64,000 bases of DNA, taken from NCBI GenBank assembly GCA_050179755.1, contig JBFXEV010000001.1:809994-873993 (forward strand), read 5' to 3'. This stretch comes from Candidatus Babeliales bacterium. GTDB taxonomy: Bacteria > Babelota > Babeliae > Babelales > JBFXEV01. The notes under the pieces are model-generated. The model had not been told where the DNA came from. It was given only the letters and a program-made list of their open reading frames with translations, and searched no databases. The position numbers were made by a program, and so were the translations under genes. This document shows, one piece after another, positions 1 through 64,000 of the stretch; positions within the stretch are counted from its first letter, which is position 1; each line of letters begins with the position of its first letter.

Positions 1-592
1 TTGCTTGGCGAGTATCACGGCAACCTTTTATAATTTCTTTTATGGCTCTATGCAAAGTGGCAGCTCCTGCTCCCGCAGCTCCTGCGAGCGTTAAACTCAA
101 TTGTACGGTATCAAGAGTTGTATTAGTTCCAGCATTTTGGGCATAGCGTGCGGCAGTAAGTGCAAAGGCAACTGCTGCACCTAGTGTTGCAAAACTAGGT
201 GCAACGGCAAATTTAAAGCGGGGGAATATTTGTTCTAATTGGCTATGTATTAATTTACTTTGTTCGGAGTTTAAATTAGTGTTGACTAATTCAAGTGCGC
301 TTACTAAGGTAGCGGCATTTGTTGGCTGAGGTGCAGCGGCATCGGCTCTTGTGGCATCATTAACTCTTGGTTGTGCAATAAGTGCACAAATTCTGCTTGC
401 TCCGCCATAACGAATTGCGCTTACTAAATCTATGTCTAATGCAGGGTTGCTTTGTAAGCCAGCTTCAAGATCTAAAATTGCGTGTGGTTGTTTTGCGGCA
501 ACTGGTGCTGGTGCTTGATTTTGCGGGACTAGTTCCATGCTCAATGCAAAAGTGGGTAGTAAAACACCAAGCCCTAGTAATTTTATTTTCAT
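1..592 (-). CDS. Hypothetical secreted/membrane protein, 3' end outside the window (not in ORF track)
   Basis: Hand translation from ATG at 592 (AAGGAG RBS upstream): MKIKLLGLGVLLPTFALS-MELVPQNQ..., open to base 1. Signal-like N-terminus and two later hydrophobic stretches, like the two neighbouring ORFs. Confidence 0.8.
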   Translation of the reverse strand, partial: MKIKLLGLGVLLPTFALSMELVPQNQAPAPVAAKQPHAILDLEAGLQSNPALDIDLVSAIRYGGASRICALIAQPRVNDATRADAAAPQPTNAATLVSALELVNTNLNSEQSKLIHSQLEQIFPRFKFAVAPSFATLGAAVAFALTAARYAQNAGTNTTLDTVQLSLTLAGAAGAGAATLHRAIKEIIKGCRDTRQA

Positions 593-628
593 TGTGAACT
601 CCTTATATTTTTTAAAAATTAATAATTC

Positions 629-1222
629 TTATTCATTATGAGTATCAGATAGTATTGCTGATTGATTGATGGTTCCTTTCTCTTGTAATTGCTTCATGCC
701 TTGCAATAATTGTAGCAAGACATCAAATTCTTCAATTTTGTCTTTGTATTCTTTCATGGTCCAGTGCCTGTAAGCGTTTTTTGCAGCGCTCTCTAATGAT
801 AATACAAAATAGATGCTTGAAAGTGCAATAATTACTTTTTGACCAGAAATAATGCCGTCAGAAAGACCAATGCATAATGTGGCGAGCGGCAAACCTAAAT
901 CAATCGTAACCGCGCGCAATTTGTTCCATATTTTTTTACTTCCGCAGGGAGCATATAAAGATGCAAGTTGATTATCTCTATGTTCTTTTACTTCTTCCAT
1001 GATCCTGTCATTCAAGGGGTACGTAGTGCGCGCCGTTGGTGGATTTTCAAAAAGTTCTTGCAAATGTTCGTGGTTACGAGTTTCTATACAATTGATCACT
1101 GAACGTGTCCACAATTTTACTCCCATGTGTTGCGGCACTGGGAGCGGCCGGACGAGATTTGTAGGCTCCATGCAACGTAATTGCATGCTTATGAACAAGC
1201 TGCATAGTAGTAAGCACTTCAT
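629..1222 (-). CDS. Hypothetical protein, signal peptide plus two hydrophobic segments
   Basis: 197 aa ORF: MKCLLLCSLFISMQLRC-MEP; overlaps the stop of the upstream gene by 4 nt. Confidence 0.75.
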   Translation of the reverse strand: MKCLLLCSLFISMQLRCMEPTNLVRPLPVPQHMGVKLWTRSVINCIETRNHEHLQELFENPPTARTTYPLNDRIMEEVKEHRDNQLASLYAPCGSKKIWNKLRAVTIDLGLPLATLCIGLSDGIISGQKVIIALSSIYFVLSLESAAKNAYRHWTMKEYKDKIEEFDVLLQLLQGMKQLQEKGTINQSAILSDTHNE

Positions 1223-2073
1223 TTTTTTACCTTAAGTGGAATGCCTTCACCAAATTGTTCATCTATGGTTTGATCACTACTATCCTGTGAAGGAACTCGA
1301 GAAATCGTACGTTCTTGTTGGTCATGGTGTTCACTTGCTGCAAGTAATCTTTTCAGGAGTTGCTGATTTTCAAGAACGGTTCTTTCAACGCTTTCTTGCA
1401 TGGTAACAGAATGCTCGGCCAATAGATAATATTCATATTTTGCTTGCTGTGTTTTTAAGATGCGTCGCCGCCAAGCATTAATGAGAGAAAAAGGCAGTTC
1501 TCCCGCAGAAGCAAGGAGTGAGCCGATTGCGGGAGCGGCATTTGCAGCAGCTTCTATATAGTTACCAGGGGTTTGATCAAGTATAATTTTTGCCGCTCTA
1601 ATAATGCCCCAGGTTGCAAATGCACCTTGAGCTACTTTTAACCCTACAATAAGAGTGGGTGCCGTATAACGGTTCCATACATACACCATATTGCAACATT
1701 TACAGCATTTTGCCTCAGGCTCTGATTCATTAGTGAGAATACGCACTTCACGCGCTTTATGTGCTTGAATTTGTTCTAACGCATTTTCATAGAGTTGAAA
1801 ATGAAAGCCACGTTGAGGTTGAGGCTGTTGAGATAACAGAGTAACAAGTCGTTGTGTTTTGCATTCTGCAAGAGCGGTGGAAAGTTCATTTTTCCACGCA
1901 TTGGGTGTAAGTCGTTCGTCTACTATAGATAATGCAAGCGCATCAGAATGCTCGCTACCTGATATATTACGCAAATGAAGCGTACTTGCGGCGTTGTTTG
2001 ATGTAGAGACAGGTTCCATTGCACATAGATTTGAGCAACATATACTTACTAGCATTATTAGTAGAATGTTCAT
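1219..2073 (-). CDS. Hypothetical protein, signal peptide plus two hydrophobic segments
   Basis: 284 aa ORF: MNILLIMLVSICCSNLCA-MEP; same layout as 629..1222; contains CCKCC. Confidence 0.75.
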   Translation of the reverse strand: MNILLIMLVSICCSNLCAMEPVSTSNNAASTLHLRNISGSEHSDALALSIVDERLTPNAWKNELSTALAECKTQRLVTLLSQQPQPQRGFHFQLYENALEQIQAHKAREVRILTNESEPEAKCCKCCNMVYVWNRYTAPTLIVGLKVAQGAFATWGIIRAAKIILDQTPGNYIEAAANAAPAIGSLLASAGELPFSLINAWRRRILKTQQAKYEYYLLAEHSVTMQESVERTVLENQQLLKRLLAASEHHDQQERTISRVPSQDSSDQTIDEQFGEGIPLKVKK

Positions 2074-2154
2074 GGCGTGCCTTTTTTTTAGATTACACTA
2101 CCATGAGAATACCACACTAAAAAATATTTGCGAACATCGTATTATGCTCAAATT

Positions 2155-4785
2155 TTAGAAGTTATGATACATCGTTAAGTGAGCTTCTGAAGCAGGCTCA
2201 TTCTTTTTGCGATCTAACTTAAAGCCCCAGTCAAGCTTTACTGGTGTTGGGCGTAATAAACGTAAACCAAATCCTATTGCATGACGGTACCCAAAATTAT
2301 TATTGCGTAGATTATTCTTTGAAATAAATCGTGCATCTGGCGTATCCCAACCAGCACCACCGTCATAAAAGAATGCACCTTTCATAGAAAGATCGCCTGA
2401 TACTGGGAAAATAAGTTCAGCATTGAGCCAGAGTGCTTTGGTACCACCAATTGATTCGGTGTTAAGCCATGTTGGTCCAATTTGCCCGAACAAGAAACCA
2501 CGAACTGACGCAGGGCCACCAATATGATACAGTTCACGGAATGGAATTTGCGTATCTTTAAAGGTACTTACAATACCTGCGTGCGCATGCAAACAAAATA
2601 CTAAATCATGTTCGCCAATAAGTGGTGTGTACCAGCTTGCATCAGCATCAATTTTCCAATATCCAAGGCGCTGTGGGTCAAACGGGCGTGGTATAATAAC
2701 GCCAGTAGAAGTATCGTTTTCTGTAAGAAAGGTGCGCGTATTTGCAGGAATACCAATTTTAAAGTAGGCATTCCATTGATACCCTCTGCTTGGGTGCATT
2801 GGGTGATTACGCAAATCAATAGAAGCGTGTGCGCCAAACCAAGGGAAAAATCCTGGTAAAAATCGTCTATCAAGTATTTGTTGATATTCAGTGACTAATA
2901 CTTCACCCAAGCCTTCTTTTGGTGCTGGTCTGTTAGTATAATGAATGTCATTCACCCCAAGCTCAAATGCAAACAAGGTATTATTAAGTTTTTTTGAATA
3001 AAAACCAGTATTTAGTGAGCCGCCTGCAAATCGTTCTTTAATTTCACTTCTTGTTTGATCTAAATCCTCATAGTTTGAGAACTTATAAAATGCATCAAAA
3101 GAACCATAGATTGGTTTATCAAATAACCATGGTTCCGTTACGTTTAAGTTAAATGAATATCGATCTTTTGAAAGTTCAACGCCAAAGTCACCTTGTATAC
3201 CTAACCCTAACAAGTTAGTATCACTAATATTACCACCAATGCTAAAAGCAGAGTTAGGGTTAGTGATATCGGTTGGTGAACCACCAAAACCAATTTTAAA
3301 GTTAACCTGGCCAGTTTTTACTTCTTTTAAAATAAGATCTAAGTCAGCAAGATTTTTGCCAATACGATTAATTTTCCAGTTTACGCCATCACGCTGATCA
3401 AAGTAACCAAGATTTTCAACGCGGAGTTTAGACGCATCCAAGTTATTGGTGGTTAATAATTCGCCTTCTTTGAGTAATAGGTTTCTGCGGATAATGCGGT
3501 CACGCGTTTTTGCATTACCAATGATCGTGATACGATTTAAATGAACTTCAGAGCCTAGCTCAGAATAAAAAGTAATGTCTACCGTTTTAGAATCTTCGTC
3601 TGGCTGAATTGATGGTGCAATGTCAGCATAAATATAGCCATATTCACCCCAGAGTAAGCGCAAGTTTTCCATATTCTCGCGAATTTTATCTTTAGAAAAT
3701 AATTGCCCAGGTTTAATGCTAATTTTTTGGAGTATTGTTTCTTCATCAAGAATTTCATTACCAGGAGCGCGAACGGTATTTATGCAATATTGCTCACCTT
3801 CATCTACATAAAAGGTTATGTAAATATCTGGGCAGTCAGGATTAATATCAATTTTTGCATCATAGACGCTTGCGTGTAGAAAACCATTACTTTGGTAAAA
3901 GTTTTCAATAACATATTTATCAGCTTCTATTGCTTCTGGTTGATATGAGCCTGCGCGGTTTAAAAAGCCAAGCACCCAATCTTCTCGCGTGAAGATTAGG
4001 CTACGTAATTTTTTACTGCTAAACGCGTTATTTCCTTTAAAATATACACGCTTAATGAATGATTTTTTTTCTTCATTAATGGTAAATATGATATTTACCG
4101 CACCATTGATGCGTTCAAGATGTGCTTCTACGCCTACCGAGTGATAGTTTTTTTCACTATATAATTGTTTAATGACACTTATATATTTGCCTAAATCTTC
4201 TTGATCCACTACGGCAAGATCATCAAGAGGAATTTTCTTTTCTATGTCCGCTTGAGATAAGTGTTTGTTTCCTCTGAAAATAACATCATTGACCGTATCT
4301 TTTTCATCAACAATGATAATAAGGTTTATGCCATCGGTGCCTACATGCTCTGCTGCAATTTTAATATTTCTAAAGTAGCCAATGCCAAATGGAAGATTCC
4401 CGAGCGAATAAACACTTTGAATGAGTTCTCGTGTGCGGCCTGCTTCAAATAGTTCTCCCACTTGATATGGTACGCGATTGGCAATAGCTTCGGTAGGGAC
4501 TGTTCTGTTACCTTTTATACTAATTTTTTTTATATAGCGCGGTGAACTTATTTGAACTGGTTGAGGTGCAGGCTCTTGTTGCTGATCTTGTTCATCAAAT
4601 TCAGCATCGTCTTCTTCATCAAAGTCCGTATCTTGGTATTGTTCATCTTGTTCTGATAGTGTTTCTTGTGCATCAGTATTCGCTGTTGCTATCTCTTGCG
4701 CAGTGCTTACAACCGGTGTAAAAACAAGCAAAAAGACAAAGATAGCATATATAAAAGAATAGGTAATACCCGGGGTGCGTGGCAT
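2155..4785 (-). CDS. bamA: Outer membrane protein assembly factor BamA (Omp85)
   Basis: Signal peptide, POTRA-like repeats (I.I.GN motifs), barrel motif GGPASVRGF, C-terminal Phe. Confidence 0.95.
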   Translation of the reverse strand: MPRTPGITYSFIYAIFVFLLVFTPVVSTAQEIATANTDAQETLSEQDEQYQDTDFDEEDDAEFDEQDQQQEPAPQPVQISSPRYIKKISIKGNRTVPTEAIANRVPYQVGELFEAGRTRELIQSVYSLGNLPFGIGYFRNIKIAAEHVGTDGINLIIIVDEKDTVNDVIFRGNKHLSQADIEKKIPLDDLAVVDQEDLGKYISVIKQLYSEKNYHSVGVEAHLERINGAVNIIFTINEEKKSFIKRVYFKGNNAFSSKKLRSLIFTREDWVLGFLNRAGSYQPEAIEADKYVIENFYQSNGFLHASVYDAKIDINPDCPDIYITFYVDEGEQYCINTVRAPGNEILDEETILQKISIKPGQLFSKDKIRENMENLRLLWGEYGYIYADIAPSIQPDEDSKTVDITFYSELGSEVHLNRITIIGNAKTRDRIIRRNLLLKEGELLTTNNLDASKLRVENLGYFDQRDGVNWKINRIGKNLADLDLILKEVKTGQVNFKIGFGGSPTDITNPNSAFSIGGNISDTNLLGLGIQGDFGVELSKDRYSFNLNVTEPWLFDKPIYGSFDAFYKFSNYEDLDQTRSEIKERFAGGSLNTGFYSKKLNNTLFAFELGVNDIHYTNRPAPKEGLGEVLVTEYQQILDRRFLPGFFPWFGAHASIDLRNHPMHPSRGYQWNAYFKIGIPANTRTFLTENDTSTGVIIPRPFDPQRLGYWKIDADASWYTPLIGEHDLVFCLHAHAGIVSTFKDTQIPFRELYHIGGPASVRGFLFGQIGPTWLNTESIGGTKALWLNAELIFPVSGDLSMKGAFFYDGGAGWDTPDARFISKNNLRNNNFGYRHAIGFGLRLLRPTPVKLDWGFKLDRKKNEPASEAHLTMYHNF

Positions 4786-4936
4786 AGGTGCTCCTGCAAT
4801 ACGGCAAGTCTTATGTTCTACAAATTAAAAATTAAGGTACTCGCTTTTGTTACTTTTAAGTAACTCGAGTGTACATAATAGATGATACTTGGCCAGGAAA
4901 TGGCTCATTTTTTTTCACTACTAGTGTATAGTATTA

Positions 4937-6322
4937 ATGGTTAATTTCAATGAAAAAGCAAGAATAGGGCGTTCTATGATGATAGTTTTTAATACATTAA
5001 CAGGTAAAAAAGAGCCGTTTGTGCCTCAGCATGAAAAGTCAGTAACGTTATACGTATGCGGTGTAACGCCATATGATCATGCGCATATTGGCCATGGGCG
5101 CTGTTATGTAACATTTGATCTTTTATATCGATTGCTTGAATCGCTCGGTTACGATGTTGTGTATTGCAGAAACTTTACTGATATTGATGATAAGTTGCTT
5201 AACAAAGCGCAGAAATTATTTGGTGATAAAATGCGCTATCTTGAACTTGCAAACGAATATATTGCTTCATATAATCATGATATGGCAGCGCTGAATACAG
5301 TGTTTCCAGCCTTTGAACCACGGGTAACAGAAAATATTCCAGCCATTATTAATTTTATAGAAGAATTGGTAGAAGCGGGCAAAGCGTATGTGGTAGAAGG
5401 TGGTGATGTTTATTTTAATATTCAAACGTTTGGTGAGTATGGTAAACTTTCAAAACAAAAAATTGATCAATTGCGTGCAGGAGAACGTGTGGAGGTTAAT
5501 AAGCTTAAGAAAGATCCTTTAGATTTTGCGTTATGGAAGTCGGAGCCGAAGGGTGAATTTTGGCAAAGTCCGTGGGGGTGGGGCAGACCCGGTTGGCATA
5601 TTGAATGTTCTGTTCTTGCAAAAGAATATCTTGGCACCACGCTTGATATTCATGCTGGCGGTCTTGATCTTGCATTCCCTCATCATGAAAATGAGATTGC
5701 ACAATCTGAAGGTTTACACGGCGTACCATTTGCACGCTATTGGATGCATAATGCGTTTGTGCGGATTGATAAAGAGAAGATGTCTAAATCTTTGGGCAAC
5801 TTTATACAGCTGAGAGCTCTGCTCAAAGACTATGACCCTATGGTAGTGCGCTATTATTATATTCAGCATCACTATCGCGCGCCGCTTGATTTTTCGTATG
5901 AAGAATTAGAGAACGCGCGCAAAGTGTATACCAAGTTGGTTAAAGCGTTTGAGAATGTGCCTATGCTAGGACCAAGTGAAACTACAAAAAAATTGGTTCG
6001 TAGCGAACCAATTATAGAACGCATGTCCGCATTTTTACGAGAAGACCTTAATACGTCTGGCATGTTTGGTGTGCTGCATGAGGAATTAAAAACTATTTTG
6101 GAACAACCAAAAGTAGCAAGTCATGTTAAACATTTTATGCAACACGTGCTTGGTTTGACTATGGAACCAGTAAAAGAGAAAACCGTTGAAATTACACCAG
6201 AAATACAAAAGCTTATTGATGCGCGAGCACAAGCGCGTGCTGATAAAGATTGGGCAACATCAGATAAGTTGCGTGATCAGTTGGCAGCTCTTGGCGTGGA
6301 TGTGCAAGATAAGAAACTGTAA
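4937..6322 (+). CDS. cysS: Cysteine--tRNA ligase (start may be the ATG near 4976)
   Basis: YVCGVTPYDHAHIGH, DFALWK, GRPGWHIECS, FPHHENE and KMSKS motifs. Confidence 0.97.
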   Translation: MVNFNEKARIGRSMMIVFNTLTGKKEPFVPQHEKSVTLYVCGVTPYDHAHIGHGRCYVTFDLLYRLLESLGYDVVYCRNFTDIDDKLLNKAQKLFGDKMRYLELANEYIASYNHDMAALNTVFPAFEPRVTENIPAIINFIEELVEAGKAYVVEGGDVYFNIQTFGEYGKLSKQKIDQLRAGERVEVNKLKKDPLDFALWKSEPKGEFWQSPWGWGRPGWHIECSVLAKEYLGTTLDIHAGGLDLAFPHHENEIAQSEGLHGVPFARYWMHNAFVRIDKEKMSKSLGNFIQLRALLKDYDPMVVRYYYIQHHYRAPLDFSYEELENARKVYTKLVKAFENVPMLGPSETTKKLVRSEPIIERMSAFLREDLNTSGMFGVLHEELKTILEQPKVASHVKHFMQHVLGLTMEPVKEKTVEITPEIQKLIDARAQARADKDWATSDKLRDQLAALGVDVQDKKL

Positions 6323-6328
6323 AAATAG

Positions 6329-6355
6329 TAAAGGGGAGGAGAATCCTCCCCTTTA
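6329..6355. terminator. Bidirectional intrinsic terminator between cysS and trxA
   Basis: TAAAGGGGAGGA-gaa-TCCTCCCCTTTA hairpin between convergent genes. Confidence 0.8.
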
Positions 6356-6359
6356 AATT

Positions 6360-6680
6360 TTAGCTTAAATGCTCAGTCACTTTAGCTTTTAAATCTTCTT
6401 TACTTAAATAACCTGTTTCTTTGCCTTTTACTTTGCCATCTTTCATAAAGACAAATGTGGGTATAGACGTAACGCCAAATTGCACGGCAAGATCGCGTGA
6501 TTCGTCTACATTTATTTTTACAAATTTGTGCGTTGCTGATAGTTCTTTTTCAAGTTCAGCAATAACTGGCTCCATCATTTGGCAGGGCCCGCACCACGTG
6601 GCATACACGTCTACAATCACGGGTTTGCTTGATTTAGTAACTTCTTGATCAAAATTATCTTTAGTAATGGCGAGTGGCAT
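6360..6680 (-). CDS. trxA: Thioredoxin
   Basis: 106 aa, WCGPC active site, SIPT motif. Confidence 0.95.
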   Translation of the reverse strand: MPLAITKDNFDQEVTKSSKPVIVDVYATWCGPCQMMEPVIAELEKELSATHKFVKINVDESRDLAVQFGVTSIPTFVFMKDGKVKGKETGYLSKEDLKAKVTEHLS

Positions 6681-6692
6681 ACTTATTTTCCT

Positions 6693-7340
6693 TTAAATTA
6701 TGTTAGTTCCATAGATCATTGCGTAGACTAAATTTAATAGCGCTAAAATGCCAAAAAGGCAGACCAGTAAGCCGCAAATGGTATTTATGCGCTCTAGCGT
6801 ACGCGCGCTTATTTGTTTATGGATAAAAGACATTATAACGCTTGAAATTGTCCACCATAACATGGCACCCAAAAACACGCTGAATGCAACCAGAAATGCA
6901 GTTTGCGCATGAGCTTCTTCTGGCGATATGCCTATCGCCGTAAAAATACCCGCAAAGGTAAGAATGCTTGCTGGGTTAGAGAGCGTGAGTGCACAAGCAG
7001 ATAAATAAGCTTGTGAGTAATTTTCGCCTTTTTTTAAATCAGATTTAATGTGAGAGGGCGGTGTTGCTAAAATATAAATGCCAATAATAATGAGTACAAT
7101 GCCAGAAATTAATTGAATTAAAAGCGGGTGCGCATCAAGCTGTGAAGTAATAAAAGAAACGCCAAAGGCTGCAATGATGCTAAAAATAAAATCAGCCGTT
7201 GCCGATCCCAAGCCAGAAATAAAGCCAATAAGTGGCCCGCGAGAAAACATGCGCTTGAGGCATAAAATACCAATGGGGGTAATGGGGAGCGAGATAAAAA
7301 AGCCAATTGCAAGGGCTTTGAGCAATAACAAGAGTTCCAT
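6693..7340 (-). CDS. LysE-family translocator
   Basis: 215 aa hydrophobic protein; G...GLGSATAD and LTLSNP motifs. Confidence 0.85.
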   Translation of the reverse strand: MELLLLLKALAIGFFISLPITPIGILCLKRMFSRGPLIGFISGLGSATADFIFSIIAAFGVSFITSQLDAHPLLIQLISGIVLIIIGIYILATPPSHIKSDLKKGENYSQAYLSACALTLSNPASILTFAGIFTAIGISPEEAHAQTAFLVAFSVFLGAMLWWTISSVIMSFIHKQISARTLERINTICGLLVCLFGILALLNLVYAMIYGTNII

Positions 7341-7419
7341 AATACTTTCAATAAATTGTATGTATATAAGGTTACTGCCAATTGCGTGGCTTGTAAAATG
7401 GCAAAGGAATAGTTTTGCC

Positions 7420-8538
7420 TTATGTATGGTCTGTTGCAGCGGGTGATGCTTTTGAGTTAGTCGCTGCAGCTATGTATGGTGATTTTTGGATAACTCGATT
7501 AATGCTTTGTATAATCTCTTGCCTCAATTGTGCTTCGTTGTATTGTGGTAAATATTTTTTTGCTAAAGCTAATTTTTCTTTTACAATCTCAGGAATTAAT
7601 TCAACAGCAATCCTATGGCCTATTTCGGCAGGTAGCGGCAATAAACCTTGTTCTCCCCGTGATTTGCTTGTTAAAGTTATTATTGCAGGGATTACGTGTT
7701 GAACTTCCTGGGGGGTGGCGGATGTAAGGAGTGCTTTTAAACTCATGAGAATGCTGTGCTTAAAGTGTGATTGCACACGCTGTGTATTATATTCATTTAA
7801 AGCTCTATTGAGTGGTGTGCTGCCTGATTTATCAGGGGTATTCATATCTGCACCAGCTTCAATAAGTGTTGCAACTGTTGCGGCACTGTCCTGTAGATAT
7901 AATGCTGCTTTATGTAAAGGCGTTTTTCCGGCATCATTTTTAGCATTTATAGGTAAACCTTTGCCAAGAAGCACTGTAATTGCATTTGGTCGCACATGGT
8001 GAGCTGCAAGATGTAACAATGTATTGCAGTCACGGGTTTTTACATGTACATTTGCACCAGCATCAAGCAGCATATCTAAGATAGTCTCATCACTGGCAAA
8101 TGTATTTAATTCTTTAATTAATGGCGTATGATCAAATCTATCTGTGGCTTCAAGGTCAGCATGTTCATCAATAAGCATTCTGACGGCCAGAGCTTTATCA
8201 GTGATGATTGCACTATGCAGTGCAGTTTTACCGGTACTGCATCTAGCATTTTTATTTGCACCAGCATCAAGCAGTACACGCATTGCCTTAGTAGAGCCAC
8301 GTAAAGCAGCTGCCATGAGCGGAGTTCCGTCCAAAAAACTATAGGCCTCTTTATTAGCTCCTGCATTAAGAAGGCGCTCAACTTCTTGTGCGTCATCTTG
8401 CTTTGCAGCTTTAAATAATTGTTTATCTAGTGGCGTTAGCGCTTGGTGCATGGCATTCGCTGTATTTATAACTTGCAACAAAAAAGCGATTACAAATAGT
8501 GAGAATATATTTTTTAGGGTATACATAAGGACTTTCAT
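7420..8538 (-). CDS. Secreted ankyrin-repeat protein with shared C-terminal domain (start possibly 8526)
   Basis: GTPLMAAA, GKTALHSA and GKTPLHKAA repeats; signal peptide ...NTANA-M; C-terminal PQEVQHVIPA...LPAEIGHRI. Confidence 0.9.
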   Translation of the reverse strand: MKVLMYTLKNIFSLFVIAFLLQVINTANAMHQALTPLDKQLFKAAKQDDAQEVERLLNAGANKEAYSFLDGTPLMAAALRGSTKAMRVLLDAGANKNARCSTGKTALHSAIITDKALAVRMLIDEHADLEATDRFDHTPLIKELNTFASDETILDMLLDAGANVHVKTRDCNTLLHLAAHHVRPNAITVLLGKGLPINAKNDAGKTPLHKAALYLQDSAATVATLIEAGADMNTPDKSGSTPLNRALNEYNTQRVQSHFKHSILMSLKALLTSATPQEVQHVIPAIITLTSKSRGEQGLLPLPAEIGHRIAVELIPEIVKEKLALAKKYLPQYNEAQLRQEIIQSINRVIQKSPYIAAATNSKASPAATDHT

Positions 8539-8654
8539 GAGGTTGCCAAGCTATTATAGGCTGATTTATTTCATTTAGTATACCTTAAAATGGGCCTTCA
8601 ATGCTATAGTACAAGTTTCTGATGAGGGTGCTAGAAAGGCGTGATATTATTCAA

Positions 8655-9395
8655 TTATATCTTTGTAGCAGTTTGCAGCATGCTTGCATGAAGCCATGTT
8701 TTTTTAAGCTCCCAAGATGGGATAAGATAGGCTAAAGGATGCCCTGACATAAAATATGAGCAAAAACCTACAACCTCGCCCAATGAATTAACCGCTGGGC
8801 CACCAAGATGTGTGAAGTTGTCTTCAACTTGAATCCAGCCATCTGGTTCTTTACCTGATACCGTTACTTGGTTAGCAGATATAGTATGTTCCTGCCGAGA
8901 CTTGCTACCGATAATTAATAGTGTATTACCTCTCTGAACTGCTTCGGAATTGCCAAGCGGCAAGGTAGGTAACTTTTTACAACTTTGTATAATTGACTGC
9001 ACATCTACATTTCTTAATTGTAATACTGCTAAGTCGTTGTCAGGAGTTACAAAAGATTGATACGCTTCAAACAATTGCCCACCGCATGCTTTTAAGGTTA
9101 TTTGTATATTTCTTGCTTGATTAACTAAATGAAAATTGGTAAGAATAGCGCCATCTTCGCTTACAATAAAGCCGACTCCATAACGCATATATTCTTTAGG
9201 TTCTTTTTGAGGTTGCAGTATATCTATTTCATGTATTGTAGCGGCAATATGCACGATGGCATTTTCTGAATCATTGCGGATTGCGCTCCAATCAAATTCT
9301 TGTGTAGCAGCTAAAGAATGTGCAAGGGTTAATGAAAAAACTGATAAAATGAATGGTTTAGGCATTATATTTGTTTCTATTTGAAATTTTAACAA
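8655..9395 (-). CDS. Trypsin-like (HtrA-type) peptidase domain protein, probably inactive (start likely 9365)
   Basis: GVGFIVSEDGAILTNFH, DLAVL, LPLGNS and GGPAVNSLGEVVG motifs; THLGGP where GNSGGP is expected; no PDZ domain. Confidence 0.8.
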   Translation of the reverse strand: MLKFQIETNIMPKPFILSVFSLTLAHSLAATQEFDWSAIRNDSENAIVHIAATIHEIDILQPQKEPKEYMRYGVGFIVSEDGAILTNFHLVNQARNIQITLKACGGQLFEAYQSFVTPDNDLAVLQLRNVDVQSIIQSCKKLPTLPLGNSEAVQRGNTLLIIGSKSRQEHTISANQVTVSGKEPDGWIQVEDNFTHLGGPAVNSLGEVVGFCSYFMSGHPLAYLIPSWELKKTWLHASMLQTATKI

Positions 9396-9507
9396 TAATT
9401 AAATATGTTTTTATTATAATTTATTAGATAAAGAAAGCAATTTTGTATTGTTTCCTATACAGGATTATTGCGTTTTTTAAGATAAATGAGTACCTATTAT
9501 TTTACTA

Positions 9508-9536
9508 TTGACCGACGGTCGGTCTAGTGCTATACT
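9508..9536 (+). promoter_or_regulatory. Sigma70 promoter overlapped by a palindromic operator (likely TetR site)
   Basis: TTGACC-17 bp-TATACT; perfect inverted repeat GACCGAC-G-GTCGGTC at 9510-9524. Confidence 0.8.
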
Positions 9537-9573
9537 AGTACTATAATCATGAGTAAACCTTTTATAAGACAGA

Positions 9574-10389
9574 TTGGACCCTATGGAAAGTGTGTATCAT
9601 TACAAACCTATTCAATTTTTTCTAGCCGTGCTATCAATTAGCCTTAGTGCGGGATTTGCAGCAGCTTACGCAAGTTATCAGCAAGGCATGGCGTGGCTGC
9701 AATTGCTTGGTATGCTTATAATGTTGTGTACGCCATGTGGTGTGGCAATATACATGATTTATAGATCAAAAAATGCACATGTACGGCAGGATTTTTGGCG
9801 GCGATTACACATGCCAAAAATAACGGGCATGTCTTTGTTGATACTAGTTGCGCTCATGCCTGTTACGCTGTTTTTGGCAACGTCAATTTCTTTATTGTTT
9901 GGTTATTCAGCTAATCAATTTAATCTTTCACCGGAATTTGCAGGTGGGCCAGGGCAGATTGCAATAAGCTTACTGTTTGTTCTGGTTGTAGCATTGCTTG
10001 AAGAACTTGGTTGGCGCGGATATGGTGTGAATAGCCTCAGGTCACGGTATAATTTATTTACCTCGAGTATGTTATTTGCAGCTTTCTGGGGGTTATGGCA
10101 TGTGCCGCTCTTTTTTATCAAAGATTATTATCAATATAATCTATGGCAAGCGAGTAGTATCTATACGCTGAATTTCTTTGCCAGTTTGGTGCCGGCAACC
10201 ATCTTGATGAATTGGCTCTATTATAAAAATAATCGCAACATCATTATTTGTGTACTTTTTCATGCCATGCTTAATCTTAGTGCGATGCTTTTTCAAACTG
10301 AGCAGTTTACTAAATGCATTATGACTTTTCTCTTAATGCTAGTTTCGGTTGCCCTTGTTAACCGAGATAAAAAATTATTTTTTACTTAA
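9574..10389 (+). CDS. CPBP (CAAX/Abi-type) intramembrane metalloprotease (start may be ATG 9583)
   Basis: EELGWRG, WGLWHVP and HAMLN motifs; multi-TM. Confidence 0.9.
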   Translation: MDPMESVYHYKPIQFFLAVLSISLSAGFAAAYASYQQGMAWLQLLGMLIMLCTPCGVAIYMIYRSKNAHVRQDFWRRLHMPKITGMSLLILVALMPVTLFLATSISLLFGYSANQFNLSPEFAGGPGQIAISLLFVLVVALLEELGWRGYGVNSLRSRYNLFTSSMLFAAFWGLWHVPLFFIKDYYQYNLWQASSIYTLNFFASLVPATILMNWLYYKNNRNIIICVLFHAMLNLSAMLFQTEQFTKCIMTFLLMLVSVALVNRDKKLFFT

Positions 10390-10411
10390 TTATTAATATT
10401 GGAGATCGATT

Positions 10412-11038
10412 ATGGTGAGAACCGTAAAAAAGCCTGAAGATCGCAAAGTAGAAATTATAAGTGCGGCTCGGCATTTATTTGAGCTTAAGGGGTATGATAA
10501 AGTTACCATGCAAGATGTCATGGGCTTTTTGGGCGTAGCCAAGGGTACTATTTATCATTACTTCAAATCAAAAGAAGAGCTTTTTGAGGCGGTAATAGAA
10601 GACATTGTGGATACTAGTATTGAGCGCATGCAAATTCTTTTGCAAGAAGCAACTGGAACTGCATTAGAAAAAATGCAAATGCTGATAGCAGCTGGCAATA
10701 TAAGTGTGGAACATGAGAAGCTATTGGGCGCCCTCCATGCGCGTAATGATGTTATGCATGCACGACTTCTTGCTCGTGCAGTAACAAAACAAGCTGTTGT
10801 GTATGCGCAAGTAATTGAGCAAGGTTGTAAAGAAGGCGTTTTCCAAACAGAGTCGCCGCAAGAAGTAGCAGAGTTTATGCTATCAGGTGTTCAGTTTCTC
10901 ATTGATAAGGGCATTTACCCTTGGACGCATGAAGATCTTGTGCGTAGAGCAAATGCCTTTCCAGGGATACTTGAAAATCTTTTGAAGGCGCCAAAAGGAT
11001 CATTTGATTTTTTACCTAATTTGTTAAACAGTAACTAA
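10412..11038 (+). CDS. TetR/AcrR-family transcriptional regulator
   Basis: N-terminal HTH GYDKVTMQDV...GVAKGTIYHYFKSKEEL; GGAG RBS. Confidence 0.95.
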   Translation: MVRTVKKPEDRKVEIISAARHLFELKGYDKVTMQDVMGFLGVAKGTIYHYFKSKEELFEAVIEDIVDTSIERMQILLQEATGTALEKMQMLIAAGNISVEHEKLLGALHARNDVMHARLLARAVTKQAVVYAQVIEQGCKEGVFQTESPQEVAEFMLSGVQFLIDKGIYPWTHEDLVRRANAFPGILENLLKAPKGSFDFLPNLLNSN

Positions 11039-11047
11039 GGATATTAC

Positions 11048-11866
11048 ATGTTAAAGACGTATACATATAAACCATTATCATTCTTTTTAACCGCGTTTAC
11101 TATAAGTTGGGCGCTGTGGGCTTGTGCAATTTATGTAAGTTGGCAGCCAACAATGCAATCTCTTTTAATGCCATTAGTTCTTGGCGGTATTGCAGGCCCT
11201 GCACTAGCTTCATTATTCATCTTAATCAAATCACAGAATAAAGAATTGTGGCATGATTTTATTGAGCGGTTACGGCCGGGTAGGATTACAAAGAAGTTTA
11301 TTCCTGTTGTATTGTTCTTATTTCCGTGCCAAATAATACTTGCAATAGCAATATCTTTATTGTTTGGTCAATCGGCAGATCAATTTGGCCTGAGCACACA
11401 GTCTTCTGACCAAGTGTTGCAAGGAATCAATGCTTTGATGATTATAGTGGTGGTATTTCTTGTGGGTCCGCTTGAAGAGTTAGGTTGGCGCGGGTATGGT
11501 ATTGATAGCTTAAAAACAAAATTCAGTCTCTTTAAAGCGTCTTTACTTTTAGGCGTTATTTGGGGCGCTTGGCACGTGCCGCTCTTCTTGATAAAGAATG
11601 GTGCCTATCAAGAGATATGGAGTTTAGGTTTAGTGCATACGTCACTGTATTTTGTTGATTTAGTGCTGCTTACCATAATCAACAATTGGTTATATTATAA
11701 AAATAATCGAAGTATCTTAGTTGCAATTATGTTTCATAGTATTTTAGATATTTGCATGAGCATTTTTCATATAACGCCAGTTACCTGGATTATTCTTACG
11801 TTCATTTTACTCTTTACATCAATTATTATCATTAGGAAAGATAAAGAGCTATTTTTTAATAAATGA
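11048..11866 (+). CDS. CPBP intramembrane metalloprotease, paralog of 9574..10389
   Basis: EELGWRGYG, WHVP, NWLYYKNNRS and HSILD motifs. Confidence 0.9.
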   Translation: MLKTYTYKPLSFFLTAFTISWALWACAIYVSWQPTMQSLLMPLVLGGIAGPALASLFILIKSQNKELWHDFIERLRPGRITKKFIPVVLFLFPCQIILAIAISLLFGQSADQFGLSTQSSDQVLQGINALMIIVVVFLVGPLEELGWRGYGIDSLKTKFSLFKASLLLGVIWGAWHVPLFLIKNGAYQEIWSLGLVHTSLYFVDLVLLTIINNWLYYKNNRSILVAIMFHSILDICMSIFHITPVTWIILTFILLFTSIIIIRKDKELFFNK

Positions 11867-12016
11867 TTTTTAAGCAAAAACGTTTGGTTTAGAAAAGCTG
11901 TTATTTTGGTTTAAAAAAATAACTCAGTAATATGGCATATTTCTGTGCGTTTTGCGCTGGTAATCACTGTGGAGTAGCTTCTATAGCATTACAAAGTGTG
12001 AATATGAGTCTAAAGT

Positions 12017-12793
12017 TCAAAGCGTAGCCTTTTTTGTAGCTTTTACGATATACGTAGGATTTCCAAAGGTATACCGTGGGCCAAGCCGTTCCACATTATT
12101 AAAATTATGTGTCTTAAAAAATGCTTCATATTCCTGCCAAGTATCAATATCCATAAGAGCTACCGCACCGCCCGGCTTGAGTACCCGCATGATCTCCAAA
12201 AGTGCCTTCTTTCGTTCATGCTCTCCAGAAATATTATGAAGAGCCCAACTTGATATGATAATATCAAAGCTATCCGTATTAAATGGCATCTTGCGTGCAT
12301 CAGCGGTAATAACTTCAATGCGATTCGATACGCCTTCTAACTGGGCATTCTCAAGTGTAGCTGCCGCATTGTTTTGGGTTTGGTCATCGATGCACCAAAT
12401 ATCAATGCCTGTGGCTTTGCCCGTTTTTAATTTTTTGGCAGCACTTAGGAGTAATAATCCTCGACCACACCCTACATCAAGAATTTGTTCATCACCCTGA
12501 ATAGTTATTAAGCTTAATAACCAATCACGTTCTCTGAATTTCAGTTTACGGCTTCCATACATAATGGTCATTACTGGGTAGAGCATGCTCAACGCGCTCA
12601 ATAACAATGCACCGATAATAAGCCAACTGATTATGGGATACGTTGTATGTAAAGCATAATGTGCTATAACAGAGCATAGTATTAGTACAACACTCATTAT
12701 GCTACACATGCGTATAACTTTGGGGGCGTCATAGCCATAATCTGGTTTATTTAGCTTTGCCATATATTCCTTATTGTGTTGAATAATATTCAT
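12017..12793 (-). CDS. Class I SAM-dependent methyltransferase with N-terminal TM helices
   Basis: ILDVGCGRG, FDIIIS and RVLKPGG motifs. Confidence 0.9.
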   Translation of the reverse strand: MNIIQHNKEYMAKLNKPDYGYDAPKVIRMCSIMSVVLILCSVIAHYALHTTYPIISWLIIGALLLSALSMLYPVMTIMYGSRKLKFRERDWLLSLITIQGDEQILDVGCGRGLLLLSAAKKLKTGKATGIDIWCIDDQTQNNAAATLENAQLEGVSNRIEVITADARKMPFNTDSFDIIISSWALHNISGEHERKKALLEIMRVLKPGGAVALMDIDTWQEYEAFFKTHNFNNVERLGPRYTFGNPTYIVKATKKATL

Positions 12794-13065
12794 AATATAG
12801 CATTTTATGACTTTTTACTACTGTTTTTTTAGTGCAATTAGAAAGAACGTTTTGGGTGAACAAGATCAGCCATTGGAGCAATAATAATAATAATTTCATG
12901 ATGCTTTTTCCAAAATTGCTTGATCTTGATAGTATATTAATACTACAGTGAATAGTGGGGCTTTCTATTGATATTGGGAAATGTTGGGTAAGCATGATCT
13001 TAAATAACCTTTATCCGAATCTGTACAGAGACGGATCCATTTGAATAGACGTATAGGGATATATT

Positions 13066-14868
13066 TTGCGCATCGCAACCATTATTGTTTTAATTATTAC
13101 ACTGTTGAGTGGCCTCTATTTTTTTAGGAAATTGCATATGCAATCACATGATAATTCTTTAAGCACTGGAGTAATCCAGGTAGATCAGTTTCAGCTGGGG
13201 TACCAAGTTATTGGTCAAGGAAAGCCAGCACTTGTTATTGGCAGCGCGATTTTTTATCCTCGAACATTTTCTAAAGATTTGGCAGAGCACTTACGCATGT
13301 ATTTTATTGATCATGCAGGGTTTGCACCAGTTCCCGCAGAATCTATTGATAATTCCCGCTTTGATCTTGATCATTTAATCAATGATATTGAAACAATGCG
13401 TAAAGCGCTTGATCTTGATAAGTTTATTATCATTGGGCATTCAGGGCATGGGTATTTAGCGCTTGAGTATGCAAAGCGTTATCCGCAGCATGTAACCGAA
13501 GTTATTATGATAGCCACTGCGCCTAATTTAAGCCCGGCAATACATCAGGCTGCCGATGACTATTTTAATCAAACGGCGACTGCTGAACGTAAGCAATTTC
13601 TTGAGCACAATCTAGCGAAGCTTCCACAAGAACTCGCAGCGCATCGAGAAAGAAGATTTGCGATTGTCTTGCAACTCCTGGGCGCACGCAGTTGGTTTGA
13701 TTACCGCTATGATGCAGCGCCTCTTTGGCAAGATGTATTTATGAACATGCATGCCATTGATTATATGTGGGGCGTTGTATTTCGTGATATTGATATTACA
13801 AAAGGTTTAGAAAAATTTGAAATACCGGTGTTATTAGTGCTTGGCAACTATGATTTTTTAATACCAGAATCAAGAGTGTGGGATTCTTATAAACCTAAAT
13901 TTAAGGATTTAACCGTGCATGTGCTTGAGCAAAGTGGGCATACGCCGCAACTTGAGCAACCGGAGTTATTTGATAAGATCGTGCTTGAATGGTTGCAAGA
14001 AAAAGAACAATTGAATGGACAACTTACGCGGGAGCGTCTTGTTAACAACAATGGTGTAACACTTTGGGCTCAAAGTTTTGGTAACCCTAAAAATCCTGCC
14101 ATCTTGTTAATTTCTGGCGCTGGAGCGCCTGCTGCCTTTTGGACCCCAGAATTTATTAAGCATTTTGTTGATAATAATTATTTTGTGATTCGTTTTGATA
14201 ATCGCGATACTGGTTTATCTTCTGCAATTGATTATGAGAAAGCGCCTTACACTGCATTAGATTTGGCGAGTGATGCAATTGCTATTTTGGATGCCTATCA
14301 TATAAAAAAAGCACATGTGGTGGGTCATTCAATGGGGGGACTTATTGCGCAACTACTCGCTATTTATTACCCGGAACACATTTTGAGCATTCATTCACTA
14401 TCAATGGGCACTGTTGGCGGCATTGGTGCGCCACCGCAAGAAGTGATGCAAGTGCTTATGGCAAATAAACCCACACAAAATTTTCAAGAAAGTTTGCCAG
14501 GTTTTATGAAGTCGTGGCAAATTTTAAATGGTGATTTGCCTTTTGATAATGCATTAGCTACTGAATATACGCGCGATATGTACGTTCGCTCACATCATCC
14601 GGTAGGCGTTGCATGGAATCACATTAAAGCACAAGAAGGATTTGCTGATTTAAAGAAAGAATTGGCGTCCATTAAAGTGCCGGCATTTTTTATTCACGGA
14701 GAAAAAGATCCACTTATCCCCGTGCAAGCTGGTATTGCTACAGCTCAGGCAATTCCAAATAGCAAAATGGTTGTTGTTCATAGTATGGGGCATATGATGT
14801 TTAATAGAGATTTAGAACATGATATTGCCAACATTATACTAGATAATTTACAATCCGTTAAAGATTGA
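13066..14868 (+). CDS. Tandem double alpha/beta-hydrolase with N-terminal anchor
   Basis: Two hydrolase domains: GHSGHG...SGHTP and GHSMGG...HGEKD...MGH. Confidence 0.88.
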   Translation: MRIATIIVLIITLLSGLYFFRKLHMQSHDNSLSTGVIQVDQFQLGYQVIGQGKPALVIGSAIFYPRTFSKDLAEHLRMYFIDHAGFAPVPAESIDNSRFDLDHLINDIETMRKALDLDKFIIIGHSGHGYLALEYAKRYPQHVTEVIMIATAPNLSPAIHQAADDYFNQTATAERKQFLEHNLAKLPQELAAHRERRFAIVLQLLGARSWFDYRYDAAPLWQDVFMNMHAIDYMWGVVFRDIDITKGLEKFEIPVLLVLGNYDFLIPESRVWDSYKPKFKDLTVHVLEQSGHTPQLEQPELFDKIVLEWLQEKEQLNGQLTRERLVNNNGVTLWAQSFGNPKNPAILLISGAGAPAAFWTPEFIKHFVDNNYFVIRFDNRDTGLSSAIDYEKAPYTALDLASDAIAILDAYHIKKAHVVGHSMGGLIAQLLAIYYPEHILSIHSLSMGTVGGIGAPPQEVMQVLMANKPTQNFQESLPGFMKSWQILNGDLPFDNALATEYTRDMYVRSHHPVGVAWNHIKAQEGFADLKKELASIKVPAFFIHGEKDPLIPVQAGIATAQAIPNSKMVVVHSMGHMMFNRDLEHDIANIILDNLQSVKD

Positions 14869-14881
14869 TTTTTTGTGTCTT

Positions 14882-14927
14882 AAACCTTAAGAAGCTCTAC
14901 ACGTAAATATAGAGCTTCTTAAGGTTT
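14882..14927. terminator. Bidirectional terminator
   Basis: AAACCTTAAGAAGCTCTA / TAGAGCTTCTTAAGGTTT inverted repeat between convergent genes. Confidence 0.75.
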
Positions 14928-15302
14928 TTACTGCTTTGAGCCAAAAAGTTTATTATACCAGCTTGTATCTGCGGCTTGTTGTTCTTCATATCGTTTTTTT
15001 AGATATGAGAATGATTGTTCTGCATTAGCATCTTCAACACGCATTGGATAAACAAAACGAGTTCCTGGCGTTTGTTGCATCTTAGTTTGTGCACCCCAAA
15101 ATTTGCCTGTTTTTTTATTGTGACATGCAATATCTGGGCCTTCTGGGCTCGCAGGTAGGCTATAACATTCTTCAAATTCGCTGAATTGTGTGCGTTCAAC
15201 TTTAGTTTTTGCTGGTTTTTTTTCCATAGCATTTGCTGTGTTCATAGCCTGCATTACTAAAGCAATCGCAAATAGTGCAAATATATTTTTTACTGTAGAC
15301 AT
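14928..15302 (-). CDS. Small secreted hypothetical protein, paralog of 15342 gene
   Basis: Signal peptide ...NTANA-M; shares ECY...IAC and F..LK..Y.QQQ with the neighbour. Confidence 0.8.
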   Translation of the reverse strand: MSTVKNIFALFAIALVMQAMNTANAMEKKPAKTKVERTQFSEFEECYSLPASPEGPDIACHNKKTGKFWGAQTKMQQTPGTRFVYPMRVEDANAEQSFSYLKKRYEEQQAADTSWYNKLFGSKQ

Positions 15303-15341
15303 AACATCTTCTCTATGTGGTTTATAAGCGATTTATCTTGC

Positions 15342-15698
15342 TTATTTGTTTAGTTTTTCTTGTTGTTGTGCATACTGATTTTTTAAATCCATAAACGTGG
15401 CGTAGTTTGCATCTTGATCGAACTTACCATCATGAGTTTGCTTAGTTACACCAGTTTTAGGATCTTGTGTTGTTCGCGTTACATCGAAGAAACCTTGACT
15501 TCCCTTAGGTTGGGTTTTAAAAAAACAAGCAGCTATTTCACCATTGCCACGTTGCTTTTCTCCAAGGTAATAACATTCATGCAATGCAGACATCTTGCGT
15601 CGAATTGCAGCTTGGTCATCCATAGCATTTGCTGTCTTCATAACCTGCATTACTAAAGCAATCGCAAAAACTGCGAATATATTTTTTACTGTATACAT
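15342..15698 (-). CDS. Small secreted hypothetical protein (ORF track starts it at 15728)
   Basis: GGAG RBS before ATG 15698; MYTVKNIFAVFAIALVMQVMKTANA-MDD. Confidence 0.8.
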   Translation of the reverse strand: MYTVKNIFAVFAIALVMQVMKTANAMDDQAAIRRKMSALHECYYLGEKQRGNGEIAACFFKTQPKGSQGFFDVTRTTQDPKTGVTKQTHDGKFDQDANYATFMDLKNQYAQQQEKLNK

Positions 15699-15973
15699 AA
15701 CATCTCCTTTATGTGGTTTAGAAGCCATTTTTAGCCTATTTTCTTTAATTTTAGTATACCTTAAAATAGCCTGCCAATGCTAGAGTACAGGTTTGGTTCT
15801 CGGGAGGTTTTATGAATCTGGCTTTTATTGCGGCTATTAATAATTTACAGGTTTGTACACCTGCAGAAGGTGGTTTTAAAGTTATCTGGGCAGCAAATGT
15901 TGACATTTCTATGAAAATATATACAATTAGAAATAAATATTATGAATTGTCCTATTATCCAGGAGGTTAGTCC

Positions 15974-17116
15974 ATGAGCGTTTCTAAGCAAATTACCCTC
16001 GTTCTATCTCTGTTCTGTGTAACATTGCCTATTTGTGCTATGCATTCTGATATAGTAAATAAACAACAATTAGATAGGGAATTGCTTGCTGCAGTTAGGT
16101 CAGATTTTGCTGAAGAAGTAAGGGCGTTATTAGAGCGTGGTGCTGATATAGAATGTCGAGATGTACTGAGTGATTGTACCCCTTTGCACATTGCTGCTGA
16201 AAATGGGCATACAAAAACAGTTAAGGAACTTTTATCTAAAGGAGCTTATCTTGAAGCACTAGATGCGCAAGAGAGTGCGACGCCATTGCATAAAGCTGTG
16301 GCAAAAGGTCATATAGAAACAATTAGTGAGCTTTTAGCGGCAGGAGCAAGAACGGAAGCACGCGATATTCTTTTTAGGACGCCTTTGCAGCTAGCTGTTC
16401 TTGGCGATGATGCAGAATCAGTTACATTGCTTTTGTCGCATGGTGCGGATAAAGAAGCAAGGCAAGCGGGTGGTATAACTTCGTTGCATAGTGCTGTCCG
16501 TCGTAATCACAAAGGTGTGCTTAAAGCATTATTAGATGCAGGTGCAGATCGCGGCGCTAAAGATCAATTTCATAGGATACCGTTATGCTTTGCTCTTGAT
16601 TTTGAAGCATCAGGTGACGTAGAAACAATCAGAATGCTTTTGCATCATCCACAATGTTCTATAAAAGGTAGTAAGCAAGCTTCAAGAAAGAGAATATTTG
16701 CTGCGCTTTGCTGCTTTGCCAGAAATCTGGTTCCTCATGATGTTCAATTAAAGTTGTTGTCTTACATGCCTGAAGATACCCTCAATCAAGAACACGCACG
16801 GTTACTATTAAATTGTGAGACAAATATTGAAGAATTGGCAGCATATTGTCCATTGGAATGGTTTGTAGCAATGTATCAAGATAAAAAATATAAGGAAGAA
16901 TTTTTGGAGAAAATAGTTGCTGCTGTTGTTACGCATAGACTGAGCATTGTGAGACATATGGTTGCTGATGCGCAAGTTCAGCGGTTAGTTCAATCGCATA
17001 ATCCAATAGTGCGTGCGTTGCTTGATCCTCACAACGTTGAGCAGCATCGAGAAGCTATTGCAGCTAATGTGCGAACAGCATTTGTGCGTAAAGAAATGAA
17101 TGTGCATGGAAAATAA
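15974..17116 (+). CDS. Secreted ankyrin-repeat protein
   Basis: AGGAGG RBS; signal peptide; TPLHIAAENGH, TPLHKAV and TPLQLAV repeats. Confidence 0.9.
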   Translation: MSVSKQITLVLSLFCVTLPICAMHSDIVNKQQLDRELLAAVRSDFAEEVRALLERGADIECRDVLSDCTPLHIAAENGHTKTVKELLSKGAYLEALDAQESATPLHKAVAKGHIETISELLAAGARTEARDILFRTPLQLAVLGDDAESVTLLLSHGADKEARQAGGITSLHSAVRRNHKGVLKALLDAGADRGAKDQFHRIPLCFALDFEASGDVETIRMLLHHPQCSIKGSKQASRKRIFAALCCFARNLVPHDVQLKLLSYMPEDTLNQEHARLLLNCETNIEELAAYCPLEWFVAMYQDKKYKEEFLEKIVAAVVTHRLSIVRHMVADAQVQRLVQSHNPIVRALLDPHNVEQHREAIAANVRTAFVRKEMNVHGK

Positions 17117-18437
17117 AAAAAATAATTGGAAATTAATGACTAAGCTGAAAAAAATTGCCCTTGGTTTGTATACGGCATGTGCCGTTTCGTCTTTACAGTG
17201 TATGGATCTGAAAGAAGCATCAGGTTTTCAAGATGTGCCTACTCTGAATGAGCAACTAATAAAATATATTCTTAAGCATGCAAATCGCTATTCTGGTGCA
17301 GAGATTGCACGTCTGCCAAAAGAAGTAAGTACTTCTCTTTTGCATACATTTGCAACAAATATTTGGGGGGCAATAATGATCAAGCAATTTATTGTCTCTC
17401 AAAACCCACGAGATACTGTTGAGGCGCTTTGGCTAACCTCTTGCATGAAAGATATAAAACATAATAATAAAATTATCGTAGCCCATCGAAACCATACTCT
17501 TTCTATTTGGGATATGGAAGGAAATCAGCTTGGAGCTTGTGTTGGCCACAGAGAGACTGTTAGTTCAGTGTGTGTGACTCAAGATGGTATTATTATTTCA
17601 GGCGCTTGGGATGGAACAATTTGCTTATGGGATATGGAAGGTACTTGTATTGGCGAGTGTACTGGGCATACTGGCCCGGTAATGTCAGTGTGCGTATCTT
17701 GCGATAATAATATTATTTCGGGCTCTCTAGATAAAACTGTGCGTATCTGGAATATGAATGGGAATCTCCTTAAAACGTTGCGAGGACATAAAGCTGGCGT
17801 ACTGTCTGTTTCTTTATCGCAAGATAATAAAATTGTCTCAGGCTCAGAAGATAAAACGGTACGTATATGGAGTAACGACGGTGCTATGATTGCAAAATGT
17901 AAAGGCCATCTCTCGCGAGTCTTGGCTGTGTGCATGACCAATGATAATAAAATTGTTTCGAGTTCAGAAGATGGCCAAGTCCTATTATGGAATATAGAAG
18001 GTAATAGAATTGGTATATGTAAAGGTTTTTTGCATCGCAGGGGCTTTGGGCAGGCACCAGAATGGGTAAGTCATTGTGGCAAAGTTTTTGCGATTGCTGT
18101 AACAAAAGGTAATAAAATTATTACTGGTTCTCAAGACGATGGCATAAAGATATGGGATCCAGATGGAAATCATGTGGCAGCTATTCAAAGGGGCCATACA
18201 GATATCGTGAAAGCAGTTGCTGCTTTGCAAGATACAAAATTTGTTTCAGGATCTTTTGATGGTACGATCTGTATATGGGATATGGATCTTAATTGTTTGG
18301 ATAATATAGATCAGCTACAAGTGTGTGTCGCATGGCATTTTTTGAAAGATTTAACATATAAGTTAACATATAAAAAGATGGATTTAGAAGCTTGCTGGAA
18401 CCAGTTTAAAGCTATTGTTAATCCTATGATGTTTTAA
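17100..18437 (+). CDS. Secreted WD40-repeat protein (start likely MTKLKK near 17136)
   Basis: Repeated GH...V.SV....IISGS.D.T..IWD units; signal peptide ...SSLQC-MD. Confidence 0.92.
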   Translation: MCMENKKNNWKLMTKLKKIALGLYTACAVSSLQCMDLKEASGFQDVPTLNEQLIKYILKHANRYSGAEIARLPKEVSTSLLHTFATNIWGAIMIKQFIVSQNPRDTVEALWLTSCMKDIKHNNKIIVAHRNHTLSIWDMEGNQLGACVGHRETVSSVCVTQDGIIISGAWDGTICLWDMEGTCIGECTGHTGPVMSVCVSCDNNIISGSLDKTVRIWNMNGNLLKTLRGHKAGVLSVSLSQDNKIVSGSEDKTVRIWSNDGAMIAKCKGHLSRVLAVCMTNDNKIVSSSEDGQVLLWNIEGNRIGICKGFLHRRGFGQAPEWVSHCGKVFAIAVTKGNKIITGSQDDGIKIWDPDGNHVAAIQRGHTDIVKAVAALQDTKFVSGSFDGTICIWDMDLNCLDNIDQLQVCVAWHFLKDLTYKLTYKKMDLEACWNQFKAIVNPMMF

Positions 18438-18475
18438 TTAAAGAAGCTCTATACATGAATATAGAGCTTCTTTAA
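18438..18475. terminator. Hairpin terminator, copy of the one at 14882
   Basis: TTAAAGAAGCTCTATA / TATAGAGCTTCTTTAA. Confidence 0.7.
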
Positions 18476-18510
18476 CATTTTTTACTGCTTTGAACTAAAA
18501 AGCTTAATAC

Positions 18511-18857
18511 TTATTTGTTTAGTTTTTCTTGCTGCTGTGCATACTAATTTTTAAAATCCATAAAAGTGGCGAAATTTGCATCTTGATCAAACTTACCATC
18601 ATGAGTTTGCTTAGTTCAGTTTTAGGATCTTGTACGGTTCACGTTATATCGAAGCAACCTTGCCTGTCCTTAGGTTGAGTTTTAAAAACAAGCAGCTATT
18701 TCATCATTGCCACGCTGCTTATGTCCAAGATAATAACATTCATGCAAAAGCAGACATTTTTCGTCGAATTGCAGCTTGGTCATCCATAGCATTTGCTGAT
18801 AATTTGCATTACGAAAGCAATTGCAAACACTGAAAATACATTTTTTATTGTAGACAT
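18511..18857 (-). pseudogene. Degraded copy of the 15342..15698 gene
   Basis: Collinear high DNA similarity to 15342-15698 with small deletions and a CAG-to-TAG change near 18545. Confidence 0.85.
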
Positions 18858-19044
18858 AACATCTTCTTTATCTAGTTTACAAGCCATTTTTAATCTATTT
18901 TTTCATTATACCTTAATAGACTGCCAAAGCTAAAGTAAAGACTTGCCCGGACATATTTATATGTAATATTGCTATTTGTAATGCTCATTTTCTATACTTA
19001 TATAGAGGAGAAAGTCCTTAAGTAACTTATAAAAAGGATCAAAG

Positions 19045-20457
19045 ATGCATTCAATGCGTATACTTGGCATTTCTTTACTCATTTTAATTTTGGGCGGTGT
19101 AGTAGTAAATAAGGCAATGCGCCGGCAAGATTTAGGGGTAAGGCCTGGCCTACGACCTGAATTTACTGGAAAGCCAGGAATTAGGCCCAGTGTAACGCCG
19201 CAAGTGCAAGTTGCCCCAGCTGCCGATGATATAGTTTTGGTTGGGCTGAATGGAGCAAGTTTTAGATTGCCTCTGAGCGCAATGAGACATTCGGGAACAT
19301 TGCAAAGTGAATTTGCGGCTAGTGGCCAATCCTATTATAAGTTCTCAGAAATTAAGGGCGAAACTTTAGAAATTATCATTCATTTACTTATTCAGCTTGA
19401 TCAGTTAATGCAAAAAAAAGAGCATGAGACTGCAGGCATGGATGTTGCATACATACCACGTATATTTCAACGACGTGTTAATCCAATTCTAGAAAAAACA
19501 AGCAATCAAAGTCTTGCAGCGCTTTATAATGCAGCTGATTTTTTTGACATACCTTATATTTCAAATGCTGTTGCTTCGGTAATTGCCGATAGAATATACA
19601 AAGAAATACCTGAACCCAGACTTAGCTCAGAAACTCGCATATGGGATAAAAAAGCAGAAGAGCATAAGCAGATACAACAATTTATCATGCAAAAATTAAA
19701 AGAACATGGTTTTTTATTAATCAATTTAGATTACGTGATGAAGCATATCACCTTTAGAAGGTGCGGTATTATGGTAGAACAGAGCGTGGCAGATTATGTT
19801 TCTACATTTAACATGCCATTGGAACGCGGCATAGGCCCGATAAGCAAGATTGATTTAAGCAAAAAGAAAATTACAAGCTTGTTTGGCTTATCTTCTTTAA
19901 AGCGCAAAAACCAAGTTGAGGAATTAACTTTGGATGGGAATTGTTTCTATGATTTTTCTCTTGACGTTCAAGGAGAAAAGTATCCGTTTAAGGGCTATGA
20001 TGCATTGTTGAGACTTTCAATTTCTGATTGCCATTTGCGCAGTTTGCAGTCTGATATTTTTGAAGGGGCATCAAACATGCGTTATTTATTTTTAGATAGT
20101 AATCAATTTAAAGAACTTCCTCTTGAATTATTTAGACCGCTACCTAAGCTTCGTTATCTTAATCTTCAAGAGAATGAACTTGACTTATTGCACGTTGGTC
20201 AATTTAAGGGGCTAGATGTTTTGAATGATCTTCTTCTTAGATGGAATCGGATTGAATCGCTACCTATTGGCTTATTACATGGTTTAAAGCTGCAACGTCT
20301 TGATCTTTATGGTAATCCTTTAACTCGATTGGAAATTGATGCATTAACGGGAATGCCTGAATTAAAAGTTCTTTATTTGGACATTACTGGTCTTAGTCAT
20401 GACCAACGTGATCAGATAGCCAAACTATTGCCTGGTGTGCAGGTGATAAATTATTAG
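19045..20457 (+). CDS. Secreted Skp1/BTB-like domain plus leucine-rich-repeat protein
   Basis: Signal peptide; IVLVGLNGASFRL...SGTL and LYNAADFFDIP resemble Skp1; C-terminal LRRs (LRYLNLQENEL, LQRLDLYGNPL). Confidence 0.82.
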   Translation: MHSMRILGISLLILILGGVVVNKAMRRQDLGVRPGLRPEFTGKPGIRPSVTPQVQVAPAADDIVLVGLNGASFRLPLSAMRHSGTLQSEFAASGQSYYKFSEIKGETLEIIIHLLIQLDQLMQKKEHETAGMDVAYIPRIFQRRVNPILEKTSNQSLAALYNAADFFDIPYISNAVASVIADRIYKEIPEPRLSSETRIWDKKAEEHKQIQQFIMQKLKEHGFLLINLDYVMKHITFRRCGIMVEQSVADYVSTFNMPLERGIGPISKIDLSKKKITSLFGLSSLKRKNQVEELTLDGNCFYDFSLDVQGEKYPFKGYDALLRLSISDCHLRSLQSDIFEGASNMRYLFLDSNQFKELPLELFRPLPKLRYLNLQENELDLLHVGQFKGLDVLNDLLLRWNRIESLPIGLLHGLKLQRLDLYGNPLTRLEIDALTGMPELKVLYLDITGLSHDQRDQIAKLLPGVQVINY

Positions 20458-20628
20458 TTTGATCATTAAGAATTGGCAACATGACTCACACGGCTAAGCA
20501 AATCGCGGTTTACAATTATACAGAGTACATGTTTGGTAATCTTTACTCATTACCTTCTGATTCTGAATTTGAATTTAAAAACTGCATTAAGGTGCGTTGT
20601 GGCCTAATCACTTTTGCATGCTTCTGCG

Positions 20629-21420
20629 CTATTTGGCATAAATATCTAAATCGTATGTAGTTTTGAATCCAAGCTTTTGGTACATGCTGATTGCTGCAGG
20701 ATTTGCATTGAGCACAACTTTTTCTAGCTTAAGTTCATAGGCGCGATGCATAAGAAATTGAGATATAGCCGATCCCAGTCCTTTTCTTTGATATTCTGGA
20801 AGCACTGCAATGTTCAGTATGAGCCCTGTATTGCCAGAAACAAATAATGTGCCAGCGCCCACAGCTTTTTCATCAACATAAATTATGTAATGCTCTGCAC
20901 TTGAACGGCCAAGCAATATGCCATAGTCATGTGCTGTTTTATCATCTAAACCAAATACGCTCCCAAGAATTCGCGTAAATAAGTCAAATGTCTTTGGCGT
21001 GGTTCGTTTAATTTCAGTCGTTGGCTTTTCAAGTGCTGCAACGTTCCACACCATAAAAGGAATGGTAACAGCCTTTTTAAAATTACGTGTTTCAAGTTCT
21101 TCTTTTAAGACAGTGGCATCTTGGAATTCGTCTATCCAAAAAGATAATGGTTTGCCTTCAGGAGCTATCTTTAAAATGCTCTCTAGATGTGCAGGAATAT
21201 TTTCTTTGTAATGAAAATGCGTGACTGCATTTGATACGGGCATATTGAGGCCAGTAAACCATACAAAAGCTTCTGGCGTGTTAATTTGTGGTGCCGCCAT
21301 TGAGCTGTAATAATATTCAATAAAACGTACAAGATTGTGATCATTATTTTTAGTCTGCATAAGATAATAGATTCCAAGAATTATTAGTATACTAAATATA
21401 CCGAAAGATAGGGTTTTCAT
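20629..21420 (-). CDS. GNAT-family N-acetyltransferase
   Basis: IAVLPEYQRKGLG and MYQKLGF motifs; hydrophobic N-terminus. Confidence 0.9.
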   Translation of the reverse strand: MKTLSFGIFSILIILGIYYLMQTKNNDHNLVRFIEYYYSSMAAPQINTPEAFVWFTGLNMPVSNAVTHFHYKENIPAHLESILKIAPEGKPLSFWIDEFQDATVLKEELETRNFKKAVTIPFMVWNVAALEKPTTEIKRTTPKTFDLFTRILGSVFGLDDKTAHDYGILLGRSSAEHYIIYVDEKAVGAGTLFVSGNTGLILNIAVLPEYQRKGLGSAISQFLMHRAYELKLEKVVLNANPAAISMYQKLGFKTTYDLDIYAK

Positions 21421-21493
21421 AAGTTGATGCTCTGCTAGCTTTCATGATAGTGAACTACGTAGGCTCTACAAATAATTAATAGAATAACATAAT

Positions 21494-22138
21494 ATGCATA
21501 CAAAAAAACCAACAATTATAATTTTAAGTGGTATTTCTAGTTCAGGAAAAACAACCACTGCAAAAGCACTTCAAAGCGCGCTTGCCAAACAAAATAATCC
21601 ATATGTGCATCTACCCATTGATGGATTTGTGGGTTTGTTGCCGCCGGAGTGGTGTAATTTTAACGCGAGTGAAGAAATCAAACAAAATCCTGATGGCATA
21701 GTGCTCAATCGAATAGATGATGCTGAAGGGCCTAAAGTTGCTATTGAACTTGGCAAAGTTGGTATGAACTTAGTCATGGCGTATATGCCAGTGATTGCTA
21801 CTATTGCTTCATATGGCACCAATGTGATTATTGATGGTGTTTTTGGAACGCCTTATCTTGGTGAAGCTGCAAAACATTTTAAAGATTTTAAAGTATATTG
21901 CATTGCAGTTCGCTGTCCGCTCGAAATAGTAGAAGAGCGTGAACGCAGCAGAGGGGCAATTGGTGGCTTTATTGGGCTTGCGCGATGGTACACAGAAACC
22001 AGCGATGTGCATACACATGCGCATTATGATTTTTTGGTTGATACAAGCGTATTAACGCCAGAAAAGGCGGCTCAACAAATTGTTGATTTTATAAAGCAAG
22101 AGCATGAGCCACAAGCGCTTAAGAATCTTGCTAGATAA
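21494..22138 (+). CDS. Chloramphenicol phosphotransferase-like P-loop kinase
   Basis: IIILSGISSSGKTT, NVIIDG, CPLEIVEERERSRG and YDFLVDTS motifs. Confidence 0.85.
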   Translation: MHTKKPTIIILSGISSSGKTTTAKALQSALAKQNNPYVHLPIDGFVGLLPPEWCNFNASEEIKQNPDGIVLNRIDDAEGPKVAIELGKVGMNLVMAYMPVIATIASYGTNVIIDGVFGTPYLGEAAKHFKDFKVYCIAVRCPLEIVEERERSRGAIGGFIGLARWYTETSDVHTHAHYDFLVDTSVLTPEKAAQQIVDFIKQEHEPQALKNLAR

Positions 22139-22153
22139 ACTATGTATCAAAAA

Positions 22154-22182
22154 TTGAAGCGGACATTATTGATCCGCTTCAA
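22154..22182. terminator. Bidirectional terminator
   Basis: TTGAAGCGGA / TCCGCTTCAA between convergent genes. Confidence 0.7.
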
Positions 22183-22193
22183 GATAAAAAGAG

Positions 22194-22586
22194 TTAGTAT
22201 TGAGCTGGTTGCACCATGTAAATGATGTTGCCATATAAATCTACAAAGGTTGCGCTAGTTCCCCATTGCTCTTCTTTTGCATCTTGCAAGAACGTTACAC
22301 CGCTCGCTTTAAATGTTTCTACTGCTGCTTTACAGTCATTTGTTGAAACGCAAAAAAGTGGCTTTTGGATCGCTTGCTTGCCAACGAGCGCTTTTTCTTC
22401 TGGCGTTTCGGCTAGCATTAAGCTAATTTCATAATTTTTGTTTTCTATTGGGTGGATGGTGAGCCATCGCATTGGGCCAAATTGCGCATCAGTATGCACT
22501 TTGAAGCCAAGTTTATTGGTGTAAAAATCAAGAGCTTGGTCTTGGTTTTCCACAAAAACAGTAAGGTGAGTTACGTTTGTGATCAT
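22194..22586 (-). CDS. VOC/glyoxalase family protein
   Basis: V.NQDQALDFYTNKLGF and WGTSATFVDLYGN motifs. Confidence 0.9.
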   Translation of the reverse strand: MITNVTHLTVFVENQDQALDFYTNKLGFKVHTDAQFGPMRWLTIHPIENKNYEISLMLAETPEEKALVGKQAIQKPLFCVSTNDCKAAVETFKASGVTFLQDAKEEQWGTSATFVDLYGNIIYMVQPAQY

Positions 22587-22657
22587 GCGTGATCCTTTGG
22601 TTTTGAGTTAAGAAGGAATGTTTTTTTGGGTTGGTTGTTGGGAGACTTCGCTTTTAG

Positions 22658-22707
22658 GATTGCTTGTCCGTCTTCGTGTCTTCGCTTACTACGCCGGACA
22701 GTCTTCG
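22658..22707. repeat. About 50 bp palindromic repeat, near-identical to 27091-27140
   Basis: GATTGCTTGTCCGTCTTCGTGTCT(T/A)CGCTTACTACGCCGGACAGTCTTCG occurs at both sites. Confidence 0.85.
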
Positions 22708-22795
22708 TTCTTTCCATAGTAGCTTATTTTATTAATAAAATATTTTCCTTTGAAGAAAATGGCGAAGCCAGGCGTAGTTCCGTAGGAACGAAGAC

Positions 22796-22883
22796 TGGAG
22801 GAGAGAGTGGGATTCGAACCCACGAGCCCTCTCGGGCTAACGGTTTTCAAGACCGCCGCAATCGACCACTCTGCCATCTCTCC
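22796..22883 (-). tRNA. tRNA-Ser(TGA)
   Basis: Reverse complement GGAGAGATGGCAGAGTGG...CTTGAAA...long variable arm...GTTCGAATC...CCA. Confidence 0.95.
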
Positions 22884-22956
22884 GCTGAGTGAATCATATA
22901 AGAATATAACCTAAATTGAGGCTTTTTCAACTAGTTTTGGCCAAACAGGTATATTT

Positions 22957-23175
22957 TTACTCGGTGGCAAGAGACCGTAAAATCAAAGCAGTTTTTCATG
23001 CTTTTGCATAATACCCAATAAAAAGTCATTGGTGCCAGCATCGTTAAAGGTAAGAGACTAAGCTGCATCAGCCCTTACTTGGCGAATAATGGCTTCATGA
23101 TTGGGTTTTGGCCTGGAGTTTCAATGAGCGCCGCATGTTTTACAATTTCAGTGAGCGTGCCCAGTGCTTCGTGGT
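22957..23175 (-). pseudogene. Fragment of a second dps gene
   Basis: Translates to ALGTLTEIVKHAALIETPGQNP, then after a frameshift HEAIIRQVRADAA*SLTFNDAGTNDFLLGIMQKHEK, matching the Dps C-terminal half. Confidence 0.75.
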
Positions 23176-23225
23176 CAAGATAGTATATTTATTACTTTAA
23201 ATATTCTTTTCAAATTTTCAGTAAT

Positions 23226-23789
23226 TTACTTGGCAAGTAAGGCTTTTAGCATCCACGCTGTCTTTTCATACTGGAATACTAAGTCGGTTAAAAAGTTATT
23301 AGTTGCAGAGTCACCTTGCTCTTGGGCAAAAAGTAAATCTGTTTTTAATTGCGCTATGAGTATTTGGTAATCATGCAATAGACTTGCAATCATTTCTTGC
23401 TCATTAGGATTATTGTTTGGATTTTCAGTAAGTGTAGCTTGTGATTTAAACTCCTGCAGTGTGCTTGCCACCTTCGCATCAAGTGCACGAATGCGCTCAG
23501 CAATTAAATCAATGTTTTTTTGTTGCGCAGCATATAATGTGCCAAAGAAAGCATGGAGATCGTTAAAATGTTTGCCTTCTACATTCCAATGATATTTTTG
23601 CGTTTTTGTGTAGAGCACATAATGGTTTGCAAGAATGCGTTGCAAACGATCAACCATAGTGGTCAGTTGTGCAGTCTCACTCTTTTCAATAGGCTCAGAA
23701 AGAGCATTTTGAGCTTCTTGGGCACTTAATGGGGCTGCAATAAAAAGAAACAGGGTTGTCAGGGCAAGTATTTTATGTGAATTATTCAT
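23226..23789 (-). CDS. dps: Dps/ferritin-like protein with predicted signal peptide
   Basis: KTQKYHWNVEG.HF.DLH, DLIAERIRAL and EKTAWML motifs. Confidence 0.9.
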   Translation of the reverse strand: MNNSHKILALTTLFLFIAAPLSAQEAQNALSEPIEKSETAQLTTMVDRLQRILANHYVLYTKTQKYHWNVEGKHFNDLHAFFGTLYAAQQKNIDLIAERIRALDAKVASTLQEFKSQATLTENPNNNPNEQEMIASLLHDYQILIAQLKTDLLFAQEQGDSATNNFLTDLVFQYEKTAWMLKALLAK

Positions 23790-23979
23790 AATTTTTCCTT
23801 TTTTTTGATTGGTGAACCGGAACTACCGGATTATTACCTTCTCTGTATTAGTATAACGTATGAGAATGTTGATCTGCAAGGGTTTTTGCTATTTTTAATA
23901 AAGATAGGTCTTTGGCCAGAGTAAAATAGGGGGCAGGGAAAGGAATAGAAGTAGGTCACATTCAAGATAGCATGTAATC

Positions 23980-24026
23980 AATATATACAAAACAGTACTT
24001 TACATTGTTATATCATTGTATATATT
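23980..24026 (+). promoter_or_regulatory. Inverted repeat upstream of the AbrB-like gene (possible autoregulatory operator)
   Basis: AATATATACAA (23980-23990) / TTGTATATATT (24016-24026) around TTTACA...TATATT promoter-like boxes. Confidence 0.5.
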
Positions 24027-24087
24027 ATGTTAAGTCGACAAAGTGGCAATAGTTCAAAAATTAGATAAAACAACTAGGATTCTCCTC

Positions 24088-24867
24088 ATGTTAAAAAAAC
24101 TAGTCAAATATGGTAATAGTAATGCTATAATCTTGGATAAAGCCATTTTAGAGCTTTTAGAAATAGAAGAAGGTGCTATCATTAAGATTAAGACCGATGG
24201 TAAGTCAATTATTATTACGCCTCAAGAAAAAGTTGCACCAAGTAAAGTGCACGAAGTATTCACGCATCATCAGGCAAGCTTAGAAGCTTCTATTCGTGAA
24301 GGTTTTAAGCGTTATGAGGGTCTTGAAAAAGATCAACGAGAAAAACTTGAAGGAGAATACCTTGTTATACTTAAAAAGTTTCAAGGATTAAGTGAAGAAC
24401 TTTCTAAGAACAAAGATTTTATAGATGCTGTTGATCAGTTGAGAAAGCAATGCGCCATTACATCACCTGAGTTTATGGCAAATTATAAAATGCTGCGGGA
24501 TAAACATGCGCCAGAACATGCAAAAGCAGAAGCAGAACTTGTGGCGTTTGAACAGCTACATAACCTTAAGGTCCATGCTAATACTGCAAAGCCTTCTGCT
24601 GAACAGATAAAGGAAATGGAACAAGATTTTTATCACGTTCATCAAAAGAATCAAGAAGTATATAAAAAATATGCTGAATTGATGAATAATCCTGAGTATC
24701 AACATGAAGCACAATTGATAGCAGAGAAGTATGGTGCTGATAAAAATTCTGCTGAATATATGCAAGCAATAGATGCGTTGAATGATGCATATCTTCCCGA
24801 ATTTAGAAAAGCCCAAGCAGAAGTAAAAGCAGTAGCTGCAAAATATGCAGACAAAGCTTCAAAGTAA
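24088..24867 (+). CDS. AbrB/MazE/SpoVT-type DNA-binding domain fused to a long helical domain (ORF track starts it at 24043)
   Basis: MLKKLVKYGNSNAIILDKAILELLEIEEG...DGKSIIITP is a swapped-hairpin signature. Confidence 0.8.
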   Translation: MLKKLVKYGNSNAIILDKAILELLEIEEGAIIKIKTDGKSIIITPQEKVAPSKVHEVFTHHQASLEASIREGFKRYEGLEKDQREKLEGEYLVILKKFQGLSEELSKNKDFIDAVDQLRKQCAITSPEFMANYKMLRDKHAPEHAKAEAELVAFEQLHNLKVHANTAKPSAEQIKEMEQDFYHVHQKNQEVYKKYAELMNNPEYQHEAQLIAEKYGADKNSAEYMQAIDALNDAYLPEFRKAQAEVKAVAAKYADKASK

Positions 24868-24905
24868 CAATAACATAATTATTTTTAACAACAGGATGAC
24901 TTCTC

Positions 24906-25757
24906 ATGAATAAACGATGTATGTTAACAAAGTTCATGCTTACTTTTACGGTAACAGCACTCACTGCGTATCTGTATGTAACGCCAGCAGCTGTTCGTGC
25001 TGAGAATATGCGTAAGGTTACAAGGCAAGAGAAAACTAAAGCGTTATTTGACATAGTAATGCCAAAAGAGAAAACAGCAATGGTTTTTGAGGGTATCTTT
25101 GCAAATGCGCAGATTACTGATGAAAGCGTAAAAATGCGTGTCAATGAAGCATTTTATGCTGAAATGCAAAAGACTTTTTTGGCTTTGTTTGATAAAGAGT
25201 TCACAGAACAAGACATTGACGTGTTGTTTACTTTCTTTGTTTCTGAAACAGGCCGTAAATTTATGGCATCAGGTGACGCTCAAAATGCTGCAGTAATGGC
25301 TGCGATGCAAAGCGGCATGATGGTAATTCAAGAGCATATGATGGCGCAAGCAAAAGCTGCACAGGCAGCGGCTGCTGCACCTGCAGTTGTCATTGATTTT
25401 AATGAACTTGCAATTGGTAAAACTGATGCGCAAATGAAAGATGCCTTTAATGCTATCATTCAGCATGAGGGTGTTACGGTAGTTAAATATTCATCCTTAA
25501 TGTGTGAGCCGTGCAAAGTATATGCGCCTCTGTTTGATGAAGTGGCAGCAGAATTGCAAGAACTTACTGCTGGCAATAACAAAATTGCGGTGAAATATGT
25601 GGCGCTTGATATTAATGTTGCGCTTGTGATAGCACAAGAATATGGCATTAAGTCAGTACCAACTACTATGTTCTTTAAGAATGGCAAAAAAGTTGATTCC
25701 AAAATTGGTGGCATGCAAAAAGCAACTTTAAGATCTCGTATTCAAGAGCTTGCGTAA
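24906..25757 (+). CDS. Exported DUF2059-like plus thioredoxin-domain protein
   Basis: Signal peptide; FTEQDIDVLFTFFVSETGRKF; CEPC motif and IKSVPT..FFKNG. Confidence 0.8.
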   Translation: MNKRCMLTKFMLTFTVTALTAYLYVTPAAVRAENMRKVTRQEKTKALFDIVMPKEKTAMVFEGIFANAQITDESVKMRVNEAFYAEMQKTFLALFDKEFTEQDIDVLFTFFVSETGRKFMASGDAQNAAVMAAMQSGMMVIQEHMMAQAKAAQAAAAAPAVVIDFNELAIGKTDAQMKDAFNAIIQHEGVTVVKYSSLMCEPCKVYAPLFDEVAAELQELTAGNNKIAVKYVALDINVALVIAQEYGIKSVPTTMFFKNGKKVDSKIGGMQKATLRSRIQELA

Positions 25758-25780
25758 GTAGTTGCCTAATAACTGTTTTT

Positions 25781-25816
25781 AAAAATGTGCGTATGCCAAG
25801 GTGTACGCACATTTTT
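25781..25816 (+). terminator. Intrinsic terminator
   Basis: AAAAATGTGCGTATGCC / GGTGTACGCACATTTTT hairpin. Confidence 0.75.
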
Positions 25817-25888
25817 ATTGAAAAGTAACTATTTGTTCTTGTAGTATAGATTAGTGAGCTGTTTTGATGTTAATTAAAAGGAACGATA

Positions 25889-26563
25889 ATGAAAAAAAGA
25901 TTTATTTTTCTATTGCTTTTTTCTTGTACTGGTTATTTGTGTGCATTGGAAACACAACTTAAAAATCTTTCCACAGCATTATCGGAGCTTCAAAGAAAAT
26001 TATTCGTGCACGCTCCAGTGACATCTGATGACGCGCAAAAACTTACATTAACGGCATTAAAAACAAATTTAAAAAATATTTTGAAAGATATTATTGATCC
26101 GCATCGCAATTTTGCCAATGAACAAGAACGTATAGCTTTTTTTCATTTTATTATTGAGCAGTCTTTGAATGCTGCCAAAGTTATGCAAGTTATTGCTGAA
26201 AAACAATATACAGCAGCTGATTTAAATGAGTGGTATAAGAATGATACGCTCAGTCAAAAGACAAGCGGTGCTCTTACACAACTTGATTATAAACACTATG
26301 AAACGAGGCATGATTGGCGGCCATTGCCACCACCACCGGGTCAAACAAAAGTAAGCACCAATTTTGATGATGCTCGCGCGCTCAAAGAAAATTTATTAGA
26401 TGTTGCTCAAAACATTATTGATCTTAATGTTACATTTGATCGCACGCAAGTAAAACAAAGCTTTAAAGTTATTTTTGATGAAGCTCTTAATGCAGCAATG
26501 GCTGAATGGCCAACTGAAAAAAAAGAATCTTTTAGGCAGAAAATTACTGATGTTCGTTCTTAA
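25889..26563 (+). CDS. Secreted hypothetical protein (LKNL-helix / RPLPP family)
   Basis: Signal peptide, then LETQLKNLSTALSEL; WRPLPPPP. Confidence 0.8.
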   Translation: MKKRFIFLLLFSCTGYLCALETQLKNLSTALSELQRKLFVHAPVTSDDAQKLTLTALKTNLKNILKDIIDPHRNFANEQERIAFFHFIIEQSLNAAKVMQVIAEKQYTAADLNEWYKNDTLSQKTSGALTQLDYKHYETRHDWRPLPPPPGQTKVSTNFDDARALKENLLDVAQNIIDLNVTFDRTQVKQSFKVIFDEALNAAMAEWPTEKKESFRQKITDVRS

Positions 26564-26689
26564 GAACGGTGTCAGTCATTTCTGTCCCTCGATTTACGAA
26601 CTTCTACATTAGCATGCAACTGACGGTAGTATATTGGCGGGTTTGCTTTGAGAAATGAGGTTTTTTAGGCTTATCTTTCCTCACGGAAA

Positions 26690-26950
26690 TTCGGGCAGTC
26701 TTTGCTTTTTCCATAGAGATTAACTTTACTTATAATCTAAATTTCCGAGAAGAGACTGGCTTGCCAGTCATTTGCTCGACGTGATTAATGATTTCTGCGA
26801 TTAAAACTCGTACTAATAACAACTTTACTTGAGGGGTTCTGGTAAATGAGAGAGACTGCCCGCCGTCGCGCGAAGCGCTATGGCGTGGCACTACGCCTTC
26901 TCGCCACGCTAGCCTAGGCGTAGCGGGAGCTCCAGAGGAGCGGCGGCGAG
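26690..26950. repeat. Cluster of palindromic repeats downstream of tRNA-Arg
   Basis: GC-rich hairpins with CGTAG/CGAAG; 26768-26835 is a diverged copy of 27178-27250 (CATTTGCTCG.CGTGATTAATGATTTCT...TACTTGA.GG). Confidence 0.75.
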
Positions 26951-27027
26951 TGGTGCGCCCGATAGGAATCGAACCTATAACCTTCAGATTCGTAGTCTGA
27001 CACTCTATCCAATTGAGCTACGGGCGC
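26951..27027 (-). tRNA. tRNA-Arg(ACG)
   Basis: Reverse complement GCGCCCGTAGCTCAATTGGATAGAG...CTACGAA...GTTCGATTC...ACCA; upstream TTGACT-17-TACATT promoter. Confidence 0.96.
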
Positions 27028-27090
27028 GCGATGCATTTAAATGTATTTCATTGTTGAAAATGAGTCAAGTGTTTTTGACTTGCCGTAAAA

Positions 27091-27366
27091 GATTGCTTGT
27101 CCGTCTTCGTGTCTACGCTTACTACGCCGGACAGTCTTCGCTTTTGTTGAGCGTATCCTTGAACAACTGGCGTAGCCAGGCATTTGCTCGGCGTGATTAA
27201 TGATTTCTACGATCATATGCCCGCACCAATAATAAACTTTTACTTGAAGGCTTTGGCAAAAGCCCGCCTACGTTAATCCAGGCTCACTACGTTCGCTTGG
27301 CTAACTCCGTCGCGCAACCTGCGCATTCACGTAAACTGGCCTGCCAACCGGAGCCTTGGCGCAGGT
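27091..27366. repeat. Cluster of palindromic repeats downstream of tRNA-Ser(GCT)
   Basis: 27091-27140 matches 22658-22707; the reverse complement of 27262-27369 matches 36383-36576 apart from insertions. Confidence 0.85.
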
Positions 27367-27457
27367 TGGTGGAGAGAGAGGGATTCGAACCCTCGTGCCC
27401 CATTTCTGAGGCTCTTGCTTAGCAGGCAAGCGCTTTAGGCCTCTCAGCCATCTCTCC
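27367..27457 (-). tRNA. tRNA-Ser(GCT)
   Basis: Reverse complement GGAGAGATGGCTGAGAGGCCTAAAGC...CTGCTAA...long variable arm...GTTCGAATC...ACCA. Confidence 0.95.
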
Positions 27458-27500
27458 ATATAAAACTTAAATTTCAAATTTTCTTATTACATATTTCAGG

Positions 27501-27566
27501 AGCGCTTTTAGGCCGGACCTTGTCCGCCGTAGCCTTGAGCGTAGGCGGAAGCCATCTCTCCATATA
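27501..27566 (-). pseudogene. Duplicated 5' part of tRNA-Ser(GCT) interrupted by a palindromic element
   Basis: AGCGCTTTTAGGCC[GGACCTTGTCCGCCGTAGCCTTGAGCGTAGGCGGA]AGCCATCTCTCCATATAA versus the gene's AGCGCTTTAGGCC-TCTC-AGCCATCTCTCCATATAA. Confidence 0.75.
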
Positions 27567-27667
27567 ATTTCTAGTAATTTCAATTTATATCTAATATCTT
27601 AGCTTTTTTAACCTAATAAGTATAGAGTGATTATGATATATTCTCAAGGTAAACAAGGTGCCTTACT

Positions 27668-27955
27668 ATGGCTTTAGTAATCGAAATCACTGTGGTCCCT
27701 GCATCGGGGCGGCAAGCTATGCTCTTTGATAAGCTGGGGCGCATAAAATGTTATCTAAAAAGTGCCCCTGAAAAGGGACAGGCAAATGCCGAGCTTATTA
27801 AGTTTATTGCAAAATTACTCCGGTGCCCTCAAGATGATGTGGAGATAATCTCAGGTGAAATTTCTCGTAAGAAACGCTTGAAAATTCATTTGCAATTAAC
27901 GTATGATCAGTTTAAAGAGTTAATGGGCCTTGCTGATCAGAAAAAAATATTTTGA
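27668..27955 (+). CDS. DUF167/YggU family protein
   Basis: V.P.S...APEKGQANAELIKFIAK...VEIISGEISRKK. Confidence 0.88.
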   Translation: MALVIEITVVPASGRQAMLFDKLGRIKCYLKSAPEKGQANAELIKFIAKLLRCPQDDVEIISGEISRKKRLKIHLQLTYDQFKELMGLADQKKIF

Positions 27956-27964
27956 GGTAAAAAT

Positions 27965-29164
27965 ATGGCGCAATTTGCATGGAAAGGTATTGGTCTTGAT
28001 GGTCTTGATAAATCAGGCGTACAAAAGGCGCGTTCGTGTAAACAACTTGATGCGCTGTTATTAAGTCAAAATATTGCATTGCTTGAGGCGTCTGTTATTG
28101 CACCATATAGCAGATTGCGCCCTGTTTCTTTGTCTTTACGCACTACTTTTTTTGATCAACTTGCAACGCTTTTGGAAGCGGGCGTATATTTAGATGCAGC
28201 GCTTGCAATTTTAGCAGAACAAACAGCGCATGCTGGTTTTGCGAGTGTAATTAATGATATTGCCTCAAGTGTGCAAGAAGGATCGCAATTTCATGAAGCG
28301 CTTGATGTGTACAAAGATCTCTTTGATACAGTCATCATAAGCGTGGTGCGTTCGGGGCAAGAAGTTGGTAATTTGCCGGTAGCATTGCGCTCGATTGCCA
28401 AATATCTTGCTTTTCGTGAACAATTTAAAGCAACTATTAAACGCGTGTGTATGCTCCCACTTATTACCTGTTTATTTTTTTTGGTTGTTGCAGTAATTAT
28501 TATTGGATTTATTGTGCCCTCATTTGCAAGCCTTTATCAATCTGCTGGCAAAGAGTTGCCTGCTACAACGCAAACGCTGCTCTGGCTATCAAGTTGGGTT
28601 TCACTTGCAGGCTTGGCATTACTTGTTCCTTTTTTTGTAGTTTTATATTTATGTGTACGTGTGCTTAAACGTTCTTACAAAGTAATGCGTATATATGAAG
28701 CCGTGCTTTTGAATGTGCCAATAATCGGGCGTATTATTGGTTATGGCAATCTTCTTTCTTATATGCAAGCGCTTGCTATTTTGAGTGCCGGCGGCGTGCA
28801 TGTAGCGCAAGCATTAAAACTTGCTCTTGGTGCAATTTCGGTAACATCTTTGCACGATACATTTATACAAGTTCATTATGACGTGCAGCACGGCAAGCAT
28901 GTTTCTGTGGCATTAAAACAGAGTAATGCGCTTTATGGTGGGCCGTCAGTACTTGCATTATTGCGCGTGGGTGAAGAATCAGGCAGGCTTGATAGAGCCT
29001 TTGAGCAGGTGGTTGTTGTGTATCAACAACAACTTGAAAAAACGAGTAATTTAGTTACAACACTTATACAACCATTGTTAATGATAGCTTTAGGGCTTAT
29101 GATTACTGGATTAATATTTGCAGTATACGTACCTATATTCAATTTGTCTGAAGTGATCTCTTGA
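27965..29164 (+). CDS. Type II secretion/type IV pilus inner-membrane platform protein (GspF/PilC family)
   Basis: QLATLLEAGV.L..AL, GQEVGNL, GEESGRLD and YVPIFNL motifs. Confidence 0.9.
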   Translation: MAQFAWKGIGLDGLDKSGVQKARSCKQLDALLLSQNIALLEASVIAPYSRLRPVSLSLRTTFFDQLATLLEAGVYLDAALAILAEQTAHAGFASVINDIASSVQEGSQFHEALDVYKDLFDTVIISVVRSGQEVGNLPVALRSIAKYLAFREQFKATIKRVCMLPLITCLFFLVVAVIIIGFIVPSFASLYQSAGKELPATTQTLLWLSSWVSLAGLALLVPFFVVLYLCVRVLKRSYKVMRIYEAVLLNVPIIGRIIGYGNLLSYMQALAILSAGGVHVAQALKLALGAISVTSLHDTFIQVHYDVQHGKHVSVALKQSNALYGGPSVLALLRVGEESGRLDRAFEQVVVVYQQQLEKTSNLVTTLIQPLLMIALGLMITGLIFAVYVPIFNLSEVIS

Positions 29165-29231
29165 AAATACTTTTTTGTGGCATAGAATAAGAGTGTAATG
29201 CTGTATTATAAAAAATTGTTAGGAGTATTTT

Positions 29232-29831
29232 GTGAAGAAATTGTCGATCATTATTTTAACCCTTTTATTTGTTCAGCCAGCATATGGCTTAGAGCATGAG
29301 CTTAAAAATCTTGCTGCGAGTTTAACAAAACTTGCACAAGATTTAGGTGGGGGCGCACCACCACCTCCGCCAACAGGTCAAATTCCTGCATACCCTCAAC
29401 TTACACCACAAGAAATTGCTGAGTTGGAGAAAGATCGGCCCAAACGGCCATTGCCGCCACCACCAGCAGCAAATGACAAAGTGCGCACTATTAAAGCAAA
29501 ATTAGACGCAATTTTTAATGAAACAGACGTTGCTGTTTTAACAGATGCAACTAATCGTCTGGATCGTTCTTATCTATTTAATTTAGAAAAAGTGGGTGCA
29601 CCGCAAGAAGATATTCTTAAATATAAAGAACTGATGGTCAAACATACGAAAAAAAGAATAGATACTCTCTATAATGAAGTTACTGCAGGACGCCTTAAAT
29701 TTAATATACAGTTTGCAAATAGTTTGTTACGTGTTTTACAAGATAATGGCGTATCTGGTGATGAATATGATGCTTATTTGCAGAAAGTTGGTGAAATGGC
29801 TGGTAGAAACTGGGGGTACGTGGGAAATTAA
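29232..29831 (+). CDS. Secreted proline-rich hypothetical protein (LKNL-helix / RPLPP family)
   Basis: AGGAG RBS with GTG start; LEHELKNLAASLTKL; PPPPP; KRPLPPPP. Confidence 0.8.
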   Translation: MKKLSIIILTLLFVQPAYGLEHELKNLAASLTKLAQDLGGGAPPPPPTGQIPAYPQLTPQEIAELEKDRPKRPLPPPPAANDKVRTIKAKLDAIFNETDVAVLTDATNRLDRSYLFNLEKVGAPQEDILKYKELMVKHTKKRIDTLYNEVTAGRLKFNIQFANSLLRVLQDNGVSGDEYDAYLQKVGEMAGRNWGYVGN

Positions 29832-29961
29832 AAAAGGCGCCAAGAGAAAAATTGAGATAAATAAAGAATATCCTTTGCCAAAATTTTAGGATCACTTGAA
29901 AATACATCTGTTGTAACTTAGAATAAGTGAGTAATGAATTTTTTAAAAAGCTTGGAGCAGT

Positions 29962-30477
29962 ATGAAGAAGCTACCTTTTCTTATTATCGCCATGTCGTGT
30001 ACATATCAGTCATCTCTACAGGCTGATCAGGTGCTACAGCAAAATCTTGTAGATCTTACGCGTGCATTGCAAACATTACAGCAAAGGTTACCGCGTAATG
30101 GCACAAAAAGGCCGTTACCAAAGGGGCCTGCTCAATTAGTGAGTGAAGAAGAAAAAAATCAACTCATTGCCATTCTAAAAGATCTTAATTTAGAAAAGCA
30201 AGCAACTGTTGACGATACACAAGAAGTTACGCAAGCTGATTTTCTTAAAGATCTCAAGTTGACTCTTGATGAAATTTTAAAAGGTTTTAATGCAAAAACG
30301 CATGCATATGTTGGGTATCCAAATTATAAAAATGAATTTCTAAAACGCCATTTAGGCGATTTTGATGTTGCTCTTAAATTATTAAAAGCAGCGACACCCC
30401 AAGATGCTAGAATTCCCTATTATGAATCTTGGCGTCCCCATTTAGAAAAAGCGGTAGGCACATTGCCAGTAAAATAA
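29962..30477 (+). CDS. Secreted hypothetical protein; C-terminal domain shared with 34571..36193
   Basis: GGAG RBS; LQQNLVDLTRALQTL; KRPLPK; LKDLNLE...TQEVT.A.FLKDLKL domain. Confidence 0.8.
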   Translation: MKKLPFLIIAMSCTYQSSLQADQVLQQNLVDLTRALQTLQQRLPRNGTKRPLPKGPAQLVSEEEKNQLIAILKDLNLEKQATVDDTQEVTQADFLKDLKLTLDEILKGFNAKTHAYVGYPNYKNEFLKRHLGDFDVALKLLKAATPQDARIPYYESWRPHLEKAVGTLPVK

Positions 30478-30523
30478 AATGGCTTAAAAGCGTAATTAAA
30501 AGAACGAAAATATTTGAGGGAGT

Positions 30524-32248
30524 TTGGTTATGAAGAAATTATTTCTGTTGAGTTTATCATGTTTCTTTATTGGAAATGTTTGTGCTCAACAACAACAACT
30601 CAAGAATCTTGCTGGCGCATTACGAGCATTGGCAGCAGAATTTGGCACGTCGCCAGCAGTGCCACCTTTGCCATCTGACCAAATTCCTGCATATCCTGAA
30701 CTTACGCCTGAAGAAATTGCTAAGCTGGAGAAAGATCGGCCATTGCCGCCAGTGCGTGGTGATGATGATACGAGAATGTTGGATTTAGCTAGCGGAATGC
30801 CGTTGCCTTTGTCACCTCGTGATGATAGAGGAATGCTTGATGCAGCGCGTGGCACGCCCTTGCCAGCGTCTCCTCGTGATGGTGATATTGAATTGCCGCC
30901 GGTGATACCTCATACAGGGCACGTAGTTGAACCGCCACCTGCGTATGTATTACCTCCAACCATTCAAACAACTGGCGCTGTGCTTCCAACACCACCTTCT
31001 GATGTGTTGCCGCCTGATGTACAACCTCAGCCTGATACAAGCATGCACATGGCAAAAACTAAAGAAGAACCTAAGCAACTGCTTATCCGGAAAAAAGAAA
31101 TCACTAAAGAGCCGCAATTCCAGGGTGCAAGACAGATTGCAATTAATGTGCCTAATGGTGAAGTTATTAATGCCGTAATTGGGATATTGGCAGAAAATGG
31201 CAATTTAGTTATTTGGGGGCCAAAGCTTAAAGAATTACCGCAACAAAATACTTTCTTTTCAACGGGGCAGTTCATATATCCATCTTTTGACGCAATTGAA
31301 CATACAAAAAGAAATGGTTCGATTGAAATTGAATATGATATGTATCCCGTGCTTATTAATGTGGTGGCACTGAAAGCTCAGAAATTACAATTTATGAGCC
31401 AATTGAAGGATAAGATTGATGGCCAAATTGCAGCAATTAAACAAGCAGTAAAAAATAGTAATATACGAGAATTGCTTTCAAGCGTGCAAGTTAATATACC
31501 TCAAAGTATTGGTATCATGGTAGATCAACTTGAGAAAGGGCCTCTTGCAATTGAATCAATCTATCCTAAAGCTATTGCAGGTGAAGCCGTTTTAGCAATT
31601 AAAGATGTTGAAAAACTTCTTGATGATGTAGAAGAGGCAACTAAAACCGCTATTGAGAAATTAGTTGAAGCGCTCGGTGCATTACTTTCCAAAAAGAAAG
31701 AAGTATTTGAACAATATATTGCAGCACAAAGTTTAAAGCCAGGTGAGCAACCTAATTTTAATTTGCTTGCAAAAAGATGGGAGAAAGATTCCGGTTATAG
31801 ATCTACGCGAGAAAGCTTACAATTATTTGCTGACTTTAGTAGTTCTTTAAAAGCGCGTTTAGATCAAATTAATAATTGGGCACAACTTTCTAAAGCAGAA
31901 CAAAAAGAATTGAAAGATATTCTGCAAAAAGATTTAGAAGAAAAAGCTGGTTTAGTTAAACTTACTCAGCCAAGTGGCAACTCTGTGAAAGATCGTTTGG
32001 CTAGGCAAAAGGAAAATAAGTTACTTGAAGCAACTGGTAGCTACTATAAGAATTTACAAAAGGAATTGCAAGAGACTTTGCATCAACAAGAACAGGCTAA
32101 AGCTGCTCAAGCTACTCAACAGGATTTGGAGCGCCTCGTCAAGGCAGAGACTGAGCGTCAGCGGCTTTTAGAGGAACAACGGCGCAAAAATGAAGCAGAA
32201 AAAGAACCTGGAGCTGTTACAGAAGAAGAATGGGAATCGAGCAAATAG
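30524..32248 (+). CDS. Secreted proline-rich/coiled-coil hypothetical protein
   Basis: Signal peptide; QLKNLAGALRAL; DRPLPP; 19-aa tandem repeat; C-terminal coiled coil ending EEEWESSK. Confidence 0.8.
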   Translation: MVMKKLFLLSLSCFFIGNVCAQQQQLKNLAGALRALAAEFGTSPAVPPLPSDQIPAYPELTPEEIAKLEKDRPLPPVRGDDDTRMLDLASGMPLPLSPRDDRGMLDAARGTPLPASPRDGDIELPPVIPHTGHVVEPPPAYVLPPTIQTTGAVLPTPPSDVLPPDVQPQPDTSMHMAKTKEEPKQLLIRKKEITKEPQFQGARQIAINVPNGEVINAVIGILAENGNLVIWGPKLKELPQQNTFFSTGQFIYPSFDAIEHTKRNGSIEIEYDMYPVLINVVALKAQKLQFMSQLKDKIDGQIAAIKQAVKNSNIRELLSSVQVNIPQSIGIMVDQLEKGPLAIESIYPKAIAGEAVLAIKDVEKLLDDVEEATKTAIEKLVEALGALLSKKKEVFEQYIAAQSLKPGEQPNFNLLAKRWEKDSGYRSTRESLQLFADFSSSLKARLDQINNWAQLSKAEQKELKDILQKDLEEKAGLVKLTQPSGNSVKDRLARQKENKLLEATGSYYKNLQKELQETLHQQEQAKAAQATQQDLERLVKAETERQRLLEEQRRKNEAEKEPGAVTEEEWESSK

Positions 32249-32286
32249 CCAGATTCCGCGATTTTTGAGTTTAAGTTTAATAAAAT

Positions 32287-32313
32287 GAGCTCTTAGGCTT
32301 TGTCTAAGAGCTC
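32287..32313. terminator. Bidirectional terminator
   Basis: GAGCTCTTAG / CTAAGAGCTC between convergent genes. Confidence 0.65.
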
Positions 32314-32408
32314 TTAAAAAACATAGCATTAAAGCCGTTATTAGATGAGGTTAATAGCGGTTGCTTGCAAATTAAGCAAAAATTTACTTTTGTAATAACC
32401 CCGGTTAA

Positions 32409-33089
32409 TTATTTGTTTATAGGGTTTTTATTATTGGCTTTTTTAATCACTCTTTGAGCGCTATTGATGATATAATTACGTAGCATTTCAATAGTGAAAT
32501 CATTATCTTTCTGTACATCCATATAGTCCACAGCAATAGTTAATTTCCCTTTGATAAATTCTGGTATTAATTCTTTGGTGACTAGACGGCCTACATCTTT
32601 TCCGAGCAGTGTTTGGCGCTTTGTTAATGAAATAGCTGCGGGTATTATATGTTGAATTTCTTGTGGGGAAACTGCGGTTATAAAGCTGGCGCGATTAAAC
32701 CAGATATTATCATCATCTAGATCTGCATTAACTAGGGGCCTAGACACGATTGATAATGGAGTTTCACCTAAATTATTGCGCGCATGAATATTAGCACCAT
32801 TTTCAATGAGATAAACTATAACCCTGTCCCAATTAACCGCATTGTGCTGATTAACCTTACGAGCTACCAAATGTAATGGTGTATCGCCATTCTTAAATGT
32901 AAGCTTAACGTTTTTACCAATTAATTTAATAATATTATCAGCATCATCAACACGTTTAATTGCTGCAATAGCCGCTTCTAGTTCGTTGTTAAATTGTGCG
33001 AAATCTCCGCTGATCGCTTGAGTAATACAAGATGATAGCACTAATAAATTAATGAATGTAAAGAGTTTATTAAAATTACTGTTTTTCAT
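32409..33089 (-). CDS. Secreted short ankyrin protein with shared C-terminal domain
   Basis: GDTPLHLVA, LIENGANIHARNNLGETPL; VSPQEIQHIIPA. Confidence 0.85.
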   Translation of the reverse strand: MKNSNFNKLFTFINLLVLSSCITQAISGDFAQFNNELEAAIAAIKRVDDADNIIKLIGKNVKLTFKNGDTPLHLVARKVNQHNAVNWDRVIVYLIENGANIHARNNLGETPLSIVSRPLVNADLDDDNIWFNRASFITAVSPQEIQHIIPAAISLTKRQTLLGKDVGRLVTKELIPEFIKGKLTIAVDYMDVQKDNDFTIEMLRNYIINSAQRVIKKANNKNPINK

Positions 33090-33372
33090 GAAAAATCCTT
33101 TTTTAAAGCAAGATGGTTATAGGTTCATGTCTCTATTTTATAATAGCATAATACCGGTCACTTGCACAATAGTTTTATTTCAGCCTGAAATTACCCTGAG
33201 GGATTGGTATTTCAAGTCAGTTTTATCTAAGAATTCTTTTTATATTGGAATAATATAAAAAAATAAGTGTAAAATTCGAATAGACATCAAAACTGTTGAG
33301 TTTTATTACTGTTTTGTTATATTGATAATGGGTTTATATTGCTTATTCATATTGATTTAAAGGATTTAAATT

Positions 33373-34281
33373 ATGAACAGACATTTTCTATATTATTTAT
33401 TTGTCGGGGTATTAATTGCTGGTAATTCCATGATTTACTCTATGGATCAGAGTGCCCATATTACAACTTTAAATGATGCAATTGTGAAAAAGGATAATCA
33501 ACAAGTGGCAAGACTGTTGGCCACAGGTATAAATCTTAAATCGCTACCAAAAAATGTAACTTCGCCTCTTTTTTTGGCAATCACCCAGAATTCACCAGAA
33601 ATAGTCGAGCTGCTGATTAAAGCTGGTATTGATGTGCGCGCCGATTTAGATCGTGTTTCTCCTGAGGAGTATGAAAAGAGATCTGATATTCAGATGTATG
33701 CTTCACCATTGCATTACGCAGTGAGTGAAGGGTATGTGGATATTGCAAGAGCCCTTATAGAAGCAGGTGCGGATATTCACGCGCCAATGAACTTGGTTTC
33801 AAAAGGTGAATATCAAGATGTATCAGAAAAGATTGGACAAAATTCTTTAGATATAGCAAAGAATTTTGCAAGTTCGCCGGCGAGTTCTCAATTGTTATTA
33901 AGGCACAATGAAGATGAACGTGTTGCACATTTAAGAGAAATTGCTAAGAAAAACTTGTTGGGTATGGATTTGTTACGCGTTTTATTAACTACCGTTTCAC
34001 CTCAAGAAATTCAGCATATAATACCAGCAGTTATTTCATTAACAATGCGCCAAACATTATTGGGTAAAGATGTGGGGAGATTAATTGTTGCTCAGCTTGT
34101 TCCTCAAATTGTACGTGCAAAACTTACTTTGGCAAAACAATATCCAGTAGCTGAATCAGAAGATCAGCTGCGTGTGGATATTATAACTAGTATTAATCGA
34201 GTGATTAAAAAGTCACCGCGTATTAAAGCTGCTATAAATAATCTTCAAGCCTGTTCTGCCGCAAAATCAGAAACCAACTAA
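33373..34281 (+). CDS. Secreted ankyrin protein with shared C-terminal domain
   Basis: SPLFLAI, SPLHYAVSEG; VSPQEIQHIIPA...LGKDVGRL. Confidence 0.87.
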   Translation: MNRHFLYYLFVGVLIAGNSMIYSMDQSAHITTLNDAIVKKDNQQVARLLATGINLKSLPKNVTSPLFLAITQNSPEIVELLIKAGIDVRADLDRVSPEEYEKRSDIQMYASPLHYAVSEGYVDIARALIEAGADIHAPMNLVSKGEYQDVSEKIGQNSLDIAKNFASSPASSQLLLRHNEDERVAHLREIAKKNLLGMDLLRVLLTTVSPQEIQHIIPAVISLTMRQTLLGKDVGRLIVAQLVPQIVRAKLTLAKQYPVAESEDQLRVDIITSINRVIKKSPRIKAAINNLQACSAAKSETN

Positions 34282-34335
34282 TCAGCAAAAACGATTTGCT
34301 TCAGTAAAATTACTACACCAAAGGTTATTTTTTGT

Positions 34336-34371
34336 GCTTCTACTTAAAGGGATTTAGCTTTAAGTAGAAGC
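34336..34371 (+). terminator. Hairpin, probable terminator
   Basis: GCTTCTACTTAAAG / CTTTAAGTAGAAGC. Confidence 0.6.
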
Positions 34372-34570
34372 TTACATTCGTTTGATTTGACCAAAGTGGC
34401 ATTTTTATTCTGTAGTTAGATTGAATATTTTCTAATAAGTAGTAGGGTTGTTTTTCTGCGTAATAATTCAGATTGAGATAAAAACTATTGATTTGCAATA
34501 CACTATTTTGGTATGCTGTCTGTAGGGGATAATCCTTTAGAATACGTATTTTTAATCAGATAGGAAGCTC

Positions 34571-36193
34571 ATGAATCGTCGCATATTAATAATTTTAATT
34601 TCTTGTTTGCAACTTAGCATGCTTAGTGCTGATTATTCAGGATTAAATAAGCAGCTTTTTGAAGCGGTGACAAAAAATGATGTTGTGGAAGTTCAACGAT
34701 TAGTAGAGTTGGGCGCTGACGTTAATGCAAAAGATGAGTTTACTTCTACACCGTTACATATCGCTGTATCTAAGAACAATTTTCCATTAGTTGCATTTTT
34801 GCTTGAGAAAGGCGCAAATGTCAATGCGAAAATAAAAGATGATTTAACAACTCCGTTGCATGCTGCTGCAATTAATGGTTTTGCGGACATAGCTCGATTA
34901 CTTATTAAAGAAGGTGCACATGTTAATCTAAGAGATAAGGATGATAAAACGTCGTTGTGGTTTGGAACTTTTGAAGATCATAAAGATGTTGTTGCAGTGT
35001 TACTCGAAAATAAAGCAGACATGTATGCAGAAAATAAAGAAGGCAATACACCGTTTCTGGCAGCCCTTGCTCATAGTGAGAGTATTCTACCATTATTTAT
35101 TGCTGCCGGCGTGGATGTTAATAGGAGTCTGCATTTTCTCGACCAGGAATTAACACCACTACAATTAGCAGGCATTTGGGGTGATGCACATGCTATTTCA
35201 TTACTCACAAGAGCCGGTGGTGATGTTAATGCCAAAAATAAAAATTCAGGAGCAACTGCATTACATAATGCTGCTTGGCTCGGTCATATAAATGCTGTTA
35301 AAGAGCTTCTTAAGTTGGGCGCACATGTTGATATTCGAGATAATGAAGATGCTAATCCTTTGCATCGCGCTGTACAAGAAGGAAAACTAGATGTTGCTTA
35401 TGCCTTAATTGACAATGGGGCTGATTTGTTTACTAAAAATAAAAATGGGGTTGCACCAATAGAGCGTGCAGCCGATGACGAAGCAAAAATAGCTTTAATA
35501 GCTCATACTCCTATACAAGAAATTACACATATAATTCCGGGCATTTTAGCATTAAAAAAAGCAACACCAGAATTACCTAAAGATATGCGCAACTCTTTGC
35601 TTCTTGAAATGATTAATGGCTTGGTAAGTGCAAAAATAAAGAAAGCAAAAGAGTATTTGCCTCAGCAAACAGTGGACACACTGAAAGTCGCATTTGAAAA
35701 AGGCATTAGCAATTCTATTAAAAAGTCACCAAGAATGCAAAAGGCTCCGCCAAGCGCGGATGTATTGCCGCCATATATTGCGGTTGCTAGCGATGCAAAA
35801 CCAGCATTTACAGGGCCATTGCCGCCTTCGCCCTATGAACAACCTGCACCAACTACCAGCATTACGGCATTAGAACGTCAACAATTGCTAGCGGTTCTCA
35901 AGGATTTAAACTTAGAAGAGGAAAGTGAGATTGGTACACAAGAAGTTACGCCTGCGGCTTTTCTAAAAGATCTTAAACTTGCAATGCGAGATATTCTTAA
36001 GGGTTTTAACATGCAAACACGTAAATATATAGGATATGCAGGTAGACATGAACCTTTTCATAATCGTTTTTTAAGAGACTATGAGGCTGCATTAAAGTTA
36101 TTAAAAGCTGCAAGCCCACATGATGGAGAAATTAGTCTATTTGAAGAGTGGCAACCGTATCTTGAACAGGCGGTTGATCAATATCCACAATAG
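34571..36193 (+). CDS. Secreted ankyrin-repeat protein with shared post-ankyrin domain, Pro-rich linker and second shared C-terminal domain
   Basis: About 8 ankyrin repeats (TPLHIAV, TPLHAAA, TALHNAA); PIQEITHIIPG...LPKDMRNSL; tail homologous to 29962..30477. Confidence 0.9.
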   Translation: MNRRILIILISCLQLSMLSADYSGLNKQLFEAVTKNDVVEVQRLVELGADVNAKDEFTSTPLHIAVSKNNFPLVAFLLEKGANVNAKIKDDLTTPLHAAAINGFADIARLLIKEGAHVNLRDKDDKTSLWFGTFEDHKDVVAVLLENKADMYAENKEGNTPFLAALAHSESILPLFIAAGVDVNRSLHFLDQELTPLQLAGIWGDAHAISLLTRAGGDVNAKNKNSGATALHNAAWLGHINAVKELLKLGAHVDIRDNEDANPLHRAVQEGKLDVAYALIDNGADLFTKNKNGVAPIERAADDEAKIALIAHTPIQEITHIIPGILALKKATPELPKDMRNSLLLEMINGLVSAKIKKAKEYLPQQTVDTLKVAFEKGISNSIKKSPRMQKAPPSADVLPPYIAVASDAKPAFTGPLPPSPYEQPAPTTSITALERQQLLAVLKDLNLEEESEIGTQEVTPAAFLKDLKLAMRDILKGFNMQTRKYIGYAGRHEPFHNRFLRDYEAALKLLKAASPHDGEISLFEEWQPYLEQAVDQYPQ

Positions 36194-36249
36194 TTCATAC
36201 AATGATCTCTGAAAATTTCAAATAATATAATTTAAAAAATCGCTTAGAT

Positions 36250-36278
36250 TTGACCAATATGCCAGATTTCGCTATTCT
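36250..36278 (+). promoter_or_regulatory. Sigma70 promoter of tRNA-Leu
   Basis: TTGACC-17 bp-TATTCT, about 20 nt before the tRNA. Confidence 0.6.
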
Positions 36279-36297
36279 AAAGCTATAATTTCAAGCA

Positions 36298-36385
36298 GCC
36301 GGGATGGCGGAACTGGTAGACGCACAGGACTCAAAATCCTGCGGGGCTTGCCCCCGTGTCGGTTCGATTCCGACTCCCGGCACCA
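36298..36385 (+). tRNA. tRNA-Leu(CAA)
   Basis: GCCGGGATGGCGGAACTGGTAGACGC...CTCAAAA...variable arm...GTTCGATTC...ACCA. Confidence 0.96.
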
Positions 36386-36585
36386 ACCTGCGCCAATCCA
36401 GCCTACGCTTATAGCTCCGGCGGACAGGGGCTCAGAGTTGGAAACCGCTCATCCTGAGTGAATCGCGAAGCGATTTGTATCGAGGGACGGTTGGCAGGCC
36501 AGTTTACTTTAATGCGTAGGTTGCGCGTCGGAGTTAGCCAAGCGAGCGTAGTGAGCCTGAATTAACGTAGGCGGGCAGTCTTTTG
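36383..36585. repeat. Nested palindromic repeat cassette at the tRNA-Leu 3' end
   Basis: Same element as behind tRNA-Ser(GCT) with two additional inserts (about 36397-36429 and 36434-36487). Confidence 0.85.
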
Positions 36586-36617
36586 GATTTTCTTAATACC
36601 TAAAAAAGATAGATTTT

Positions 36618-36956
36618 ATGAACAACTCCTGCATCTTTTGTAAAATAATCGCCAAAGAAGTTCCTTGCACGCCAGTATATGAAACAGATGACATCCTAGT
36701 CATCAAAGATTTATATCCAAAAGCACCCATTCATTATTTAATTATTCCCAAAAAACATGCAAAAGACATTCAAGATCTTGCACATGATGACATGCATCTT
36801 GGTGCATCAATGATCAAAGTTGCCAAAGAATTATCCGCTCAATTGCCAGGAACAGGTGATTTTAAGTTAGTGGTCAATAGTGGAGAAGGCTCTGGTCAAA
36901 GCATATTCCATCTTCATATGCACTTTGTTGCTGGCAAACAATTGGGTGAAATTTAA
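36618..36956 (+). CDS. HIT (histidine triad) nucleotide-binding protein
   Basis: CIFCKII, P.APIHYLIIPKKH and QSIFHLHMH motifs. Confidence 0.93.
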   Translation: MNNSCIFCKIIAKEVPCTPVYETDDILVIKDLYPKAPIHYLIIPKKHAKDIQDLAHDDMHLGASMIKVAKELSAQLPGTGDFKLVVNSGEGSGQSIFHLHMHFVAGKQLGEI

Positions 36957-36973
36957 TAAGCCAACAAAAAAGC

Positions 36974-38722
36974 TTATTGATGTTTTTCAACGAGCGGTTC
37001 TTGTGGTAAAAATGGTTGCTGTGCGCGTAATCTAATTTGTAAATTATCAAGCCGTTGCTCAAGATGATTAAGAGCAGCAGGTAACGGTAAGCGTTCTTCT
37101 CGCGGCATTGCGGCCGGCTGTTGCTGTTGCAACGCTGCTTGGCGTTGTGCTTCTTGTTCGCGTGCGCGTTGCAAGTCTTCTTGTTGCTTACGCAATGCTT
37201 CTAATCGTTTTGCTTGATCTGCTTTTAATCGCTTATCTTCTTCTTGTCTACGTGCCTTTTCTTCTTTGCGGCGTAATTGGTCTTGTTGTTTGCGCAATGC
37301 TTCAAGGCGTTTTGTCTCTTCTTCTAATCTGCGAGCTTCTTCTTTGAGACGTAATGCTTCTTGCTGCTGCAATTCTTTTGCCTTAAGGCGTTCAGCTTTT
37401 ATTCTTTGTATTTCTTGCTTATACAATTGAGCTCGATCTTGTTGCGTTTTTGTATCTGTTGCCAGTAATAGATCAGTTAAGTGATTTTTTGCCCAATCGA
37501 TAGCATTTCTTTTTAAGTTGTCTTGTAAATCCACATTGGCGCCAATTTCAAGCAACAATTGAACTAATGTAATTAAATCAAAGGTGGTTGCAAATATGAG
37601 TGCGGTTTGGCCACTTTTGTTTTGTTTGTCTACGTTAATACCATGCTCAATAAGAATTCGTGCTATTTTAAGCAGGGCTTCTTGGTCTTTATGTTTTGGA
37701 TATGCTTTGATTGCGATAATTAACGTGTTATTATCTTCTTTATCAAGACTTTCAAGATTAGCGCCTTTATCAAGTAATAATTTTACTGCGTTTGCTTGTC
37801 CAGACTGTGCTGCCAAATGCAATGGCGTTTGCCCGGTTTTATCTTTACTTTCAATTTGAGCACCATGTTCTAAAAGAAAATTAATTATTTCAATGTGGCC
37901 ATTTCTTGCTGCATGATGTAATGCTGTTAAACCATTAATATCTCTGCTATTAATGAATACGGTAGATTTCGGCATTTTTTCAAGTACTTCTTTATTACCA
38001 GCAGCAGCAGCGGCTATAAAGTCTTTAGCTGCAGTTAAAAGATCTCTAATTATTTTATTTTTTTCAGGATCAGCCAAATCTACTGCTTGTTGTTTAAACA
38101 TATTTATTAATTCAATATTAGCTCCTGCATTGAGCAATAATTTAACCACCGATTCTAGATGTGTTGCCGTTGCAAGCATAAGCGCAGTTTGCCTATTATT
38201 ATTTTGCATATCTATGTCAGCGCCTTGTTGAATGAGCATGCGTACCAGTGCTTCAATAATGGGTGATGTTTCTTTAGTGGCTTGAGCGGTAGCTTGCGCA
38301 CGAGCAGCGGCTTTTTCTTCTGCAGTAGCGGTGTCTGGATTTGGTATTATTTTTTTGTAGTGTTCATCTGCTAATTCTGCTTGTTTTCTGGAAAATGATC
38401 GCACTGCTGCAATTAAAGGAGTTTCATTTTGTTTATCAGTAATTGAGGCGTTGGCTCCTTTTTCTAATAAAAAGGCAACGATATTAGTATCTGCTGCGCT
38501 TGCGGCTCTATGTAATGCTGTTTGACCCCCCGGTCCTTTAACATTAACATCAATACCAGAGTTAAGTAACTTTTGCAAAATATCTATTTTGCCTCTGGTC
38601 GCAGCATCAATGAAATTTTGAATTTTTAATTCTTCTGCTGTGGGTGGCTTTATTTGAACTGTTACATCTTGAGCATTACTGACAGAGACGCATATAATAC
38701 ATGCAAGAATTTTTTTTATCAT
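36974..38722 (-). CDS. Secreted ankyrin-repeat protein with C-terminal charged coiled coil
   Basis: GQTALHRAA, GLTALHHAA and GQTPLHLAA repeats; E/K/R/Q-rich tail. Confidence 0.9.
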   Translation of the reverse strand: MIKKILACIICVSVSNAQDVTVQIKPPTAEELKIQNFIDAATRGKIDILQKLLNSGIDVNVKGPGGQTALHRAASAADTNIVAFLLEKGANASITDKQNETPLIAAVRSFSRKQAELADEHYKKIIPNPDTATAEEKAAARAQATAQATKETSPIIEALVRMLIQQGADIDMQNNNRQTALMLATATHLESVVKLLLNAGANIELINMFKQQAVDLADPEKNKIIRDLLTAAKDFIAAAAAGNKEVLEKMPKSTVFINSRDINGLTALHHAARNGHIEIINFLLEHGAQIESKDKTGQTPLHLAAQSGQANAVKLLLDKGANLESLDKEDNNTLIIAIKAYPKHKDQEALLKIARILIEHGINVDKQNKSGQTALIFATTFDLITLVQLLLEIGANVDLQDNLKRNAIDWAKNHLTDLLLATDTKTQQDRAQLYKQEIQRIKAERLKAKELQQQEALRLKEEARRLEEETKRLEALRKQQDQLRRKEEKARRQEEDKRLKADQAKRLEALRKQQEDLQRAREQEAQRQAALQQQQPAAMPREERLPLPAALNHLEQRLDNLQIRLRAQQPFLPQEPLVEKHQ

Positions 38723-38794
38723 GAAGAGTCCTTTTATACAAAATCATGTTTCTGATTTTAGTATAATAGGCCCATAGTACCAATTGCTATATTT

Positions 38795-39718
38795 TTAGGA
38801 TTCTAAATTTTCAACGTTATATTCTTTAGTATCTTGCTCTTTCATTTCACCATGATAGAAAATGCCTAGGCCTGCAAAAACGAGCACGGTTGAAATATAG
38901 AAATGCCACGCAATAGATTCTTGCAAGAATAGCCAGCCATACAATGCAGCAAATATAGGTGTTAAAAAGCTTGCAAACGCCATAAAAGTTGGCGTATAAA
39001 AGCGTAATAACCAACCATACAGATTATGACCAATCACGTTACTAAAGAGAATGATGAGAGCTAATATAACCATAAATTGACCAGAATTTACAACGCATGA
39101 TTGCGATTCTACAAAAAATGATGTCACTAATGCGAGTAAGCCGCCAGTAAACATACTCATACCATTGACGAGCGCTGGTGGATAATGGTTATCCTTTATA
39201 AGTTTACGTAAAACTATCCAACCATAAGCAAGTGAAGATACTGAGGCAATAATAGAAAGTTCTGGCCAAGAAATAAATGCTATGCCGCCTGCAATCTCTT
39301 CTGAAGGTGCTGATGCCATGAGTGTTGGTAACAGGCCACAAAATCCTACAATTAAGCCAACAATTTTATGCCAGGTAACTTTTTCTTTGTAAAAGCAATA
39401 GCCAAGTAAATATGAAATGAAGGGCCCTAGATTATAAAGAAGTGAGGCTTTATATGAAGGCATATATTTAAGTCCCCAAAAGCGCAAAATATAGGGTATA
39501 TAAATAGAAAACATCACTACTTGTATATAGAGCCGAACATGTTTTTTATTAAATTGAATACGCTGTTGTGTAAAAAAATATTGATATGCAAGGAGTAAAA
39601 GTCCTGCAATAAACATGCGTAAGCCTACCAAATAAATAGGTGGGCCAAAGTTAAGCATAATTTTGCCTAAAGAAAACGTGGCTGCAAAAATTGCATATAA
39701 AAAAATAATTAAAATCAT
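38795..39718 (-). CDS. DMT/EamA-family transporter
   Basis: About 10 TM segments in two repeats; R...AGLLL and PIFAALYGWLFLQE motifs. Confidence 0.88.
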   Translation of the reverse strand: MILIIFLYAIFAATFSLGKIMLNFGPPIYLVGLRMFIAGLLLLAYQYFFTQQRIQFNKKHVRLYIQVVMFSIYIPYILRFWGLKYMPSYKASLLYNLGPFISYLLGYCFYKEKVTWHKIVGLIVGFCGLLPTLMASAPSEEIAGGIAFISWPELSIIASVSSLAYGWIVLRKLIKDNHYPPALVNGMSMFTGGLLALVTSFFVESQSCVVNSGQFMVILALIILFSNVIGHNLYGWLLRFYTPTFMAFASFLTPIFAALYGWLFLQESIAWHFYISTVLVFAGLGIFYHGEMKEQDTKEYNVENLES

Positions 39719-39882
39719 CAGTAACTCGATATAAAGAGCGTCAAGAGGTTGCCTAGCTATTAATTATAAGGATGGGGGGTTAACTTGTCAAAATAAAAAA
39801 CGGCCAATTCTTGCACTCTTTCTCTATTCTGGTACATTCACAGAAGGAAAAAGTCGTTCATGTTACGTAGGGGAAAAAGCCG

Positions 39883-41499
39883 ATGATTATTGCATATTTG
39901 GCTACTATTTTATTGTCTATTTTTTCAACTGCAGTATTAGGATATATTTCAATAGCAACTCCGATTGGCCCTTGGATTGCACCAACGCTTGCACTTATTT
40001 GTTTATTTGTTTCTCATGTACTGCCCGCCCGAGTTGCTCCTGATCGCACCACTATTGCTTTATGCGTTGCTGGTGGGTCTGTTGGCGGCATTTTAGCAAC
40101 GGGTGTAGGTTTTTATTTCCCCACATTTTATTTTGTAGATCCGGTAGCATTTAATGCATTAATGGCGTCACCGCTTATGTTTTGGGCATATCTTTCTGGC
40201 ATATCGCTGGTGAGTGCGCTTTTTGGCTTGCTCGTTGCAAATATATTTGAAGAACAATTACTTGATAAAGATCAATTGCCTTTTGCTATTGGTCAAATGG
40301 TACACGCCATGATTTTTGCTGGTGATCAAGTTAAAAAAGCATGGCAGTTATGTATTGGATTTGTAAGCACTTTGTTGTTTTGTATGGCGCAAGTAAGTAT
40401 CAAAGGATTTGGGCCTTTCATACCACGTGAATATATGTTATTACGAGCACAGGGGCTTTCACTATTTGCCGTGCCAAAATTAGTACTTCATTTTGATCAA
40501 TTGCCTATGCTTATTGCCATTGGGTTTATAGCAGGTCATATTATTGCAATACCATTGCTTGTTGGGTTATTAACACTTCTTTTAATTGCAGAGCCTATTA
40601 ATAGGTTATTTTTTGCCGATATTTTCTGCCATGACTTTACTATGGCATTTTGCAGCGGCATTGTGGTATTTGGCGCACTTTCAAGTATTTATAGTGTTTA
40701 TGCACGCTCACGTAAACAAAAAGCCGTGCAACAAACATCAACTTGGGCTTCGTATGTGCAGCATTGGCAGAAGATGCATACAACGTTTATACAGCACATT
40801 TTAGAATGCGTGGTCATTTTAGCTTTGCTGATTCTTATGCTTACCTATACTTATTTTTCATGGGCCGCTCAGATATTTGTGATAATTGCTACGTTTATTT
40901 CATCATATCAAATTATTGTTATTGCGGGAAAAATTGGCCTTGCTACCATGGGCCGTTTTGCTACTTTTGTAATGGTGCCAGCAGTATTATTTTTTGGCAG
41001 CGATGGCATTCAAGCGACCATTATTTCAACGCTCGTGGGCATTGCTGGTGGTGTGGGTACTGATATTTTATTTGGCAGAAAACTTACACAAATGAGTGGT
41101 ATTCCCGCTAGTAAAACGCGCAAATTTCAGCTTCTTGGAATTATAACCAGCTCAATTGCTGTGGGCATAATTGTTTGGCTTTTAGTGCATCAGTTTGGGC
41201 TGGGTTCACCAGAATTATTTGCGCAACGTGCGCAAGCACGCGCACTGCTGTTGGATTGCACGCATTTTAATTATGGTGTGCTTGCTATGGGTATGTTGTT
41301 TGGTTTGTTGCTACATCAATTTAAAATCAACGAATTATTGGTACTTGGCGGTCTGTTGATGCCAATCGATTATTCGCTTGCACTCATTATTGGTGGATTT
41401 ATTTCTTATTATCTTATTGATCAAAAAGAAGGTGAGCCGTTCTGGTCTGGCGTCTTTGCTGCAAATTCAATTTGGATGCTTATTCAAGCGCTTCTTTAA
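39883..41499 (+). CDS. Polytopic membrane protein, OPT (oligopeptide transporter)-like
   Basis: 538 aa, more than 12 TM segments, LPFAIG motif and Gly-rich helices; family call is from overall layout only. Confidence 0.6.
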   Translation: MIIAYLATILLSIFSTAVLGYISIATPIGPWIAPTLALICLFVSHVLPARVAPDRTTIALCVAGGSVGGILATGVGFYFPTFYFVDPVAFNALMASPLMFWAYLSGISLVSALFGLLVANIFEEQLLDKDQLPFAIGQMVHAMIFAGDQVKKAWQLCIGFVSTLLFCMAQVSIKGFGPFIPREYMLLRAQGLSLFAVPKLVLHFDQLPMLIAIGFIAGHIIAIPLLVGLLTLLLIAEPINRLFFADIFCHDFTMAFCSGIVVFGALSSIYSVYARSRKQKAVQQTSTWASYVQHWQKMHTTFIQHILECVVILALLILMLTYTYFSWAAQIFVIIATFISSYQIIVIAGKIGLATMGRFATFVMVPAVLFFGSDGIQATIISTLVGIAGGVGTDILFGRKLTQMSGIPASKTRKFQLLGIITSSIAVGIIVWLLVHQFGLGSPELFAQRAQARALLLDCTHFNYGVLAMGMLFGLLLHQFKINELLVLGGLLMPIDYSLALIIGGFISYYLIDQKEGEPFWSGVFAANSIWMLIQALL

Positions 41500-41608
41500 T
41501 GAACATGCAGCAATCTAAGGGCGTTTAGAAAGCATTGTTTTTTTACTGAATCCCTTTATCCTAAAATTATAAAAAGTAGTGTGTAATTTGGCAAAAAAGT
41601 AGGATGCA

Positions 41609-44600
41609 ATGAAGAAGCACTTATTATATTTTATTCTTTTAGTGTCATCGTACCATGCTCATCTGTATGCAGTGATAAAAGGTTCAACAAGTCAAGTTTC
41701 AATTGAACCAATCTTTCAATTTAAAGCTGCTGATCTTGATAATAAAATACAAGGATTTGCTTGGTTTAAAGATGGATTTAGTTTAGAAAATAATGCAACA
41801 ACGTGTGATTTTGCCTCGGTCTATCCTGTTTCGGGCGTAGTTGCGTTGCATGGTGGCACGCTTAATTTACTTGAAGATCTTATTCTTAAAAATAGTACTA
41901 CGCTTGAAAGTTTTGGCACTATTGTAGGTAATCATTCTCTCTTTGAATTGTGTTCAAGTATAACCGTATTGCCTCCAGATACTGGGGTATTTGAAGATGT
42001 CTATGTGGTATTATCGAATTCGGTGGTGGTACAAGGGCAAATTAATTGCGTTGGTGCAACGGTAATCGATGGCAGGGGCAATACGCTTGATTTACAAGAA
42101 AAAGCATCATTAAAGATTGCGCCACATAGCACACTGCATTTAAAAAACATGATTGTTAAAGGCGTTGGGCTTGATAATATTTCAGGCTTAGATGATTCTG
42201 CTACGTTAATTCTTGATAACGTAACATGGGTGCAATCTGCTGATGTTATTTTTGAATCTGGCGCATTGTGTATACAAAATAAAGTAGAATTCTGCGGTAA
42301 TTATGCATTTAGGCATACAAGCTCCAAACCGGTATCTATAGCGGCACAATCAATGTGGTCGTTACTTGCAAGTATAGATTTAAAAATTGGTAAACATCTT
42401 AATGCCGGTGCCGTTGATCCATTACAATTTCAAGATAATAGTTCCATATTAAAATTATCAAATTGTTCGCTTTTTGTAACTGAAGGTGGATTGCGGTTAA
42501 CAAAAGGCAAGTTGATTTTTGATGAAGAAGTTCATATTGATATGGCATCAACTACTACCATGAACGGTATTATTATTGGTGATGGCGTTGAGAGTGATAA
42601 TGATTTTACGTTACGGTTTAATGCTGGCGTATCAGTAACGCATAAAGGGCATACAGCGTATAACAATGTCAGTCCAGATAAGATTATTGCATTGTCAAAG
42701 AATGCTACCATTATTCGAGATGAAAATTCAAATATTTTTATGGCACGCAATGCGACTATGCCGCCTATGACCTTTGAATCGCTTTCAAATGCAGTGCAGC
42801 CAATACAGCATGCACCGGGTGTGGAGATTGTATATCAAGACGATCAAATAGTATTTCCTGCGGTAGCTTTTGATATTACTGGTTGCCAGAATATGCCCAA
42901 TACCTTTTGTTTAAAGGGTTCTGATGAAATATTTTTTACTAAAGGATCATTGCCCCTTAATTTACAAGTTTCTGGTAAAAATAATTTGATGCATGGTAAT
43001 GGCGGTATCATGGGTCTGCTTTCTTTGCAAGATACTGCTGCAGAATTAATTTGCTCGGTGTTGGGGCCAATAAGTACGTCGCCTCATTTGAATGGTGGTT
43101 CTTTAATTTTAACCGGTGATTTTGCATTGGGGCCAGACATTGTGTTGTCTGGCTCTGGTACGGTGAATCTTAATTCGTTTTGTTTTACCTGTGGTTCAAA
43201 GGATGCAGTCTGGCAAGGGCAATTACTCTGGCAAGGGACTAATGGATCTTTAGAAATACAAAGTCAAGTAACATTACAAGGAACCTGGACTATTGATGGG
43301 CAAGTAACTATTGATGGCAATGGGAATACCTTGGATATTTCTGCTGGCGATATTGTGGTCAATCCTCATGCCAAGTTACTATTGAAAAATATTCGACTTA
43401 TAGGGATTAAAGGTTCAAATATACGCTGTGTTGATGATACTGGTAAGTTATCGCTTTTAAATGTAATTTGGGTGCAAACAGATGATGTGCTTTTTGATAA
43501 GGGCTCTTTACAGTTTGTTGATGAAGTTGATTTTATTGGTTCTTATACCTTTGTATATGATAGCTCAGTAACAAGTACCATAGCTGTTAAGTCTACGTTG
43601 CAAATAGGCAACGGCATGCAGTTTTCAATTGGTCGTACCCATAAAGAGGGGGCAGCACCTCTCTATTTTGAAGATCGCACGAGTACGCTCTCGCTTGAAA
43701 ATTGTGCTTTACAGGTAACGGGTTTTGGTTTGCCATTGGCGCGTGGTCGCGTGTTGTGTAGTAGAGACGTTACCATTGATATTTTGTCTACAGACACAAC
43801 AAATGGTATTGAACTTGGCACTGGCGCGCCAGATGACGACATGATTTTTGAATTTTATCCTGGTTGTGTTGTTCGTTTTGTGGGTGGTCACGTGGTTTAT
43901 AATGTTACGCGGCCTGATAGTGTTGTATCTCAATCTACTACTGCCAAATTAGTGCGCGGTGCAAAAAACGTATTTTATATGAAACGCAATATTTTGCTTT
44001 CAAATTTAACAATTGATGCTTCTATATTATCAGTTACCCACGTGCCCGATGATGTATCGTTTGACTTTGAAAATTGTGAATTTGTCTTGCCGGCAGGCAA
44101 AGTTGTGGTGAGCGGATCTCGTTACAATGCCTACACTAATGTATTGAAGAATGGTGACTCTCTTTTTATAACCTCTGGTGTAATGCCTATGGCAACTGTT
44201 GTATTGGGTAAAGGTACTAGCATAGTAGGCAATGGTAGCTTGGGAGGGCCCGTAGTGTTTGCCTCACCTGAATCAGAACTTGTTCTTGCACTAGATGGTT
44301 TGGTGAGTAAAGATATTACTCTTAACGGCGGTGTTCTTACTTTAGGCCAAGATACGCACTTTGCAAGCGGTGCTGTTATTACTGATTCAGGAACGGTTAA
44401 TGTAAGTAATTATCGTATGCAATTAACATCACAAGAAATAGTGTGGCAGGGTGATATTACGTGGCAAAGTACTAATGCAATAATTTCATTAAATGCGGAT
44501 GTTGCTCTTGCAGGTTCCTGGATTGTGCAAGGTAATTGTACGTTGCAGGGTAATGGTAATGTACTTGATTTGCGAGCGGGTGGTAGCATAGAAGTTGCGC

Positions 44601-46570
44601 CAGGCTCTGCGTTAAAATTAGTTAACGTGCGTATTATAGGCGTACATGATAGTAACGTACGTTGTGCGGATGATACAGGATCACTCATTCTTGATCAAGT
44701 GGTGTGGGTGCAAACAGGGAACGCAACGTTTGATCATGGCAGAATTCAGATTATTGACGAAGTAGACTTTTTAGGTTCGTATACTTTTTCCTATCAGAGC
44801 ACACAATCAAGTTTTATTCATAATGACTCTACGTGGCATATTACTGACTTAATGCGATTTACTCTAGGCAAGCAATCAGTGCCAGAAGCACAAAATCCAT
44901 TATTGTTTGCAGGTCAAACAGCAACGCTTTCTTTAGATAATTGTACTATTGCAATTACGGATGCCGGGTGGGATTTGCTCAAAGGATGTATTAAGTATAA
45001 GCGTAATGTTGATATAGAAGTGCTTTCTACAAGTTCGGCAGCAGGTGTATTTCTTGGCAATGGCATGCGTGAAAACGATCCGCTTGTATTTTTTGATCCT
45101 GGTTCAAATGCTCGTTTTGTAAAAGGGCATATTATTTATAATATTGTAAATCCTGCAAACTTGCATTCTGATTCCACGTCCGCGCAAATGCAGCGGCTAG
45201 CGCAAAGTCACTTTGTGATTAAGCAAGACGTATATCTTAAGAATTTTACGGTGGATGCAAGTCCCTATGCAATTACCGAGGTTGATGTGGGTAAGCGATT
45301 TGCCTATAAAAATTGTATTTTTAGTTTGCCAAATGGTCGCGCCGAAGTAACTGCCTCGCGGTATAATGAAGTTTCAAATATTCTTTTTGCAGATGACTTA
45401 TTATTGCTTAGATATGGGGCATTCCCTATGGCAACATTAGTGGCCGGGCAAAACGCTATGATTGCAGGAACGGGTGATGTGGTTGCTCCTCTAGTATTTG
45501 TCAATCCCACAGCAACGTTGTTATGTGGATTTAGTGGTTCATTAGGAGCCAACGTTATGTTAAATGGAGCACGTTTTATAGTAATGAATGACGTTCATTT
45601 TGCAGGAGATCATCAATTTATTGGGGATGGCACTGTGGTGGTAGGTGATAATCGTTTATCTTTTGGCCCAAAAGATGCCACATGGTCTGGCAATCTAGTA
45701 TGGCATGCTGACAACGGCAATATTGATATAAAGTCTAATATTTCATTAAATGGAACTTGGACGTTTAGTGGATCAAGTTGCTTGCTTGATTGTAATGGCA
45801 ATACGTTAGAGCTATTAGAAAATGGCAAACTTATTATTAATGATAATTGTACGTTACATATAAAGAATGCTCAAATAAAGGGAATACGTGGCACTAATAT
45901 TTGCGCAATAGAAGATAGCAGCAAGCTTATTCTTGAAAATGTCACGTGGGTACAACAGGACGAGTATCAATTTGAACATGGATCACTTATATGGCAACAA
46001 GATGTTGTTATGGAAGGTGGCATTTTTAATTATAGATCTAATCAAACAAGTCATGTTGCTGACCATTCTTGTGTGTGTTTGGATCAAGATTTTATTTTTA
46101 ATTATGAACCAGAAAATGGTGATACCAATTTGATAGCATTAAACGATGAGTCATCTATGCTCGAGCTTAATGGTGCAATAATACGTGCGCCCTATGGTAT
46201 TGCCTTTACTCAAGGAACGTTTATATGTAAAAAAAATGCTACGCTTATTTCTTCCCACGAGCAAGGCATTACGTTTGGAACAGGCAATGCTGATAATGAT
46301 TGTACGGTAATGATATATAGTGGCGTACAGTTGGTTGTTGCTGAAGGTGCTTTGAACTATAACAATAGGGCACGCTCCTCATGGCAGTCAGGCAATAGTT
46401 TATCAACAGTGTATTTTGCAGATACTACAACATTAAATGTATATGCTACGTTAGATCTTGGTGGCGGAGAATTTATGTTTGGTAACCATACGTTGCTTAA
46501 TCGAGCAGCTGATGCTGATATAAAAGGATCAATAACCTTACTTGGGGAGTTATCTTTTGGTACTATCTAG
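41609..46570 (+). CDS. Large secreted beta-solenoid-like repeat protein (about four copies of a ~413 aa module)
   Basis: Signal peptide; the G(N/R)GN.L(D/E) motif recurs near 42070, 43315, 44550 and 45790, each followed by L.L.N...G....NI.C.DD...L.L..V.WVQ. Confidence 0.85.
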   Translation: MKKHLLYFILLVSSYHAHLYAVIKGSTSQVSIEPIFQFKAADLDNKIQGFAWFKDGFSLENNATTCDFASVYPVSGVVALHGGTLNLLEDLILKNSTTLESFGTIVGNHSLFELCSSITVLPPDTGVFEDVYVVLSNSVVVQGQINCVGATVIDGRGNTLDLQEKASLKIAPHSTLHLKNMIVKGVGLDNISGLDDSATLILDNVTWVQSADVIFESGALCIQNKVEFCGNYAFRHTSSKPVSIAAQSMWSLLASIDLKIGKHLNAGAVDPLQFQDNSSILKLSNCSLFVTEGGLRLTKGKLIFDEEVHIDMASTTTMNGIIIGDGVESDNDFTLRFNAGVSVTHKGHTAYNNVSPDKIIALSKNATIIRDENSNIFMARNATMPPMTFESLSNAVQPIQHAPGVEIVYQDDQIVFPAVAFDITGCQNMPNTFCLKGSDEIFFTKGSLPLNLQVSGKNNLMHGNGGIMGLLSLQDTAAELICSVLGPISTSPHLNGGSLILTGDFALGPDIVLSGSGTVNLNSFCFTCGSKDAVWQGQLLWQGTNGSLEIQSQVTLQGTWTIDGQVTIDGNGNTLDISAGDIVVNPHAKLLLKNIRLIGIKGSNIRCVDDTGKLSLLNVIWVQTDDVLFDKGSLQFVDEVDFIGSYTFVYDSSVTSTIAVKSTLQIGNGMQFSIGRTHKEGAAPLYFEDRTSTLSLENCALQVTGFGLPLARGRVLCSRDVTIDILSTDTTNGIELGTGAPDDDMIFEFYPGCVVRFVGGHVVYNVTRPDSVVSQSTTAKLVRGAKNVFYMKRNILLSNLTIDASILSVTHVPDDVSFDFENCEFVLPAGKVVVSGSRYNAYTNVLKNGDSLFITSGVMPMATVVLGKGTSIVGNGSLGGPVVFASPESELVLALDGLVSKDITLNGGVLTLGQDTHFASGAVITDSGTVNVSNYRMQLTSQEIVWQGDITWQSTNAIISLNADVALAGSWIVQGNCTLQGNGNVLDLRAGGSIEVAPGSALKLVNVRIIGVHDSNVRCADDTGSLILDQVVWVQTGNATFDHGRIQIIDEVDFLGSYTFSYQSTQSSFIHNDSTWHITDLMRFTLGKQSVPEAQNPLLFAGQTATLSLDNCTIAITDAGWDLLKGCIKYKRNVDIEVLSTSSAAGVFLGNGMRENDPLVFFDPGSNARFVKGHIIYNIVNPANLHSDSTSAQMQRLAQSHFVIKQDVYLKNFTVDASPYAITEVDVGKRFAYKNCIFSLPNGRAEVTASRYNEVSNILFADDLLLLRYGAFPMATLVAGQNAMIAGTGDVVAPLVFVNPTATLLCGFSGSLGANVMLNGARFIVMNDVHFAGDHQFIGDGTVVVGDNRLSFGPKDATWSGNLVWHADNGNIDIKSNISLNGTWTFSGSSCLLDCNGNTLELLENGKLIINDNCTLHIKNAQIKGIRGTNICAIEDSSKLILENVTWVQQDEYQFEHGSLIWQQDVVMEGGIFNYRSNQTSHVADHSCVCLDQDFIFNYEPENGDTNLIALNDESSMLELNGAIIRAPYGIAFTQGTFICKKNATLISSHEQGITFGTGNADNDCTVMIYSGVQLVVAEGALNYNNRARSSWQSGNSLSTVYFADTTTLNVYATLDLGGGEFMFGNHTLLNRAADADIKGSITLLGELSFGTI

Positions 46571-48623
46571 GGATATATGGTTTATCTGCTCGCTGTTTAT
46601 ATTTATACCCATGCTGCATGCGGTTTCTATTGGCTCGAATACAGCATTAAGCCAGCAAGCACTTGCCAGTTTTCCTTTTTCAGATACAGATAATCAAATG
46701 CTTGGTTTTGCAGCATTTGTAAATGGTTTTACTTTGACTGGTGGCGGCAACTGTATATTTAATTCGTTGTATCCTATTGGTGGAACGGTTACTCTCAATG
46801 GCGGTACGCTTTCATTAAGCAAGGATCTTACGTTTCAAAAAAATATAACGCTTTATAAAGGCGGTATATTTAAGGGAAATGGTAAAAAGATTACTTTTCT
46901 GGATACCGATGGTTTGCAATTGCCTGCGTCTGGTACAGATCTTTTAAGTATGGCGTACCTTACACAGTATGATACGGGTGCATCAGTTATTGCATGTGAT
47001 TGGTCGCATGATAATCACACTATTGCCATTGCCAATAGCTCTTCTGCCTATATTGATGCGTTTAATTTTGTTCCTAATGCGCTTACTGCTGGAGGAATTT
47101 CATCTGCTGCCACTACTAATTTTTTGTGTGTTGCATGGCATCCTACGCTTAACTATCTGGCAACTGGTAGAAAACAAGGCTCATCAACAAAGAATATACA
47201 ATTATGGCAGTATAATCCATCACTTGATACGTTTACCTTACTTGATCAGGAAGCTCAAAATAAAGATATTACTGCTGTTGCATGGCATCCATCAGGCAAT
47301 TATCTTGCTGTAGCCACTGCAAATGGTCAAGGGATTATCATATATTCTTTAGTGAATAATGCTTTGACTTATGTGTCTGAAGTAGATCTTACACCAAGCA
47401 GAAACATTTCTAATGCACTCAGCTGGGACAGTACAGGAACGTATTTGGTTGCAGGCACTGCATCATCGGGTGCAAATAAGAGCTATGAAGTATTAGTATA
47501 TTCGTTTAATGGTTCTGTGCTTACATTAAATACCTACCTGGATCTTAATACGTTAGTTAATGCTGTAGCGTATTGCCCTACTTCAACGTATATTGCTGTT
47601 GGCCTTAATTCTGGTTCAGATAGATTTCGTATGTATGCGCACAACCCGCAAACAGGAACACTTACTAAAGTTTCATCGATTAATTTAGGCATATCACTTG
47701 CAGTGCTTGCAGCAGATTGGAGTCCAGACGGTAAGTATATTGCATTTGGTACTGCAAAAGGTTCAATTACCGAACTCAATGTGTATGCTTTTGATGCCGA
47801 TGAAGAATCGTTAACCCTTGTTGCTTCTTTTCATATGTTAGGAGCTGTTAATACGCTTAAGTGGTCGTCAGATGGCAGCTATCTTGCTGTTGGCGATAGT
47901 GTTGATAATTTATCAGTGTTTGGACTTTCGACTGCTGTTATTTTTAATGGCGTATTTTTAGAATGTAATTCAAACGTTACCTTTAACACACAAACTATAT
48001 TTCAGGGCGTTTGCATGATTGAGGGCAATAATCATACGTTGCAGTTTGCAAATCAAGGGTCATTACAAGTTGCAAGCGGGGCGTCATTAACACTTAAGAA
48101 TCTGACGCTGAGCAATATAACTGCATCTTCGTTCTATTGTGCCGATGGTACAGCAACTATTAATTTTAATAATGTTGAACTTAATTTGACTACCAATGAT
48201 TATACTTTTTCAAATGGTGCATTTAATGTAATTAATAAATTACGCATACAAGGTTCGCATACATTTAATTATCAATCAAACCAAATAAGCACCATTAAAG
48301 CTGCAGCAACATTGTTTCTTGATGGAGTAACATTGAACTATAATCCTTCTATTAGCGCAAATAATTTGCTAGCATTTGCAGATTCTACTGCATCTTTAGT
48401 CTTGCGTTCAGCAACATTTCAAATTTCAAATAAAGGCTTACAGTTAACTAAGGGGCATATTGAGATAGATGGCAAGTGTTATATTGTAAATAGCGGCACA
48501 CAAGCGGCGCAGGGCTTGTTGCTTGGTGATGGTAATTCTGCTGCAAATAATGTACTCGTGCGTATATTGCCAGAAGCGCAGTGTGTGGTAAGTTCTGGAT
48601 ATGTTGTGGATAAGAGCGTATGA
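46557..48623 (+). CDS. Secreted protein: beta-solenoid module with an inserted WD40-like propeller (ORF track starts it at 46542)
   Basis: GGGGAG RBS before TTG 46557; shared GFA.F..GF.L N-terminus; blades VAWHPSGNYLAV, WSPDGKYIAF and WSSDGSYLAV. Confidence 0.85.
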   Translation: MVLSRDIWFICSLFIFIPMLHAVSIGSNTALSQQALASFPFSDTDNQMLGFAAFVNGFTLTGGGNCIFNSLYPIGGTVTLNGGTLSLSKDLTFQKNITLYKGGIFKGNGKKITFLDTDGLQLPASGTDLLSMAYLTQYDTGASVIACDWSHDNHTIAIANSSSAYIDAFNFVPNALTAGGISSAATTNFLCVAWHPTLNYLATGRKQGSSTKNIQLWQYNPSLDTFTLLDQEAQNKDITAVAWHPSGNYLAVATANGQGIIIYSLVNNALTYVSEVDLTPSRNISNALSWDSTGTYLVAGTASSGANKSYEVLVYSFNGSVLTLNTYLDLNTLVNAVAYCPTSTYIAVGLNSGSDRFRMYAHNPQTGTLTKVSSINLGISLAVLAADWSPDGKYIAFGTAKGSITELNVYAFDADEESLTLVASFHMLGAVNTLKWSSDGSYLAVGDSVDNLSVFGLSTAVIFNGVFLECNSNVTFNTQTIFQGVCMIEGNNHTLQFANQGSLQVASGASLTLKNLTLSNITASSFYCADGTATINFNNVELNLTTNDYTFSNGAFNVINKLRIQGSHTFNYQSNQISTIKAAATLFLDGVTLNYNPSISANNLLAFADSTASLVLRSATFQISNKGLQLTKGHIEIDGKCYIVNSGTQAAQGLLLGDGNSAANNVLVRILPEAQCVVSSGYVVDKSV

Positions 48624-49696
48624 TAATGAAGTGGATCACTCCTGTTTGGGTAGTATTTTTTTTATGTTTTTCAGCTCGTGCTGTTATTTATGGTTCATTA
48701 ACAGCAGTGTCCCGTCAAGCGCTCATTACCTTACCTGCAAATGATGCAACAAATGAATTGCGTGGATTTGGTGCTTTTGAAAACGGTTTTACGCTAACGA
48801 ATGCTTCAACAGCCTGTTTATTTACTTCATTATTTCCTGTCTCGGGGCCCATTAGTTTAAATGGTGGTACGCTTACCTTAAATCAAAGTATGGTACTTGA
48901 TTCAGATGCTGATATAAAATCGGCAGGAATTATTGTAGGTAATAATTATAAGTTAGTGCTACCGGCTAAAATGAGTTCGTATACTCTACCTTCTACCACG
49001 CTTACTTGGGGCTTAACATTACATAGCGTAAAGTTATGTTTGCAATCAGATCTCGTGTTTAATGTACCGGTTATTTTTCAAGGCACGTGCGAAATTCAAG
49101 GAAATGGTTATTCGTTAACGCTTGCGCATGCAACAGGCATTAGTATTGCTAGCGGCGCATCTTTATTAATGAAAGACGTAATTGTTAAAAATGTTTCAGG
49201 CACTAAAATTGGCTTTGCAGCAACAAGTTCATTCTTAAAGATACAAGATGTGGTATGGTGCTTGAATGGTAATACCACGCTATCTACTGGCTACTTTAAT
49301 CTTATTGGTAATTGGTATATCAATGGTCCGTATTCGCTTTCCTATACCAGTGCGCAGACAAGCACAATCCTTTCTAATGGGCAGTTATGTATGGGCTTTG
49401 GCTCTACATTAAATTATGCTCCATCGGTGAGCGTGCAAAATTTACTACTATTTTCAGATGCTACTGCTAAGTTGCTTTTACATGGTGCAACGTTATCAGC
49501 TTCAACGGTTGGTATGCAGCTTACGCGTGGTTCATTAATTTGTGATGGTAAATCGTATATTACAAGTTCTGGAACTACTGCAGCGACAGGCATTAGTCTA
49601 GGTGGTGCAAGTTCTGGTGATGATGTGACCATTGAAATTTTGCCGGGCGCAAGCGTTGAGGTTGCAGGTTTTGTGGGGTATAAAAATTTTAATTAA
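48620..49696 (+). CDS. Secreted single-module beta-solenoid protein
   Basis: Start overlaps the upstream stop (ATGA); GFGAFENGFTL...FPVSGPISLNGGTL; MQLTRG...GISLG. Confidence 0.85.
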   Translation: MIMKWITPVWVVFFLCFSARAVIYGSLTAVSRQALITLPANDATNELRGFGAFENGFTLTNASTACLFTSLFPVSGPISLNGGTLTLNQSMVLDSDADIKSAGIIVGNNYKLVLPAKMSSYTLPSTTLTWGLTLHSVKLCLQSDLVFNVPVIFQGTCEIQGNGYSLTLAHATGISIASGASLLMKDVIVKNVSGTKIGFAATSSFLKIQDVVWCLNGNTTLSTGYFNLIGNWYINGPYSLSYTSAQTSTILSNGQLCMGFGSTLNYAPSVSVQNLLLFSDATAKLLLHGATLSASTVGMQLTRGSLICDGKSYITSSGTTAATGISLGGASSGDDVTIEILPGASVEVAGFVGYKNFN

Positions 49697-49739
49697 TTGA
49701 TATATTAAAAAAGTATAATAATCTTACCTTGAGAGTGGT

Positions 49740-52700
49740 ATGAATAAAAAAAGAGCTTGGAGCATACAGCATATCTTTGGCAGCTTTGCCGTCAATTTAC
49801 TCGTAAGTACTGTTATCTATGCGGCATCCTTTAACTGTGATAGTCCTAACTCCGCTTTAGTGCTTACTCCTGGTGCCACATTCAATATTGTAAATCCTAT
49901 TACTAATTTTAATGGTACGTTAACTATGCCAACCGAATCAACCGTTTCTGGCAGTACTATTACGTTTGCAGGCGGTTATTTACAAGGTACAGGAAATCGT
50001 GCATCGATTACCGGTCTGTATACACCAAGCACTAATCAATTGTCTATGACGGGTAATCATACGTTTAATGCAACGCCAGGCCTTTCGTGGGAACAACTTG
50101 CCGTAAGTGGTACAGGCAACTTGCTTGAAGGTCAACCCACATTTGTAAGCGATATCGTTCTTGCAAATGCAAGCACTGCACTTACTATTGCAATTCAAAA
50201 TACACTAAATGTTAATATAGCGCTTGCAGGTGGTGCGGTAACGCTTGGTAGTGATTTGCGTTTTGCAGATGGCAAAGGTTTTACGGGTAATGGTACAGTT
50301 AATTTAACAAACAATGGTTTAACATTTGGCGGTACGCCACTTGTATGGTCAAATAATATTACGTGGAATAATGCTGGTAACCTGCGTTTACATGGTAAAG
50401 TAAAAGTAACAGGAACTCATACGTTTTCTGGAGTGAGCGCGCTGAATGGAAATGGTAATATTCTTGATCTTTCGGGAGGTGGCTCACTTATTGTGCCGGC
50501 ATCATCAACACTCTATCTTTCTGATCTAGTAATCAAAGGTTTGGGTACAGGTGGTGGCACCATTTTGCTTGCGGCGCCTACTTCACAACTTCGTCTTTCT
50601 CATGTAACGCTTGAGCTCGTAGGGAACTTAACTACATCTCAAGGTTCTATATATATTGAGGGTCCGTCAACAGTTGTTGTTAATAATTTTACGTGGACGG
50701 TGAATTCATCTGGGTTATTGATAGTAGATGGTGTAACTCTTTGGACAGATTCTGTTGGCGCATCATCACCGGGAACGATTACCTTTGGCAGTCCACTTTC
50801 AACATATCTATCGCTTGTTGCAACCGGGACTATTAAGAATGCAGGTTCTGGCTCGGTAACTACTGCGGCTTTTAATGCTTTGAATGCTCGTTTAACAACA
50901 GATGAAACAAATATTACTACACTTCAAGGTCAAATGACTGCCGTAAATAGTAATGTGGCGTTAGTGCAAGGTCAAATGAGTACGGCTAATTCAAATATTA
51001 CTGCTGCTCAAAGTAATATTACAACGCTTCAAGGGCAAATGACCACCGCTACTACTAATATTACTGGAGCACAGGGTAGTATCACAGCACTGCAAAATCG
51101 TGCGGCTGTCGATGAAAGTGCGATTAGTACGTTACAGACAAATATGACAGCTGCACAAAATACTATTGCTTCTGCTCAGTCTAATATCACTGCTTTGACT
51201 ACGCGCATGACTACTGTAGAAGGTAATATAAGTACCGCACAAGATAATATTGCGTCATTGCAAACTAACGTGACGAGTGCACAAGCATCTATTGGCACGT
51301 TGCAAACAAACGCAGCAAATGATGAAAGAAATATTACGGCATTGCAAACAAGCGTTGCCGGAGCGCAAACGTCTCTAACAGGTTTAGGCACGCGTATGAC
51401 AGCTGCCGAAACAAATATTACAGGTGCTCAAGGTTCTATTGGCACATTGCAGACAAATATGAGTGCTGCACAGGGAAATATTACAGCCTTGCAAACTCGT
51501 GTAACTGCAGACGAGAATACGCTTGCCACGGTGCAATCAAATATAACGGCAGCGCAAACAAGTATCACCGGTCTTGGCTCTCGTATGACAACGGCAGAAA
51601 ATAATATTACTGCGTTGCAGTCACGAGTAACAGCTGATGAAACTTCTCTTAGTGGATTGCAAACAAGCGTTACAGCAGCTCAAAATGCCATCGCTACGAA
51701 TCAATCCAGTATTACCGCATTAACCACACGAGTTACTAGTGCAGAAAGTACTATTCATACAGCCCAATCAAATATTACAACATTACAATCAGGCATGACT
51801 AGTGCACAAAACTCGATTGGTACCTTACAAACCAAGCTAACAGCAGATGAAGCCAATATTGCTTCTTTGCAAACAAATGTTGCTGCCGTTCAAACAAGTA
51901 TTACAGGATTAGGCACTCGCGTGAATGCTGCCGAAAGTACTATCACTTCAGCACAAAGTTCACTTACTGCGTTGCAAACAAGTCTTGCATCCTCTCAGGA
52001 TGCCATAACTACATTGCAAACCAATGCAACGGCTGATGAGCAGAATATCGCAACGTTGCAAACTAACATGACGGCAGCACAAAATGATATTACTGCTCTT
52101 GGCACCCGCATGACGAGTGGTGAAAATAATATTACAAGTTTGCAAGGTTCTGTTGCCACATTACAGACAAATGTAACTAATGATGAAAGAAATATTGCCA
52201 CATTACAAACAAACATGGCAAATGCGCAAGGCACTATTACCGGGCTTACCACGCGCATGACAACAGCTGAAGGGGCGATTGTTAATTTGCAAACAAATGC
52301 AGCTTCAGATGAACGTAACATTAGCACACTACAAACAAATGTGACGGGTGCTCAAAATGCTATTACTAGTTTGCAAGGATTAGTTTCTACGTTACAGGCA
52401 AATGTAGCATCCGATGAAAGATCTATTGCAGCATTACAAACAAACATGGGGGGTGCGCAAAGCGCCATTACTACACTGCAGCGCAATGCGCTTATTAATG
52501 AAGGAAACATTCTAACATTACAAACAAATCTATTTTCAGCTCAAAATAATATTAATGTTCTCTTGCCGCGTATGACGAGCGCTGAAAATAATCTAATAAA
52601 TTTACAATTAAATATAGCAACTGCTCAAGAATCGTTGAATCTTTTACTTAGTGAATACCATAAGGTAGTGCATGTAAACGGTCATATGGTGTTTGATCAT

Positions 52701-55700
52701 GCACGAATGCTCAGAGAACATGGCGCACTCATATTTGAATTTTGTCCTGGTCGCCTAGATGATTTACCGACAATTACCTTTGTAAAAAATACACAGCTTG
52801 AAATGCCAAGGAATGCGCACCTCGTGTTTAAGGGACATGGCACCGTGATTTTAAAAGATGGTGTTCAGCTTACCTTGAACAGTGAAGTTGCAAAAAATAA
52901 ACCAACGTTAGTGTTTGATGATAATGCTACGTTGCGTGTTGCAAAAAATGGGCAAGCTGCAATAGCGGGCCGTGGTACCATTTGCTTGCAAAATGGCGGT
53001 TCATTTGAATTGACAAAGAAATCTCAATTAGTGCTTGGCACAAGCTCACGTGATGTGATTCACGTGGAAATGAAACAATTTGGTGCATTATCATTGCAGC
53101 ACCGTGATGCAGAAATTGCTTTTGCACATGGCCAGTTTGATATTCTTGCTGATTTGTGTGGTGTAATAAATATTGCGCGAGGTCGGTTATGCTTGAATGC
53201 GCGGCATCAAACTGAAGCGCCAGGGCGTATTAAACATTTTGCGTTGCGAGGTAATTCACTATTGCATATTGATCAAGGTCAGTTGGTGTTGGGTGATAAC
53301 AGTGATAATAGTAAAACATTTATTGATTGTACTTCAGGCCTGATTCAGGGTCATGGCAGAATGCGTTATCTCTCGAGCAATGCTCTTATAGACATTCAAA
53401 ATAATCCATTTATAGGCAGTTATGATATCATAACAATCTTTATGAAGCTTGGGTATATTGTGCCAGATGAAAAATCGCAGCCTTCTATTCTTGTGCATTC
53501 ATTTGATAAACTGGCAGCATTTTTGCCAGTGCGCGATGGTAGCATTGTGCGTCTTGAGCCAGGCGATCACGCAATTACTTATAGAGATGATGGTATTTTT
53601 GGATATGATCGCGATAAACGCTTATTTAGTATTAATCGTGATGGTACAAGAAATCGTATTGGCGATCTTGAACCGCTTGGCTGTTGCGATTTAATTACGC
53701 AAGCAGAATCTAACATTGCCAATTTAGAAGCGTTAACAAACCAATTATCAGGGCGTGTGGTTTCAGCTGAAAGTGGTATTTCTGTTTTGCAAACACGCGC
53801 AACTAACGATGAAGCAGCAATAACCCAGTTGCAGGTAAATGCGCAAGCAGCGCAGACAAATATTACGGGATTACAAAGCAGTATCTCCACTGTTCAACTT
53901 GGTCTTGCATCCGCGCAAAGCTCAATTGCTTCGTTGCAAACAAATGCGACAGTAGATGAAAGCCATATTACAACTTTACAAGCTAATATGGCGATAGCAC
54001 AAAATAATGTTGCGGGACTTACTACGCGCATGACTCTGGCTGAGGGTGGGTTGGGTTCAGCGCAAAGTGCTATCAGCGCATTGCAATCGCGAGCCACAAC
54101 GCACGAGAGTTTGTTGAGTGCGTTGCAATCTAATATGACTAACGCCCAAACAAATATCACGAGCCTAGGTTCTCGTATGGCCACTGCGGAAGGTGCGATT
54201 TCTTTACTGCAAAACAATATGAGTGGTTTGCAATTAAATGTTACAGGATGTCAAACAAATATTGCTGCGCTTGCTGCCAGAGCATTAATCGATGAAAGTA
54301 ATATTAGTGCGTTGCACGATGGATTTGCAACAACACAAACAGCTGTTAGTGGTCTTGGCATACGCATGGCAAGTACAGAAGGGGCTGTGACTATTTTGCA
54401 AAATAATGTGAGTACGTTGCAAGCTGATGTTATTGCCACGCAAAGCGTATGTACCGCACTTCAAACGAGTGCTCTTGCTGATGAGCATGCTATTTGGGCA
54501 TTACAAAGTAATATGACTATGGCACAAAGTAGTATTAACGTTCTTGATGCGCGTGTTACTAGTGTTGAAGAGGATTTGCAAGTTGCACAAGGGGCACTTG
54601 GTAGCCTGCAAACAAACCTTGCTCATGATGAAAGTGTTTTGTCGATTTTACAAGACAATGTTGCAGGCACACAAAGTGGCATTAGCTTACTTCAAACACG
54701 CATGGGAGTAGCAGAAAACACTTTGACGATTGCACAAGCACATATTGCCGCGTTATTGAGTAATATGCTTTCTGCCCAAGGTGCCATTAGCACGTTACAA
54801 ACAAATGCTTTAGCTGATGAGCATGCAATTGCTGTATTGCAAAATAATATCAGCAGCGCACAAACAACTATTGGCAGTTTATCAACACGGATGAATCAGG
54901 CAGAGGGAGCACTTACGGTAGCGCAAGGCAGTATTATTCATTTACAAACAACAATGACCACGGTGCAAAACTTGGTCGATACGCTTGACCTTGCACGAGA
55001 ATTAAATGAGCAAGTTATTAGAGCATTACAAACAGATGCTGTAACTAAAACAACACAGATTCAGGGATTAGAATCGCAAATTGATTCTTGTCAGTCTAAC
55101 ATTCAAGCTACTCAAACAGCTTTGAGTGCTTTGCAGCAACGAGTGACTATCGATGAAAGCAATTTAGTAAGCATAGAGTCTGGTTTGCAAAGTACCGTTA
55201 ATGCTCTTTCCGATATTACTGATCGTGTGACGATGGCAGAAGTTGATATTCAAATTACGGTAACAACGCTTGCTGCGTTGCAAACAACTATGACCATTGT
55301 TGAACATGATTTAAGTGCTGCGCACGCAAATATACTTGCATTGAACGGCCGCATGGCCAGCGCCGAGCATGAAATTGATATGTTGCAATCGGCGACGCAT
55401 CTCTTGGATACTCGATTAATTGTTGCAACACAATCCATAGATCTTATAAATGAGAGAATGGGCATAGCAGAGCAAGATATTGTGTTACTTGCAACGGCAA
55501 CGGCAGAAATTGCAAATCGCGTAATGGTTTTAGAAAATACTACCATTGCCTTTAATCAAGAACTTGATCAGTTAGTGACAGGTTCACAGTTGCAGCAAAA
55601 TTTATTGTCAATTAACTATCGGTTATATAACGCGGAAGCACACATAACCACCGCTCAAATTGATATTGCTGATGTAAAAAATCGTGTTGATAATGCTGAA

Positions 55701-58700
55701 ATGTTGCTTTCTCTTTTTGATACTACAACGCTTGCTTTTGCTAATCGCATGCTGCAGATTGAATCTGTGGATTTTGATTTCCAAAATCAGATTGATGCAC
55801 TCAACACAAGTACTTTGGTGCTTCAACAAGAAATTAATGAACTTATTCAACGTAACCAGGCAGCGGATGGTTTGCTTGAAACATATAGTCTTCAATTTGT
55901 GCAAGATGCTCTACGCCTTGCAATGCTCGAAACTGCAACGCAGTATCTAGAGGCGAGTTTAGATGTGGGGCAAAGTGATATGCAAGCCATTGTACAACGA
56001 GTTTCTGTTCTTGAATCAACTGATAATGAGCTTGTTCAAGCAGTAGATTTACTTAATGCAAGTACATACATCTTGCAGCAAGAGTTAGATGTATTGAGCG
56101 GGCAGATGATTAACGCACAAAATGGCCTTGGAGCGTTGCAAACACAGCTTAATGCTGATGAGAATGCCATTGGTGTATTGCAAACGACTCTTTCTCATGC
56201 ACAAAGTACTGTTATGGGCCTTGCTAATCGAATAAGCAGCGCTGAAACTCATATTGCGATCGATGAGCAACGCATGCTTGCTATGCAAGTTAACATGGCT
56301 GATGCACAAACTACTATTCTAACACTTACCAGTCAAATGGCAGGAGCGCAAGAAGCAATTATTGCAGCACAAGCGCACTTGTTTAGTCATGATATTGCGT
56401 TAAATCTAGTGCAAAGTGCACTGGTTGATACACAAACTGCATTGAATGTACTTCACATGCAAAATGCTCTAGATGAGCAAGCTATCGCTGCATTGCAAGT
56501 TGACATGCTTGCTACGCAAACGCATATTACGGATCTTACTATGCGTAGTGATCTTACAGAAAGTGCGTTAGCACAACAGCATGAAGCGTTAGCTGCAGTG
56601 CAACAACAGGCGTTGATTGACGAACATGCTCTTGCTGTAGTGCAATCGACTTTGAGTACTGCACAAACGGCTATTGACGTGTTATCAGGGCGCACGAGCA
56701 ACACAGAAAGTGCATTGGTTGGTGTGCAGGGTGCTTTGAGCATTGTGCAAACCAACATGCAAGTTGCGCAAAGCACTATAAGTACTTTACAAGCCAATGC
56801 ATTAACTGATGAAGCAAGTATTGTTCAATTACAAACGAATATGATCGATACGCAATTAGCTATTGCAGGTCTTGATACGCGTGTGGGCAATGCACAAGAT
56901 GATGTTACTAGTATTCAATCAGATGTGCTGGTATTACAAGTAACTATGACCAGTGTACAACATGATATTGCGCAACTGCATAATGAAAATGCTCTAGAAC
57001 AGAATATGCTTGGAACATTGCAAATGCAATTGCTTGAAAGTCAAACGCATATTATAGAGCTCACAACAGATATGCTTCAAGCAGACTTTGCCATTGGTTT
57101 GTTGCAAATGCAAAGAGCAGATGATGAGCTAGCAATAGCTGCATTGCAATCAGGTTTAGTGGCAGCACAACAGACTGAAGAGCTTTTAGATAATCGTTTA
57201 GTGCGTGCACAAAATGCTCTTGATATGTTAGATTCGGCAACGCAGGCATTAAGTTCTCGTGTAGATTCATTAGAATTAGTTGATAGAGAACACAACGAAT
57301 TATTTGAATTGGTGAGTGCAAGCACGGGTAGTTTACGTGAATTTGTTCAAGTGCTCGACCAGCAACTGAGCAGTGCGCAGGCACATATTATGCAGCTAGA
57401 AACGAGTACGCAAGCATTAGCTGCACGTGTTGGTGACATTGAAATTATCGATACTCATATGCAGCAGCAGATTGCAATGCTTATTACAAGCACGCAAGCG
57501 TTGCAACAAGAAATTACTGGATTAATGAGTGATGTATTACACCTTCAAGACAATGTAATGACATTGAGTCAGCAAACGGGAATGGCGCAGCAAGATATTA
57601 TGACGTTGCAATCTTGTTGTACGGAACATGATGCGCGTCTTATTGCGTTGGAACAAGCAGGCATTAGTTTTAATGAGGAATTGGATATGCTTGTTTCCAA
57701 CACTGAGTTTCAACAGAATTTGCGATCACTTAATTATAGGCTACAACTTGCAGAAACAAATCTGAGCGGGGCGCAAACAGACATTGAATTGCTTGATGGT
57801 CGTATGCTTATTGCGCAAGATGTACTTTCAAATTTGGTAACAGCAAGTGCTGTATTTGATACTCGTTTACTTACGTTAGAATCTGCTGATCGAAGTTTCC
57901 AAGATCAGGTTGATTTGCTCTATGCACACACAGGAGCATTACAAGTTTTAGTTGACGGCCTGAGTCAAAGAGTTGATAGTGCAGAGTCTGCAGTGCATAT
58001 GTTAGATACGGCAACCCAAGCACTTGATAGTCGTATTGCTACTATTGAAATTACAGATGCACATGTGCAAACTCAGCTTGATGCATTGCATACAAGTACG
58101 GTGCACGCACAAGTGCAATTTAATGATCTTGGCATGCATATGAATCAGGCACAAACAATGTTAACCGCACATGGCAATCGTTTAGATATGTATAGTGATA
58201 CGCTTGATCTGTTAAGTACGGCAACACACAGCCTAGATATGCGCTCGCTTACTGCACAAACAAATCTTGATGCCTTAGTTGTTCGTCTGACTGCAGATGA
58301 AACAATTGCTGCGCAATTATCACATGACGTTGAATTGCTTTCATCAAGTACTTCGTTCTTGCAAACAACATTAAATGAATTAGCGTTGCGCACAACAAGT
58401 TGTGAGATGACGCTTTCTCAATTAGCAGATGCGCAAAATCAAGATGAGGTTGCCATCGCCATATTGCAAACTGGTATGAGCGCTGCACAGGATACACTTA
58501 CAGGCCTTTCAGGTAGAACGGCACAAACAGAATTTGCACTTACTGATGCACAAGCAAGTATCGAAACGCTTGAAACGAGTGTTATTACCGCGCAGGGTGG
58601 TATTGCAATTTTGCAAAATCAAATGACGCTTGCACAATCTAATATTGCGAACTTGCAATTTAATGCGCACATTGATGAAAATATGCTGAGTGTATTGACT

Positions 58701-61700
58701 GCACATATGCAGAATGCGCAAGCTGATATTCATGATATTGAAGCGCAGGCTATATCTGTGCGTTATACGGTTTCAACCTTGCACGATGATTTGCAGCAGG
58801 TACAAACCCGCGTTACGGGCCTGAGTATGTCTATGGATATAGCGCAAGCAGACATACTAACCGCGCATGATGCAATTTCATTATTGCAAACTCAAAGAAC
58901 AGCAGATGTGAATGCGCTTACGCTCATACAAAGTAACGTATCGCTTACTCAAAATAATCTTGCAGCACTTACCGATCGCTTGCAACAAGATGAAGATAAT
59001 GCTTTTACCTTGCAAATAACAGTATCACAAGCAGAGCATAAACTTGCTACTATGCAAGATACTCTTATAACGCATAATCAAGAAATGGCTGGATTGAGCA
59101 CGAGAATATCACATGCACAGGAGGCAATTGATACGTTGGATACCACCACGGTATATTTGAAAGAACTTATTGATCTTCAAGCGGTAATTGACACTCAATT
59201 ACAGCAGCAACTTGGCATGGTTGCCACTGCAACAGCATTGCTCAGTACGCAGGTACATCTTCTTGATGGATCGTTGCAAATAGCGCTTCAGAATATGGCA
59301 GTCCTTACAGGATCGCTTGAAGATGCACAAGTTGACATTGCATTGTTAAGCAGTGATACAGGAAACTTGGCAAATAGGGTAGCAGTTCTTGAAGCAACTG
59401 ACATAGTATTTAATGATGAGATAGAGGGATTATTAACTAATACGCAGTTACAGCAAAATCTTCTTTCACTTAATTATCGTCTTAATGCAGCAGAAAGTAC
59501 ACTTACGCAGGCACAGTCAGAAATTTCTACACTTGAATATCATACGCAATCAGCACAAACTGCGTTGACATTGTTACAAACGATAACGAGTGACTTTGCC
59601 ACACGTATTGCCTTGTTAGAAGACCAGGATAATAACTTTCAAACGCAACTTGATGCGTTACATACAAGCACGCATATAGTACAACAAGAGTTAGACTCGC
59701 TTTCTGGGCGTTTACAACTTACTGAGTACACTATTACTTCATTAGAACAGACAGCTACCCTGCTAGGGCAGCAACTAAGAAGTGCACAAGATGCATTTGC
59801 AGCGTGTCAAACTCAGCAACAAGATGCTAATGAAAACATTACAGAGTTGCAAACAACAGTTGACCTTATGCAAGATGGATTATTTGTACTTAAGCTTACT
59901 CTGTCTCGCGATGAGAGTGACTTAAGAGTAGCACAGCATGATATCAGTTTGGCACAGACGAGTATAGCAGCGCTTGATGCTCGATCCTCAATCGCTTCTG
60001 CATCAATTACTGCATTAGATACAGCATTGAATGCTTTGCAAGCTAACGTATCACATGATGAAAATCTTTTGAGTACATTGCAAACAACTATGACAACAGC
60101 GCATAGTGTTCAAGCAGCTTTACACACAAGGCTTACTGCAATTGAAGGTGTTTCAGTGAGTACTCAGCAGTCTTTGTCATTATTCCAAACTCAACTACTG
60201 ACTGCGCAAAATGACATGGCAGTTGCAGAAGGTACCCTTAGTGACCTTGGTGCACGCATGGACCTTACGCAAGCTGGTATTGCTTTGTTACAAACAGCTA
60301 CATCATGGCTACAAAATGCACTGAGTACTGTTACGGATTCATGTGAGCAGCTTACGGTTTGGCAGTCTCGAGCAGATACTCTCTTTGAGAACTTGGCTAC
60401 TGTTACAAACAACTTATCTGTCTGTTGCACTGAATTAGCTTCATTTGAAGATCATGTTCTGCAAGAATTGACACTCATTAAAACAAGTACGGGCGTATTG
60501 CAAGCAGAGCTTGACGAGCTTGATATCTACATGAGTAACGCACAAAGCTTACTTACTAATTTAAGTAGCGAGGTTGTAACGTTAGATGCACGTATTGCCT
60601 TAGATGAAAATGCAGACCAAGCACTACAAACGTTGGTGCAAGATGCGCAGAGCAAGATATTAGGGCTTGATACTCGCATACTACGTGCAGAAGGCAGTAT
60701 TACTGCTCATCATGATATACTTGCAACATTACAAACACAAGTAAATACAGACGCTGCAGCACTTATTAATCTTCAAAGTACTACTGTTGCAGCACAGCAT
60801 GAAATTGCCGCCCTAGCAGATCGCATAATAACTGTGGAAGGTGCCGTACGTATGCTGCAAGAAGACGAGCAGGTTGAACAGATTAAGCTTGCAGCGGTTG
60901 AAAATAGAGTGAACGCGTTAGAAGTGCAAACACTGCGCAATGAAAATATGGTAAGCGATTTAGTGACTTCCTTATCATTAACGCACATTGCGCAAAATGA
61001 GTACGATATACGTCTTGAAAATATAGAAAATGATCTAGTAACAGTCCATACAAATATAATTTCACTGCATACTACGCAACAGCAAGATGAAGCCTTAGTT
61101 AATCAATTGCACAGTAACTATATTTCGTTACAATCTACAATGACTTTGGTTCAAGCGTTAATAGCGCCCTTTGAGGAATTGCAAAATAATTACATGCAAT
61201 TTGAATCACGAATTACTGATATTGAAAATACGCTTGTTGATGTAGTTCCATCAGTATCAAATTTACAACATGCTTTTGTTATTGCAGAAGATAGCATTGC
61301 AGTGTTGCAGGATGCATATAATGCAGATGCGCAGTATATAAGCCAGTTGCAAACTTCGGTAACCCTCATTGAGCAAGAGCAAATTGACCATGCGCTGCGA
61401 TTGAGTGTGCTTGAAGATGCAGTACGTGCAGAAAAAGCTGGTCTTGCATCTATGCAAATAACTATGAGCTTCTGTGCACAAGATGTAAGTTCTCTTATTA
61501 TCGATTGTGCAAATAATCAACTTCACATGAATACCTTGCAACAAGACATATTTGCAGTACAAGGCGCACTTCTTGGCTTAGATACGCGCATGATTAGTGC
61601 AGAACATGCACTGGAAAAAGATCAAAGTGCTATTAAAGCATTGCAAGATGAAGATGCTGTAGACGATATTTCGATTGCAACGTTAGCTTCTACATTAAGT

Positions 61701-64000
61701 AGTGCGCAAAGTGATATTACGGGTCTCAAAACAAATATGTTTACCGTGCAAGATGGGCTAAGCACGTTACAAACAGGCGTAGCTGCTTTGGGTACTGGAG
61801 TAATCGATGTTCAAAACGCTGTATCAGTTGTTGAAGCGCGGCTTACAACTGATGAAAACACGCTCACTGCTTTAGGGGCAGCAGCAATTACTACACAAGA
61901 GCTTTTGACTAACGTCGATAGTCGTGTAACAACGGTTCAAAGTGAGCTTGGCTTTGCACAAAGTGAACTTGCAGTGTTACAGAATGCACAAGCAAGCGAT
62001 GCAAACACTCTTGCATTAGTGCAACAGATAACGCAGCAGCATGAAAATGATATTACGACGTTACAGATTACTATGTCTACTGCTCAACATACGGTCAGTA
62101 ATTTGAATACGCGCATATCTCAATTAGAAAATGATGATGTGTCAATGCAAAATACGCTCATCTTAGTGCAAAATAGACTACAACATGATGAAACTGCTCT
62201 TTCATCTCTTGCGCTTACCGTGAGCAGCGTGCAAGCAGATTTGAGCGGAGTGACTGCGCGTATGGCTCTTGCTGAAAGTGCAGTTTTTGCACAGCAGCTT
62301 TTAACAACTGATTTGCAAAACCGAGAAACGGCTGTCGAAGGCGCAGTGCTTACATTACAAGCACAGGTGAATGCCCATGAAAATACTTTAGGCACTCTAC
62401 AGCATGAAATGAGTGAATTGTATACTACCGTGAGCGTAGTGAGCAGCAGAGTTGCTTTAGATGAAGCGGTTCTTGCAAGAAGCCTATCAGATATAGGTAC
62501 GTTGCAGTACACGGTGACAGCATTGCAGACTTCTATTGCTGGATTGCAAGGAGAAATAATGATTGATGATAATCATATTACTACATTGCAATCAAATATG
62601 GTGGTAGCACAATCTGATATAAAGGCACTTGATATGCGCGTTGCTAATGATGAGGCGGCGCTTGTACATGCACAAAGCAGTCTAGGTAATTTGCAAAATT
62701 CAGTGCAATTAGATAAGACAGCAATTGGTACGTTACAAATAGATGTCCAGGCTGCACAATCTGATATAACAGCGCTTGGTAGTCGAGCAATAGCGTTAGA
62801 AGATGGTCTTATGGCAACGCAGTCAACGGTATTTACACTTAAGGCACACATGCTTGCAGATGACGCTATTTTAGGATCAGTGATTTCTGGCATTACCGTG
62901 GCAAATAATGCGCTTGCGCTTCTTGATGGCAAAACAAATCTATTGGATACTGCCGTATCTCAATTAGAACGAGATTTTGGCTTGATGCAAACTTTTACAC
63001 AAACGGTGCATGCTCGTTTAACTGCAGATGAATTGCTGCTTGATAGTTTGCGTATGTGTTGTTCTAGCTACCAAACGCAAGTAGATGCATTCAATGTTCA
63101 AATAGATGCGGTTGTTGATCAAATGAATGTACTTAGGCCGACAGTTCAAGCCGCGATTGATGGAATACACGATCAAGTAGTGGCTCTTAATGCGAACACA
63201 GAGCGTATTGAGCAACAAATTGCACAATTAGGTACGCAAGTGGGTACCAGTTGTGTTGTAACTATTGATGGCACAATGATATTTAATCATCAAGATGAGT
63301 TGCAAGAAGGCGCGGCACTTATTTTCCAATTTAACTCATGTAGATCACTTGATGTACCGCAATTGATCTTTGAAAAAGATATGGTGGTCACCATACCTCA
63401 AAATTCACGGCTTATTTTCAGAGGAGAAGGTGTTATAGTGCTCGAAGATGGGGTGCAGTTTGTGTTCACCGGATCAACTGAAGTTACTGCATCGGTCATG
63501 ATTCTTGAACGAAATTGTAATATGGAGCTTGCAGATTCTGCTATGGCACATATGCATGGTCAAGGTACTTTATTTATTCGTGATGGCGGCACTATACGTT
63601 TAACTAAACCATCGCAATTATTGTTTGGCAAGCAAGCGACTGACGTATTTAATCTTAATCTTATGCGTTTTGGCACGCTCCTTGTTGAACATGATGATGC
63701 TGAAATTTCATTTAACGAGGGCATATTTGATATTATTGCCGATCCGGTTGGCATCATTACCATTAACCGTGGTAGGATATGCATGAATCCTTATAATGCA
63801 TCAGGTTATATACGGCAGCTTTCAATACTAAATAGTTCAATTTTGCAAACTGATAAAGGCTGCTTAGTATTAAATACTAATGGTGATGATCAGCTTACGC
63901 GGTTTGATACTACTGGCGGTATTATCAGAGGTAAAAACGGTATTCGTTATAAACCATCAAATACCAATATTGATTTACAGCAAAATACTATTAAAGGTGA
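49740..64000 (+). CDS. Giant secreted fibre/adhesin-like protein (at least 4753 aa, runs off the window)
   Basis: ATG at 49740 (MNKKRAWSIQHIFGSFAVNLLVSTVIYA). The frame was open wherever I translated it, including the last line, and the ORF track lists no terminated ORF in this frame. Beta-rich head, long heptad repeats and two homologous globular domains. Confidence 0.9.
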   Translation, partial: MNKKRAWSIQHIFGSFAVNLLVSTVIYAASFNCDSPNSALVLTPGATFNIVNPITNFNGTLTMPTESTVSGSTITFAGGYLQGTGNRASITGLYTPSTNQLSMTGNHTFNATPGLSWEQLAVSGTGNLLEGQPTFVSDIVLANASTALTIAIQNTLNVNIALAGGAVTLGSDLRFADGKGFTGNGTVNLTNNGLTFGGTPLVWSNNITWNNAGNLRLHGKVKVTGTHTFSGVSALNGNGNILDLSGGGSLIVPASSTLYLSDLVIKGLGTGGGTILLAAPTSQLRLSHVTLELVGNLTTSQGSIYIEGPSTVVVNNFTWTVNSSGLLIVDGVTLWTDSVGASSPGTITFGSPLSTYLSLVATGTIKNAGSGSVTTAAFNALNARLTTDETNITTLQGQMTAVNSNVALVQGQMSTANSNITAAQSNITTLQGQMTTATTNITGAQGSITALQNRAAVDESAISTLQTNMTAAQNTIASAQSNITALTTRMTTVEGNISTAQDNIASLQTNVTSAQASIGTLQTNAANDERNITALQTSVAGAQTSLTGLGTRMTAAETNITGAQGSIGTLQTNMSAAQGNITALQTRVTADENTLATVQSNITAAQTSITGLGSRMTTAENNITALQSRVTADETSLSGLQTSVTAAQNAIATNQSSITALTTRVTSAESTIHTAQSNITTLQSGMTSAQNSIGTLQTKLTADEANIASLQTNVAAVQTSITGLGTRVNAAESTITSAQSSLTALQTSLASSQDAITTLQTNATADEQNIATLQTNMTAAQNDITALGTRMTSGENNITSLQGSVATLQTNVTNDERNIATLQTNMANAQGTITGLTTRMTTAEGAIVNLQTNAASDERNISTLQTNVTGAQNAITSLQGLVSTLQANVASDERSIAALQTNMGGAQSAITTLQRNALINEGNILTLQTNLFSAQNNINVLLPRMTSAENNLINLQLNIATAQESLNLLLSEYHKVVHVNGHMVFDHARMLREHGALIFEFCPGRLDDLPTITFVKNTQLEMPRNAHLVFKGHGTVILKDGVQLTLNSEVAKNKPTLVFDDNATLRVAKNGQAAIAGRGTICLQNGGSFELTKKSQLVLGTSSRDVIHVEMKQFGALSLQHRDAEIAFAHGQFDILADLCGVINIARGRLCLNARHQTEAPGRIKHFALRGNSLLHIDQGQLVLGDNSDNSKTFIDCTSGLIQGHGRMRYLSSNALIDIQNNPFIGSYDIITIFMKLGYIVPDEKSQPSILVHSFDKLAAFLPVRDGSIVRLEPGDHAITYRDDGIFGYDRDKRLFSINRDGTRNRIGDLEPLGCCDLITQAESNIANLEALTNQLSGRVVSAESGISVLQTRATNDEAAITQLQVNAQAAQTNITGLQSSISTVQLGLASAQSSIASLQTNATVDESHITTLQANMAIAQNNVAGLTTRMTLAEGGLGSAQSAISALQSRATTHESLLSALQSNMTNAQTNITSLGSRMATAEGAISLLQNNMSGLQLNVTGCQTNIAALAARALIDESNISALHDGFATTQTAVSGLGIRMASTEGAVTILQNNVSTLQADVIATQSVCTALQTSALADEHAIWALQSNMTMAQSSINVLDARVTSVEEDLQVAQGALGSLQTNLAHDESVLSILQDNVAGTQSGISLLQTRMGVAENTLTIAQAHIAALLSNMLSAQGAISTLQTNALADEHAIAVLQNNISSAQTTIGSLSTRMNQAEGALTVAQGSIIHLQTTMTTVQNLVDTLDLARELNEQVIRALQTDAVTKTTQIQGLESQIDSCQSNIQATQTALSALQQRVTIDESNLVSIESGLQSTVNALSDITDRVTMAEVDIQITVTTLAALQTTMTIVEHDLSAAHANILALNGRMASAEHEIDMLQSATHLLDTRLIVATQSIDLINERMGIAEQDIVLLATATAEIANRVMVLENTTIAFNQELDQLVTGSQLQQNLLSINYRLYNAEAHITTAQIDIADVKNRVDNAEMLLSLFDTTTLAFANRMLQIESVDFDFQNQIDALNTSTLVLQQEINELIQRNQAADGLLETYSLQFVQDALRLAMLETATQYLEASLDVGQSDMQAIVQRVSVLESTDNELVQAVDLLNASTYILQQELDVLSGQMINAQNGLGALQTQLNADENAIGVLQTTLSHAQSTVMGLANRISSAETHIAIDEQRMLAMQVNMADAQTTILTLTSQMAGAQEAIIAAQAHLFSHDIALNLVQSALVDTQTALNVLHMQNALDEQAIAALQVDMLATQTHITDLTMRSDLTESALAQQHEALAAVQQQALIDEHALAVVQSTLSTAQTAIDVLSGRTSNTESALVGVQGALSIVQTNMQVAQSTISTLQANALTDEASIVQLQTNMIDTQLAIAGLDTRVGNAQDDVTSIQSDVLVLQVTMTSVQHDIAQLHNENALEQNMLGTLQMQLLESQTHIIELTTDMLQADFAIGLLQMQRADDELAIAALQSGLVAAQQTEELLDNRLVRAQNALDMLDSATQALSSRVDSLELVDREHNELFELVSASTGSLREFVQVLDQQLSSAQAHIMQLETSTQALAARVGDIEIIDTHMQQQIAMLITSTQALQQEITGLMSDVLHLQDNVMTLSQQTGMAQQDIMTLQSCCTEHDARLIALEQAGISFNEELDMLVSNTEFQQNLRSLNYRLQLAETNLSGAQTDIELLDGRMLIAQDVLSNLVTASAVFDTRLLTLESADRSFQDQVDLLYAHTGALQVLVDGLSQRVDSAESAVHMLDTATQALDSRIATIEITDAHVQTQLDALHTSTVHAQVQFNDLGMHMNQAQTMLTAHGNRLDMYSDTLDLLSTATHSLDMRSLTAQTNLDALVVRLTADETIAAQLSHDVELLSSSTSFLQTTLNELALRTTSCEMTLSQLADAQNQDEVAIAILQTGMSAAQDTLTGLSGRTAQTEFALTDAQASIETLETSVITAQGGIAILQNQMTLAQSNIANLQFNAHIDENMLSVLTAHMQNAQADIHDIEAQAISVRYTVSTLHDDLQQVQTRVTGLSMSMDIAQADILTAHDAISLLQTQRTADVNALTLIQSNVSLTQNNLAALTDRLQQDEDNAFTLQITVSQAEHKLATMQDTLITHNQEMAGLSTRISHAQEAIDTLDTTTVYLKELIDLQAVIDTQLQQQLGMVATATALLSTQVHLLDGSLQIALQNMAVLTGSLEDAQVDIALLSSDTGNLANRVAVLEATDIVFNDEIEGLLTNTQLQQNLLSLNYRLNAAESTLTQAQSEISTLEYHTQSAQTALTLLQTITSDFATRIALLEDQDNNFQTQLDALHTSTHIVQQELDSLSGRLQLTEYTITSLEQTATLLGQQLRSAQDAFAACQTQQQDANENITELQTTVDLMQDGLFVLKLTLSRDESDLRVAQHDISLAQTSIAALDARSSIASASITALDTALNALQANVSHDENLLSTLQTTMTTAHSVQAALHTRLTAIEGVSVSTQQSLSLFQTQLLTAQNDMAVAEGTLSDLGARMDLTQAGIALLQTATSWLQNALSTVTDSCEQLTVWQSRADTLFENLATVTNNLSVCCTELASFEDHVLQELTLIKTSTGVLQAELDELDIYMSNAQSLLTNLSSEVVTLDARIALDENADQALQTLVQDAQSKILGLDTRILRAEGSITAHHDILATLQTQVNTDAAALINLQSTTVAAQHEIAALADRIITVEGAVRMLQEDEQVEQIKLAAVENRVNALEVQTLRNENMVSDLVTSLSLTHIAQNEYDIRLENIENDLVTVHTNIISLHTTQQQDEALVNQLHSNYISLQSTMTLVQALIAPFEELQNNYMQFESRITDIENTLVDVVPSVSNLQHAFVIAEDSIAVLQDAYNADAQYISQLQTSVTLIEQEQIDHALRLSVLEDAVRAEKAGLASMQITMSFCAQDVSSLIIDCANNQLHMNTLQQDIFAVQGALLGLDTRMISAEHALEKDQSAIKALQDEDAVDDISIATLASTLSSAQSDITGLKTNMFTVQDGLSTLQTGVAALGTGVIDVQNAVSVVEARLTTDENTLTALGAAAITTQELLTNVDSRVTTVQSELGFAQSELAVLQNAQASDANTLALVQQITQQHENDITTLQITMSTAQHTVSNLNTRISQLENDDVSMQNTLILVQNRLQHDETALSSLALTVSSVQADLSGVTARMALAESAVFAQQLLTTDLQNRETAVEGAVLTLQAQVNAHENTLGTLQHEMSELYTTVSVVSSRVALDEAVLARSLSDIGTLQYTVTALQTSIAGLQGEIMIDDNHITTLQSNMVVAQSDIKALDMRVANDEAALVHAQSSLGNLQNSVQLDKTAIGTLQIDVQAAQSDITALGSRAIALEDGLMATQSTVFTLKAHMLADDAILGSVISGITVANNALALLDGKTNLLDTAVSQLERDFGLMQTFTQTVHARLTADELLLDSLRMCCSSYQTQVDAFNVQIDAVVDQMNVLRPTVQAAIDGIHDQVVALNANTERIEQQIAQLGTQVGTSCVVTIDGTMIFNHQDELQEGAALIFQFNSCRSLDVPQLIFEKDMVVTIPQNSRLIFRGEGVIVLEDGVQFVFTGSTEVTASVMILERNCNMELADSAMAHMHGQGTLFIRDGGTIRLTKPSQLLFGKQATDVFNLNLMRFGTLLVEHDDAEISFNEGIFDIIADPVGIITINRGRICMNPYNASGYIRQLSILNSSILQTDKGCLVLNTNGDDQLTRFDTTGGIIRGKNGIRYKPSNTNIDLQQNTIKG

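Follow-up and report, generated by a model that had tools for sequence, protein, structure and literature searches.

A diverged Skp1 homologue fused to leucine-rich repeats in a predicted exported protein of a Babeliales bacterium

Skp1 of eukaryotes exists on its own, as a protein of about 160 amino acids, and the Asn-Tyr pair of its helix H5 has a role in the surface that faces cullin and Sgt1. WD40 repeats and leucine-rich repeats (LRRs) are receptor classes of the eukaryotic F-box proteins. Viruses also encode Skp1 homologues: chlorovirus A039L and the Skp1 genes of giant viruses specify free adaptors that have separate receptor proteins. The known bacterial ways of hijacking cullin-RING ligases are receptor-side mimics (F-box, BTB-box and U-box/RING), and the same kind of hijack is reportedly proposed for the F-box-LRR GALA proteins of Ralstonia. 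Under its heading 'CRL adaptors', a 2026 review has only F-box proteins (PMC13720258). On the eukaryotic side, one report describes the alpha2 helix and the beta3 strand of Skp1 as the Sgt1 interface, on a surface shared with Cul1, and the F-box-binding C-terminal part as an extension of about 35 residues folding round the F-box helices (PMC5282575). On the contact between Skp1 and Cul1, our literature search brought up mutants of the Cul1 side only. It yielded no published description of a bacterial effector derived from Skp1; the supplements of Dependentiae genome papers could list Skp1-domain proteins.

Here we describe a gene from a Candidatus Babeliales bacterium, found in a window of 64,000 nucleotides (the whole stretch of DNA that was analysed). 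The organism has a small genome and probably lives as a parasite of protists. The predicted product, which we call the Skp1-LRR protein, begins with a segment that would be an export signal or an anchor. A spacer rich in Pro and Gly comes next, followed by a Skp1-like domain (residues ~60-220) and finally some nine LRRs. The features are as follows.

17100..18437, + strand: neighbouring gene, signal peptide and WD40 (Pfam WD40; BLASTP)
18438..18475, + strand: terminator-like hairpin, 16 pairs and then a T run, directly 3' of the WD40 gene
19045..20457, + strand: whole Skp1-LRR gene, 470 codons and a stop (ORF list)
19045..19116, + strand: predicted Sec-type signal peptide or N-terminal membrane anchor, residues 1-24 (hydrophobicity; junction in relatives)
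19117..19221, + strand: Pro/Gly/Arg-rich spacer, residues 25-59 (sequence; low model confidence)
19222..19704, + strand: Skp1-homologous domain, residues 60-220 (profile, VIA-align, Foldseek, ESM Atlas)
19705..19944, + strand: connector helix (229-239), second helix (248-255) and first LRR strands, residues 221-300 (consensus; model)
19945..20454, + strand: LRR solenoid, residues 301-470 (Pfam LRR_8, LRR_4 and LRR_1; phmmer; model; Foldseek)

The gene, its surroundings and the N-terminal segment

The open reading frame lies at exactly 19045..20457 (+), as a preliminary description of this DNA had it, and its 470 amino acids contain the peptides quoted there. IVLVGLNGASFRLPLSAMRHSGTL corresponds to residues 63-86, FSEIKGETLEIIIH to residues 100-113 and NQSLAALYNAADFFDIPYISNAVASVIADRI to residues 154-184. 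On the genome, a single contig of 1.525 Mb, the frame is C1:829038-830450. The genes around it are bacterial, and include those for BamA, CysS and a type II secretion system F protein, along with ankyrin and WD40 genes that carry signal peptides.

The WD40 protein encoded at 17100..18437 aligned by BLASTP with a paralogue, L037:5776-7413, at 39% identity over 385 residues (E 7e-82), and the alignment began only at residue 127 of that paralogue. This comparison marks it as a paralogue within the genome's Skp1_POZ-WD40 family that is shortened at the N-terminus and retains helix H5 onward only. The predicted hairpin at 18438..18475 divides this gene from the Skp1-LRR transcription unit. Terminator-like sites in the region numbered 3 against 1.5 expected, and the stem of this one was the longest by far. 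The promoter scan of the region gave 8 sites against 9.9 expected and carries no information. Among the sequencing runs listed for this DNA none was of RNA and three were of DNA, the latter coming from a single study and being perhaps its source.

The N-terminus of the Skp1-LRR protein reads MHSMR, followed by a 16-residue hydrophobic core and an Ala-Met junction. The best 10-residue Kyte-Doolittle mean was 3.22, for the segment starting at residue 12. We observed a hydrophobic signal-like stretch beginning within the first 21 residues in 40 of 48 family members, and the ...A|ME junction at the same place in most relatives. With Arg-Arg just past the junction, the predicted segment may serve as an anchor and not be cleaved. 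For the one relative that is well studied, signal peptides are reported on 44% of coding sequences and 78% of ankyrin proteins, and that report reads such proteins as secreted and host-manipulating (PMC6561590). The spacer that follows (residues 25-59) is probably disordered; the first modelled block, residues 55-64, had the lowest N-terminal confidence (pLDDT 72-77).

The Skp1-like domain and the repeats

The preliminary description had looked to Pfam to reveal Skp1_POZ, Skp1 or BTB in the N-terminal domain. This was not borne out on the protein itself, as no Skp1 or BTB family matched the whole protein at E<=1 or residues 55-300 at E<=10. A genome-wide scan with PF03931 (Skp1_POZ) marked eight places, and the Skp1-LRR gene was not among them. 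The relatives gave a different picture. An exhaustive phmmer search yielded 47, and 27 of the 45 that were scanned with Pfam passed the PF03931 cut-off.

As the LRR matches swamped both the full-length model and the full-length profile, we modelled and searched the N-domain alone. A profile built from the N-domain-only members and compared with solved structures matched Skp1 at E 6.6e-16, Elongin C at 8e-5 and the BTB domain of PLZF, the best BTB, at 0.39. The best 33 rows of this search were all Skp1. By these E values the domain is Skp1-derived and not BTB, in keeping with the earlier proposal. On these sequence comparisons the Skp1 likeness of residues 60-220 exceeds chance, and in the sequence it is visible only by way of the relatives. 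Helix H5, to which the second peptide used by the preliminary description to recognise Skp1 belongs, has a motif that POZ folds share and that does not single out Skp1. What carries the assignment is the N-terminal strand-helix motif, together with the outcome of the profile search.

A POZ/Skp1 fold had been anticipated as well, and one is predicted. The AlphaFold models of the protein had pLDDT values of 90-93 (92.7 for the full-length model, with a pTM of 0.91). Residues 60-220 formed a POZ fold (three strands plus helices) together with helices equivalent to H5-H7 of Skp1. With VIA-align, the N-domain model superimposed on Skp1 at Z 12-13.9 and an rmsd of 1.6-5.3 over 102-138 residues, the span being model residues 6/7-166 against Skp1 residues 2-141; among the matches listed, 50 of 50 entries contained Skp1. 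Skp1 also provided the top Foldseek matches of the N-domain model, and the ESM Atlas model matched Skp1 clusters (TM 0.77 by row). We conclude that eukaryotic Skp1 has a diverged homologue in residues ~60-220, comprising the cullin-facing POZ and the H5-H7 equivalents.

The clasp for the F-box, on the other hand, is missing. PF01466 matched nothing in the genome at E<=0.1, nor did it match the Skp1-LRR protein or any of the 45 relatives, and the structural alignment of the N-domain stops at Skp1 residue 141. Skp1's F-box-clasping C-terminal part is thus absent from the protein. An F-box itself (PF00646, PF12937) was found neither in the Skp1-LRR protein nor, for either family, in the genome, and we rejected an identity as an F-box effector on these grounds. 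To this extent the departure from the usual F-box mimicry that had been suggested holds. BTB (PF00651) was not detected in the protein or in any of the 45 relatives; the genome search with it was also silent, controls included. BACK/3-box was not detected in the protein, and cullin and Rbx1 were looked for in the genome and not found. With no cullin, BTB or Rbx1 found in the genome, any ligase would have to be that of the host.

Residues 221-300 form the most conserved stretch of the family, with the consensus YI.KH...R..GI..E.SIADYI...GQP ... K.LTSLFG and near-invariant columns at E245, D250, T277 and G281. Positions 219-388 of the family profile aligned to the capped designed LRR proteins 4r6g, 4r5c and 4r5d. 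In the model, about nine to ten LRR strands follow from residue 268 at a spacing of about 24 residues, with a capping helix at the end; this regular pattern was predicted at pLDDT 90-98. The repeats were plain in sequence too: LRR_8 scored 79.3 bits (E 1.7e-22, cut-off 27), LRR_14 covered residues 315-462, and phmmer matched LRR proteins of the PDB at E values down to 1.3e-27. LRR proteins were likewise matched by Foldseek with the full-length model. The pTM of that model indicates that the Skp1-like domain and the LRRs are modelled as a single rigid body. The order given at the outset, namely a signal-like N-terminus, the Skp1-like peptides and then LRRs in one chain, was borne out by the reading frame, the hydrophobic stretch and the LRR_8 match.

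Distribution of the family and its surface motifs

Seven more genes in the same genome encode a signal peptide, Skp1_POZ over the cut-off and WD40, and five of them lie in tandem. Of the 261 genomes that represent the order, 41 had Skp1_POZ over its cut-off, spread over 27 of 145 genera, and none of the 14 control genomes did; the phylum-level scan consisted of the same 261 genomes and has no bearing on other phyla. A genome could hold up to 12-13 copies. When we sampled 35 of the Skp1_POZ reading frames, the C-terminal domain was WD40 in 27 and ankyrin in 1, with none recognised in 7. Recurrence of the design with WD40 and ankyrin as the receptor modules is to be expected if adaptor and receptor are combined in one chain, and the architecture, in which a Skp1-derived domain is fused to LRRs, fits the earlier reading along these lines.

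The LRR type was represented by nine copies in another genome of the order (G200). We observed no orthologue in a genome of the same genus (G001), where only the LRR part matched, at 33%. A word-index protein search with residues 55-300 returned only the Skp1-LRR protein itself (1 match among 1453 candidates), and none of 70 pattern matches was confirmed in a related-locus search with the whole protein. With P0002 as the query, the latter search gave five loci, two of which were outside the order and matched the LRR part only; in one of these two (from Ignavibacteria) the reading frames were examined and had no Skp1-like match.

We then compared the surface motifs. The family consensus retains the S.T.K..(I/L)ED.G helix of Skp1, the IPLPN(I/V) strand and AANYLD, and most family members as well as all seven WD40 paralogues keep these. 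The Skp1-LRR protein has S.T.Q..AASG in the helix, with AASG for ED.G, YKFSEI for IPLPNI and AADFFD for AANYLD. In single columns, Q replaces the family K (18/40), A replaces D (25/40), and E89 takes the place of a hydrophobic residue. The two Pro columns of IPLPNI hold P in 24/41 and 20/36 family members and are substituted here, and AADFFD is a minority state (D in 10/45 and F in 11/45). The nine G200 copies share these substitutions. The surface proposed to dock on a host cullin is preserved as motifs in most of the family, but it is substituted on alpha2/beta3 and in H5 in the Skp1-LRR protein and its closest relatives. For this protein, the absence of a cullin-binding surface, which the preliminary description had named as speaking against its reading, thus applies in part.

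Some members lack part of this surface altogether. P0036, P0040, P0047 and L048 begin at the helical half, without the strand-helix subdomain that would face cullin, and the WD40 neighbour at 17100..18437 is likewise without it. Among the nine G200 paralogues (36 pairs), mean identity was 64.5% in the Skp1-like part, 74.0% in the connector and 67.5% in the LRRs. The Skp1-like part is thus not more conserved than the LRRs, so the contrast of a 'constant handle, variable receptor' is absent from these paralogues.

Proposed function, alternatives and known systems

Starting from the established gene, homology, fold, fusion, family and WD40/ankyrin sister architectures, we propose, with confidence a little short of even, that the Skp1-derived half occupies the site of Skp1's POZ in the host and that the LRR half holds a host protein, adaptor and receptor being combined in one chain. 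This would follow the logic of the BTB adaptors of Cul3, with Skp1 as the building block and the F-box bypassed. The protein would be delivered to the host cytosol. There the Skp1-derived half would take the site that normally receives the POZ of Skp1, the N-terminus of Cul1 being the prime candidate and the TPR domain of Sgt1 the second. The conserved connector would join this domain rigidly to the capped solenoid of about nine repeats, and the LRR half would bind a host protein. That protein would be ubiquitinated by the host Cul1-Rbx1, or would at least be withdrawn from its normal partners. More tentatively, the family might represent a Dependentiae class of single-chain SCF-like receptors, in which eukaryotic Skp1 was acquired, lost its F-box tail and was fused, downstream of a Sec signal, to modules of the WD40, LRR or ankyrin type. 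Once exported, such proteins would attach to the host Cul1-Rbx1 and turn it on selected host proteins with no F-box involved, which would amount to the BTB-Cul3 principle re-invented on Cul1.

It is also conceivable, and we regard it as rather unlikely, that the Skp1-derived domain is a repurposed scaffold that binds no cullin and serves an exported LRR protein, with its own ligand in the host or the envelope, as a cap or as a module for interaction or oligomerisation. On alpha2, beta3 and H5, the Skp1-LRR protein and its nine closest relatives indeed no longer have the motifs that Skp1 and the rest of the family have in common. Several members and the WD40 neighbour do without the N-terminal subdomain, yet retain the helical half along with connector and repeats, and the connector, with its near-invariant columns, is the best-conserved part among the G200 copies. 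A scaffold would nevertheless make it hard to explain why most members and the seven WD40 paralogues carry the Skp1 surface motifs, if no conserved partner exists. Moreover, the substituted positions are conserved within the LRR subfamily, which suggests a changed partner rather than decay; by its altered surface, this subfamily may have moved to a different cullin or partner. A decoy or inhibitor we consider unlikely. Here the Skp1-like half would block the assembly of the host SCF or the Sgt1-Hsp90 pathway, or the protein would sequester its LRR target without productive ubiquitination. The profile match and the VIA-align result serve this reading as well as they serve ours, one Skp1 surface is described as contested by Cul1 and Sgt1 (PMC5282575), and the F-box effector LicA, according to the review, binds Skp1 without an active ligase (PMC13720258). 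A pure blocker, however, needs no diversity of receptors, and the pairings with WD40, LRR and ankyrin in expanding tandem arrays are what substrate receptors show; a coupling as rigid as the one predicted (pTM 0.91) would also suit the positioning of a substrate.

A BTB-type Cul3 adaptor, like the BTB-box and LRR proteins of Parachlamydiaceae, appears highly improbable to us. BTB, Skp1 and Elongin C all have the POZ fold, a eukaryotic BTB+LRR_8 cluster came first in the ESM Atlas feature search (score 0.89, below the bar of 0.9), Foldseek placed the BTB-Kelch protein KBTBD2 at ranks 6-7, and chlamydiae are reported to have BTB-box/LRR families (PMC4209131). Yet the TM by query was 0.21-0.24 for KBTBD2 as against 0.33-0.40 for Skp1 chains, and the profile favours Skp1 over the PLZF BTB by about 15 orders of magnitude. 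The unmatched PF00651 (the protein and all 45 relatives) and the 50 Skp1 entries among the 50 VIA rows listed point the same way. As the Skp1 domain is otherwise eukaryotic, mis-binned host DNA was considered together with a non-coding frame. We give this a negligible chance, and contamination or a non-coding frame is effectively refuted: the gene lies inside the single 1.525-Mb contig among bacterial genes, its product has a predicted signal of bacterial type and a fold predicted at pLDDT 92.7, and there are 47 relatives with the same architecture, in addition to the nine copies in another genome of the order.

If our favoured reading of a one-chain adaptor and receptor is true, copying the adaptor Skp1 itself and joining it firmly to receptor modules would add another way of hijacking such ligases. 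It would offer ubiquitin biologists natural minimal Cul1 adaptors, and give a handle on host control by Dependentiae, an almost unstudied phylum. The Skp1_POZ family, present in 41 of 261 genomes, is big enough for comparative and structural work.

Set against eukaryotic Skp1 (PF03931 + PF01466), the N-domain of the Skp1-LRR protein is homologous in sequence and fold. The protein differs in having a predicted export signal and an LRR fusion, in lacking the F-box-binding C-terminal domain, in failing the Pfam model and in the substitution of putative cullin/Sgt1-facing residues. The viral Skp1 homologues provide a parallel, in that a protist parasite has its own diverged Skp1, but the Skp1-LRR protein has its receptor fused to it and is without the F-box-binding part. 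With the BTB adaptors of Cul3 (BTB-Kelch, BTB-MATH) it shares a POZ-fold domain and a repeat receptor in one polypeptide, and the match is one of architecture only: the POZ of the Skp1-LRR protein descends from Skp1, and its partner, if any, is more likely Cul1.

The F-box/BTB-box plus LRR/TPR families described for Parachlamydiaceae are similar in several respects, since these too are obligate intracellular bacteria of protists in which ubiquitin-ligase modules derived from eukaryotes are fused to LRRs, in tandem, lineage-specific expansions (PMC4209131). Those families, as described there, use the receptor-side F-box or BTB-box, whereas the Skp1-LRR family, in a different phylum, uses the adaptor Skp1 itself; when assayed heterologously, the Parachlamydiaceae proteins are reported to have given signals for type III secretion (PMC4209131), and the present family has predicted Sec-type signals. 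The bacterial F-box effectors (AnkB, LegU1 and LicA of Legionella, VirF of Agrobacterium) have, in the account of the review, the same proposed aim, the hijack of host cullin-RING ligases (PMC13720258). Such effectors need the host Skp1 as a bridge, while the Skp1-LRR protein has no F-box and brings a Skp1-derived domain of its own.

The N-terminal domain of the target protein

We observed that the target ORF at window 19045-20457 (+) is intact, with 470 codons, and contains every peptide quoted in the preliminary description. It lies in a single-contig genome of 1,525,295 bases (96% complete), among bacterial genes (BamA, CysS, a type II secretion F protein and methyltransferases), which makes an artefact extremely improbable. 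The encoded protein could be divided as follows.

Predicted organization of the target protein
Residues 1-24: predicted signal peptide or anchor
Residues 25-59: spacer rich in Pro, Gly and Arg
Residues 62-99: three strands and helix alpha2
Residues 105-220: helices corresponding to H3-H7 of Skp1, with the H5 motif among them
Residues 229-255: two short helices, the best-conserved stretch of the family
Residues 268-470: strands every ~24 residues, with a capping helix at the end

The LRRs that had been described after the Skp1-like part were confirmed, both by the strand spacing from residue 268 and by Pfam, which on the target alone reported LRRs only (LRR_8, 79.3 bits). Pfam on residues 55-300 gave nothing relevant, even at E ≤ 10, and the sole match of a word-index protein search was the target itself. 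When 1.84 billion representatives were searched exhaustively with phmmer, 48 proteins (the query included) came up at E ≤ 0.001, 27 of them at ≤ 1e-10. We scanned 45 of the 47 relatives with Pfam, excluding two fragments (71 and 100 aa). Skp1_POZ (PF03931) was above the Pfam cut-off in 27 of the 45 and below it in a further 5, and LRR_8 was above the cut-off in 36; PF01466 (the Skp1 C-terminal F-box-binding domain) and BTB were found in 0/45.

A profile made from the target N-domain and seven LRR-free or nearly LRR-free members was searched against all solved structures. Skp1 was retrieved at E 6.6e-16, and the top 33 rows were all Skp1 (human, plants, yeast, Dictyostelium); Elongin C came next at 7.9e-5. 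AlphaFold2 with the family alignment modelled residues 55-470 with pLDDT 92.7 and pTM 0.91; for residues 55-300 these were 90.3 and 0.89. Foldseek with the N-domain model placed Skp1 chains on top (E 1.4e-4 and up, probability 1.00), and the BTB-Kelch protein KBTBD2 and Elongin C below them. VIA-align superposed model residues 6/7-166 on Skp1 residues 2-141 at Z 12-13.9, with Skp1 in all 50 listed entries (for example 9kll_B: Z 13.9, rmsd 3.5, 136 residues aligned). The ESM Atlas model of the target matched Skp1 clusters (TM 0.77 by row). From the Pfam results on the relatives and these profile and structure comparisons, we conclude that the N-domain is a diverged Skp1 homologue and not a BTB domain. 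A BTB/Cul3-type protein is very unlikely, since both the profile, whose first BTB domain (PLZF) appeared at 0.39, and VIA-align favour Skp1. The POZ/Skp1 fold on which the preliminary description had staked its claim is thus predicted, and the Skp1-like domain stands by relatives, profile and fold, though not by Pfam on residues 55-300.

The last part of Skp1, described as wrapping the F-box helices (PMC5282575), has no counterpart in the target. Capped LRR proteins align to the family profile already from ~residue 250, so that an F-box-like module would hardly fit between the two halves.

Paralogues and spread across the order

A profile search of the target's own genome (contig C1) pointed to eight places: one is the target, and the others are seven genes that encode a signal peptide followed by Skp1_POZ and WD40 repeats. 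Skp1_POZ was above the Pfam cut-off in all seven; WD40 was detected by Pfam in two and by inspection of the translations in the remaining ones. Several carry a hydrophobic C-terminal tail.

Family loci in the genome and features near the target
C1:403832-412712 (locus L037), minus strand: five tandem Skp1_POZ-WD40 genes with near-identical N-termini
C1:682573-685905 (locus L010): two Skp1_POZ-WD40 genes
C1:1097791-1099242 (L049:592-2043), minus strand: weaker ninth candidate, a more distant POZ-like and LRR protein (Skp1_POZ 19.1 bits, LRR_8 29.9 bits)
Window 17100-18437, plus strand: shortened Skp1_POZ-WD40 paralogue immediately upstream of the target (39% identity over 385 residues to L037:5776-7413, E 7e-82)
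Window 18438-18475, plus strand: terminator-like perfect hairpin, unusually long (16 pairs, 6-base loop, then a T run), directly 3' of the WD40 gene's stop codon
Window 15974-17116, 7420-8538, 33373-34281, 34571-36193 and 36974-38722: five ankyrin-repeat genes

The ninth candidate starts with a signal peptide; its C-terminal region is long and hydrophobic, which suggests membrane anchoring. Past its signal peptide, the shortened paralogue starts at the position corresponding to helix H5 of Skp1 and is without the strand-helix subdomain; the hairpin stands between it and the target. Many ankyrin and WD40 proteins near the target have signal-like starts, and inspection of ankyrin gene 15974-17116 showed a signal-like hydrophobic stretch at its start. 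The window also encodes two paralogous Rce1-like CAAX-protease-family membrane proteins (9574-10389 and 11048-11866, +), separated by ~660 bases with a 208-aa ORF. The target's genome contained no F-box, Skp1 C-terminal domain, cullin or Rbx1-type RING; BTB had no match there either, in a search that matched nowhere, controls included.

Across the order, Skp1_POZ was above the cut-off in 41 of 261 genomes (27 of 145 genera) and in none of 14 control genomes; the phylum sample was the same 261 genomes. A local HMM on 20 regions and further loci gave 57 ORFs, duplicates among them, and 35 were taken to Pfam after duplicates and further tandem copies had been left out. Their C-terminal modules were WD40 (27/35), ankyrin (1/35) or no recognised domain (7/35). 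The ankyrin-type member (L024:585-4403 of genome G165, minus strand) has 1273 aa, with Skp1_POZ N-terminal, ankyrin repeats C-terminal and a middle part of ~900 residues without any Pfam match. Two or three Skp1-like domains occur in tandem in some relatives (loci L004 and, in genome G016, L023; phmmer relatives P0017 and P0046), followed by a WD40 propeller or by no recognised C-terminal domain. P0046 has three Skp1_POZ stretches (108 bits) and L023:4284-6959 has several.

The LRR type was found near full length once in the target's genome and nine times in genome G200, with a weaker near-full match in G248 and partial matches in G234, G256 and G191. Seven of the G200 copies form a tandem array (L044, G200:C1:556700-566700), with almost identical signal peptides, differing LRR numbers and lengths of 373-647 aa; the target's best relative, P0002, is a member. 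The same-genus genome G001 has 12-13 WD40-type genes and no orthologue of the target. Genome sizes in the order (0.5-2.1 Mb) and a gene content rich in signal peptides fit a Babeliales/Dependentiae placement. For Chromulinavorax, signal peptides are reported on 44% of CDS and 78% of ankyrin proteins, interpreted as secreted host effectors (PMC6561590).

A proposed adaptor-receptor and its rivals

An adaptor and receptor in one chain, as the preliminary description had suggested, would be expected to look like this: a Skp1 part fused to repeats and preceded by a predicted export signal, in a parasite that lacks its own ligase. The Skp1-derived domain, its fusion to repeats and the absence of F-box from the genome fit this reading. 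WD40 and LRR are receptor classes used by eukaryotic F-box proteins. The cullin-facing domain of Skp1, without the F-box clasp, is joined to WD40, LRR or ankyrin repeats, and in the proposed mechanism such a fusion, carrying a predicted export signal, would serve host Cul1-Rbx1. All steps of this mechanism are inferred: passage to the host cytosol, docking on a cullin and ubiquitination. In most family members helix alpha2 and strand beta3 keep the residues of Skp1, and H5 keeps AANYLD; alpha2 and beta3 are described as the Sgt1-binding surface, which is shared with Cul1 (PMC5282575).

In the subfamily made up of the target and the nine G200 copies, the alpha2, beta3 and H5 motifs are replaced: ED.G becomes AASG, the family's Lys and hydrophobic residue become Gln and Glu, IPLPNI becomes YKFSEI or ISFAEI, and AANYLD becomes AADF(F/L)D. 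The N-terminal subdomain is wholly absent from some family members and from the WD40 neighbour, and a contrast of conserved handle and variable receptor, sought among the paralogues, was not seen. Judged from sequence, Arg-Arg past the presumed cleavage site could possibly mark a membrane anchor instead of a cleaved signal. Given these points, two main rivals remain. The N-domain being a repurposed scaffold that does not bind cullin has perhaps one chance in a few, and its being a decoy for Cul1 or Sgt1 is slightly less probable still. That the target is a one-chain adaptor and receptor for host Cul1-Rbx1 is a tentative reading, given a little under an even chance.

Comparison with known cullin-ligase mimics

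The finding applies at the family level, and the target is an atypical member. Ralstonia F-box effectors are reportedly receptor-side cullin-ligase mimics. F-box effectors of Legionella and Agrobacterium are described as such (PMC13720258), as are F-box/BTB-box and LRR families of Parachlamydiaceae (PMC4209131). WD40, F-box, LRR, RING and deubiquitinases all come up in the main texts of two Dependentiae genome papers; Skp1 is absent from one of these papers and occurs in the other once, inside a reference title. No description of a bacterial Skp1-derived effector was found in the literature searched. The suggested departure from the usual F-box mimicry is supported at the level of architecture: the known mimics are receptor-side, while this family has a Skp1-derived domain and the target's genome has no F-box. 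The proposed one-chain design is parallel to that of the BTB proteins of Cul3 ligases, which hold both functions in a single polypeptide with a cullin interface structurally analogous to Skp1-Cul1 (PMC4403949). The known kind is ubiquitin-ligase mimicry by intracellular parasites, and the target family would be a variant of it.

What the first reader, a model, noticed from the sequence alone, without database searches (positions are those of the whole stretch)
41609..50870. Four-gene cluster built from one beta-solenoid module: candidate undescribed surface-appendage system
Seen: four tightly spaced co-oriented genes (two junctions overlap, one has a 43 bp gap), all with signal-like N-termini, reuse one module. 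The 358 aa gene is the bare module, the ~690 aa gene has a WD40-like propeller inserted in it, the 1653 aa gene has ~4 tandem copies, and the giant's head matches part of that repeat (LAGGAVTLGSDLRF...GNGTVNL...W..NITW...GNGNILDL versus LNGGSLILTGDFAL...GSGTVNL...WQGQLLW...GNGNTLDI). None of the three complete genes ends in a recognisable autotransporter barrel. Inference: the module is an assembly or export unit carrying different cargoes (propeller, fibre), forming a coat or appendage.
Basis: partly seen in the sequence, partly recalled or inferred. Interest (0 to 1): 0.8.

Follow-up and report, generated by a model that had tools for sequence, protein, structure and literature searches.

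The report
Dependentiae beta-helix fibre locus with barrel
These genes of a protist-parasitic bacterium encode exported rod-shaped (beta-helix) proteins and a giant coiled-coil fibre, and the fibre is paired with an outer-membrane barrel gene, so this is probably an undescribed way of putting host-contact fibres on the cell surface.

Summary
A (1653 aa) holds four copies of the ~340-aa module. B (693 aa) is one module split by a seven-bladed WD40 propeller. C (358 aa) is the bare module. The head of D matches module positions 42-241.

The genome belongs to Babeliales (Dependentiae/TM6). The module matches no Pfam, NCBIfam or PDB sequence. Models show a right-handed beta-helix like the passengers of classical autotransporters. 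The family is large: 1709 cluster representatives, found in 67 of 201 phylum genomes.

D (4835 aa in full) is head, heptad coiled coil and a conserved C-terminal domain I call DomX. Fifteen bases downstream lies a signal-peptide protein of an undescribed outer-membrane-barrel family, mostly ending in Phe.

In 41 related genomes, 25 of 33 DomX matches have such a barrel within 4 kb downstream on the same strand. A congener keeps A-D, but its D lacks DomX and it has no close barrel match.

The best reading is a split, type-V-like surface-fibre system. No surface location has been shown. This scan reported the same system before on other Dependentiae genomes.

The parts
41609..46570 (+). Gene A, 1653 aa. 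It has a signal-like N-terminus and four tandem beta-helix modules (aa 6-355, 452-765, 899-1180, 1312-1586), each followed by a ~100-aa connector or tail. Only the first copy carries the N-terminal ~40-70 residues of the module.
   Evidence: 4-copy proteins of ~1650-1680 aa recur among the representatives
46542..48623 (+). Gene B, 693 aa from a TTG start. Module N-part (aa ~11-133), seven-bladed WD40 propeller (aa 132-465), module C-part (aa 466-693).
   Evidence: 53 homologs at E<=1e-10, most of them ~680-790 aa
46935..47936 (+). WD40 propeller inserted into a loop of B's beta-helix.
   Evidence: PF00400 61.7 bits; model pLDDT 89.1; VIA Z 38.0 to 3ow8_A
48620..49696 (+). Gene C, 358 aa: signal-like N-terminus plus one bare module.
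49740..64000 (+). Gene D, which runs 247 nt past the window end and is 4835 aa in full. Layout: signal-like N-terminus, truncated-module head, heptad coiled coil, internal DomX, long heptad coiled coil, C-terminal DomX.
50109..50705 (+). D head: aa 124-322 match module positions 42-241. The last third of the module is missing.
   Evidence: E 1.8e-20 with filters off; the same truncated head (module positions ~37-254 at residues ~110-330) occurs in D-like proteins of relatives
50850..52589 (+). D coiled coil 1 (aa 371-950), with 3.5/7.0-residue hydrophobic periodicity.
   Evidence: coiled-coil families
52716..53651 (+). D internal DomX copy (aa 993-1304).
   Evidence: (i-E 2.6e-62)
53670..63269 (+). 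D coiled coil 2 (aa 1311-4510), with heptad periodicity.
63303..64000 (+). D C-terminal DomX (aa 4522-4833), which continues to window-equivalent 64238. The barrel gene follows outside the window at window-equivalent 64262-65794 (G000:C1:874255-875787; L019:356-1888), and then two more signal-bearing genes of 478 aa and 196 aa.

Best explanation
The four genes are the upstream part of a surface-fibre or adhesin locus conserved in Babeliales (Dependentiae).

A, B and C are Sec-exported right-handed beta-helix rods with the fold of autotransporter passengers. They come in three formats: four in tandem, one with a WD40 propeller inserted, and one bare.

D is a fibre with a beta-helix head at the N-terminus, about 3800 residues of heptad coiled coil, and a C-terminal DomX domain. 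The next gene encodes an outer-membrane beta-barrel of an undescribed family that is COG4313/FapF-like by predicted fold.

Proposed mechanism:
1. All the proteins cross the inner membrane through Sec. This is inferred from their N-termini.
2. The barrel is inserted by BAM through its C-terminal Phe signal. This is inferred from the motif.
3. DomX docks on or in the barrel. The barrel exports and/or anchors D, with the head pointing outward, like an autotransporter whose barrel has become a separate gene. This is inferred from gene pairing and joint absence.
4. A, B and C are host-contact or secreted rods that leave the periplasm by another route. That route could be the type II secretion system, or a route that reads their strongly conserved N-terminal motif. 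This step is speculative.

The module is the displayed part, not the export unit.
For: Fold:
- The B model has pLDDT 89.1. Outside the propeller it shows 14 and 26 short strands (mean 3.6 and 4.8 residues) and almost no helix.
- The ESM Atlas's own model of C (pTM 0.81) aligns to Ag43, AIDA, pertactin and Pmp autotransporter clusters at TM 0.56-0.68 by query, over 263-308 residues.

Family:
- 1709 representatives at E<=1e-3 and 487 at E<=1e-30.
- 67 of 201 phylum genomes match at E<=1e-5.
- Names, where given, are Dependentiae/TM6 hypothetical or WD40 proteins.

D: heptad periodicity and two DomX copies.

Barrel:
- Signal-like N-terminus.
- 23 of 26 family members end in Phe and 1 in Trp, after an alternating hydrophobic pattern.
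- The Atlas model aligns to clusters carrying PF13557 at TM 0.67/0.81 and 0.68/0.84 over 380-388 residues.
- 1 of 24 members hits PF13557 (E 0.002) and 1 of 24 hits OMP_b-brl (E 0.012).

Pairing:
- In 41 genomes, DomX is found in 19, the barrel in 19, and both in 18. The two singletons are weak hits of 4e-4 to 5e-4.
- 25 of 33 DomX matches have a barrel match 24-3971 bp downstream on the same strand. None of the strong ones has the opposite order.
- In 20 fetched loci the order D-like protein, then 0-2 genes, then barrel recurs, with module genes beside it.

Natural loss: the congener G001 keeps A, B, C and D in synteny (50, 55, 67 and 27% identity; flanking transporters 72-86%). Its D has three heads and no DomX, and no barrel gene follows. 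Genome-wide, the barrel profile gives only weak, partial matches there (best E 1.2e-5, 24 bits).
Against: - No experiment or transcript data exists.
- The barrel fold rests on a comparison of two predicted models and a C-terminal motif. My own two structure jobs went to C and B.
- The strand count and the pore size are unknown.
- COG4313-type barrels are known as small-molecule channels (recalled), so the barrel could be a channel that merely travels with these genes.
- G001 shows that a D-type fibre can exist without DomX or the barrel. The pair is therefore not essential for such fibres.
- 8 of 33 barrel genes have no DomX match within 4 kb. Some of these lie at contig ends.
- The related genomes are kin, so the counts overstate independence.
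- Nothing links A, B and C physically to D or to the barrel.
Confidence: 0.55

Rival explanations
1. A, B and C (and perhaps D) are soluble effectors released into the host cell or vacuole, for example through the type II secretion system. The WD40 propeller and the beta-helix bind host proteins. There is no appendage, and the barrel is an unrelated channel.
For: - WD40, ankyrin and LRR proteins with signal peptides are read as secreted host effectors in Dependentiae (passages of PMC4378268; PMC4776705; PMC6561590).
- The genome has two secretins, and a T2SS-F/PilC-type gene lies in the window.
- Beta-helix pectate lyases are classical T2SS substrates (recalled).
- G001 keeps A-D with no DomX match and only weak, partial barrel-profile matches.
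- A-D diverge faster than their neighbours (27-67% against 72-86% identity).
Against: - A 4835-aa protein with ~3800 coiled-coil residues is an unlikely soluble effector.
- The strict DomX-then-barrel order in 25 of 33 cases needs an explanation.
- Module genes cluster with the pair in many families.
Confidence: 0.2
2. One reading: the module itself is an assembly or export unit that carries different cargoes (propeller, fibre) to the surface.
For: - The module is the only element shared by all four genes.
- Its N-terminal third, right after the signal peptide, is the best-conserved part: 18 of 37 invariant or nearly invariant columns lie in residues 25-105.
- That N-terminal part occurs only in the first copy of multi-copy proteins. 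This pattern is like an N-terminal secretion domain.
Against: - By fold the module is a passenger-type beta-helix.
- Many proteins are nothing but modules, from 1 to 14 matched stretches per protein, so there is often no cargo.
- D's head lacks both the first ~40 positions and the last third of the module.
- No partner that reads the motif is known. No TpsB/ShlB-type protein scores over the cut-off.
Confidence: 0.1
3. The proteins form an envelope scaffold rather than an external appendage. D spans or lines the periplasm as a coiled-coil tether fixed to the outer membrane through the barrel, and the beta-helix proteins are periplasmic structural proteins.
For: - All the proteins have only a Sec-type N-terminus and no known outer-membrane export signature.
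- FapF's own coiled coil sits in the periplasm (passages of PMC5557850).
- Dark periplasmic material was seen in C. destructans (PMC6561590 passage).
Against: - About 3780 coiled-coil residues would be roughly 0.55 micrometres long if extended (0.148 nm per residue, recalled). That exceeds the 350-400 nm particles reported for C. destructans.
- Fast divergence and copy-number expansion fit an interface exposed to selection better than a housekeeping scaffold.
Confidence: 0.1

Closest known systems
Classical (type Va) autotransporter passengers: Ag43, AIDA-I/TibA, pertactin, chlamydial Pmps
   Same: - Sec signal.
- Right-handed beta-helix rod of similar size and shape (Atlas model of C, TM 0.56-0.68).
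- Paralog expansion in an intracellular bacterium, as with the Pmps (recalled).
- D's passenger-like part lies N-terminal to the element next to the barrel.
   Different: - No sequence similarity: no Pfam, NCBIfam or PDB hit.
- No fused PF03797 barrel and no autochaperone domain.
- The candidate barrel is a separate gene of another family, and it pairs with DomX, not with the module.
- Modules are repeated in tandem and can carry an inserted WD40 propeller.
FapF amyloid exporter and the COG4313 / PF13557 (Phenol_MetA_deg) outer-membrane barrels
   Same: - A stand-alone barrel encoded next to its presumed substrate.
- The predicted fold of the barrel protein aligns to PF13557-bearing clusters.
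- FapF is a 12-stranded, autotransporter-like barrel with an N-terminal periplasmic extension that secretes Sec-exported substrates (passages of PMC5557850). The barrel proteins here also have variable N-terminal extensions of ~90-240 residues.
   Different: - The barrel protein does not reach PF13557 (no hit at E<=1; 1 of 24 family members at 0.002).
- No PDB sequence hit.
- No FapD-type peptidase or amyloid subunits were seen in the locus.
- The substrate here would be a giant folded fibre, not a disordered amyloid subunit.
Trimeric autotransporter adhesins (type Vc: YadA, BadA, AtaA)
   Same: Head, coiled-coil stalk and membrane-proximal C-terminal element, in the same N-to-C order (the layout of these adhesins is recalled). 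Very long fibres.
   Different: - No YadA-type anchor or head/neck families in D (for the window part; for DomX).
- The barrel is a separate protein.
- The oligomeric state is unknown.
Two-partner secretion (type Vb: FHA/FhaC, EtpA/EtpB)
   Same: A beta-helical exoprotein plus a separately encoded outer-membrane barrel in one operon. In module proteins the N-terminal region is the most conserved part.
   Different: - No TPS (haemagglutination activity) domain hit.
- The partner is not Omp85/ShlB-like. The genome has only two Omp85 proteins and no ShlB match over the cut-off.
- The barrel pairs with a C-terminal domain, not an N-terminal one.

Membership tests
Type Va classical autotransporter | C-terminal 12-stranded translocator barrel (Pfam PF03797) fused to the passenger | tested here: not met
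   No PF03797 in A, B, C or the window part of D. The genome-wide best is 16.3 bits against a cut-off of 26, at an unrelated place.
Type Va classical autotransporter | Beta-helical passenger behind a Sec signal peptide | tested here: met
   The Atlas model of C aligns to Ag43, AIDA and pertactin clusters at TM 0.56-0.68. The B model has short-strand, helix-free flanks. N-terminal hydrophobic segments are present. This is fold likeness only, with no sequence homology.
Chlamydial polymorphic membrane proteins | Chlam_PMP repeats (PF02415) plus an autotransporter barrel | tested here: not met
   No PF02415 or PF03797 hit at E<=1 in A-D.
Two-partner secretion (type Vb) | N-terminal TPS domain in the exoprotein, and an Omp85/ShlB-type partner with POTRA domains | tested here: not met
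   No TPS family among the Pfam hits of A-D. The neighbouring barrel has no Pfam hit. ShlB scores 15.8 bits against 22.7, and only inside BamA.
Trimeric autotransporter adhesin (type Vc) | YadA-like C-terminal anchor; trimeric head and stalk | tested here: not met
   No YadA anchor, head or stalk family in D or in the 14 DomX sequences. Oligomeric state was not testable.
COG4313 / PF13557 Phenol_MetA_deg barrels (and FapF-like exporters) | Sequence match to PF13557 over its cut-off; 12-stranded barrel | tested here: inconclusive
   The barrel protein has no hit at E<=1. 1 of 24 family members hits at E 0.002. Predicted-model similarity is TM 0.67/0.81. True PF13557 genes lie elsewhere in the genome. 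The strand count was not determined.
Outer-membrane beta-barrel protein (BAM substrate) | Signal peptide plus a C-terminal beta-signal ending in an aromatic residue | tested here: met
   24 of 26 family members end in Phe or Trp after an alternating hydrophobic pattern, and 25 of 26 start with a hydrophobic signal-like segment (one ORF is cut at the locus edge).
WD40 beta-propeller (insert of B) | WD40 repeats forming a seven-bladed propeller | tested here: met
   PF00400 61.7 bits against 27; VIA Z 38.0, rmsd 1.9, 288 residues to 3ow8_A; Foldseek E 1e-14.

The most novel reading that the evidence does not exclude
Babeliales use a previously unrecognised outer-membrane display route that amounts to a split type-V-like system. 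A stand-alone COG4313/FapF-like barrel recognises the C-terminal DomX domain and exports and anchors coiled-coil fibres up to half a micrometre long, tipped with beta-helix heads. The many module proteins (bare, tandem or WD40-bearing) dock on these heads, or are exported through their conserved N-terminal motif, and together form the variable host-contact coat of these parasites.
Probability: 0.3. Interest if true: 0.8.

Novelty: new variant of a known kind. Interest (0 to 1): 0.62.

Why it matters
Dependentiae are a widespread phylum of obligate parasites of protists. How they attach to and enter hosts is unknown. Published genome papers mention only type IV pilus/T2SS genes and unnamed 'surface antigens' (passages of PMC4776705 and PMC6561590).

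This locus supplies concrete candidates:
- a large, fast-evolving beta-helix family;
- a giant fibre;
- a genetically coupled barrel.

If the barrel exports or anchors the fibre, it would extend the type V/Fap logic to a new barrel family and a new docking domain, in a phylum without classical autotransporters. The DomX-barrel pair is small enough to test in E. coli.

Tried and rejected
- **Single-sequence AF2 of C:** mean pLDDT 41.2, unusable.
- **Fold searches with the B model:** Foldseek pdb, VIA-align wide and Foldseek viral returned propeller matches only.
- **Profile searches against PDB sequences:** nothing below E 0.2 for the module, the barrel or DomX.
- **Complex prediction, barrel plus DomX:** no verdict (score 0.00). 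This is not evidence either way.
- **hhalign, module against DomX:** probability 25%, so no demonstrable homology.
- **The search for related loci with the module alignment:** the tool answered that no stretch was conserved enough.
- **Tandem Repeats Finder on 41000-64000:** 0 arrays. The repeats are old and visible at protein level only.
- **Promoter and terminator scans:** fewer or no more sites than in shuffles. Operon boundaries remain undetermined.
- **Sequencing runs:** no RNA holder listed. Three DNA runs of one study may be the source. I did not lay reads.
- **Literature searches:** 'Dependentiae'+'WD40', six terms on Dependentiae, autotransporter and beta-helix, and six terms on Dependentiae, coiled coil and giant proteins found no description of this family. 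Supplements were not read.
- **Considered and rejected:**
  - autotransporter, TPS, TAA or Pmp membership (see Membership tests);
  - a chance repeat (the E-values exclude it);
  - a recent tandem DNA duplication.


Full report
**1. What is there**

The window is G000:C1:809994-873993 of a 1.525-Mb single-contig genome. Homologs that carry names are from 'Candidatus Dependentiae' or 'candidate division TM6'. Earlier notes of this scan place the genome in Babeliales.

| Gene | Window coordinates | Length |
|---|---|---|
| A | 41609-46570 | 1653 aa |
| B | 46542-48623 | 693 aa, TTG start |
| C | 48620-49696 | 358 aa |

A/B overlap by 29 nt, B/C overlap by 4 nt, and C/D are 43 nt apart.

**2. The shared module is real**

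- phmmer with C finds four copies in A and two halves in B, flanking an insert.
- A profile of 15 single-module proteins (alignment A1), run over all 2262 ORFs of the genome, hits only A, B and C at E<=0.01.
- D is missed by default, because its coiled-coil composition trips the filters. With filters off, D residues 124-322 match module positions 42-241 at E 1.8e-20. Copies 2-4 of A match it at 5e-15 to 6e-22. D's head is therefore a truncated module without its last third.
- Only the first copy in A and the N-part of B carry the first ~40-70 module positions.
- That region, directly behind the signal-like segment, is the most conserved part. 18 of 37 invariant or nearly invariant columns lie in residues 25-105 of C.

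**3. Fold**

- The module matches no Pfam or NCBIfam family and no PDB sequence (best E 0.57).
- A single-sequence AF2 model of C failed (pLDDT 41).
- B, folded with a 39-row alignment, gave mean pLDDT 89.1.
- In that model, residues 132-465 form a seven-bladed WD40 propeller. VIA gives Z 38.0 and rmsd 1.9 over 288 residues to 3ow8_A. Foldseek gives E ~1e-14. PF00400 scores 61.7 bits.
- The flanks (35-131 and 466-693) are made of 14 and 26 short strands with almost no helix.
- All fold searches with this model were filled by propellers. The fold assignment of the module therefore rests on the ESM Atlas's own model of C.
- That model has pTM 0.81. It aligns to clusters of Ag43, AIDA, pertactin and Pmp autotransporters at TM 0.56-0.68 by query, over 263-308 residues.
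- This supports a right-handed beta-helix of the autotransporter-passenger kind. It is likeness of fold, not homology.

**4. Size and range of the family**

- Against 1.84 billion cluster representatives, C finds 1709 proteins at E<=1e-3 and 487 at E<=1e-30. These have 1 to 14 matched stretches each.
- Among the 150 listed, lengths cluster near 355, 690, 835, 1250, 1660 and 2080 aa. These correspond to one copy, one copy plus WD40, and two to five copies. A, B and C are thus members of recurrent length classes.
- In a sample of 201 genomes of the phylum, all labelled as the same order, 67 have the module at E<=1e-5. The spread by family is uneven: 23 of 23 in one family, 0 of 28 in another.
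- Outside the phylum nothing was tested directly.

**5.

D layout:
- Its hydrophobic positions have 3.5/7.0-residue periodicity across residues 371-950 and 1311-4510.
- It contains a ~315-residue domain twice, at 993-1304 and at 4522-4833, the C-terminus. I call this domain DomX.
- DomX has no Pfam hit and no PDB hit. It is not demonstrably related to the module (hhalign probability 25%).

The barrel gene:
- Fifteen bases after D's stop lies a 510-aa ORF with a signal-like N-terminus. It ends in a tail of alternating hydrophobic residues that finishes in Phe.
- It has no Pfam hit at E<=1.
- The Atlas's model of it aligns to clusters carrying PF13557 (Phenol_MetA_deg, an outer-membrane barrel family) at TM 0.67/0.81 and 0.68/0.84.
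- Of 26 family members collected from relatives, 23 end in Phe and 1 in Trp.
- 1 of 24 members reaches PF13557 at E 0.002, and 1 of 24 reaches OMP_b-brl at 0.012.
- I read it as an outer-membrane barrel of an undescribed family.

Two more signal-bearing genes follow: a 478-aa coiled-coil protein and a 196-aa protein. After them come sbtA and a P-II gene.

**6. DomX and the barrel are a conserved pair**

- In the same 41 genomes (G000 plus 40 relatives, 21 GTDB families), the barrel protein finds matches in 19 and the DomX profile in 19.
- Eighteen genomes have both. The two singletons (G016, G029) are weak hits of 4e-4 to 5e-4.
- Of the 33 DomX matches listed, 25 have a barrel match 24-3971 bp downstream on the same strand.
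- The eight others break down as follows:
  - D's own internal copy (one);
  - weak matches of E 3e-5 to 5e-4 (three);
  - matches near a contig start (two);
  - matches with no barrel match on the same contig (two).
- In 20 fetched loci the pattern recurs, with module genes of the A, B and C types next to it. The pattern is a D-like protein (truncated-module head at residues ~110-330, a middle part, C-terminal DomX; 880-1320 aa), then 0-2 genes, then the barrel. In G021 and G040 it follows the order seen here.
- In all 13 DomX proteins examined, the domain occupies the last ~270-400 residues.
- D's first 1304 residues have exactly the layout of such a D-like protein. The rest looks like a second stalk-plus-DomX unit fused on. 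This last point is inference.

**7. A natural loss**

- The congener G001 keeps the neighbourhood in synteny. EamA is 86% identical, OPT 72%, A 50%, B 55%, C 67%, D 27% over 3563 residues, the coiled-coil protein 35%, and ABC transporter genes 71-77%.
- Its D (5362 aa) has three heads and no DomX, and no barrel gene follows it.
- Genome-wide, G001 has no match to the barrel protein and none to DomX.
- The barrel profile gives only weak partial matches there, in unrelated ~580-aa ORFs (best E 1.2e-5).
- DomX and the barrel are thus absent together, which supports their coupling.
- The same comparison shows that the module proteins and a D-type fibre can exist without them.

**8. Other export routes in the genome**

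- No classical autotransporter barrel scores over the cut-off.
- No ShlB/TpsB scores over the cut-off.
- There are two Omp85 proteins, one of them BamA in the window.
- There are two secretins and a T2SS-F/PilC-type gene in the window.
- The barrel profile also weakly hits other ~600-aa ORFs of the genome. One is the 595-aa barrel already noted by this scan. Another is a 599-aa ORF ending in Phe, directly downstream of a 1445-aa protein with a weak DomX-like match.
- Large protein plus barrel is therefore a recurring theme in this genome.

**9. Reading**

The best-supported explanation is a surface-fibre locus in which the beta-helix module is the displayed rod or adhesin part. DomX plus the separate barrel are the candidate export and anchor unit for D. 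This resembles an autotransporter or FapF-like system split into two genes.

- *Shown:* homology and architecture of the module, the propeller insert, the heptad stalk, the conservation and order of the DomX-barrel pair, and their joint absence in G001.
- *Inferred:* Sec export, BAM insertion of the barrel, docking of DomX, outward orientation of the head, and any link of A, B and C to D.
- *No verdict:* a complex prediction of the barrel with DomX.
- *No RNA data found*.

They are weighed in their own sections.

**10. Comparison and novelty**

- The locus fails the defining features of type Va, Vb and Vc autotransporters and of the Pmps. It is inconclusive for PF13557 (see Membership tests).
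- The locus works most like a type V or Fap system. FapF is a 12-stranded autotransporter-like barrel with a periplasmic N-terminal extension that secretes Sec-exported substrates (passages of PMC5557850).
- Three literature searches found no description of the family. The Dependentiae genome papers mention only WD40 and other repeat proteins, type IV pilus/T2SS genes and unnamed surface antigens (passages). I did not read supplements.
- This scan has reported the same family and the barrel association before, on other Dependentiae genomes. My tests on this genome agree with those notes.
- My tests add the DomX-barrel pairing counts and the G001 joint absence.
- I class the finding as a new variant of a known kind.

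Noticed in passing
window 46542-46610: B has a signal-like N-terminus only if it starts at the TTG at 46542. The database version of the protein is 670 aa and starts 23 residues later, right at the conserved post-signal motif, so it is probably annotated too short.
   Followed up: partly
window 41672-41790, 46620-46740, 48683-48800 (first ~40 residues after the signal segment of A, B and C): This is the most conserved stretch of the whole family: a Gly-Ser pair followed about 20-30 residues on by conserved Asn, Gly and Phe positions (invariant columns). It sits directly behind the signal peptide. In the B model it folds with low confidence (pLDDT under 50 for residues 21-34). It may be a linear sorting or docking motif.
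   Followed up: partly
L019:1913-3943 (G000:C1:875812-877842, just past the window): Two further signal-bearing genes follow the barrel: a 478-aa coiled-coil protein and a 196-aa protein. A relative of the coiled-coil protein (770 aa, 35% identity) follows D in the congener G001 as well.
   Followed up: partly
L050/L051 (G001:C1:368771-384859): The congener's D ortholog is 5362 aa. It has three truncated-module heads (residues 125-334, 565-742, 1070-1247), no DomX and no barrel gene after it.
   Followed up: yes
G000:C1:8158-19625 and 25435-28335: A second large-protein-plus-barrel locus lies in the same genome. A 1445-aa signal-bearing protein with a weak DomX-like match is followed by a 599-aa ORF ending in Phe, which the barrel profile hits at 3.5e-8. 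A second Omp85-family gene (966 aa) lies nearby.
   Followed up: no
L039, L042, L043, L044 (G004, G040, G008, G024): Small proteins of 224-254 aa carry only the C-terminal half of the module (positions ~130-357). They sit next to DomX-barrel pairs, so the module occurs as separate halves in some genomes.
   Followed up: no
window 32409-38722: Four ankyrin-repeat genes (226, 302, 540 and 582 aa) lie directly upstream of the locus. An LRR protein is at 19045-20457.
   Followed up: no
window 2155-4785 and 27965-29164: BamA (five POTRA hits plus Omp85) and a T2SS-F/PilC-type gene lie in the same window.
   Followed up: no
G029:C6:33800-36989: A weak DomX-like match in a 1470-aa ORF lies 2.5 kb upstream of a weak barrel-profile match in a 580-aa ORF. 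The pairing may extend to more distant paralogs.
   Followed up: no

What the first reader, a model, noticed from the sequence alone, without database searches (positions are those of the whole stretch)
49740..64000. Unannotated giant ORF encoding a candidate ~0.5 um trimeric coiled-coil fibre
Seen: one frame of at least 4753 codons, absent from the ORF track. Layout: signal-like N-terminus; beta-rich head (~49740-50870); heptad stalk 1 (~50870-52660, ~600 aa; ITTLQGQ/MTAVNSN/ITAAQSN...); globular domain (~52660-53690); stalk 2 (~53690-63250, ~3190 aa); a second copy of the globular domain (VHVNGHMVFDH...LIFEF versus VTIDGTMIFNH...LIFQF). Established: Ile/Val at heptad a and R-h-x-x-h-E motifs (RMTTVE, RMTAAE, RVTSAE) favour trimers, and coiled coils rise ~0.15 nm per residue. 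Inference: a beads-on-a-rod surface filament of 550 nm or more, used for host capture, uptake or tethering.
Basis: partly seen in the sequence, partly recalled or inferred. Interest (0 to 1): 0.9.

Follow-up and report, generated by a model that had tools for sequence, protein, structure and literature searches.

The report
Giant fibre protein of a Dependentiae bacterium
A real gene of more than 14 kb encodes a roughly half-micrometre rod-shaped protein, the largest member of an undescribed family of probable surface fibres in bacteria that parasitise protists.

Summary
Window 49740-63998 (+) is one open frame of 4753 codons that runs off the window end. That is why a closed-ORF track does not list it. 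The layout is signal peptide, beta-solenoid head, 591-residue heptad stalk with no register break, beta-solenoid bead, 3191-residue stalk with 5 breaks, and a second bead cut by the window end.

It is not a trimeric autotransporter. It belongs to an undescribed family with no Pfam, NCBIfam or PDB match: head, variable rod, C-terminal bead. Half of the related loci carry Dependentiae/TM6 names.

In 66 of 66 relatives the bead ends the protein, so this ORF probably stops about 90 residues past the window. The internal bead marks an in-frame fusion of two units.

A trimer is supported by several lines:
- collagen-like rods in relatives, including the syntenic locus;
- 43 in-register R-h-x-x-h-E-type motifs;
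- best PDB matches to trimeric viral fibres (P22 gp26, reovirus sigma-1).

In 8 of 8 related loci, a gene for a protein that looks like an outer-membrane protein follows the bead-ending gene. This suggests a separate anchor or pore.

Surface location and a role in host uptake remain inference.

The parts
49740..49823 (+). Signal-peptide-like N-terminus (aa 1-28: MNKKR, then a hydrophobic stretch ending ..VIYAAS)
   Evidence: Read directly from the translation. Helix 4-23 in the AF2 model. Relatives align here with their own signal-like N-termini. No signal-peptide predictor was available.
49824..50891 (+). N-terminal 'head': all-beta solenoid-like domain with an invariant NGNGN-ILDL motif (aa 236-245)
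   Evidence: AF2 with 40 sequences: pLDDT 91.0, pTM 0.85, all strands. No PDB structure at Foldseek E<=0.001; best hits are TibA, a PL6 lyase and Ag43 at E>=0.06. No Pfam or NCBIfam match. Found at the N-terminus of 47 of the 108 bead-carrying library proteins. Homologous to modules in the upstream genes.
50892..52664 (+). Stalk 1: 591 residues, 84 heptads, no register break (a = I/M/V/L; d = L/A/D; e = Q/E; g = N/S/R)
   Evidence: Best PDB sequence matches are P22-type tail needle gp26 (4lin, E 1.4e-10) and reovirus sigma-1 (6gaj, E 1.6e-7).
52665..53675 (+). Bead 1: beta-solenoid plus a small C-terminal beta domain, ending in the family's C-terminal motif (..RLFSINRDGTRNRI), followed by a 7-residue linker and a CC doublet
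   Evidence: AF2 with 36 sequences: pLDDT 93.7, pTM 0.91. No Foldseek hit at E<=0.001 in PDB or BFVD. 108 library proteins match at E<=1e-3. It is the only internal bead among 67 complete beads.
53676..63248 (+). Stalk 2: 3191 residues of heptads with 5 discontinuities (one-residue skips at aa 1949, 2655, 3235; +4 at 3811; +3 at 4473)
   Evidence: PDB best match is gp26 (4lin, E 3.8e-10). Internal protein repeats are at most 58% identical.
63249..63998 (+). Bead 2: first 250 residues of a second bead, cut by the window end. About 85-100 residues and the stop codon are expected beyond it.
   Evidence: 38% identity to bead 1. Matches bead model positions 3-251 of 349. The ortholog-like P0004 (48% identity over 397 aa) continues 89 aa past the equivalent point and then ends.
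57615..57620 (+). Cys-Cys doublet at heptad positions g-a (aa 2626-2627). Others lie at 60423-60428 and 63057-63062 (same register) and at 53682-53687 (start of stalk 2).
   Evidence: Register trace. The L-x-x-C-C motif recurs in the stalks of relatives. Inter-chain disulfide staples are an inference.
55551..55625 (+). Conserved 25-residue element FN-E...QQNL-S-NYRL carrying a one-residue skip. It recurs at 57669-57743 and 59409-59483.
   Evidence: It marks diverged super-repeats of about 580-700 aa in stalk 2.
41609..46570 (+). Upstream paralogue P0003 (1653 aa): signal peptide plus four copies of the head-type module
46542..48623 (+). Upstream paralogue P0112 (693 aa): the same module split by a WD40 propeller
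48620..49696 (+). Upstream paralogue P0002 (358 aa): signal peptide plus one module

Best explanation
What it is. The ORF is a real gene, probably of a Dependentiae (TM6/Babelota) bacterium. It encodes the largest member found here of an undescribed protein family. The family plan is: Sec signal peptide, a conserved N-terminal beta-solenoid head, a highly variable rod, and a C-terminal beta-solenoid bead. The rod can be a coiled coil, a Cys-Cys-rich coiled coil, a collagen-like triple helix or other repeats.

How this copy arose. The rod has grown by old internal duplications, and a complete head-rod-bead unit has been fused in frame to a headless rod-bead unit. That gives head, 88-nm rod, bead, 474-nm rod, bead.

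How it most likely works (inferred). Three chains run in parallel as a left-handed coiled coil. R(g)/E(e) salt-bridge motifs, and probably rings of disulfides at the Cys-Cys doublets, stabilise it. This would make a stiff, acidic, lysine-poor fibre of about 0.56-0.58 micrometres. The protein is exported by Sec. It is then handled at the outer membrane by a separately encoded protein that looks like an outer-membrane beta-barrel and that follows bead-ending genes in related genomes. On this view the C-terminal bead is the cell-proximal or secretion-coupled end and the conserved head is displayed at the tip. The likely role is contact with the protist host: capture, adhesion, or promotion of uptake.

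Shown: the ORF, the domain order, the heptad regularity, family membership, the position of the bead in relatives, the gene linkage in relatives.
Inferred: the trimer, disulfide stapling, the outer-membrane partner for this gene, surface exposure, the function.
For: ORF and heptads.

Family:
- Bead 1 finds 108 proteins at E<=1e-3 among 1.84 billion representatives.
- 47 of those 108 also carry the head at their N-terminus.
- In 66 of 66 library proteins with a complete bead, it ends within 15 aa of the C-terminus. The window's bead 1 is the only exception, and P0001 is the only two-bead protein.
- Head and bead have no Pfam, NCBIfam, PDB-sequence or Foldseek match.

Taxon:
- 21 head-encoding loci were fetched. 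10 are titled Dependentiae, TM6 or Babeliales; 8 'uncultured Pseudomonadota'; 3 'bacterium'.
- L001 (a Dependentiae MAG) is syntenic with the window. It has an EamA gene at 48% identity upstream and the same order of module genes.

Trimer:
- Pfam Collagen repeats in 2 of 20 relatives scanned (P0023 E 3e-14, P0059 E 1e-44).
- G-P-T repeats between the Cys-Cys-rich coil and the bead in the syntenic L001 gene.
- 20 strict and 43 relaxed R-h-x-x-h-E motifs, all with R at g, against 0.4-0.5 expected. Motif definition from PMC3653964 (passages).
- PDB sequence hits of the stalks are trimeric fibres: gp26 1.4e-10 and 3.8e-10, sigma-1 1.6e-7. Dimeric tropomyosin reaches only 9.5e-4.

Extracytoplasmic location: signal peptides on all four cluster proteins; conserved Cys-Cys doublets; 5 Cys per bead.

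Outer-membrane partner:
- A gene of 534-597 codons follows on the same strand in 8 of 8 loci that hold a bead-ending gene, and in 0 of the other 13 (gaps -49 to 1369 nt).
- Its product has a signal-like N-terminus, a terminal Phe in 7 of 7, and alternating hydrophobicity at or above the maximum of 200 shuffles in 7 of 7.

Orientation hint: the head is more conserved than the bead in 38 of 38 relatives carrying both.
Against: - The true C-terminus and everything downstream lie outside the window. The window's genome was not found in genome contigs. The stop codon, the absence of an anchor and the presence of the OMP-like gene are therefore all unverified for this gene.
- No homologue of that gene lies within the window.
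- No anchor, lipobox or known secretion domain is in the visible 4753 residues. No TpsB or type I secretion neighbour was seen among the 30 flanking ORFs from 8 related loci that were scanned.
- Core composition is not classically trimeric. Ile is at a (47% in stalk 1) and almost absent from d (0% and 4%), with Leu at d (44%). That is the pattern I recall as favouring dimers.
- The matches to gp26 and sigma-1 are between low-complexity heptad repeats. They may reflect composition rather than descent.
- R-h-x-x-h-E also occurs in some dimers (PMC3653964).
- The beta-barrel nature of the partner rests on sequence patterns only; no fold was predicted.
- Nothing here shows expression, and no fibres are reported in the two Dependentiae papers searched.
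- Strong lysine depletion (18 of 3782 stalk residues, against 6.4% in 31 other ORFs) would also fit a protein acting in host cytosol.
Confidence: 0.6

Rival explanations
1. A secreted effector that works inside the host cell as a long tether or scaffold, for example holding organelles or membranes at a distance, rather than a fibre on the bacterial surface.
For: Context of an intracellular parasite rich in ankyrin, LRR and WD40 proteins. A WD40 propeller is encoded in the same cluster and fused into relatives. No anchor lies in the visible protein. Lysine is 0.5% in the stalks against 6.4% elsewhere in the window, as expected if host ubiquitination were being avoided (my inference). Chromulinavorax reorganises the host mitochondrion and 44% of its proteins have signal peptides (PMC6561590; abstract and passages read).
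Against: Conserved Cys-Cys doublets and Cys-rich beads suggest disulfides, which need an oxidising compartment. Collagen-like rods in relatives are typical of surface fibres (the comparison is from recall). An OMP-like gene follows bead-ending genes in 8 of 8 loci. No injection system is linked to the cluster among the 30 flanking ORFs from 8 loci that were scanned.
Confidence: 0.2
2. A two-stranded (dimeric) or otherwise non-trimeric coiled coil, for example a periplasmic or envelope-associated structural rod.
For: Ile at a and Leu at d, with almost no Ile at d. Generic Pfam hits to dimeric coiled-coil families: Tropomyosin at 40.1 bits against a cut-off of 38.6, and Crescentin below its cut-off.
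Against: Collagen-like segments in relatives force three chains. 43 in-register trimerisation-type motifs. Trimeric fibres are the best PDB matches, by 3 to 7 orders of magnitude over tropomyosin. e and g are dominated by Gln and Asn rather than charged pairs.
Confidence: 0.08
3. An ordinary trimeric autotransporter adhesin (type Vc) whose YadA anchor lies just beyond the window.
For: N-terminal head, long stalk with interspersed globular domain, diderm host with BamA in the window. The C-terminus is not visible.
Against: No YadA_head, stalk, HIM, Hep_Hag or anchor match in 4753 residues. 66 of 66 relatives end with the bead. 6 of 6 complete C-termini scanned have no YadA anchor. The ortholog-like P0004 ends 89 aa after the window-end equivalent.
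Confidence: 0.03
4. A phage or prophage tail-fibre or tail-needle gene.
For: Stalk repeats resemble the P22 gp26 helical core. Weak Foldseek similarity of the bead to phage pectate-lyase-like and tailspike proteins, E 0.004-0.05.
Against: Head and bead have no match in 50,697 phage records. The stalk matches there are below 32% identity. Neighbours are cellular genes and paralogues, not phage genes. Family loci lie in bacterial MAG contigs with housekeeping neighbours such as MutS, UvrA and RF.
Confidence: 0.03
5. An assembly or sequencing artefact that joins two genes or inflates a repeat.
For: The internal bead sits exactly where relatives have their stop codon. The sequence may come from a metagenome.
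Against: No tandem repeats. Dispersed repeats are 60-78% identical. The beads are only 38% identical. No signal peptide or start remnant follows bead 1; a 7-residue linker leads straight into heptads. GC content stays between 0.40 and 0.42 across the ORF.
Confidence: 0.03

Closest known systems
Trimeric autotransporter adhesins (type Vc; YadA, BadA, SadA)
   Same: Sec signal, N-terminal beta-rich head, very long coiled-coil stalk with polar residues biased to position d in stalk 1 (0% polar at a, 17% at d). PMC13580157 (passages) gives about 5% at a and 45% at d for TAA stalks. Globular domains interrupt the rod, and the likely role is adhesion.
   Different: No YadA-type head, stalk, neck or anchor domains. 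Relatives end in a 330-aa beta-solenoid bead, not a 4-strand barrel segment. The putative membrane partner is a separate gene. The rod would be more than twice the roughly 240 nm I recall for BadA.
P22-type tail needle gp26 and reovirus sigma-1 (trimeric viral coiled-coil fibres)
   Same: Closest solved sequences to both stalks: 4lin E 1.4e-10 and 3.8e-10, 6gaj 1.6e-7. They share the unit R-V/M-T-T-A-E-G-x-I-x-x-L-Q-T-N, that is R at g, Ala or Leu at d, Glu at e (alignment).
   Different: The similarity is confined to the heptad repeats. Head and bead have no phage counterpart. There is no phage context. The window rod has 3782 heptad residues, against solved chains of 133-300 residues.
Bacterial collagen-like surface fibres (BclA of the Bacillus exosporium, Scl, Lcl), named from recall
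   Same: Relatives of the window protein carry collagen-like G-x-y rods between the terminal domains. A C-terminal globular domain could nucleate the trimer (inference).
   Different: The window protein itself has no collagen repeats. The terminal domains are unrelated beta-solenoids with no known family.
Two-partner secretion (TpsA/TpsB)
   Same: A large beta-helical exoprotein gene lies next to a gene for a probable outer-membrane beta-barrel. The head has weak Foldseek resemblance to TPS domains (HMW1, EtpA; E 1.4-1.6, not significant).
   Different: No TPS (haemagglutination activity) domain and no POTRA, ShlB or Omp85 match in the partner. The linkage is with the C-terminal bead, not with an N-terminal signal domain.

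Membership tests
Trimeric autotransporter adhesin (type Vc) | C-terminal YadA-like membrane anchor (PF03895) | tested here: not met
   No match in the 4753 visible residues or in 6 of 6 complete C-termini of relatives scanned (P0004, P0005, P0009, P0011, P0023, P0059). The window ORF's own last 90 or so residues are not visible.
Trimeric autotransporter adhesin (type Vc) | YadA-type head, neck or stalk motifs (YadA_head, Hep_Hag, HIM, YadA_stalk) | tested here: not met
   Pfam scan at E<=1 lists only generic coiled-coil families.
Trimeric autotransporter adhesin (type Vc) | Obligate homotrimer | tested here: inconclusive
   Indirect support only. No oligomer state was measured or modelled with a verdict.
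Unnamed head-rod-bead family found mainly in Dependentiae-labelled MAGs (defined here) | N-terminal head domain directly after a signal peptide | tested here: met
   Head aligns over about 330-360 residues at 27-41% identity with 39 relatives.
Unnamed head-rod-bead family found mainly in Dependentiae-labelled MAGs (defined here) | Bead domain at the extreme C-terminus | tested here: inconclusive
   Bead 2 matches model positions 3-251 and is cut by the window end. P0004 suggests the protein ends 89 aa later. Bead 1 is internal, unlike 66 of 66 relatives.
Unnamed head-rod-bead family found mainly in Dependentiae-labelled MAGs (defined here) | OMP-like gene downstream on the same strand | not testable with these tools
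   Present in 8 of 8 bead loci. The corresponding region lies beyond the window, and the genome is not in genome contigs.
Unnamed head-rod-bead family found mainly in Dependentiae-labelled MAGs (defined here) | Upstream array of paralogous module genes (multi-module, WD40-insert, single-module) | tested here: met
   Window 41609-49696. Further module-bearing ORFs lie beside or within the matched gene in 14 of 21 loci.
P22 gp26 tail-needle family | Homology beyond the coiled-coil core, and phage tail context | tested here: not met
   PDB matches cover heptad repeats only. No phage match for head or bead. Neighbours are cellular.
Bacterial collagen-like proteins | G-x-y triple-helix repeats (PF01391) | tested here: not met
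   Absent from the window protein. Present in relatives P0023, P0059 and the L001 gene.
Two-partner secretion exoprotein (TpsA) | N-terminal TPS domain and an adjacent TpsB (POTRA plus Omp85-type barrel) | tested here: not met
   No Pfam or NCBIfam match in the head. The partner gene in relatives has no POTRA or ShlB match.
Type IX secretion cargo | C-terminal Por secretion-tail domain (the NCBIfam model name is from recall) | tested here: not met
   No NCBIfam match at E<=0.1 in bead 1 or bead 2. P0004, P0005 and P0006 gave only generic coiled-coil hits such as SMC, none to a secretion tail.

The most novel reading that the evidence does not exclude
The head-rod-bead proteins and the OMP-like gene that follows them form a new two-gene surface-fibre system, found so far mainly in Dependentiae-labelled MAGs. 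It would be a functional analogue of trimeric autotransporters in which the membrane barrel is a separate polypeptide that recognises the C-terminal bead. In this organism the system has been stretched into a trimeric coiled coil of about 0.57 micrometres, one of the longest nearly unbroken coiled coils I know of. Such a fibre would reach out from a sub-micrometre cell and enlarge its effective size, so that a phagotrophic protist captures and ingests it. A similar role has been proposed for giant-virus fibrils (recalled, not checked here).
Probability: 0.25. Interest if true: 0.85.

Novelty: new variant of a known kind. Interest (0 to 1): 0.7.

Why it matters
Dependentiae are widespread obligate parasites of protists, and how they meet and enter their hosts is largely unknown. 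This gene points to a whole family of exported fibre proteins that has no name, no Pfam model, no solved structure, and no mention in the papers I searched. The two end domains fold with high confidence into beta-solenoids unlike any deposited structure. The rods are swapped freely between coiled coil and collagen-like helix.

The linked OMP-like gene offers a testable hypothesis for a new way of anchoring or exporting fibres in diderm bacteria.

For coiled-coil research, 84 heptads without a break, followed by 3191 residues with five breaks, is a natural test case for the length, stiffness and folding of very long trimers.

Tried and rejected
- Complex prediction on three copies of bead 1 (residues 975-1307, own alignment): no verdict, score 0.00 against a mark of 0.42. 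It counts neither for nor against.
The names of those hits stayed unknown.
- The search for homologous proteins. Head region against proteins of near length: none. Stalk-end plus bead 2 region: timed out. Bead 1 against longer proteins: none. This word-index search is less sensitive than the exhaustive search.
- The search for related loci with bead alignments. A2 was too diverse. A3 gave 116 pattern matches and none confirmed, so the window's own contig is not in genome contigs and could not be extended. A4 was too diverse. A5 worked.
- ESM Atlas for head and bead: best scores 0.84-0.86, below the 0.9 lead level. Only vague beta-solenoid and autotransporter-like neighbours.
- Foldseek of both models against PDB, and of the bead against BFVD: nothing at E<=0.001.
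- PDB profile search with the bead alignment: nothing below E 0.29.
- Promoter and terminator scan of 41300-50100: no more sites than in shuffles.
- Self-BLAST of the whole protein returned only the diagonal. It was replaced by chunked BLAST.
- Literature: 'Dependentiae' + 'coiled-coil'; a six-term search needing three of six; an ill-posed six-term search that returned unrelated papers; 'Dependentiae' + 'fibr' + 'amoeba'. Passages were read in PMC10434106, PMC6561590, PMC4776705 and PMC12724268. None describes this family or cell-surface fibres. Supplements were not opened.
- Rejected: TAA, phage fibre, assembly artefact (see rivals).
Full report
**Observation.** Window 49740-63998 (+) is one open frame of 4753 codons starting at ATG. 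It has no stop and is open at the window end. The ORF lister returns nothing of 150 aa or more here when open-ended frames are excluded.

The two beads share 38% identity over 251 residues, E 1e-64.

**The rods.**
- Hydrophobic periodicity at 3.5 residues is 3.13 (stalk 1) and 1.50 (stalk 2). In 200 shuffles each the means are 0.17 and 0.21 and the maxima 0.42 and 0.30. Head and bead sit at shuffle level.
- A Viterbi register trace gives no break in the 591 residues of stalk 1 and five in the 3191 of stalk 2, for any break penalty of 5 or more (29 at penalty 4 and 57 at penalty 3).
- Three of the five breaks are one-residue skips inside a recurring FN-E...QQNL-S-NYRL element at aa 1949, 2655 and 3235. 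The others are +4 at 3811 and +3 at 4473.
- Core positions: a = I/L/V/M; d = L (44%), A (33% and 19%) and D. Position e is mostly Q or E. Position g is N, S, R or A.
- The stalks hold 4 Pro and 18 Lys in 3782 residues. That is 0.5% Lys, against 6.4% in 31 other window ORFs. Stalk 2 is strongly acidic: 375 D+E against 108 K+R.
- At 0.1485 nm per residue the two rods would be 88 and 474 nm.
- There is no tandem DNA repeat. Dispersed DNA repeats are 60-78% identical, and the spacings inspected are multiples of 21 nt. Protein-level internal repeats reach at most 58% identity. The length therefore reflects old, diverged duplication and not mis-assembly.

**The end domains.** Neither matches Pfam or NCBIfam.
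- With alignments of relatives, AlphaFold2 gives confident all-beta solenoid-type models. Bead: pLDDT 93.7, pTM 0.91. Head: pLDDT 91.0, pTM 0.85.
- Foldseek finds nothing at E<=0.001 in the PDB for either model, or in BFVD for the bead. The weak hits are beta-helix adhesins, autotransporter passengers, tailspikes and pectate lyases.
- The PDB profile search and the ESM Atlas add nothing firm.

**A family.**
- An exhaustive search of 1.84 billion representative proteins with bead 1 found 108 proteins at E<=1e-3, 39 of them at E<=1e-10.
- 47 of the 108 also carry the head directly after a signal-like N-terminus.
- With a bead profile, 67 stored proteins have a complete bead end. In 66 it lies within 15 residues of the protein's C-terminus. 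The exception is the window's bead 1, and the window protein is the only one with two beads.
- The family plan is therefore signal peptide, head, variable middle, C-terminal bead. Headless members also exist (for example P0005).
- The middles vary. 15 of 108 have 100 or more heptad-periodic residues by a strict measure. The longest is 1085, against 3059 for the window by the same measure.
- Of 20 scanned, 2 carry Pfam Collagen repeats and 4 carry WD40 propellers.
- P0004, a 478-aa fragment, is 48% identical over 397 aa to the window's last 400 residues. It continues for 89 residues beyond the window-end equivalent and then stops.
- Together these results predict that the giant ORF ends about 90 codons beyond the window. 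They also suggest it arose by in-frame fusion of a head-rod-bead gene with a headless rod-bead gene. After bead 1's normal terminal motif, only seven residues lead into 'CC' and new heptads.

**Genomic context and taxon.**
- The three genes upstream on the same strand are exported paralogues built from the head-type module. P0003 has four copies, P0112 has one copy split by a WD40 propeller, and P0002 has one copy.
- A scan of GTDB species genomes with a head alignment returned 21 loci. 10 are titled Dependentiae, TM6 or Babeliales; 8 'uncultured Pseudomonadota'; 3 'bacterium'.
- Further module-bearing ORFs lie beside or within the matched gene in 14 of 21 loci.
- L001 (a Dependentiae MAG) shares the window's order, including an EamA gene at 48% identity upstream. 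It was the only 1 of 31 window ORFs with a match in the fetched loci.
- The rest of the window fits a protist-associated diderm: BamA, a PilC/GspF-type protein, many ankyrin and LRR proteins.
- The window's own contig is not in that collection.

**Trimer or not.**
- For a trimer:
 - The syntenic L001 gene has Cys-Cys-rich heptads followed by G-P-T collagen-like repeats and then the bead. P0023 and P0059 have Pfam Collagen. Collagen helices need three chains.
 - There are 20 strict and 43 relaxed R(g)-h(a)-x-x-h(d)-E(e) motifs, all in register, against 0.4-0.5 expected. The motif definition, and the caveat that it also occurs in some dimers, come from PMC3653964 (passages read).
 - The stalks' best solved-structure matches are trimeric fibres: gp26 1.4e-10 and 3.8e-10, sigma-1 1.6e-7. 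Tropomyosin reaches 9.5e-4.
 - Cys-Cys doublets sit at g-a in 3 of 4 cases. That geometry could close a three-chain disulfide ring (inference).
- Against a trimer:
 - Ile sits at a and not at d.
 - The PDB matches are between repetitive sequences.
- I put the trimer at about 0.75-0.8.

**A linked outer-membrane candidate.**
- In all 8 fetched loci that hold a bead-ending gene (L001-L006, L014, L018), a gene of 534-597 codons follows on the same strand. The gaps run from -49 to 1369 nt. In L003-L005 one K-rich gene intervenes. None of the other 13 loci has such a gene.
- For 8 of 8 among 21 loci, a one-sided exact test gives p of about 5e-6. The loci are not independent, and several are cut at contig ends.
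- The product has a signal-like N-terminus, an invariant terminal Phe after alternating hydrophobic residues (7 of 7), and 12-16% aromatic residues. Strongly alternating windows reach or exceed the maximum of 200 shuffles in 7 of 7.
- It has no Pfam, NCBIfam or PDB match. Its 19 library relatives are unnamed or 'hypothetical', and the named ones come from Dependentiae or TM6.
- No homologue lies in the window. I predict one just downstream of the window end.
- The head is more conserved than the bead in 38 of 38 relatives.
- Together with the bead-OMP linkage, this suggests the bead is the membrane-proximal or export-coupled end and the head is the displayed end. This orientation is inference.

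**Comparison with known systems.** It works most like a trimeric autotransporter or a viral attachment fibre, but it fails the membership tests for both:
- TAAs: no YadA domains or anchor.
- Phage fibres: no phage match for head or bead in 50,697 records, and stalk matches below 32% identity.
- TpsA/TpsB: no TPS domain and no POTRA.
- Type IX cargo.
- In the window protein itself, collagen-like proteins.

My literature searches found no description of the family or of Dependentiae surface fibres. Supplements were not read.

**Verdict.** The gene is real and remarkable. It is a new family and, within it, an extreme and uniquely fused member. Export, trimer state, anchoring and host-contact function are reasoned but unproven. 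The decisive sequence, meaning the last 90 or so codons and the next gene, lies just outside the window.

Noticed in passing
window 41609-49696 (+): Three exported paralogues sit upstream of the giant gene and are built from the same beta-solenoid module as its head: four copies, one copy split by a WD40 propeller, and one copy. The same kind of array recurs in related MAG loci, sometimes fused into single proteins of up to about 2700 aa (L012 1748-9847).
   Followed up: partly
L001 13704-15461; L003 15009-16661; L004 15030-16685; L005 14978-16633; L006 5189-6844; L014 4017-5618; L018 2576-4330; L002 4366-6003: An uncharacterised protein that looks like an outer-membrane beta-barrel (signal peptide, terminal Phe, alternating hydrophobic pattern, no Pfam/NCBIfam/PDB match) is encoded downstream of every bead-ending gene seen. 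It is a candidate anchor or pore for the fibre family.
   Followed up: partly
L001 9962-13681: The syntenic counterpart of the giant gene is only about 1240 aa. Its rod is made of LESCCE-type Cys-Cys heptads followed by three blocks of G-P-T collagen-like repeats, so rods are exchanged freely within the family.
   Followed up: partly
L012 9926-14071: Another family-type protein has the head followed by about 500 residues of NNSNA-containing repeats and no detectable bead. No OMP-like gene follows it.
   Followed up: no
L003 13662-14990; L004 13793-14998; L005 13726-14955: A conserved K/E-rich protein of 400-443 aa with a signal-like N-terminus and no family match lies between the bead gene and the OMP-like gene in three loci.
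   Followed up: no
window 50892-63248: Extreme lysine and proline avoidance in the stalks: 18 Lys and 4 Pro in 3782 residues, against 6.4% Lys and 4.1% Pro in 31 other ORFs. Arg is kept at 2.7-2.9%. The three upstream paralogues are also Lys-poor (3.0-3.5%).
   Followed up: partly
window 51995-62932 (-): Seven antisense ORFs of 103-130 aa lie inside the giant gene. They are most likely by-products of its repetitive codon pattern and not genes.
   Followed up: no
window 9574-11866 (+): Two paralogous CPBP/Rce1-type CAAX protease genes (E 7e-67 and 5e-60 to the MmRce1 model, below its cut-off) flank a TetR-type regulator.
   Followed up: no
window 7420-8538 (-), 15974-17116 (+), 33373-38722, 19045-20457 (+): Five ankyrin-repeat proteins and one leucine-rich-repeat protein, typical of protist-associated bacteria. 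Two give sub-threshold hits to Legionella Dot/Icm Ank effector models, through the repeats only.
   Followed up: no
window 13066-14868 (+): A 600-aa protein with two alpha/beta-hydrolase domains in tandem.
   Followed up: no
window 27965-29164 (+): A GspF/PilC-type platform protein (type II secretion or type IV pilus), followed by three small ORFs and a 574-aa Pro/Lys-rich ORF with no family match. Possibly a pilus or secretion locus.
   Followed up: no
P0007 (library protein, 7573 aa): A giant protein matched a 77-residue part of the bead in 35 separate stretches. It is probably an unrelated repetitive beta-solenoid protein and not a family member.
   Followed up: no
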